Translations under genes and position numbers: made by a program
Assembly: GCA_051382305.1 (NCBI GenBank)
Contig: JBBCAV010000313.1
Coordinates: 1-16,141, forward strand
Length of the DNA: 16,141 nucleotides
Origin: Bdellovibrionota bacterium FG-2
GTDB taxonomy: Bacteria > Bdellovibrionota > UBA1018
Direction of reading: 5' to 3'
Shown: positions 1-16,141 of the stretch, piece by piece
Layout: each line of letters opens with the position of its first letter
How positions within the stretch are numbered: the stretch's first letter is position 1
The notes under the pieces: generated by a model
Told to the model about the DNA's origin: nothing
The model's database searches: none
The model's input: the letters and a program-made list of their open reading frames with translations, nothing else

Positions 1-420
1 AGCGCCTAAGGGTGGGGGAAGACTACCTTAGTCATCGTTATGGGCATTCAATTTTTTCCACGGCTGGGATCGGTTCCCGAAACGAAATTTGCTCAAGCAT
101 AATTTCGATTTTTTAAGCTCAGATTTTGGAAAAATGCTGGCGAGGAAATTTTGTGCGCCGCGAAAAATTATCCCGGATGCTGTCTCTTTTTGATGTAAAA
201 TAGTTTCTTCGCGTGAGACTTCGTCCCCAATAATGGGATGCCAAAGTCTGATTGGCGGAGACTTTCGGTGACATCGCGGGGTTCATTTTTATTTATCAAA
301 AACTGAGTTACTTGCGAAAATTACTGACTCGCCTATTGCGATACGTTTTTTTCTTGGTTACGCTAATTTTAGCATAAAACGTCTAAATCGACGAAAAGCG
401 ACATTCAGGGGAAATTAAGC

Positions 421-1434
421 ATGGAACAAAACAGCTTCACATCAACCGAAATTCGACGCATTTTCCGACTCGACGAAAAACTTACCGCGCGTCAAACTCT
501 TTTTAACGCGGAATCGCGCGACGAGATCCCACGGTCAACCCGCATGGCTCGCGGTAAAACTCAGGTGAGGCAATGGTCGATTGACCAGCTTCCAGATATT
601 GGAAAGCGGTTTGGGTTTCTCAGCAAGCCAACCACCCAGAAGGCGGTCTGCATCTTCACCCAAAAGGGGGGCACTCTCAAGTCAACCCTCACCTACACCT
701 TCGCACGCGCTGCGGCCATCAATGGCATCAAGACTGTTGTTGTGGGTCTAGATATTCAAGCATCAATCACCAACTTAATGTTGCCTGTTATGGTCGAAAG
801 CCTTACGGAACTTTCCGCAGTGCGAAACCGTCCTGGCTTGTTTCATATTTTTTATGAAGGGGCTGAACTCGCAGATGTCATTCAAAAAACCGACCTTCCT
901 ACTCTTGACGTAATCCCGGAAACCGCATCCCTGGCTATGTTGGCAAAGATGATTCCGGCCAACGGGTCAAAACAAAACCCTTACACTCTTTTCAAAGATA
1001 AACTTCTTCCTCTTTTGGCTGGGTATGATCTGGTTATTTTTGATAATGCACCCAATTGGTCGCCCCTTGTGGAAAACGCTCTAACTGCGGCCCAATCTGT
1101 CATAGCACCAGTTGCTTGCGACGTCGGAACATACCAGGTGCTCGACAACAATCTAGCGGCGCTTAATGAGTTTCAGGCCGCGTTTAAGATTGAGTGGGAC
1201 AACTTTATCATGGTCCCAACTCTGCTTGAAAAGTCCAAGCTGTCCCAACAAATCTATGCAGCCTATGTTGCAAATCATGCTGATGCCGTTCTTCCTGTGC
1301 CAATTCGCCGCGCAGTGATCGGTCAAGAGTCCAGCGCACTTAATCGTTCGGTGCTCGAATACGACCCGGCCTCAGATTTGGCTCAGGACTATTTCGAGCT
1401 GATGAAGGCCCTTTGGAAGAAAGTTGCGGGTTAA
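421..1434 (+). CDS. parA: ParA/Soj-family partition ATPase with N-terminal HTH-like extension (type Ia-like)
   Basis: Deviant Walker A QKGGTLKS, A' motif GLDIQASIT, Walker B YDLVIFDNAP, and a typical C-terminus (SVLEYDPASDLAQDY). About 70 aa precede the ATPase domain. Confidence 0.9.
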   Translation: MEQNSFTSTEIRRIFRLDEKLTARQTLFNAESRDEIPRSTRMARGKTQVRQWSIDQLPDIGKRFGFLSKPTTQKAVCIFTQKGGTLKSTLTYTFARAAAINGIKTVVVGLDIQASITNLMLPVMVESLTELSAVRNRPGLFHIFYEGAELADVIQKTDLPTLDVIPETASLAMLAKMIPANGSKQNPYTLFKDKLLPLLAGYDLVIFDNAPNWSPLVENALTAAQSVIAPVACDVGTYQVLDNNLAALNEFQAAFKIEWDNFIMVPTLLEKSKLSQQIYAAYVANHADAVLPVPIRRAVIGQESSALNRSVLEYDPASDLAQDYFELMKALWKKVAG

Positions 1435-1439
1435 TTCCA

Positions 1440-2894
1440 ATGGCCCTGCCCACAAACATTTTCATTGGCAAAGCGAAAGCTTCAACACCTCAAACCAAGA
1501 AACAATTTAGTACCCACAAACCATGGGACCAGCCGGAATCATCCCTTGTAAACGCATCTAATGGCATAGGCACCACGCAACAGACAGGGCCAGAGCCTTT
1601 GACCCATATCCTGATTGCGCCAGCTCAAGCCCCAATCCCGGTCAAAACTGAAGCACAGCCAGAGATTACCCCCAAGACAAACTTGGAACAAAGTCAGAAC
1701 AAAGTTGGAACAATCTTAGAACAAAGTCAGAACAGGCCGCCATTAAACTTGGAACAAAGTCAGAACAAAGTTGGAACAACCGATCCAAGTATCATTTCAC
1801 CTTTGGCAGAAAGTCAGAACAAAGTTAGATCACAACTTAGAACAGAAGTTGGAACAATCTTAGAACAAAGTCAGAACAAAGTTGGAACAAATGCGCCATT
1901 TTCATCCGTTGTAGGACTTCAACGGCGGATCATTCTTTTTATCTTTGAATCAACAAAAGTTTCCCGCGACAAAGCAACCTCCCCGATCGCGATTCAAAAC
2001 CTTGCTGTAACTTGCAAAACCACTGCAATGGCCGCGCAAGTTACGATTCGCCGTCTTGAGAAAAAAGGGTTTATTCGTCGTGTGGAGTTCAAAGATGGTC
2101 GTGGTGGTTGGTCGCGTTATGAGCTTTCGGGGGCGGCATTCCAGGAGCTTCTACATTTCGAAAGTCAGAACAAAGTTGGAACAATCTTAGAACAAAGTCA
2201 GAACAAAGTTGGATCACAACTTAGAACAGAACTTAGAACAAGCCCCTCTAGTAGTAGTAGTTTTCTAATTAGAGAAGATTTTAAAACTACTACTACTAGC
2301 GAACCCGATTTGCGCAAAGACGACCCGACCAAACTTCCTCCTGAATGGGAACAAGTTAACTGCATCCCCTTGGCTGACTATGGCTTTGGTGAATCCCAGC
2401 TGTCGCAAATTGTGCGTGACAAGTTACTCACTCCCGAGATGGTTCAGGATTCTATCTTCGCCTTTGCCTTTGACCTCCGAGTAAACGCCAAGGAGAAAGA
2501 GGTGAGGGGAGCACCGCTAAACTACTTCATGGGAATATTACGCAAGGGCTTTGCGTATGCACGACCGGCGAATTATGAGACGCCCCAAGAAGCAGCTCGG
2601 CGTAAGCGTTTGGAACTCCTCCAACGTGAAGAGTCCCAAAGACAAGCAGAAGAACAGCAACTTTTAGAGTTAGAGTTTTCGAGTTGGAAGAGGGGACAAT
2701 CCGTCGCTGAAATTGTCGCACAATTACCTGAGCACGCACGCAGACCAGGACCAGTTCAAGACTCAGCATTGAAAAACCATTTTGTAGAAAACATGTGGCC
2801 GGAGCTTCAAGCTTCTCAAAGCGATGTTGATCCCAGTGAGAGGGAGAAGATCAAAGCAACGATTGCTCAATCGTTTGGGGAGGCGAGGGGATGA
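1440..2894 (+). CDS. Putative replication initiator (Rep) with central winged-HTH and intragenic iteron-like repeats
   Basis: Lies directly downstream of parA; ATG at 1440 is preferred over TTG at 1413. The wHTH-like segment (IQNLAVTCKTTAMAAQVTIRRLEKKGFIRRVEFKDGRGGWSRYEL) is flanked by DNA repeat arrays. The C-terminal PLNYFMGILRKG resembles initiator C-terminal helices. The function is inferred. Confidence 0.65.
   Translation: MALPTNIFIGKAKASTPQTKKQFSTHKPWDQPESSLVNASNGIGTTQQTGPEPLTHILIAPAQAPIPVKTEAQPEITPKTNLEQSQNKVGTILEQSQNRPPLNLEQSQNKVGTTDPSIISPLAESQNKVRSQLRTEVGTILEQSQNKVGTNAPFSSVVGLQRRIILFIFESTKVSRDKATSPIAIQNLAVTCKTTAMAAQVTIRRLEKKGFIRRVEFKDGRGGWSRYELSGAAFQELLHFESQNKVGTILEQSQNKVGSQLRTELRTSPSSSSSFLIREDFKTTTTSEPDLRKDDPTKLPPEWEQVNCIPLADYGFGESQLSQIVRDKLLTPEMVQDSIFAFAFDLRVNAKEKEVRGAPLNYFMGILRKGFAYARPANYETPQEAARRKRLELLQREESQRQAEEQQLLELEFSSWKRGQSVAEIVAQLPEHARRPGPVQDSALKNHFVENMWPELQASQSDVDPSEREKIKATIAQSFGEARG
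1680..1889 (+). repeat. Iteron-like arrays 1-3: 15 copies of an 11-bp unit (AAGTCAGAACA / AAGTTGGAACA / ATCTTAGAACA / AACTTGGAACA variants)
   Basis: Counted by eye: 5 units at 1680-1734, 3 at 1746-1778 and 7 at 1811-1889. Most are head-to-tail with an 11-bp period and occasional 1-bp spacers. Confidence 0.9.
2162..2240 (+). repeat. Iteron-like array 4: 7 copies of the same 11-bp unit
   Basis: AAGTCAGAACA AAGTTGGAACA ATCTTAGAACA AAGTCAGAACA AAGTTGGATCA c AACTTAGAACA g AACTTAGAACA. Confidence 0.9.
2248..2299. repeat. Perfect 17-bp inverted repeat with 18-bp AT-rich spacer (candidate origin element)
   Basis: CTAGTAGTAGTAGTTTT (2248-2264) and AAAACTACTACTACTAG (2283-2299), immediately after the last iteron-like unit. 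Confidence 0.85.
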
Positions 2895-3355
2895 AACCAC
2901 TTCGTATTTATCTCGATAGCTCAGTGATTGGTGGATGCTATGACGTGGGATTTGATGAAGACTCGCGTCGAGTTATCGCCGGAGTTCATCGAGGTAAGGC
3001 GATTCTCTTAATTAGTGAAGTCGTTGTTCGTGAGATAGGGAAGGCACCGCAAGAAGTTCAGGACGTGCTGGCATCGATATCGCCAACAGCCGTTGAGGTT
3101 GTAACTTTGGATGAAGAGGTTCTTGTTTTGCGGGCGGCTTATCTTGCTGCAAAGATTCTCGGCAAAAAGTGGATTGATGACGCAACCCACGTCGCAGCGG
3201 CGACAGTTGCGCGGGCTGATGCTATTGTTTCGTGGAATTTTCAGCACATCGTTCGACTTGATAAAATGAAAGCGTATAATCAGGTGAATCTAGCAAATGG
3301 ATACGGAATTCTTACTATTGTGACTCCTCGGGAGGTTAATTATGAAAAAGATTAG
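2891..3355 (+). CDS. PIN-domain protein (putative TA toxin/ribonuclease)
   Basis: IYLDSSV at the N-terminus, ISEVVVREI, DDATHVAAA and IVSWNFQHIV give the conserved acidic PIN residues. ATGA overlap with rep. Confidence 0.88.
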   Translation: MKPLRIYLDSSVIGGCYDVGFDEDSRRVIAGVHRGKAILLISEVVVREIGKAPQEVQDVLASISPTAVEVVTLDEEVLVLRAAYLAAKILGKKWIDDATHVAAATVARADAIVSWNFQHIVRLDKMKAYNQVNLANGYGILTIVTPREVNYEKD

Positions 3356-3563
3356 AAAACAACCTAAGAAAGCCTTTGATGCCCTTGCTTTCAAAGCAAA
3401 AACACAGGCTGAGATAGCGCAAGATATTTCTGGGATGAGTAGGGCCGAGGAAATCGAGTATTTCAGAAAAAGCACTTCTCGTGGGCCACTTTCCGGATGG
3501 TGGGCGCGCGTGAAAGATGAACAGGTGATAAAGCGCCGAAAGAAACTCAAAGACGCAGCTTAA
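3342..3563 (+). CDS. Small basic protein, putative antitoxin partner of the upstream PIN protein
   Basis: 73 aa, overlaps the PIN gene end, RBS GGAGG at about 3331. The pattern FDALAFK...GMSRAEEIEYF resembles small proteins often coupled to this type of PIN gene. Confidence 0.6.
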   Translation: MKKIRKQPKKAFDALAFKAKTQAEIAQDISGMSRAEEIEYFRKSTSRGPLSGWWARVKDEQVIKRRKKLKDAA

Positions 3564-3567
3564 TTCG

Positions 3568-3999
3568 ATGATGCTAATAACGTTCTTGGTTTTTAATTTC
3601 ATATCAGGCTCTTCTTGGGCGGAACCGAAGGCTCCGGCGGTACATCCGACATATTATTATGGATCGATGCCCAGTTCCCTCATTGGCGTTATTAAAACGA
3701 TTACGTTTCCAGGGCCACCCAATTACGAAAGCCTTAAAAGGGGCGACAGACCGGAAGCGGAGTATGTTTTATTTTTAGATGAGCCTATTTCTGTTTTGCC
3801 ATTAAAAGAAGACAAGGAATATTTTCATGATCCAGCCTTGAATCAAAGGAAGATTGAGTTGGTGTTTTTTTCTGAACATAGCGTGAAGGTAATTGAAGGC
3901 CGAAAAGTTCGCGTGACCGGGACATTCTTTTCTGCACATACGGGACACCACCATACAGACGTGTTGCTGGAAGTAGAAAAAATTGAGGTTGTAAAATGA
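3568..3999 (+). CDS. Exported protein, DUF4431-like
   Basis: Signal peptide (..SGSSWA|EP). The motifs TFPGPPNYES..GD..E and GRKVRVTGTFFSAHTGHHHTDVLL resemble DUF4431. Confidence 0.7.
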   Translation: MMLITFLVFNFISGSSWAEPKAPAVHPTYYYGSMPSSLIGVIKTITFPGPPNYESLKRGDRPEAEYVLFLDEPISVLPLKEDKEYFHDPALNQRKIELVFFSEHSVKVIEGRKVRVTGTFFSAHTGHHHTDVLLEVEKIEVVK

Positions 4000-4682
4000 G
4001 CTCACCATTTATCGGGATCAAGGAACAAAACGTACTCCGCATTACCTATTTTAGGGCAGATGGCTCAAGCAGTACGTTTATAGGCGGTACTCGGACGTGG
4101 AGGAACCAAAATCCAGGCAATATTGTGGCAAGGGGGCCATTTGCAAAGGCGCACGGAGCGATAGGGCGAGCGGGTGGTTTTGCGGTTTTTCCCAGTTATG
4201 AAGTCGGACGAGCGGCTATTTTTAGCCTGATGGGGCTTCAAAAATATCAAGACAACACGCTTGCCGCCACGATTGGGGAATACGCTCCTGAAAAGGACGG
4301 AAATAATCCCGAAAGATACAGGAAGTTGGTTCATAAATGGACTGGCTTAGATCTAAAACGGAAAGTGAAAGACCTATCAAAAAAGGAACTTGAGTGTTTT
4401 GTGAATGCTATCGAACGAATGGAGGGGTATCGCGCTGGAAAGATAGTGGAAGATGCCTCTGCGACAAAAAAGGGGAATATCTCCGCAGTACAGAAGGACG
4501 ATAAGGGAATTATTGTTGCCTATTACGTAGTCGGAATGGGGTGGTTGGCAAAAGGAGCGGCGATAGCTCTCGCCTCAAAAGGAAAAATTGACGCTGTGGT
4601 GGCAACATCTAGGAGTGGGTCACTTTATCTGCGCACGCGACCAGATCAAACGGGGGCGAATAATTTGGCTGCAATGGGATAA
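3996..4682 (+). CDS. Lysozyme-like (RNxNPGNI) putative cell-wall hydrolase with C-terminal DUF3892-like domain
   Basis: WRNQNPGNI...FAVFPSYEVGRAA...YAPEKDGNNPERY...AIERMEGY matches phage-type muramidase-like domains. The C-terminal LYLRTRPDQTGANNL resembles DUF3892. ATGA overlap with the upstream gene. Confidence 0.65.
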   Translation: MSSPFIGIKEQNVLRITYFRADGSSSTFIGGTRTWRNQNPGNIVARGPFAKAHGAIGRAGGFAVFPSYEVGRAAIFSLMGLQKYQDNTLAATIGEYAPEKDGNNPERYRKLVHKWTGLDLKRKVKDLSKKELECFVNAIERMEGYRAGKIVEDASATKKGNISAVQKDDKGIIVAYYVVGMGWLAKGAAIALASKGKIDAVVATSRSGSLYLRTRPDQTGANNLAAMG

Positions 4683-4767
4683 ACAGGACACCCGCACCAT
4701 AAGGGGGCGCTGAACAAAAACAGAGGATGTTTTAGCGAGTTTGCGATCATTAAAAGAAAGGAAGTGT

Positions 4768-5016
4768 ATGAAACCACAAGACGAAAATTTGAATGAGTTA
4801 GAGGGTAGAATAACGACTGATACAGCGTTATGCGGTGGCCGTCCATGTATTCGAGGAATGAGGATTCGTGTCTCGGACGTATTAGAGTTGATGGCTTCGG
4901 GATTGAGCGCTCAGCAGGTTCTCGAAGAGCTTCCTAGTCTCACAGAAGAAGACGTGCACGCCTGCCTTGTCTATGCTTCACGAAGAGTAGATCATCCAAC
5001 GGTGCGGGTAGCATGA
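4768..5016 (+). CDS. DUF433-family antitoxin
   Basis: RITTDTALCGGRPCIRGMRIRVSDVLELMASG...PSLTEEDVHACLVYA is the DUF433 signature. ATG 4768 follows AAGGAAG. Confidence 0.92.
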   Translation: MKPQDENLNELEGRITTDTALCGGRPCIRGMRIRVSDVLELMASGLSAQQVLEELPSLTEEDVHACLVYASRRVDHPTVRVA

Positions 5017-5144
5017 TTTTTTGGGTCGACGAGCAGATATCTCCGGATCAAACAGAGACAACCCAACTTCTCAAAGTAATTTTGATTCCAGTGAGTGGGA
5101 GCAAAGCAACGCTTGATCATTCGTTTGGAGAGGTTCAAGGATGA
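5013..5144 (+). pseudogene. Truncated DUF5615-type PIN toxin remnant
   Basis: ATGA-coupled to DUF433. It begins MIFWVDEQISP, the usual N-terminus of the DUF433-partner PIN family, then loses similarity and stops after 43 codons. Confidence 0.65.
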
Positions 5145-5485
5145 CGAATCGTAAAATCGCAGCTGTGATTACCGACGCCTTGGGTGACCGAGTGGTAGTT
5201 GGTGTAAAAGAACTCGATCACTCTATTGAGGGACACTTTGAAGCAATTCCAAAGGACCTCATTCTGGAACTTCTTGAAAAAGTTTTAAGAGATCCCTCTG
5301 AAGTTTATCGAGATGATCGAAAAAAAGAGCAAATTTTTAATTTTTTCTACAGGCTCGATAAAAGTCAGCAGTTCATAGTTGCGGTTATCAAAGTCACATC
5401 AGAAGGCGCCTTTTTTTCAAGCATGTATCCAACCGGAAAGGGTGTCCGGAATGCACACAAAAACTACAAGAAGGTAAAGTTATGA
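5141..5485 (+). CDS. Putative BECR-fold (PBECR2/RelE-like) ribonuclease toxin
   Basis: HSIEGH...EKVLRDPSEVY...FFYR...FIVAVIK...AFFSSMY fits the pattern of BECR nucleases. It is coupled to a downstream small gene. Confidence 0.6.
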   Translation: MTNRKIAAVITDALGDRVVVGVKELDHSIEGHFEAIPKDLILELLEKVLRDPSEVYRDDRKKEQIFNFFYRLDKSQQFIVAVIKVTSEGAFFSSMYPTGKGVRNAHKNYKKVKL

Positions 5486-5799
5486 AAAAACCAAAGATAT
5501 TTTTCAATCCAATTGCGGGCAGCAGCATCTTGTCGATTACCTGGTTCCCTGGACCGTTAGGTCCAGCAGTAGAAGCAAATAATGGGATTGGCGTTGGTTT
5601 TTTTGCGCACAACGGGGATCTTTTAAGCGTCATGTTTGACGATGTGAATGAGAAACAAGATCACCAAGTGCTTGAATTTGATCACTACCGAGTTGAGGTG
5701 TCCGTCAATAAAGGAAAAATTTCGCACTCTCTCATTCCTCTGGATGTGCCAAAGAAAATCGTTCGCTCATCAAAGAAACGAACTAAAAAAGCCGCATGA
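5482..5799 (+). CDS. Putative antitoxin, DUF2283-like
   Basis: KIFFNPIAGSSILSITWF...GVGFFAHNGDLLSVMFDD resembles the DUF2283 pattern (Y-D...L-I...D..G.++G+). ATGA overlaps on both sides. Confidence 0.5.
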   Translation: MKKPKIFFNPIAGSSILSITWFPGPLGPAVEANNGIGVGFFAHNGDLLSVMFDDVNEKQDHQVLEFDHYRVEVSVNKGKISHSLIPLDVPKKIVRSSKKRTKKAA

Positions 5800-6419
5800 G
5801 GGTTGCGACCTATTCGCGTGTGAGCACCACAAAGCGCGATCAGAAACCTGAGATTCAAGTCCAAGAGCTTCGGCGCTATTGCAAGGCGCGAGGGTTTAAA
5901 GTCGTTCATGAGATCACTGACCGTGCTCGCGGCGGAACCGATGACCGCCCAGGACTAAAACAGCTTCTTCAACTCGTCCGTGCGAGGGAAGTGGACGCCG
6001 TTATAGTTGTAAAAATGGACCGCCTTTTTCGCTCCCTCAAACACTTGGTTAATACGCTTTCAGAATTCGAAGCCCTGGGGGTTAAGTTCATCGCGACTCG
6101 CGACCAAGTGGATCTCACCACCCCCGCCGGCAGGCTTTTCATGCAAATTCTGGGAAGCCTTGGAGAGTTTGAGCGAGAGCTAATCCGTGAGCGGATTATG
6201 CTGGGTCTTGAGTATGCGAAAAGCTGCGGCAAAAAACTCGGGCGTCCTAAGAAAAACGATTACGAAGCGGTTCAAAAGTTACGAACTCAGGGCAAGAGCT
6301 ACCAGCAGATTGAAAGGGCGTTAAAGCTTTCTTCCGGCTCTGTTTGGCGCGCAATTCAGGCAACCCCCAAAAAACGGCTTCCTAAAAAGCCCCAAGACGC
6401 ACGATCAGCGAACCCGTAA
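5796..6419 (+). CDS. Serine recombinase (resolvase/invertase family) with C-terminal HTH
   Basis: YSRVST catalytic serine motif, DRPGL, KMDRLFRS, TPAGRLFMQILGSLGEFERELIRERI and LGRP followed by an HTH. Confidence 0.96.
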   Translation: MRVATYSRVSTTKRDQKPEIQVQELRRYCKARGFKVVHEITDRARGGTDDRPGLKQLLQLVRAREVDAVIVVKMDRLFRSLKHLVNTLSEFEALGVKFIATRDQVDLTTPAGRLFMQILGSLGEFERELIRERIMLGLEYAKSCGKKLGRPKKNDYEAVQKLRTQGKSYQQIERALKLSSGSVWRAIQATPKKRLPKKPQDARSANP

Positions 6420-6455
6420 GGGGTAGGGGTACCCGCAAATCCTATCAAAAAAGCG

Positions 6456-6498
6456 AAACCCCAGATCATCGCTATTCCCGATGAATCTGGGGTTTTTT
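6456..6498. terminator. Intrinsic terminator between the convergent recombinase and vapC genes
   Basis: Hairpin AAACCCCAGAT-CATCG...CGATG-AATCTGGGGTTT followed by a T-run, with an A-run upstream, so it may act in both directions. Confidence 0.7.
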
Positions 6499-6553
6499 AA
6501 ACTCAGAAGTGCCCACCCCGAAATCAAACCGGTTACCAATCTGATGAAATTAT

Positions 6554-6937
6554 TTAATGGGAACCGTGGGAAAGTTTTATGCCTGGCACCCGTTCAAAGT
6601 GCTTCGTGTTTCGGGTAATTAGAACACCATCGCGCTCCAAGCAAATGCCAGCAATCAGAGAGTCGGCCATACCAATGGTAGCGTTTCTTGATTCAAGCTC
6701 TCGGCGCACTTTAGCAGAGCGTCTGGCGCTATCGCTTTCAAGTGGGATAATAATTAGTGCCGATAATAGAGTTTCGACGGCGGCTATCTGTTGATTTGAT
6801 TTTGCACCCGCCCAAAGTTCGAATGCTGAAATAGCGGTGGTATGTAGTCCCCCTGTTTTGATCTCGTATGCAATGCGATCTGCCATGCCCTTGCCTCGGA
6901 GGAAATCAATGAGTACATCAGTATCTGCGATAATCAT
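6554..6937 (-). CDS. vapC: VapC PIN-domain toxin
   Basis: MIIADTDVLIDFLR, AISAFELWAG, DSLIAGICL and LITRNTKHFERVPGI are canonical VapC motifs. Confidence 0.95.
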   Translation of the reverse strand: MIIADTDVLIDFLRGKGMADRIAYEIKTGGLHTTAISAFELWAGAKSNQQIAAVETLLSALIIIPLESDSARRSAKVRRELESRNATIGMADSLIAGICLERDGVLITRNTKHFERVPGIKLSHGSH

Positions 6938-7173
6938 CGCCAGTTACTCCTAATCTCCTGGGTTCTTTCTTCAAACTCATCGGCCATCTTTCCGTGAAAT
7001 GCTCCTTTAAGTCCAAGTGCCGCATCAATTAGATGCAGTTTTTTAGCCTCGTGTTGGAGATATTCGTGGAGCGCCTCTTGGACAATTTGAGAAAATCCCT
7101 TCATACCGCGTTTGGCAGCTAAACGGAGCAGCTCAGATCGTTGTTCTTCGGTGAGTTCAATGGTCGTTCTCAT
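6934..7173 (-). CDS. vapB: VapB-type (RHH/CopG-like) antitoxin
   Basis: MRTTIELTEEQRSELLRLAAKRG..FSQIVQEAL has an RHH pattern, and the gene overlaps vapC (ATGA). ATG at 7173 is chosen because the longer ORF extension runs through the promoter. Confidence 0.85.
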   Translation of the reverse strand: MRTTIELTEEQRSELLRLAAKRGMKGFSQIVQEALHEYLQHEAKKLHLIDAALGLKGAFHGKMADEFEERTQEIRSNWR

Positions 7174-7179
7174 AACAGT

Positions 7180-7208
7180 ACAATAACATGCATGCATGTG
7201 CATGTCAA
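7180..7208 (-). promoter_or_regulatory. Sigma70-type promoter of vapBC with palindromic operator in the spacer
   Basis: Minus strand: TTGACA (7208-7203), 17 bp, TATTGT (7185-7180). The spacer contains the palindrome ACATGCATGCATGT (7186-7199). Confidence 0.75.
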
Positions 7209-7372
7209 GTGGTACCCCACAATCAAGTGATTACGGGGTGCATGAAAACGGCACTAAGGAGTCATGTGAATTCAATGGGTTGGTTGGGGCCGGCTGAGAG
7301 GGATTTCGGGGTAGGGGACCTGCAAAGTAGGGCACACCCCGAAATCAACTGGTTGTGGGGTAGCTGAGCTGC

Positions 7373-8029
7373 TTATTGATGCTTCATTTTAATCTGAAGC
7401 ATCTTGAGATATTCCTGAGACACCTTTAATTTCGCAGCCGGTTCGTCTTTACAGAGTTTTTCAAGTTTAACTGCATTGAGGTCTTTCATAAAATCTTCTT
7501 TATCGACTAAACAGGTGAGTCCATTCTTTTCGTTTCTGCCTTCTTCTATGGGTGTAAATAGAAACTGATTCCATAAATTTGAAAAGGTCCCATCTGGGTT
7601 TTTGTCATCAGCACCAAGAAACAGGCGATGATCCTCTTTTGACCACTCCCTCAACGTAAATACGATTTCACGACTCACTGGTTCGACAGGCTTATTTAGT
7701 GTGTCGGTCATCAGCCCACATGAAAGCATGTCCCAACCCTTAAAGCTCACCTTGAACTTACGTGAAACTGGAGATTGTGCTCTACCGGGTAGCTCTGAAA
7801 TTTTTAGATCAGAAATGATCGCCCAACTCTTTGTTGCAAGATTTCCTAAACCGGGGACATTGGCCCAACCCAGCTTTTTGAACGCCTCCTGATCACAGTG
7901 TCTTTGCGCTGAAATGACGTCTTGCAGAGATGGGACTTCCTGGGCGAATGAACTCCCTATAAATAATGCAATCCCCATGAATACCCAGGATGCTGTACTT
8001 GAGTTAAAAGTTACTCTGAGTCGGCCCAT
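7373..8029 (-). CDS. Hypothetical exported protein (possible partner/immunity of the NlpC/P60 protein)
   Basis: Signal-peptide-like segment WVFMGIALFIGSSFA|QE, four Cys residues, and overlap with the end of the upstream gene. The start is uncertain (8044 or 8029). Confidence 0.6.
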   Translation of the reverse strand: MGRLRVTFNSSTASWVFMGIALFIGSSFAQEVPSLQDVISAQRHCDQEAFKKLGWANVPGLGNLATKSWAIISDLKISELPGRAQSPVSRKFKVSFKGWDMLSCGLMTDTLNKPVEPVSREIVFTLREWSKEDHRLFLGADDKNPDGTFSNLWNQFLFTPIEEGRNEKNGLTCLVDKEDFMKDLNAVKLEKLCKDEPAAKLKVSQEYLKMLQIKMKHQ

Positions 8030-9144
8030 TGATAAAACCTCCATTTATTGCCAAATAGCTTTGCTTTCAATTCAATTACAGAACTTTTAAAATCTGGATC
8101 ATCCGGGGGAAGCTCAGCAAAACCCTTGCGGGTTGTTGCGCTTATCTCTAGCGGATTTCCTGCGTCGTCCGTGCCGGTATAGATGCCTATGTGATTACTC
8201 GTGGTTGTGTGATCATCTGCCTTCAAATGAACGATCAAATCCCCTGCCTTCGCTTGTTCGAGCGAAATTTCTCGAAATTTGTCACTGGCAGCCAGTTCCG
8301 CGACGGTCATATTTTTGGAATCAATCCCTGCCGTTTGATATTGATAATAGACGAGACCACTGCAGTCGAAACTAGAGGGGCCAAGTCGTTCATCCTGTGA
8401 GTATCGAATCTTTGTGCCCGGATCGGTCATGCTTCGCAATGATGCGACAATCGCAGTCCGTATCGCCGAAGTTAATCGGATAACTTTTTTGATCTCTGCC
8501 TTTAGTTCAGACCACAGATATTTGAAAACGCGTACAGTGATCGGAATTTCAGAGGAAAGCGCTTCCGCCATGGCCCTGATTTGCGCGAGGCCAAACTCAG
8601 GCGTATTTTCGGGGCGACAATAGATCCGCGATTCTTGCGGACCCACAATTACTCCCACAGTTTGATCAATGATTGTGCCAACAGCCATTTCCCCAAATGC
8701 GGGGCCAGTAAAGGAGACTAAATAGTGATCTCCGTTTGGCGTGGGAATTGAGGCGGCACTGCAACCGTTAAAATTAAAAGAAAGCTGGCTAGCGGAGCCG
8801 CTAATTGATTCGTTACTAGGTGTCAAATCCTGAAATCGAATGCGAAATGAGTAAGAACCAGAGGGGACGTCTTGGATCCATATCACGGGCCATTCCCATG
8901 TTTCACCAAGGCGAAGTTGGTCAAGAGTCTGAAGGCCCGAATAGACCGGCTTGTTATCGACCCAGAGATTGAGTTTTCCAACCATGAAATCAGCTCGAAA
9001 GAAGATGCTTCCGGCAAATGAAGTCGTCTCAGCCATAAAGGCGAGTGTGACAAGCACAAATAGAGACCGGGCAAATCCAATAAAATTGGCATCAAAGCGG
9101 CTCATGACTCGGGCGGTCATACCACCGCCCGGCAGGGGTTTCAA
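8011..9144 (-). CDS. Exported protein with C-terminal NlpC/P60 (C40) cysteine peptidase domain
   Basis: YSQ..RLGPSSFDCSGLVYY catalytic Cys, AGDLIV, NHIGIYTG catalytic His. There is an N-terminal hydrophobic signal and a beta-rich domain. The true start may be a later ATG (9120 or 9104). Confidence 0.85.
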   Translation of the reverse strand: MKPLPGGGMTARVMSRFDANFIGFARSLFVLVTLAFMAETTSFAGSIFFRADFMVGKLNLWVDNKPVYSGLQTLDQLRLGETWEWPVIWIQDVPSGSYSFRIRFQDLTPSNESISGSASQLSFNFNGCSAASIPTPNGDHYLVSFTGPAFGEMAVGTIIDQTVGVIVGPQESRIYCRPENTPEFGLAQIRAMAEALSSEIPITVRVFKYLWSELKAEIKKVIRLTSAIRTAIVASLRSMTDPGTKIRYSQDERLGPSSFDCSGLVYYQYQTAGIDSKNMTVAELAASDKFREISLEQAKAGDLIVHLKADDHTTTSNHIGIYTGTDDAGNPLEISATTRKGFAELPPDDPDFKSSVIELKAKLFGNKWRFYQWADSE

Positions 9145-9165
9145 TGCCCCTATATTGTGCTATAA

Positions 9166-9193
9166 TTGACATTTACGTTATTTATGGTATATT
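9166..9193 (+). promoter_or_regulatory. Putative sigma70 promoter for the 9248/9643 pair
   Basis: TTGACA (9166-9171), 16 bp, then TATATT (9188-9193) preceded by a TGn extended -10 element, in an AT-rich divergent intergenic region. Confidence 0.55.
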
Positions 9194-9247
9194 TGATATT
9201 AAGGGCATGTCGAACTGATGTTGCATGCCATATGAAGGGAAGGACCG

Positions 9248-9646
9248 TTGGAGATCGTAATCACAGAATGGGCATTAGATTCGTATTTAGATCTAAATGG
9301 CCGCCCTGCTTTTACGAGCACGGAATACTGGCAGGTGATTCGTCCAGACGTGCTTCGCTTGAAAACATACCCATTGGATACCAAGTTCGGGAATGGCAAG
9401 TTTTGGTCCCCCGCACAGGATGGAACCGGGAACCTGATTAAGGACGGTCACAAAATGAAATGGCACCAGATGGGTAGCGGCAAAGTTCAAATACGGCTAC
9501 CGGTCGCAATGTTGGCAGAGGCGCTCCTTTGCGAAGCCTACGTTAAGGAAAACGAGAAGCAGGAAAAACGCCGTCTAGCTCGATTTAAGGTCCATATGCA
9601 GTTGATTAAGATGGGTCGATTTACAGAACGAGGGAGGCTTTTATGA
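9248..9646 (+). CDS. Putative RelE/HigB-like toxin
   Basis: TTG start after GGAAGGA. MEIVITEWALDSY at the N-terminus and QIRLPV...LLCEAYVK at the C-terminus fit RelE topology. It is coupled to a downstream HTH gene in HigBA order. Confidence 0.55.
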   Translation: MEIVITEWALDSYLDLNGRPAFTSTEYWQVIRPDVLRLKTYPLDTKFGNGKFWSPAQDGTGNLIKDGHKMKWHQMGSGKVQIRLPVAMLAEALLCEAYVKENEKQEKRRLARFKVHMQLIKMGRFTERGRLL

Positions 9647-10134
9647 GAGCGCCAGTTATAGCTCCAAATTTACAGGTTGAACTTTTCGAAATTGGATCCC
9701 AGATGAAACAGGCCCATTTGCCCGCAGCGTTCATTTCGGATGCGGTCCTCACCGCGATTGAGTTTGAGGGGGTCTACGATTTAATGAAAATGTGGACCAG
9801 CGAAACCGATGAGACTGACCGAAACGAAATCGTGGCTGACATTCAAGACATGATCGATGATTGCACTCAAAATGAAAAGTTGGATGGGCCTTATGTCAAA
9901 TTCAACGACCTCGACGGTATTCGTAAGAACATTCGCGCATTCAAAGACGGTTTACTTCAGATCGTTCTCCAACAGGGTGGCTTAAAGAAACTTTCGGAGT
10001 TGACCAAGATCCCGCAGCCATCGTTGTCTCGATTCTTCAGCTCAACCTCAATGCCAAGACGGTCCACGCTCATGAAGGTCGCCAAAGCTTTACGCCTCGA
10101 TGCCATTCAACTTGCAACCGAATGGTCCCGGTGA
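9643..10134 (+). CDS. XRE/Cro-C1 HTH protein, putative antitoxin
   Basis: C-terminal GGLKKLSELTKIPQPSLSRFFSSTSMPRRSTLMKVAKAL is an XRE HTH, preceded by an acidic N-terminal domain. Confidence 0.8.
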   Translation: MRAPVIAPNLQVELFEIGSQMKQAHLPAAFISDAVLTAIEFEGVYDLMKMWTSETDETDRNEIVADIQDMIDDCTQNEKLDGPYVKFNDLDGIRKNIRAFKDGLLQIVLQQGGLKKLSELTKIPQPSLSRFFSSTSMPRRSTLMKVAKALRLDAIQLATEWSR

Positions 10135-10477
10135 ACGAACGGATAAGAGAATCATAGCGCCAGGCAAAGCTTGGATAAGGAGGATTGATTGGATACATCA
10201 TGAAACTTTATATTTTGTCCCAGCTGGTGTGAGTCCAGCCTGATCAAAGCCTAGCAGGCAGGTCAGTAGCGAGTCTTGCTGGGTGCCGAGTAATCGTCAC
10301 TCTGAAGCGTAGACAGCGAGAGCGCGGGTTGTGAGGGTTCAGCTCCGAAATCTATGACATCGTGGAAGCCAACGTCTTTGTTTCGACGGAAAGCAGTAAC
10401 CGATACTCCCGATATCGCGAGGGGGTGGAGGAAGACCGGAGTTTCGGAAGATTTCAAGGAAGATGTCGCATCGTTTT

Positions 10478-11557
10478 TCAAGCGGCTTGATTTCTTAACT
10501 TTTCAATTTCCTTTTTTGTCTCCTTTCCGGGGTTGAGACGGACTTCTTCGATCATGGACCAATCTCTCGTTTTGCCTGACCACCGACTCGGATTTGCGAG
10601 CTTTGCCTTTTCGTAAACGGCGTGTCGGTTATTCAATATTGCGACATCTTTGCCTTCGTGGCGTGACTGTGGAGTCACAAACCGGATGCCACTGTGCAAG
10701 TGCTCGGTGTTGTACCAGGTTACAAATTTTTCTACCCAAGTTCGTGCTTCTTCCAGACTTGCAAAAACCCCATCCGGATATGATGGGCGATACTTCAACG
10801 TTTTGAATAATGATTCCGAAAAGGCATTGTCATTGGAAACTGAGGGTCGGCTAAATGACGGAGCAACGTGTAGCTTTTGCAGTGTCGCGAGCATTGTGGC
10901 CCCCTTCATGGGGCCGCCATTGTCTGAATGCAACGTCAGTTGATCCTCAGTAACCCCCTGTTCTTGGCAAGCCCTTGCGATGAGCTTTGCCGAGTGCTCA
11001 GCGGACTCTACCTCCTCAACGGCCCAACCCACAATGTAACGGCTGTAAACGTCCATCACGAGGTACAGATAATAGAACGAACCCCTGATTGCGAACCTCA
11101 AATACGTGATGTCCCAGCACCACACGATATTCGGACTCGCCGCGATCAAATCTTTCGGTCGCTGTCTCTCGCGAGGCTTGCTCTTAGATCGATGACTCAG
11201 AAGATTCTCACCCTTTAAAACACGATAAAAGCTGCTTTCTGATGCCAAATACACCCCAGAATCAGCCAGTTTTGCTACTATTTTCCACGGGCAAAGGTCC
11301 TGATAGAGTGGAGAGTTTGAGATCTCGATGATCATTTTTTTTTCCGCCTCTGTCAGGCTGTGTGGTGGCGACGTCAGAGGCCCCTCTCGCATGTCTCCCT
11401 GTTCTGGATTTTTCTCCCAGCGTTCCAGCGTCCTCAGGCTGAGTCCCAGAAGGTGGCAAGAGACTGCGCGGCCCGCTCCATTATCTTCTGCCTCGCGAAC
11501 GAGTTCCATACACTGCTTTCGATCCTCAATCGTCACTCGTTCTCCCCGGTTCCCCAA
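10478..11557 (-). CDS. IS3-family transposase OrfB (DDE/rve integrase core), probably expressed as an OrfAB fusion
   Basis: WCWDITYL, DVYSRYIVGW, LHSDNGGPM, DNAFSESLFKTLK and WYNTEHLHSGI. Confidence 0.95.
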   Translation of the reverse strand: MGNRGERVTIEDRKQCMELVREAEDNGAGRAVSCHLLGLSLRTLERWEKNPEQGDMREGPLTSPPHSLTEAEKKMIIEISNSPLYQDLCPWKIVAKLADSGVYLASESSFYRVLKGENLLSHRSKSKPRERQRPKDLIAASPNIVWCWDITYLRFAIRGSFYYLYLVMDVYSRYIVGWAVEEVESAEHSAKLIARACQEQGVTEDQLTLHSDNGGPMKGATMLATLQKLHVAPSFSRPSVSNDNAFSESLFKTLKYRPSYPDGVFASLEEARTWVEKFVTWYNTEHLHSGIRFVTPQSRHEGKDVAILNNRHAVYEKAKLANPSRWSGKTRDWSMIEEVRLNPGKETKKEIEKLRNQAA

Positions 11558-12030
11558 AGTAAGTTCGCTTTTTTTTTGAGTACCAAAAGTGCTGCTGTCT
11601 CAGCTAATGCTTTGTCCTTGCGGTTAAGGTCGCGCTCAAGTTCTCTTATCTTTTTCTTATCTTCAGATCGCTCAGCACGCTCTTGCGCTGTGAGTTTTTT
11701 CTCGACCTCGAGGCCCGCCGTCATACTCTTCTTCCATGCCACCACATGGTCCGAATGAAGCCCTTCACGACGAAGAAACTCCCCTCGCTGATCCTCTGAA
11801 AGCCCCTCATAGGCAATTACAGCATTCAACTTTTCGGTGGCACTCCAATCCTGGGGACGTCGCTCTGTTTTCTTCATGTTTACGACTGTACCATAACGTC
11901 TCAGCCACTTATAAACCGATGGAGAAGGAACCCCCATCTCTTCGCAAATCAACTCAACTGACCTTGAGCCGCGTGAAAGAATCTTTTGAACTGCTGACTT
12001 TTTGAACTCTTCTGAATAGGTCTGACGCAT
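11533..12030 (-). CDS. IS3-family transposase OrfA
   Basis: YSEEFKKSAV...SVYKW HTH and a coiled-coil ending LVLKKKA. Confidence 0.92.
   Translation of the reverse strand: MRQTYSEEFKKSAVQKILSRGSRSVELICEEMGVPSPSVYKWLRRYGTVVNMKKTERRPQDWSATEKLNAVIAYEGLSEDQRGEFLRREGLHSDHVVAWKKSMTAGLEVEKKLTAQERAERSEDKKKIRELERDLNRKDKALAETAALLVLKKKANLLWGTGENE
11568..11577 (-). promoter_or_regulatory. -1 programmed frameshift slippery site (A9G) near the OrfA/OrfB overlap
   Basis: Minus strand CTC-AAAAAAAAA-G near the end of orfA, the canonical IS3 location. Confidence 0.8.
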
Positions 12031-12334
12031 TTTCGATGTCCTTTTGCCCCGTTGTTCTTAACAATCTCGGTGCGACATCTTCTCTGCCATAGGGGGGTTT
12101 TAGCCAACGGCAAGTTCTCAAAGGGGATGACCAGGAACCTGGGAAGCCCAATCATTCTGGTTGCGAAAACATGCCACGGGCTTGCCCGGGAAGGCACGTC
12201 AGGCAGTAGGGGGAAGCAAGGGAAACCGTAGCCCCTCCGACGATGAATGGGTCTCTTACGAATCCATAGTATCGATGAAGCTGGGACACCGAATCTGAAA
12301 TGACCGGGACCCAGTGGAGAGAAGGGATGAACAA

Positions 12335-13139
12335 ATGAACGAAACGAATGGGAGAAACAGGGGCGGTGCGCAGACGCCAGAATCCCTGTCAACGAAACTC
12401 AATCGTCTAACTGAAACGGCGAGAAAAGATCCCGAGTTTCAGTTCCGAAACATAGCGCACCTGATCTCAGTAGAAATGCTGATCTGGTCGTTCCAACAGC
12501 TTCGCATGAGTGCAGCAGCTGGTGTGGACGGGGTCACGGCTAAAGATTACGAAAAGAATCTTCGAGCCAACATCGCGAATCTGCATCAACAGCTTGTGGA
12601 AGGACGCTACCGCGCCCAACCTCTGCGGAGGGTGTATATCGAAAAAGAAGACGGCAAGAAAAGACCTCTTTCGATTCCGGCGTTAGACGACAAGATCGTC
12701 CAGCGTGCAGCAACCGAGTTGCTGAGCAGAATCTATGAGAATGACTTTCTGCCCTCATCCTACGGGTATCGCCCTAATCGCAGCGCCCATGATGCCTTGG
12801 ACGCGATCCGAGCAAACATCACACTGGGAAAGGCAAACTATGTGCTGGATGCGGATATCAGCGACTACTTCGGCAGCATTGTCCGAAGCCAGTTAATGAC
12901 GATGCTCCAGAAAAGGATCGTGGACAAACACCTGCTGGCACTAATTGGGAAATGGCTAAACGTGGGGGTCATCGAAGACGGGCGACTGCTCATGTCTGAG
13001 AATGGAACCTACCAAGGCTCAGTCATCAGTCCTGTGCTAGCGAATCTCTACCTGCACGAGGTACTCGATCTTTGGTTTGAAAAGGAAGTAAGGCCGCGAA
13101 TGAGAGGAGAGGCGCTGCTTTATCGCTACGCTGATGACC
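12335..13139 (+). CDS. ltrA: Outer-intron RT/maturase, exon 1 (RT domains 0-5 up to YADD)
   Basis: AAGVDGVT, YRAQPLRRVYIEK, RPLSIPALDDKIVQ, SYGYRPNRSAHDAL, DADISDYF, GTYQGSVISPVLANLYLH, YRYADD. The start is uncertain (GTG 12314 or ATG 12335). Confidence 0.9.
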
Positions 13140-15039
13140 GTGCGTCACGAAACGCTGTGGAGGTAGCTTAAAATGTAAGTGCAATTATGTTGAAGCAACC
13201 GAAACAGCGGTGCTGTGTGCAAAATGAGGGTAGGCCCCTCGGAACCGCCTTGCAGGAGGAGGTTTCAAACCACCGTAAGCTGCATTGGTCAAAAGCCTTT
13301 GTGGTGAGCGTTACGGGAAAAGGTGCAGAACAACTGCATCAGGTGAGAGTCAGAGAGACGAACGAAAGTAAACCACTGAATACATGATCGAAAGCGTAGT
13401 AAAGACATCAAAACCGAGGGGGTGTCGTTAACTCGGGATCAGTTTGGAGAGAGCCTGATGATTGTCCAAGCGGTGTCCGGCATTGAGGTGGCGTGAAGCT
13501 GATTCAGGTTTGTGCATGGAACGTGAGAACCTAGAGTTTTGATGAAAAGGGAGAAATCCAAGCGGAAGACCCGTTAGGATCTGAGTACCGATGCAAAACT
13601 CAGGGACGGATTGGCCCGTAGTAGTGATGAAGTTCCCGTAATGGGAATGGAGCGAAGGGGTCGAATCATTCCGTTTTATTGATCTGTCAACCCAAGCAAT
13701 TGGGGAGGAGCTTATGGATAAAACAAAACCATATTGTATTTCAAAACAGCTGGTAATGGATGCTTTTGCCCGAGTGAAAGCCAACCGGGGAGCTGCAGGA
13801 ATCGATGATGTGACGATCGAGGAGTTTGAGAAGGATTTGAAAAACAATCTTTACAAGATCTGGAATCGGCTCTCGTCGGGGACCTACTTCCCTCCGGCTG
13901 TGAAAGCAGTGGCCATACCGAAAAGCAATGGAGGAACCAGAATACTGGGAATTCCGACAGTGCCGGATCGGGTGGCACAGACAGTGATCAAGATGCAGCT
14001 GGAGCCCTTGGTGGAGCCCAAATTCCACCCAGACTCTTACGGGTATCGGCCAGGAAAATCTGCACTGGGTGCAGTGGGAATGGCCAGAGAAAGGTGCTGG
14101 AGATATGACTGGGTCATTGACTACGATATCAAGGGATTCTTTGATAACTTAGATCACGAGCTAGTTCTGAAGGCAGTGAGACATCACACGGACTCAAAGT
14201 GGATTCATCTCTACGTGGAAAGGTGGCTAAAAGCCCCGCTCCAGAAGGAAGATGGAAGCGCGGTCCCAAGGGACCGAGGCACCCCACAAGGAGGCGTGAT
14301 CAGTCCGCTGCTTGCAAATATTTTCATGCACCATACTTTTGATGACTGGATGAAGCGTTGCTTTCCAAGTGTTCCATTCGAGAGATATGCAGATGATGGA
14401 CTTGTACACTGCACATCGTATGAGCAAGCGCAAAAGATCTTGGAGGCGATGAAGAAAAGACTGCAGGAATGTGGACTTGAAATTCATCCTGACAAGACAC
14501 GAATTGTGTATTGCAAAGACGTTGATCGTAGGAAGGCTCATGAAAATGAGAAGTTCGATTTCCTAGGTTTTACGTTTAGACCCAGGCTATCGAAGAACAA
14601 GAGGGGCAAACACTTTGTGAATTTTACGCCCGCCATCAGTCAAAAAGCAGCCAAAGCGATCCGTGAAGAGATCCGAAAGTGGAAAATCCATAATCGGAGC
14701 GATAAACAGATCAATGACCTTGCCAGAATGTTCAATGCACAGGTGCAGGGCTGGATCAATTATTATGGGGCCTACTATAAGTCAGCCCTATACCCGATCT
14801 TGCGGGAAATTGAGACAGATCTGATTCTCTGGGCAAAGAGGAAATACAAGAGATTTAAGGGCCATCATACTAAGGCGATCCATTGGTTGGGACGAATTGC
14901 GCGTCGCGAGCCAAGGCTATTTGCTCATTGGCGTCTTGGTCTCACATCTCCGGTTGGAAAGATGGGAGCCGTATGAGTCGAGAGGCTCAAGTACGGTTCT
15001 ATGAGAGCGGAGGGGTGAGATCCCCCTCCGCCACTCGCC
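13140..15039 (+). mobile_element. Inner group II intron (bacterial class D-like), 1,900 nt, apparently intact
   Basis: Begins GTGCG at 13140. Canonical D5 GAGCCGTATGAGTCGAGAGGCTCAAGTACGGTTC (14966-14999), and D6 ending CCACTCGCC. Excision restores the host frame GAT GAC C|TA ATC (YADD-LIATF). Confidence 0.93.
13714..14976 (+). CDS. ltrA: Inner-intron RT/maturase (no endonuclease domain)
   Basis: 420 aa with RILGIPTVPDRVAQ, GTPQGGVISPLLANIF, RYADD, FDFLGF and domain X (GWINYYG). RBS GGAGGAG. Confidence 0.96.
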   Translation: MDKTKPYCISKQLVMDAFARVKANRGAAGIDDVTIEEFEKDLKNNLYKIWNRLSSGTYFPPAVKAVAIPKSNGGTRILGIPTVPDRVAQTVIKMQLEPLVEPKFHPDSYGYRPGKSALGAVGMARERCWRYDWVIDYDIKGFFDNLDHELVLKAVRHHTDSKWIHLYVERWLKAPLQKEDGSAVPRDRGTPQGGVISPLLANIFMHHTFDDWMKRCFPSVPFERYADDGLVHCTSYEQAQKILEAMKKRLQECGLEIHPDKTRIVYCKDVDRRKAHENEKFDFLGFTFRPRLSKNKRGKHFVNFTPAISQKAAKAIREEIRKWKIHNRSDKQINDLARMFNAQVQGWINYYGAYYKSALYPILREIETDLILWAKRKYKRFKGHHTKAIHWLGRIARREPRLFAHWRLGLTSPVGKMGAV

Positions 15040-15617
15040 TAATCGCGACTTTCCAATTTAAAGAAGATGCAGAGCGCTTTATGCAAGTTCTGATAAAGCG
15101 GTTTGAGAAGTTCGGGCTTAAACTCCATCCGGAGAAAACTAAGCTCATCGAGTTTGGCAGAACGGCATGGACGAAAAGCAAAAAGACCGGCATCAAACCG
15201 CACACGTTCAACTTCCTGGGGCTCACGCATTACTGCGGGACGACCCGAAAAGGAAAGTTTAGCGTGATGGTCAAAACAATAGCAAAGAGGCTGGCGAGGG
15301 GGCTCAAGCGAGTTAGGGATTTGTGCCGAAATCAAAGGAACAAAGACTTGCTCGCGCAATATCAGCGGCTACGATCGGTTTTACACGGCCATTACGCATA
15401 CTACGGACGACGGTCCAACTCCCGAAGCCTAGCCATTTTCTTCGAAGGTGTGAGCAGAATCTGGAAGAAATGGCTAAGCCGAAGAAGTCACAACGGATAC
15501 GTTACGTGGGAACGGATGGAAAAGATCCTCCAACGATATCCTCTGCCCAAGCCAAGAATTGTTCACGGAGCATTAGGAACTCGAAGTCAAATCCCGCTGT
15601 TCGGGGAGTTTGTTTGA
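15040..15617 (+). CDS. ltrA: Outer-intron RT/maturase, exon 2 (RT 6-7 and domain X)
   Basis: FGLKLHPEKTKLIEFGR, TFNFLGLTH and LHGHYAYYG. Joined to 12335-13139 it gives 1,383 nt (460 aa plus stop) in one frame. Confidence 0.9.
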
Positions 15618-15900
15618 AGAACCGTATGCATTAACGGTGCACGTACGGGTCAGTGAGGGGCCAAGGGGAGCGATCCTCTTGGCCTACTCGGAAACCCCGT
15701 TTTTTCTCTCCGGCAATCCTAGGGAACCCCGGGGGTTGGCCTCTTGGGGGTTATGCGAACCTGGTTTTCACCTGAAATTCGGCCTTACTGAGACTCACTA
15801 AATCAAAAAGGGTCCGGGAACCGGACATTAGACAGGGGGCGAGGGCGTACTTTCGCCTGCGAGGACTATAATTTGAAGGTTAGTCCCGATGGGTGGACGG

Positions 15901-16140
15901 TCAGTAATCAGAAAAAAGGTCCATTTGCGGAGGTGCCCTTGCCGGATGAAACTTCGGCGGCTCCACCGGAAGCGCAAGGTGAGTTAGGATCTTCTCAACC
16001 ACAGCGCGCTCGACGATGGTTGCAATGAACGTTAAAGCCCCGCCGCAGTCGGGGCAACACTCTAAGTCAATATTGTACACCCTTTTAAGCAGCTCTGACC
16101 AACGCAGGCGTCTGGGGTCCTGGGGATGACACGGAACACT
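15901..16140 (-). CDS. C-terminal part of an IS91/ISCR-like rolling-circle transposase (runs off the window; not in the ORF track)
   Basis: Manual translation gives ...RRLRWSELLKRVYNIDLECCPDCGGALTFIATIVERAVVEKILTHLALPVEPPKFHPARAPPQMDLFSDY*. The W..LLKRV..ID...C..CGG...KIL.HL...PARAPP pattern is characteristic of ISCR-type transposase C-termini. Confidence 0.8.
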   Translation of the reverse strand, partial: SVPCHPQDPRRLRWSELLKRVYNIDLECCPDCGGALTFIATIVERAVVEKILTHLALPVEPPKFHPARAPPQMDLFSDY

Positions 16141-16141
16141 C

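Follow-up and report, generated by a model that had tools for sequence, protein, structure and literature searches.

The window, a stretch of 16,141 nt, contains an outer group II intron that holds two other elements, an inner group II intron in its reverse transcriptase (RT) gene and an insertion sequence (IS) in its RNA part. The features are listed with their strand and, in brackets, the evidence for each.

10149..10154, + strand: IBS1 of the outer intron, the last six exon bases (5/6 pairs with the EBS1 loop at 10379-10384)
10155..15692 (3' end 15691 or 15692), + strand: composite outer group II intron (alignment with relatives, EBS1-IBS1 covariation, BLAST, empty host repeats)
10230..10444, + strand: core of outer domain I up to the IS, including the EBS1 hairpin at 10373-10388 (RF02005)
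10441..10444, no strand: target-site duplication GTTT, left copy (adjoins the IS)
10445..12096, - strand: IS3-family insertion sequence of 1,652 bp (ends compared with copies on contigs C62, C196 and C286; NF033516; Pfam rve and HTH_Tnp_1)
10478..11599, - strand: IS orfB frame, DDE integrase core (-1 frame relative to orfA)
11533..12030, - strand: IS orfA, 165 aa, helix-turn-helix (profile matches)
12097..12100, no strand: target-site duplication GTTT, right copy (adjoins the IS)
12101..12334, + strand: remainder of outer domain I, then domains II to IVa, 5' of the ORF (colinear with relatives; domain limits approximate)
12335..13139, + strand: first piece of the outer RT, 268 codons and one base, ending in RYADD + C (Pfam, TIGR04416, relatives)
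13126..13138, + strand: IBS2 (13126-13132) and IBS1 (13133-13138) of the inner intron, the (R)YADD-coding bases (pairing)
13140..15039, + strand: inner group II intron of 1,900 nt, starting GTGCG (RF01999, RF00029, exact single unitig)
13393..13399, + strand: inner EBS2 (7/7 pairs with 13126-13132; own-exon pairing also at the homologous column of L013)
13423..13429, + strand: inner EBS1 (the homologous loop pairs 6/6 with its own exon in C201, L013 and L014)
13714..14976, + strand: inner RT/maturase, 420 aa, without endonuclease domain (RVT_1, GIIM, TIGR04416)
15040..15617, + strand: second piece of the outer RT, two bases, 191 codons and stop (Pfam, TIGR04416, relatives)
15619..15651, + strand: putative outer domain V (aligned with L002, L004, L006, L008 and L017-L019)
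15652..15692, + strand: putative outer domain VI, with bulged A at 15686, and 3' end (alignment with relatives)
15692..15790, + strand: 3' part of the genomic repeat of about 115 nt that hosts the outer intron, with its 5' part at 10141-10154 (repeat copies)

The earlier note had described an intron within an intron RT gene and an IS3 element within the same outer ribozyme, and this description stands. A three-layer nest of selfish elements is the best explanation for the locus as a whole, with a probability that we put at about 0.85. The observation is real, and it is a fresh example of a type of nesting that is already known. The outer intron's own sequence amounts to 1,981-1,982 nt; the inner intron, the IS and one duplicated GTTT account for the rest. 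The inner intron is complete and has the same orientation as the outer intron, the arrangement of a twintron.

Wrong threading of repeats, the IS and the multi-copy inner intron, into a single-copy intron during assembly could give the same picture. The genome is a bin of 433 contigs that is 85% complete, both inserts are repeats, and sequencing run X1, the only full holder of the locus, is probably the source sample of the contig. However the flanks of the inserts fit to the base, giving a gap-free ORF against twelve proteins and a domain I colinear with that of relative L039, the IS is flanked by a 4-bp duplication, and the inner insertion site is one that the same intron lineage uses elsewhere. 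In addition X1 unitigs cross from unique sequence at all four inner junctions with no branch at 13139, although they extend just 27-30 nt into each repeat, with no single record across the whole window, and are support for the junctions rather than independent long-range proof. We regard an assembly artefact as very improbable.

The outer intron and its reverse transcriptase

With regard to the extent of the outer intron, previously given as 10215..15692, the 3' end holds as 15691 or 15692, but the start is 60 nt further upstream, at 10155, as indicated by EBS1-IBS1 covariation and the alignment with relatives. The homologous EBS1 loop pairs 6/6 with its own exon in L025, L021, L023, L018, L003, L008, L006 and L005, and it is this covariation across eight relatives with different exons that fixes the 5' end; at the locus itself there is one mismatch. 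GTGTG at 10227 was considered as the 5' end and dropped after alignment with the relatives. The choice between 15691 and 15692 is ambiguous because the base at 15692 is an A and an A also follows CTCGG in all three relatives for which the 3' end was read. In a BLAST search with the rebuilt outer intron the match stops exactly at the last intron base in L017, L018 and L019.

Elsewhere the host repeat occurs as six copies or part-copies, all of them empty. The repeat was compared by eye with terminators, integron attC sites and Tn3 ends, and fitted none of them.

Domain I of the outer intron is recognised by Rfam family RF02005 at 10230-10451 (115.5 bits against a cut-off of 49, E 1e-32), the last seven bases of the match being IS sequence. 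Even with E raised to 1, RF00029 gave no match there at the 3' end. The alignment points to a hairpin of 33 nt, the putative domain V, and to a putative domain VI with its bulged A, both with counterparts in the seven relatives listed above for domain V. The hairpin has AAC in place of the AGC of most group II introns and is without a GNRA loop. The 5' end also differs from the GUGYG consensus: it reads TAGCG here, compared with TCGCG in seven close relatives and with GTGCG or GAGCG in those more distant. The 5' U and the AAC were considered as signs of decay, an idea that was dropped as both are common to close relatives (seven for the 5' end and four for domain V). They are lineage traits, and thus uninformative on the activity of the outer intron. 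A natural 5' U is also described for the mobile intron TeI4h (PMC2882425). The outer intron may represent a little-described lineage, one in which the 5' U and the AAC of domain V are native.

In the case of the RT gene, removal of 13140-15039 joins 12335-13139 to 15040-15617 in one open frame of 472 codons, which gives 460 aa from the ATG at 12335, just as had been claimed. The two pieces divide the profiles between them: the first takes positions 1-155 of Pfam RVT_1 and 7-215 of the 353 positions of TIGR04416 (251 bits), and the second takes 161-204 and 219-352 (70 bits) respectively. This match and the gap-free alignment place an RT with maturase domain in domain IV. The earlier note would have been overturned had the two exons clustered with different RT lineages, but they are of one lineage: both match the same nine relatives, contiguously in each, and have the same top three (L002, L003 and L004). 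Twelve proteins from metagenomes (P0002-P0013), all uninterrupted, align with the rebuilt RT without gaps; their identity to it is 73-85%, and for ten the alignment covers 459-460 residues. In L017 the residues flanking the join are identical on both sides at the protein level. A search for other copies of the outer intron, which the note had proposed, found none in the same genome, nor any above 56% RT identity in 60 related genomes. X1 depth agrees with the genome in making the outer intron single copy.

Without splicing the outer frame stops at 13171, ten codons inside the inner intron, so everything after YADD is lost. The proposal that outer RT production depends on prior splicing of the inner intron follows from this stop, and the outer RT would be made only from RNA with the inner intron spliced out. 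The twintron would then be spliced sequentially, inner intron first.

The insertion sequence in domain I

Elements of the IS3 family have short target duplications of 3-4 bp, and terminal inverted repeats that end TG...CA. The duplications are 4 bp each at this locus (GTTT) and at the copy on C62 (TTGG), and the layout is that of the family, with overlapping orfA and orfB in -1 frame and a run of nine A at 11569-11577 within the overlap, at which a frameshift is predicted. NF033516 scores 193 bits on orfB (cut-off 160), and orfA covers profile positions 1-66. The tips, CGGAAG... and ...GGGGG, are unlike TG...CA, and there is an inverted core (15/16) that begins 14 nt inside either end.

Excision of the IS with one GTTT restores the 5' RNA region of the outer intron as the note had predicted, domain I then being colinear with that of L039. 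As it stands, the IS lies antisense, with the first 290 nt of domain I on one side of it and the remainder on the other. It plausibly inactivates the outer ribozyme, and because 1.65 kb of antisense IS splits domain I in this way we infer that the outer intron is stranded.

It could be that the composite outer intron still works, if its RNA folds as in trans-splicing introns or if a related RT helps in trans. In organelles, group II introns that are split inside domain I can still be spliced in trans, and that analogy favours continued function, as do the intact outer ORF and the position of the IS at a helix edge or junction; in the RF02005 alignment the closing helix has its canonical pairs on the 5' side of the IS. 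However the RNA would carry 1.65 kb of antisense IS within domain I, no intron-free or IS-free outer allele is found among the X1 unitigs, the intron occurs only once while its host repeat has six further copies or part-copies that are empty, and no other RT recovered from the genome with the rebuilt outer RT exceeds 36% identity to it. A working outer intron is unlikely, and we prefer the reading of an outer intron stranded by the IS.

The inner intron and its RYADD site

The inner intron has the 5' GUGYG, domain I, domains V/VI and an RT with domain X, with Rfam matches to RF01999 at 13226-13344 (116.3 bits) and to RF00029 at 14964-15039 (52.8 bits). Its RT scores 432 bits with TIGR04416 (cut-off 300), and Pfam finds only RVT_1, GIIM and a weak overlapping RdRP_1, so that it is free of D and En domains. 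A PDB sequence search gave no class assignment for either the outer or the inner RT.

Insertion is at 13139|13140, one base (C) after the RYADD codons of the outer RT, and both IBS1 and IBS2 lie inside these codons. EBS1 pairs with exon positions -2 to -7 and has a mismatch at -1. GGTCA at 13287 and GGTGTC at 13471 were considered for EBS1 and dropped, as both are conserved in C201 despite its different exon.

In X1 the inner intron is one variant-free unitig that covers exactly 13140-15039, at a depth of 111.3, about 2.7 times that of the outer intron (40.5) or flank (40.7), and it is thus present in several copies that are identical. The same 16 nt (13124-13139) precede it at two other sites. 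Loose ends in X1 have the same inner intron after these 16 nt in a second RT gene, with flanks that match an RT on contig C317, and in soil run X2, which holds 13124-14612, a 94%-alike copy follows ...MVRYADD.

The site recurs more widely. Six of the nine plasmid relatives of the inner intron that were examined sit after RYADD and one base, which suggests that the lineage is widespread. These are twintrons of S. meliloti pSymA (CP140947.1), C. pasteurianum (NC_021183.1), Ca. Megaera (AP017965.1), a Rickettsia endosymbiont (AP029037.1), Peribacillus (NZ_CP133764.1) and V. parahaemolyticus (NZ_KP791968.1), and they share the site with our locus but differ in the host RT genes. In three of the six, annotated RT fragments lie next to the intron, on one flank or on both. 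Within the phylum 6 of 401 genomes, the present one included, matched the inner RT, and the RYADD site is found at none of the five outside loci with a readable 5' exon (53-59% identity). L013 also has another site, and L014 is in an RT gene but at a different site; the RYADD preference is thus limited to a narrower clade.

One might see the nesting as a kept regulatory device, with the inner intron gating the outer RT, rather than plain parasitism. Recurrence of the site in the plasmid relatives and in the literature (PMC2504315) could be read in this way, as could the sense orientation of the inner intron, which allows it to be spliced out. However the site would recur in any case, since the intron base-pairs with a coding motif that is conserved, the hosts of the inner intron are from different RT lineages, none of the 57 YADD-type sites in the metagenome loci has the exact 14-nt site, and the published host of B.th.I3, as described, is not a group II intron (PMC2504315). 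We find a regulatory role extremely unlikely, and parasitism the better account.

Probable order of events, possible current activity and known systems

We suggest the following order. An endonuclease-less outer group II intron would first have entered the intergenic 115-nt repeat. An unrelated inner intron, also endonuclease-less, would later have entered the outer RT gene by reverse splicing into its sense strand, guided by pairing of its EBS2 and EBS1 with the RYADD-coding bases, which specify the RT active site. The IS3-family element would have transposed into outer domain I, directly 3' of the helix closing the subdomain that bears EBS1. That both insertions are recent, as proposed before, agrees with the intact and gap-free outer ORF, the intact IS ORFs and target duplication, and the identity of the inner intron copies.

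We infer that the inner intron is currently active. It is also possible, though we hold it doubtful, that the source sample contains a live hyperparasite, with the inner intron at present moving between unrelated group II RT genes within a single population. The junction unitig of the second site starts exactly 30 nt 5' of the inner intron, which suggests that filled and empty alleles with the same 5' exon coexist there. In the binned RT copy on C317, 4 of the 17 bases adjacent to the site differ, and the 13 and 30 bases further out are identical. The same differences could also come from short-tract conversion of the 5' exon as the intron homed, an event that would be unexpected for endonuclease-less introns using replication forks. 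If confirmed, the coexistence of filled and empty sites would provide a natural system in which to measure intron-on-intron mobility.

The arrangement is less unusual than the earlier note held, as RYADD-homing introns that build twintrons (B.th.I3, M.a.I5, UA.I3 and P.l.I2) have been described by Tourasse and Kolsto 2008 (PMC2504315). In that description they resemble the inner intron in length (about 1.8-1.9 kb), in having an RT without endonuclease domain, and in inserting after RYADD and one base in the RT ORFs of other group II introns; the target is CGCTACGCTGATGACC for the inner intron and AGGTATGCTGATGACT for B.th.I3 (PMC2504315). One criterion of the B.th.I3 type is 58-67% whole-length identity to these named introns, for which the 65-69% DNA identity to the six plasmid introns, over 86-95% of the inner intron's length, serves as a stand-in, the four named introns being compared by description. 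A candidate class label for the inner intron is 'B-like', or g2 (PMC3552965).

For Thermosynechococcus elongatus, Mohr et al. 2010 (PMC2882425) report twintrons and an intron ORF broken by an IS, TeI4g::ISEL2f. By that account the likeness extends to an outer ORF interrupted by a group II intron, to inner copies that are identical while the outer ones have diverged, and to TeI4h with its initial U. However the T. elongatus inner introns are described as ORF-less and placed between two start codons, so that RT is possible without splicing, and the IS is in the ORF rather than the ribozyme, with IS and inner intron in separate copies and not in one copy as here (PMC2882425). The nested arrays of Methanosarcina acetivorans (Dai and Zimmerly 2003, as described in review PMC4424553) are alike in that group II introns home site-specifically into group II introns, in non-essential DNA, and reach up to five layers, compared with two intron layers and an IS at our locus.

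The locus leaves group II intron biology as known unchanged. For the intron lineage that parasitises the active-site coding sequence of other retroelements, it provides a case from the environment in which a single sample has at least two occupied sites. It also has a bearing on annotation, as a single retroelement is here broken up by gene callers. The first piece of the outer RT is in the public protein set as a standalone protein of 278 aa (P0001), from a contig of 16,141 bases.

Rebuilding of the outer reverse transcriptase gene

The nest is genuine and clearly resolved, and its anatomy, the pairing of each intron with its own exon and the copy numbers are established. The parts that bear on the interrupted reverse transcriptase (RT) gene are these:

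12314-13171, plus strand: first piece of the outer RT (ORF list)
14883-15617, plus strand: second piece of the outer RT (ORF list)
13226-13344, plus strand: group II intron signature of the inner intron, Rfam RF01999, 116.3 bits
13714-14976, plus strand: complete inner RT, 420 aa, TIGR04416 432 bits, GIIM also present
14964-15039, plus strand: domains V/VI of the inner intron, Rfam RF00029, 52.8 bits

The inner intron runs from GTGCG at 13140 to 15039, the end of the RF00029 model. The earlier note held that its removal rebuilds an RT of 460 aa, and this is upheld. When it is excised in silico, the frame resumes one base past the RYADD codons, with 472 open codons in all (460 aa counted from the ATG at 12335), and the product aligns gap-free with 12 uninterrupted public-metagenome proteins (P0002-P0013) at 73-85% identity, over 459-460 residues in 10 of them. 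In L017, the nearest metagenome locus, the residues on either side of the join are those of the rebuilt RT. Profile matches are divided between the pieces, with positions 1-155 of Pfam RVT_1 in the first and 161-204 in the second, and likewise 7-215 and 219-352 of the 353 positions of NCBIfam TIGR04416. Both halves match the same nine related loci, with matches that abut in each locus, and the best three (L002, L003, L004) are identical for both. By these sequence comparisons the two pieces are one gene, and thus the possibility that the exons belong to different RT lineages, which the same note had raised, does not hold. In an unspliced transcript translation would stop at 13171, so that production of a full outer RT would require prior splicing of the inner intron.

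Target site of the inner intron and its recurrence

For the exon-binding sites, domain I was aligned with that of three relatives in differing exons, on contig C201 of the same genome and in related loci L013 and L014. One loop pairs at 6/6 positions with the final six exon bases in each of the three, and judged from this pairing it is the EBS1. In the window EBS1 (13423-13429) mismatches the exon at -1 and pairs with it from -2 to -7, and EBS2 (13393-13399) pairs 7/7 with positions -14 to -8; the bases recognised (13126-13138) are therefore the (R)YADD codons. Tourasse and Kolsto (2008, PMC2504315) describe B.th.I3, M.a.I5, UA.I3 and P.l.I2 as introns of 1.8 kb that lack an endonuclease. Their IBS1 and IBS2 are made up of the sequence that codes for RYADD, and they form twintrons in RT ORFs belonging to other introns. 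Our inner intron behaves like a member of this RYADD-homing group, the likeness to the four being by description.

Eleven records of a plasmid collection span at least 80% of the inner intron. Six of the nine plasmid relatives examined (65-69% identity) lie after RYADD plus one base, in Sinorhizobium, Clostridium, Ca. Megaera, a Rickettsia endosymbiont, Peribacillus and Vibrio; of the other three, one occupies a degenerate site resembling it and the remaining two are elsewhere. A copy in a soil sequencing run (X2), 94% alike, also follows ...MVRYADD. The exact 14-base site was present in none of the 57 YADD-type sites found in metagenome loci, the best having one mismatch. More distant relatives differ in this. 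RYADD siting is absent from the five loci of the phylum with a readable 5' exon (53-59% identity to the inner RT), and L013 is not so sited. An Actinomycetes MAG contig (L014:1585-4241) carries a relative of the inner intron, with an RT 55% identical, inside a related RT ORF; the insertion point is another one, after ...LHPVKTKIV, and therefore nesting in RT genes recurs in the wider group with other targets. Two more group II introns or RTs are present in the same genome, at C201:2091-3981 and C19:57-1334; that on C201 is 65% identical to the inner intron and at a non-RT site.

In sequencing run X1, probably from the source sample, the inner intron is a single 1,900-nt unitig piece without variants at depth 111.3, as against 40.5 for the outer intron and 40.7 for the upstream flank. 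Its loose ends place it after the same 16 bases at the RYADD site of a second RT gene, the outer flanks of which match an RT that lacks the intron in the bin:

C317:42846-44174, minus strand: group II RT of a third lineage, 36% identical to the outer RT

Among the 17 bases adjoining the RYADD site the binned allele has 4 differences, and further out it is identical. Filled and empty alleles seem to coexist there, as is suggested by the junction unitig, which begins exactly 30 nt upstream. Because the copies are identical and occupy two or more sites within a single sample, and the RT is intact with YADD, we infer that the inner intron is active now or was until very recently.

The outer intron and the insertion sequence in its domain I

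The outer ribozyme and its insertion have these features:

10230-10451, plus strand: group II intron signature, Rfam RF02005, 115.5 bits
11533-12030, minus strand: transposase ORF of an overlapping pair (ORF list)
10478-11557, minus strand: transposase ORF of the same pair (ORF list)

A start at 10215 had been proposed and is not borne out, relatives aligning from 10155. The first five bases of the intron are TAGCG in the window, TCGCG in seven close relatives, and GTGCG or GAGCG in distant ones. EBS1 is a hairpin loop (10379-10384) that pairs at 5/6 positions with 10149-10154, and the homologous loop makes at least 6/6 pairs with its own 5' exon in eight relatives whose exons all differ (L003, L008, L006, L005, L025, L021, L023, L018). 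At the 3' end the choice stays between CTCGG at 15691 and CTCGGA at 15692, since an A follows in all three relatives in which this end could be read; were 15692 the last base, the bulged A at 15686 would be seven bases from the end. Domain V (15619-15651) has AAC in place of the usual AGC, is without a GNRA loop, and was unmatched in an RF00029 search even at E up to 1. AAC is also found in L017-L019 and L002. Within the outer lineage (L017-L019, L021-L023, L025, L039) the U start is present in seven loci and AAC opposite G in three, and these are therefore lineage traits; decay as their explanation was rejected. TeI4h, a mobile intron described in PMC2882425, also starts naturally with U.

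The minus-strand ORFs encode an IS3-family transposase (NF033516 193 bits, cut-off 160; HTH_Tnp_1 and rve), with orfB in the -1 frame relative to orfA and nine consecutive A where the two overlap. Comparison with copies on contigs C62, C196 and C286 puts the ends of the IS at 10445 and 12096 (1,652 bp), with target duplications of GTTT in the window and TTGG at the C62 copy. IS3 elements typically have tips TG...CA; these are absent from both ends, and an inverted core (15/16) begins 14 nt inside each. Removal of the IS and one GTTT rebuilds the outer 5' RNA region, as the earlier note claimed, the result being colinear with L039. The IS lies at position 218/219 of the 225 of RF02005, at the 3' edge of the helix closing the EBS1-bearing subdomain, and so within domain I, also as claimed. 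With 1.65 kb of antisense IS there, the outer ribozyme is probably disabled, and the single-copy state of the outer intron fits this: there is one copy in this genome, at flank depth in X1.

The outer intron occupies a fixed position in a repeat of about 115 nt (10141-10154 plus 15692-15790), which recurs, whole or in part, at least six more times, on C364, C388, C260, C208, C284 and C302; six are empty at the corresponding position. The repeat had no Rfam match at gathering score. On C284 it adjoins ORFs that by eye resemble a toxin-antitoxin pair, and in the window the gene before it weakly matches a helix-turn-helix.

Precedents and surroundings

Mohr et al. (2010, PMC2882425) report twintrons in which the inner introns are identical and the outer ones have diverged, as well as an intron ORF that an IS interrupts; a review (PMC4424553) notes several bacterial twintrons and nested Methanosarcina arrays. 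Our literature search found no description of an inner intron together with an IS in one outer intron, and the combination is the simple sum of two known events.

The stretch at 421-10134 resembles a plasmid or mobile island, with genes for a ParA-like ATPase, a serine resolvase, a PIN/RHH pair, DUF433, a PBECR2 nuclease, an NlpC/P60 hydrolase and, directly upstream of the outer intron, an HTH_3 protein. An open-ended ORF at 15901-16140 (minus strand) has a weak match, at 37.7 bits far under cut-off, to the C-terminus of ISCR clade Ia transposases. A paralogous stretch 96% identical to this region is present at C208:2358-2719, where it adjoins another copy of the repeat.

Follow-up and report, generated by a model that had tools for sequence, protein, structure and literature searches.

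An intact-looking group II intron without an endonuclease domain, apparently directed to the active-site codons of reverse transcriptase genes and nested in a second, probable group II intron

The window, by which we mean the whole stretch of DNA analyzed (16,141 nucleotides), holds the reverse transcriptase (RT) gene of a probable group II intron, and this gene is interrupted at its Tyr-Ala-Asp-Asp (YADD) codons by a second group II intron. Judging from sequence, we put the probability at about 0.9 that this inner element is an intact-looking, IIB-like group II intron without an endonuclease (En) domain, of a known lineage that retrohomes into RT active-site codons. It would lie at these codons because its guide loops are complementary to them. 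Introns homing to YADD codons were already described between 2003 and 2008; the inner intron is probably an additional member, and its specificity is not new. A preliminary description of this DNA had implied that homing into RT codons was novel, a suggestion that we abandon since the specificity is in print (PMC2504315, cited here and below in excerpt, which refers to Dai and Zimmerly 2003).

The inner intron has the following parts.

13140..15039, + strand: inner group II intron, 1900 nt, starting with GTGCG and ending with CUCGCC
13714..14976, + strand: inner intron-encoded protein (IEP), 420 aa, RT and maturase (Pfam RVT_1 and GIIM)
14964..15039, + strand: inner intron domains V and VI (RF00029)

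Its 5' end is of the GUGYG type (GTGCG at 13140), and its 3' end (15039) was placed by homology. Two Rfam models match above their gathering scores, RF01999 with 116.3 bits at 13226-13344 (gathering score 36) and RF00029 with 52.8 bits at 14964-15039 (gathering score 40). The IEP gene is located in domain IV and has an open frame; its product carries full-length RVT_1 (9.2e-46) and GIIM (2.4e-13) domains and an ERYADDG motif of its own, and no endonuclease domain was matched in the 420 residues by Pfam. A weak RdRP_1 match overlaps the RT region of this protein. The element thus combines ribozyme domains I and V/VI with an RT-maturase IEP, as mobile group II introns do. At least 8000 proteins are related to the IEP at E<=1e-50, the closest with 83-92% identity among the matches listed. 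A search of 40 related genomes (E<=1e-60) gave no match beyond the window's own genome. A search of genome contigs with the single protein returned four loci.

Around the inner intron lie the remains of its host.

10227..10458, + strand: outer group II intron, 5' portion with domain I, beginning GTGTG (start at 10227 placed by eye)
10459..12082, - strand: IS3-family insertion sequence breaking the outer intron RNA (HTH_Tnp_1 and rve domains)
12314..13139, + strand: N-terminal part of the outer IEP, RT motifs up to YADD (RVT_1 1.3e-24, profile positions 1-155 of 205)
15040..15617, + strand: C-terminal part of the outer IEP (LIATFQ...), RVT_1 profile positions 159-204, in frame after excision
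15620..15652, + strand: domain V-like hairpin of the outer intron, placed by eye, AAC in place of the AGC triad

Domain I of the outer element is recognized by Rfam upstream (RF02005, 115.5 bits at 10230-10451), the two halves of its IEP flank the inner intron, and a degenerate-looking hairpin is found on the 3' side, where no Rfam match to domain V/VI was obtained at E<=1 in 15500-16141. The IS3-family element is bounded by terminal inverted repeats of 15 nt (10459-10473 and 12068-12082, 93% complementary), and its insertion suggests that the outer intron is dead. Precise excision of the inner intron joins GAC C to TA ATC, which restores the outer IEP frame (YADDLIATFQ). Because the outer intron appears dead, this splicing would matter only to the inner intron.

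The outer RT gene is split after CGC TAC GCT GAT GAC C, which ends at 13139. The target site and the putative guide sequences are as follows.

13126..13139, + strand: target site in the 5' exon, with IBS2 at 13126-13132 (C TAC GC T) and IBS1 at 13133-13139 (GAT GAC C)
13393..13399, + strand: EBS2, AGCGUAG, pairing with exon positions -8 to -14; its core GCGUA reads UAY GC
13414..13436, + strand: EBS1 hairpin, stem CCGAG/CUCGG (13414-13418/13432-13436) and 13-nt loop
13423..13429, + strand: EBS1, UGUCGUU, in which GUCGU pairs with -2 to -6 and U13429 with the G at -7
13485, + strand: candidate EBS3 (G), possible partner of T15040, the base that opens the 3' exon (G.U)

The target site runs from the third base of an Arg codon through the Tyr-Ala-Asp-Asp codons to one base beyond them. 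The reverse complement of 13126-13132 is found without mismatch at 13393-13399 (AGCGTAG), and the EBS1 core GUCGU plus U reads G AY GAY, so that seven of seven positions pair in EBS2, six of seven in EBS1 and 13 of 14 in total. The third base of the Ala codon, which is four-fold degenerate, lies where one pairing gives way to the other. The preliminary description gave the exon end, the intron start and both EBS motifs at coordinates that were all correct when the sequence was re-read. The canonical EBS1 hexamer (13423-13428, UGUCGU) is set by homology, from relatives in which it pairs six out of six with exon positions -1 to -6, and the EBS1 pairs of that description therefore fall at -2 to -7. 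It had also left C13139 unpaired; position -1 is indeed unpaired, as a true mismatch with the opposing U13423 (U.C) and not as an unmodelled base.

Complementarity within the window alone was not beyond chance for 7-mers (three seen against 0.92 expected; 9 of 200 shuffles reached three), and single-sequence folding of 13340-13460 gave a different helix without the EBS hairpins (MFE -20.2 kcal/mol, z = 0.93). Comparative structure was therefore used in place of single-sequence folding. In an alignment of 35 relatives, each motif occupies the terminal loop of one of two successive hairpins, EBS2 in that formed by alignment columns 44-49/64-68, and the stems are 95.9% paired (342 cells). Registers slid along the alignment were 24.6-56.5% paired, none of 500 shuffles reached 95.9%, and the EBS1 stem shows compensatory changes at four of its five pairs. 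The location that had been proposed for the motifs, in EBS loops and not in paired helices, is thus borne out. The candidate EBS3 lies apart from EBS1 and comes from an exploratory scan of 360 alignment columns, in which the best column pairs with position +1 in 43 of 49 copies (A-T 19, G-C 12, G.T 10, T-A 2).

The relatives examined were the best 80 of 575 loci by IEP likeness to one protein query; because these loci are kin chosen in this way, the counts that follow are not counts of independent events. From 93 nhmmer rows, 67 were kept by requiring the EBS region, the anchor and a GTGYG junction score of at least 8 of 11, and 65 copies remained after removal of rows that offered less than 14 bases of exon and of locus L080, where the contig begins inside the intron and the junction is consequently wrong. 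Loci L076, L078, L079, L050, L030 and L084 enter the set under a changed search range for the junction. Among these 65 copies with a readable 5' junction, 47 have the same EBS1/EBS2 type as the inner intron, and in 46 of the 47 the insertion point lies one base past [Y/F/H][A/C]DD codons. Of the 18 copies whose EBS motifs differ, none is located at such codons.

Tabulation of the homologues' 5' exons therefore supports the proposal of specialized homing into the YADD codons of diverse RT hosts. It also refutes the idea that the complementarity is a chance match left by an ectopic landing. That idea could draw on the weak 7-mer statistic of the window, but the sharing of one site by nearly all same-EBS relatives and the position of the motifs in EBS loops leave it with practically no probability.

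Pairing at single positions points to tolerance of synonymous codons. Positions -2 to -6 are paired in all 46 copies, though GAT and GAC occur at nearly the same frequency (24/22 and 22/24). At -2 the pairs are G-C in 24 copies, G.U in 18 and A-U in four, and at -5 they are G.U in 24 and G-C in 22, in agreement with the earlier suggestion that a wobbling G can read both GAT and GAC. The EBS2 core GCGTA stands opposite TATGC in 20 copies and TACGC in 15. With G in EBS1 and EBS2 opposite the synonymous C/T positions, every codon spelling would be read, by G-C or by G.U. Position -1 is unpaired in 17 of the 46, and a mismatch there is therefore common in the lineage.

The host genes themselves bear on whether all these nested introns (twintrons) descend from one ancient pair inherited together, with the complementarity a frozen accident. 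Selection of the loci as relatives from one protein query is in keeping with such descent, but the RT tails of the hosts share just 15-44% identity with the window's and are of several sequence types, whereas the inner introns resemble one another far more closely. GIIM, the group II maturase domain, occurs in 17 of 24 host C-terminal parts, and the inner intron's own family (..FERYADD..VHC) is represented among the hosts. Relatives whose EBS motifs differ inhabit other genes and show covariation between EBS and exon: EBS1 pairs six out of six with its own exon in 15 of 18 such copies, versus 2.3% of 302 permuted combinations. A non-intron RT host, that of B.th.I3, is moreover recorded in the excerpted literature (PMC2504315). 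We consider joint inheritance very improbable, and return to repeated homing as the preferred reading.

Similar insertions occur well beyond the window. Three intron 5' ends are nested at locus L051 and two copies at L084. The same junction was found on Sinorhizobium meliloti pSymA, Clostridium pasteurianum pCLOPA01 and a Priestia megaterium plasmid; the inner intron is 65-69% identical in nucleotides to 11 plasmid-borne introns over at least 83% of its length, and junctions were read in three of the four plasmid regions examined, all three in YADD codons. In a soil metagenome, a contig with about 94% identity to the inner intron retains exon bases 13124-13139 (16 bases) and diverges upstream of them.

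Unoccupied sites with an equally good or better fit are present in the same genome, in two group II introns that are intact (on contigs C19 and C317) and in the two IEP genes of the inner intron's family. The C19 site pairs at 14 of 14 positions, versus 13 of 14 at the occupied site, and three empty sites pair at 12 of 14. The assembly (433 contigs, 85% complete) contains a single copy of the inner intron, and the empty sites indicate that it is not saturating its targets in this genome. The sites in the two intact introns, together with the occurrence of B.th.I3 in a retron-like RT (PMC2504315, in excerpt), fit the earlier expectation that other YADD RTs could be hit.

These same observations could mean that the lineage homes to YADD codons while this particular copy is an immobile relic persisting inside a dead host intron. 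Besides the single copy beside a perfectly matching empty site, the U.C mismatch at -1, two broken pairs of the five in the window's own EBS2 stem and the host intron broken by an IS element all speak for this. Yet the IEP gene has an open frame in which every Pfam domain is complete, domains I and V/VI score well above their Rfam thresholds, -1 is unpaired in many relatives too, and repeated copies can be lost from so fragmented an assembly. We regard a relic as a serious possibility, somewhat short of even odds.

How a mobile inner intron might have arrived can be outlined by analogy. Two domain I loops complementary to the sense strand of the R-Y-A-D-D codons would guide the intron, whose ribonucleoprotein may reverse-splice into DNA that is single-stranded at a replication fork and use a nascent strand as primer, the route established for the En-less intron RmInt1. 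Insertion one base past the second Asp codon of the outer RT gene would then have produced the twintron. A more speculative idea, which we rate as rather doubtful, is that the guide loops of the lineage act as a codon-degenerate probe for an amino-acid motif, which would make it a general hyperparasite and keep a genome's retroelement load in check. One RNA could read almost any Y-A-D-D spelling because G stands opposite the two-fold C/U positions, the third base of the Ala codon falls in the IBS1-IBS2 gap and -1 is tolerant. If so, targets would include the lineage's own RT gene, leading to self-invasion and nested stacks, and non-intron RTs (retron or defense RTs) would possibly be hit.

A selfish RNA can in this way secure a perpetual, unlosable target, since a change of the RT active-site codons kills the host retroelement while synonymous changes are absorbed by G-C and G.U pairs. 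The principle is already published, and the value of the present results is therefore confirmatory and quantitative. It lies in the site counts, the pairing at each position and the many hosts of several RT types, and further in the invasion of the lineage's own family and the empty matching sites of one genome. For annotation, RT genes split at YADD should be read as twintrons and not as pseudogenes.

The closest described systems are B.th.I3, M.a.I5, UA.I3 and P.l.I2, a related En-less lineage (58-67% identity) that uses RYADD codons as IBS1/IBS2, according to the excerpted text of Tourasse and Kolstø 2008 (PMC2504315), which cites Dai and Zimmerly 2003 for the specificity. The inner intron likewise takes RYADD codons as IBS1/IBS2 and has an IEP without endonuclease domain. 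Like it, B.th.I3 of Bacillus thuringiensis israelensis ATCC 35646 is En-less and has RT active-site codons as IBS1/IBS2; its target AGGTATGCTGATGACT is laid out like CGCTACGCTGATGACC here, with insertion one base past the second Asp codon. Compared by description, the host of B.th.I3 is a retron-like RT and that of the inner intron a group II intron (PMC2504315). The remaining members come from archaea (M.a.I5, Methanosarcina acetivorans; UA.I3, an uncultured archaeon) and an enterobacterium (P.l.I2, Photorhabdus luminescens), and repeated nested homing is reported for them (Dai and Zimmerly 2003, as cited in PMC2504315 and PMC4424553).

In the TeI3/TeI4 twintrons of Thermosynechococcus elongatus, by contrast, insertion is between the first and second ATG of the IEP ORF and not at the active site, and the nested introns carry no ORF and belong to another class than the one described here (Mohr et al. 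2010, PMC2882425, in excerpt).

With regard to class D (IIB3, RmInt1-like), the comparison covered the likeness of the inner intron to introns of Sinorhizobium plasmids (100 records), among which RmInt1 itself was not identified. M.a.I5 we take to be class D. RmInt1 of Sinorhizobium meliloti (IIB3 / class D) is, like the inner intron, En-less with an IEP of about 420 aa, and it too targets another mobile element through EBS1/2/3, although that target is the ISRm2011-2 transposase gene and not an RT gene (PMC5894124, in excerpt). Its pathway is En-less and fork-dependent (PMC5894124), and by analogy RmInt1 is likely the mechanistic model for the inner intron, with reverse splicing at replication forks.

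The inner group II intron lies between the two halves of the reverse transcriptase (RT) gene of an outer group II intron, which it splits at the YADD codons. Excision places GAC C next to TA ATC and brings RYADDLIATFQ back in frame. The intron-encoded protein (IEP) of 420 aa has RVT_1 and GIIM domains and no endonuclease (En) domain.

Features of the contig (window coordinates; minus strand where indicated)
421-1434, ParA-type ATPase
5141-5485, PBECR2 nuclease-like ORF
5796-6419, resolvase
6554-6937, PIN-domain ORF
6934-7203, small ORF upstream of the PIN-domain ORF
8011-9144, NlpC/P60 hydrolase
from about 10227, outer group II intron (Rfam RF02005, 115.5 bits, 10230-10451)
10459-12082, minus, IS3-family insertion sequence inside the outer intron RNA
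10478-11557, minus, IS3-family orfB; with orfA, domains HTH_Tnp_1 and rve
11533-12030, minus, IS3-family orfA
12314-13139, then 15040-15617, outer RT gene (RVT_1 profile positions 1-155, then 159-204)
13140-15039, inner group II intron, starting GTGCG (domain I, Rfam RF01999, 116.3 bits; domains V/VI, Rfam RF00029, 52.8 bits)
13714-14976, IEP ORF of the inner intron

The preliminary description had proposed that two exon-binding sites, EBS1 and EBS2, read the YADD codons at the end of the 5' exon; its coordinates are all correct on re-reading, as are its six EBS1 pairs, which correspond to exon positions -2 to -7. Judged by the window sequence only, the 7-mer complementarity is unremarkable (three occurrences against 0.92 expected, matched by 9 of 200 shuffles). 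The minimum free energy fold of 13340-13460 lacks the proposed hairpin (z = 0.93). Comparison with relatives settles the predicted EBS assignment: in 35 diverse relatives both motifs fall in the terminal loops of two successive hairpins, whose pairing (95.9% of 342 cells, against 24.6-56.5% with the 3' partners slid) was reached by none of 500 shuffles. Compensatory changes occur in four of the five EBS1-stem pairs; variation in the EBS2 stem is mainly between G-C and G.U, and the window copy lacks two of the five pairs there.

The register was established from 18 relatives with other loops, in 15 of which the hexamer homologous to 13423-13428 pairs 6/6 with exon positions -1 to -6, compared with 2.3% of 302 combinations of introns with mismatched exons. 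This makes UGUCGU the canonical EBS1 of the inner intron; U13429 adds a G.U pair at -7 beyond it, and EBS2 (AGCGUAG, 13393-13399) pairs with -8 to -14. In the homologous register C13139, which had been left unpaired, is truly mismatched at -1 (U.C). For EBS3, an exploratory column scan gave G13485 as the best candidate, with pairing to the first 3'-exon base in 43 of 49 copies.

Relatives of the inner IEP were collected from the same genome (L002), four genome loci, the best 80 of 575 confirmed metagenome relatives and named plasmid copies. Sixty-five intron copies contained the EBS region and had a 5' junction that could be read; these are kin chosen by likeness to the query, and the counts are not of independent events. 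The EBS type of the window (EBS1 N-G/A-T-C/T-G-T-T; EBS2 GCGTA or a one-base variant) is found in 47 copies, and in 46 of these the insertion point follows [Tyr/Phe/His]-[Ala/Cys]-Asp-Asp codons and one further base. The remaining copy, L024, lies immediately downstream of another intron copy's 3' end. The 18 copies with other EBS sit in other genes, none of them at a YADD-type site. The 5'-exon tabulation supports the proposal that the intron is specialised for the YADD codons of RT genes, a reading supported by the 46 of 47 sites and by the diversity of the hosts.

The C-terminal parts of the hosts share 15-44% identity with that of the window, and 17 of 24 contain a group II maturase domain. 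Residues flanking YADD distinguish several host types, which include the inner intron's own family (..FERYADD..VHC). This diversity excludes a single inherited twintron as the source of all copies. Among named plasmids of cultured bacteria, the same junction occurs on S. meliloti pSymA, on C. pasteurianum pCLOPA01 and on one plasmid of P. megaterium. One contig from a soil metagenome matches the inner intron at about 94% identity; of the 5' exon it has just the 16 bases 13124-13139 in common with the window and differs beyond them, a weak hint that it could be the same intron in another host.

Pairing tolerates synonymous codons. GAT and GAC are nearly equal at the two Asp codons of occupied sites (24/22 and 22/24), yet all of the 46 copies are paired throughout positions -2 to -6, because an EBS1 G faces each C/U position (-2: G-C 24, G.U 18, A-U 4; -5: G.U 24, G-C 22). 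An EBS2-core G likewise lies opposite the third base of the Tyr codon (TAT 22, TAC 16). The four-fold third base of Ala (-8: C 21, G 13, T 10, A 2) falls at the edge where the two pairings adjoin. At -1, which opens the next codon (T 23, G 14, A 5, C 4), just 29 of 46 copies are paired, so the window's mismatch is nothing unusual in this lineage.

Other copies illustrate variation in the family. L012 (2452) and L013 (1731) have EBS1 GATGGT and GATTGT, both with EBS2 GCAAA, at exons GTT GCC GAC CAT C and GTT GCC GAC GAT C; the two are apparently a variant that has been retargeted, its EBS covarying with a V-A-D-H/D-like site. Several relatives show signs of recombination and of nesting that has happened repeatedly: the 5' and 3' exon parts of L026 and L085 (172-2098) come from different RT types, L024 has two copies head to tail, L051 has three intron 5' ends within 2.5 kb, and in L016 domain I of one intron is interrupted by another. 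Metagenome contigs from runs X7 and X4 have joints at window positions 13661-14962 and 13729-14945, with both flanks at least 85% alike. They drop about 1215-1300 bases, the IEP ORF region, and are probably ORF-less derivatives of the inner intron family; they may derive from organisms other than that of the window. In the same genome, L002 (contig C201, 1390-3266; 65% nucleotide and 56% IEP identity to the inner intron) interrupts an IS3-family transposase gene at ..W-S-T-D-I|T-Y.. and has an EBS1, TGATGT, that is fully complementary to exon ACATCA. The insertion apparently falls at what we take to be the DDE motif's first catalytic Asp, apparently another case in which the family targets a conserved motif in an enzyme of a mobile element.

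The contig carries three mobile elements stacked, and its left part (421-9144) has the look of a plasmid-like or mobile-element backbone. The IS3-family element is bounded by 15-nt inverted repeats (10459-10473 and 12068-12082). The outer ribozyme looks degenerate: a domain V-like hairpin at 15620-15652 has, by eye, AAC where AGC is expected, and has no Rfam match. Given this hairpin and the IS3-family insertion, the outer intron is almost certainly dead, and splicing of the inner intron therefore rescues nothing. A second AGCGTAG (10306-10312) occurs in outer intron domain I, within the segment matching the RF02005 consensus; it was rejected as an EBS for a YADD target and considered a coincidence.

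The assembly is fragmented (433 contigs, 85% complete; the window is one entire contig of 16,141 bases) and contains one copy of the inner intron. Two other contigs, C19 (1-2501) and C317 (41685-45368), harbor intact group II introns with open RT frames (485 and 446 aa) and Rfam domain V/VI matches. Their empty YADD sites pair with EBS1 plus EBS2 of the window at 14/14 and 12/14 positions, compared with 13/14 at the occupied site; the RT genes of the inner intron itself and of L002 also pair at 12/14. Matching sites left empty could indicate that this copy is an immobile relic, not or no longer mobile here, an explanation we regard as possible though on balance doubtful. Otherwise, further requirements, such as strand relative to replication or expression, may be lacking at these sites, or occupied alleles may have been lost in assembly.

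Complementarity, loop positions and site specificity are direct observations; the route of insertion is proposed by analogy with En-less introns such as RmInt1. The inner intron RNP would reverse-splice into the sense strand, single-stranded at the replication fork, and the nascent strand would prime cDNA synthesis. This replication-fork pathway is established for RmInt1 (PMC5894124), and the same mechanism has been argued for the YADD-homing lineage (PMC2504315). In the literature passages compared, among them that of Tourasse and Kolstø 2008, we did not find the design of G opposite wobble positions stated, and we do not claim novelty for it.

The analysis confirms the preliminary observation and supports its interpretation, but YADD homing is already described: in B.th.I3 and its relatives M.a.I5, UA.I3 and P.l.I2, IBS1 and IBS2 consist of the RYADD codons, and these introns are 58-67% identical, have a B-like structure and lack En (Tourasse and Kolstø 2008, PMC2504315). 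That introns home repeatedly into other introns has also been described (Zimmerly and Semper 2015, PMC4424553; Mohr et al. 2010, PMC2882425). To these accounts the present analysis adds statistics on pairing at each position and data on how many and how diverse the hosts are; it also shows that the lineage has invaded its own family and that matching sites stand empty in the same genome.
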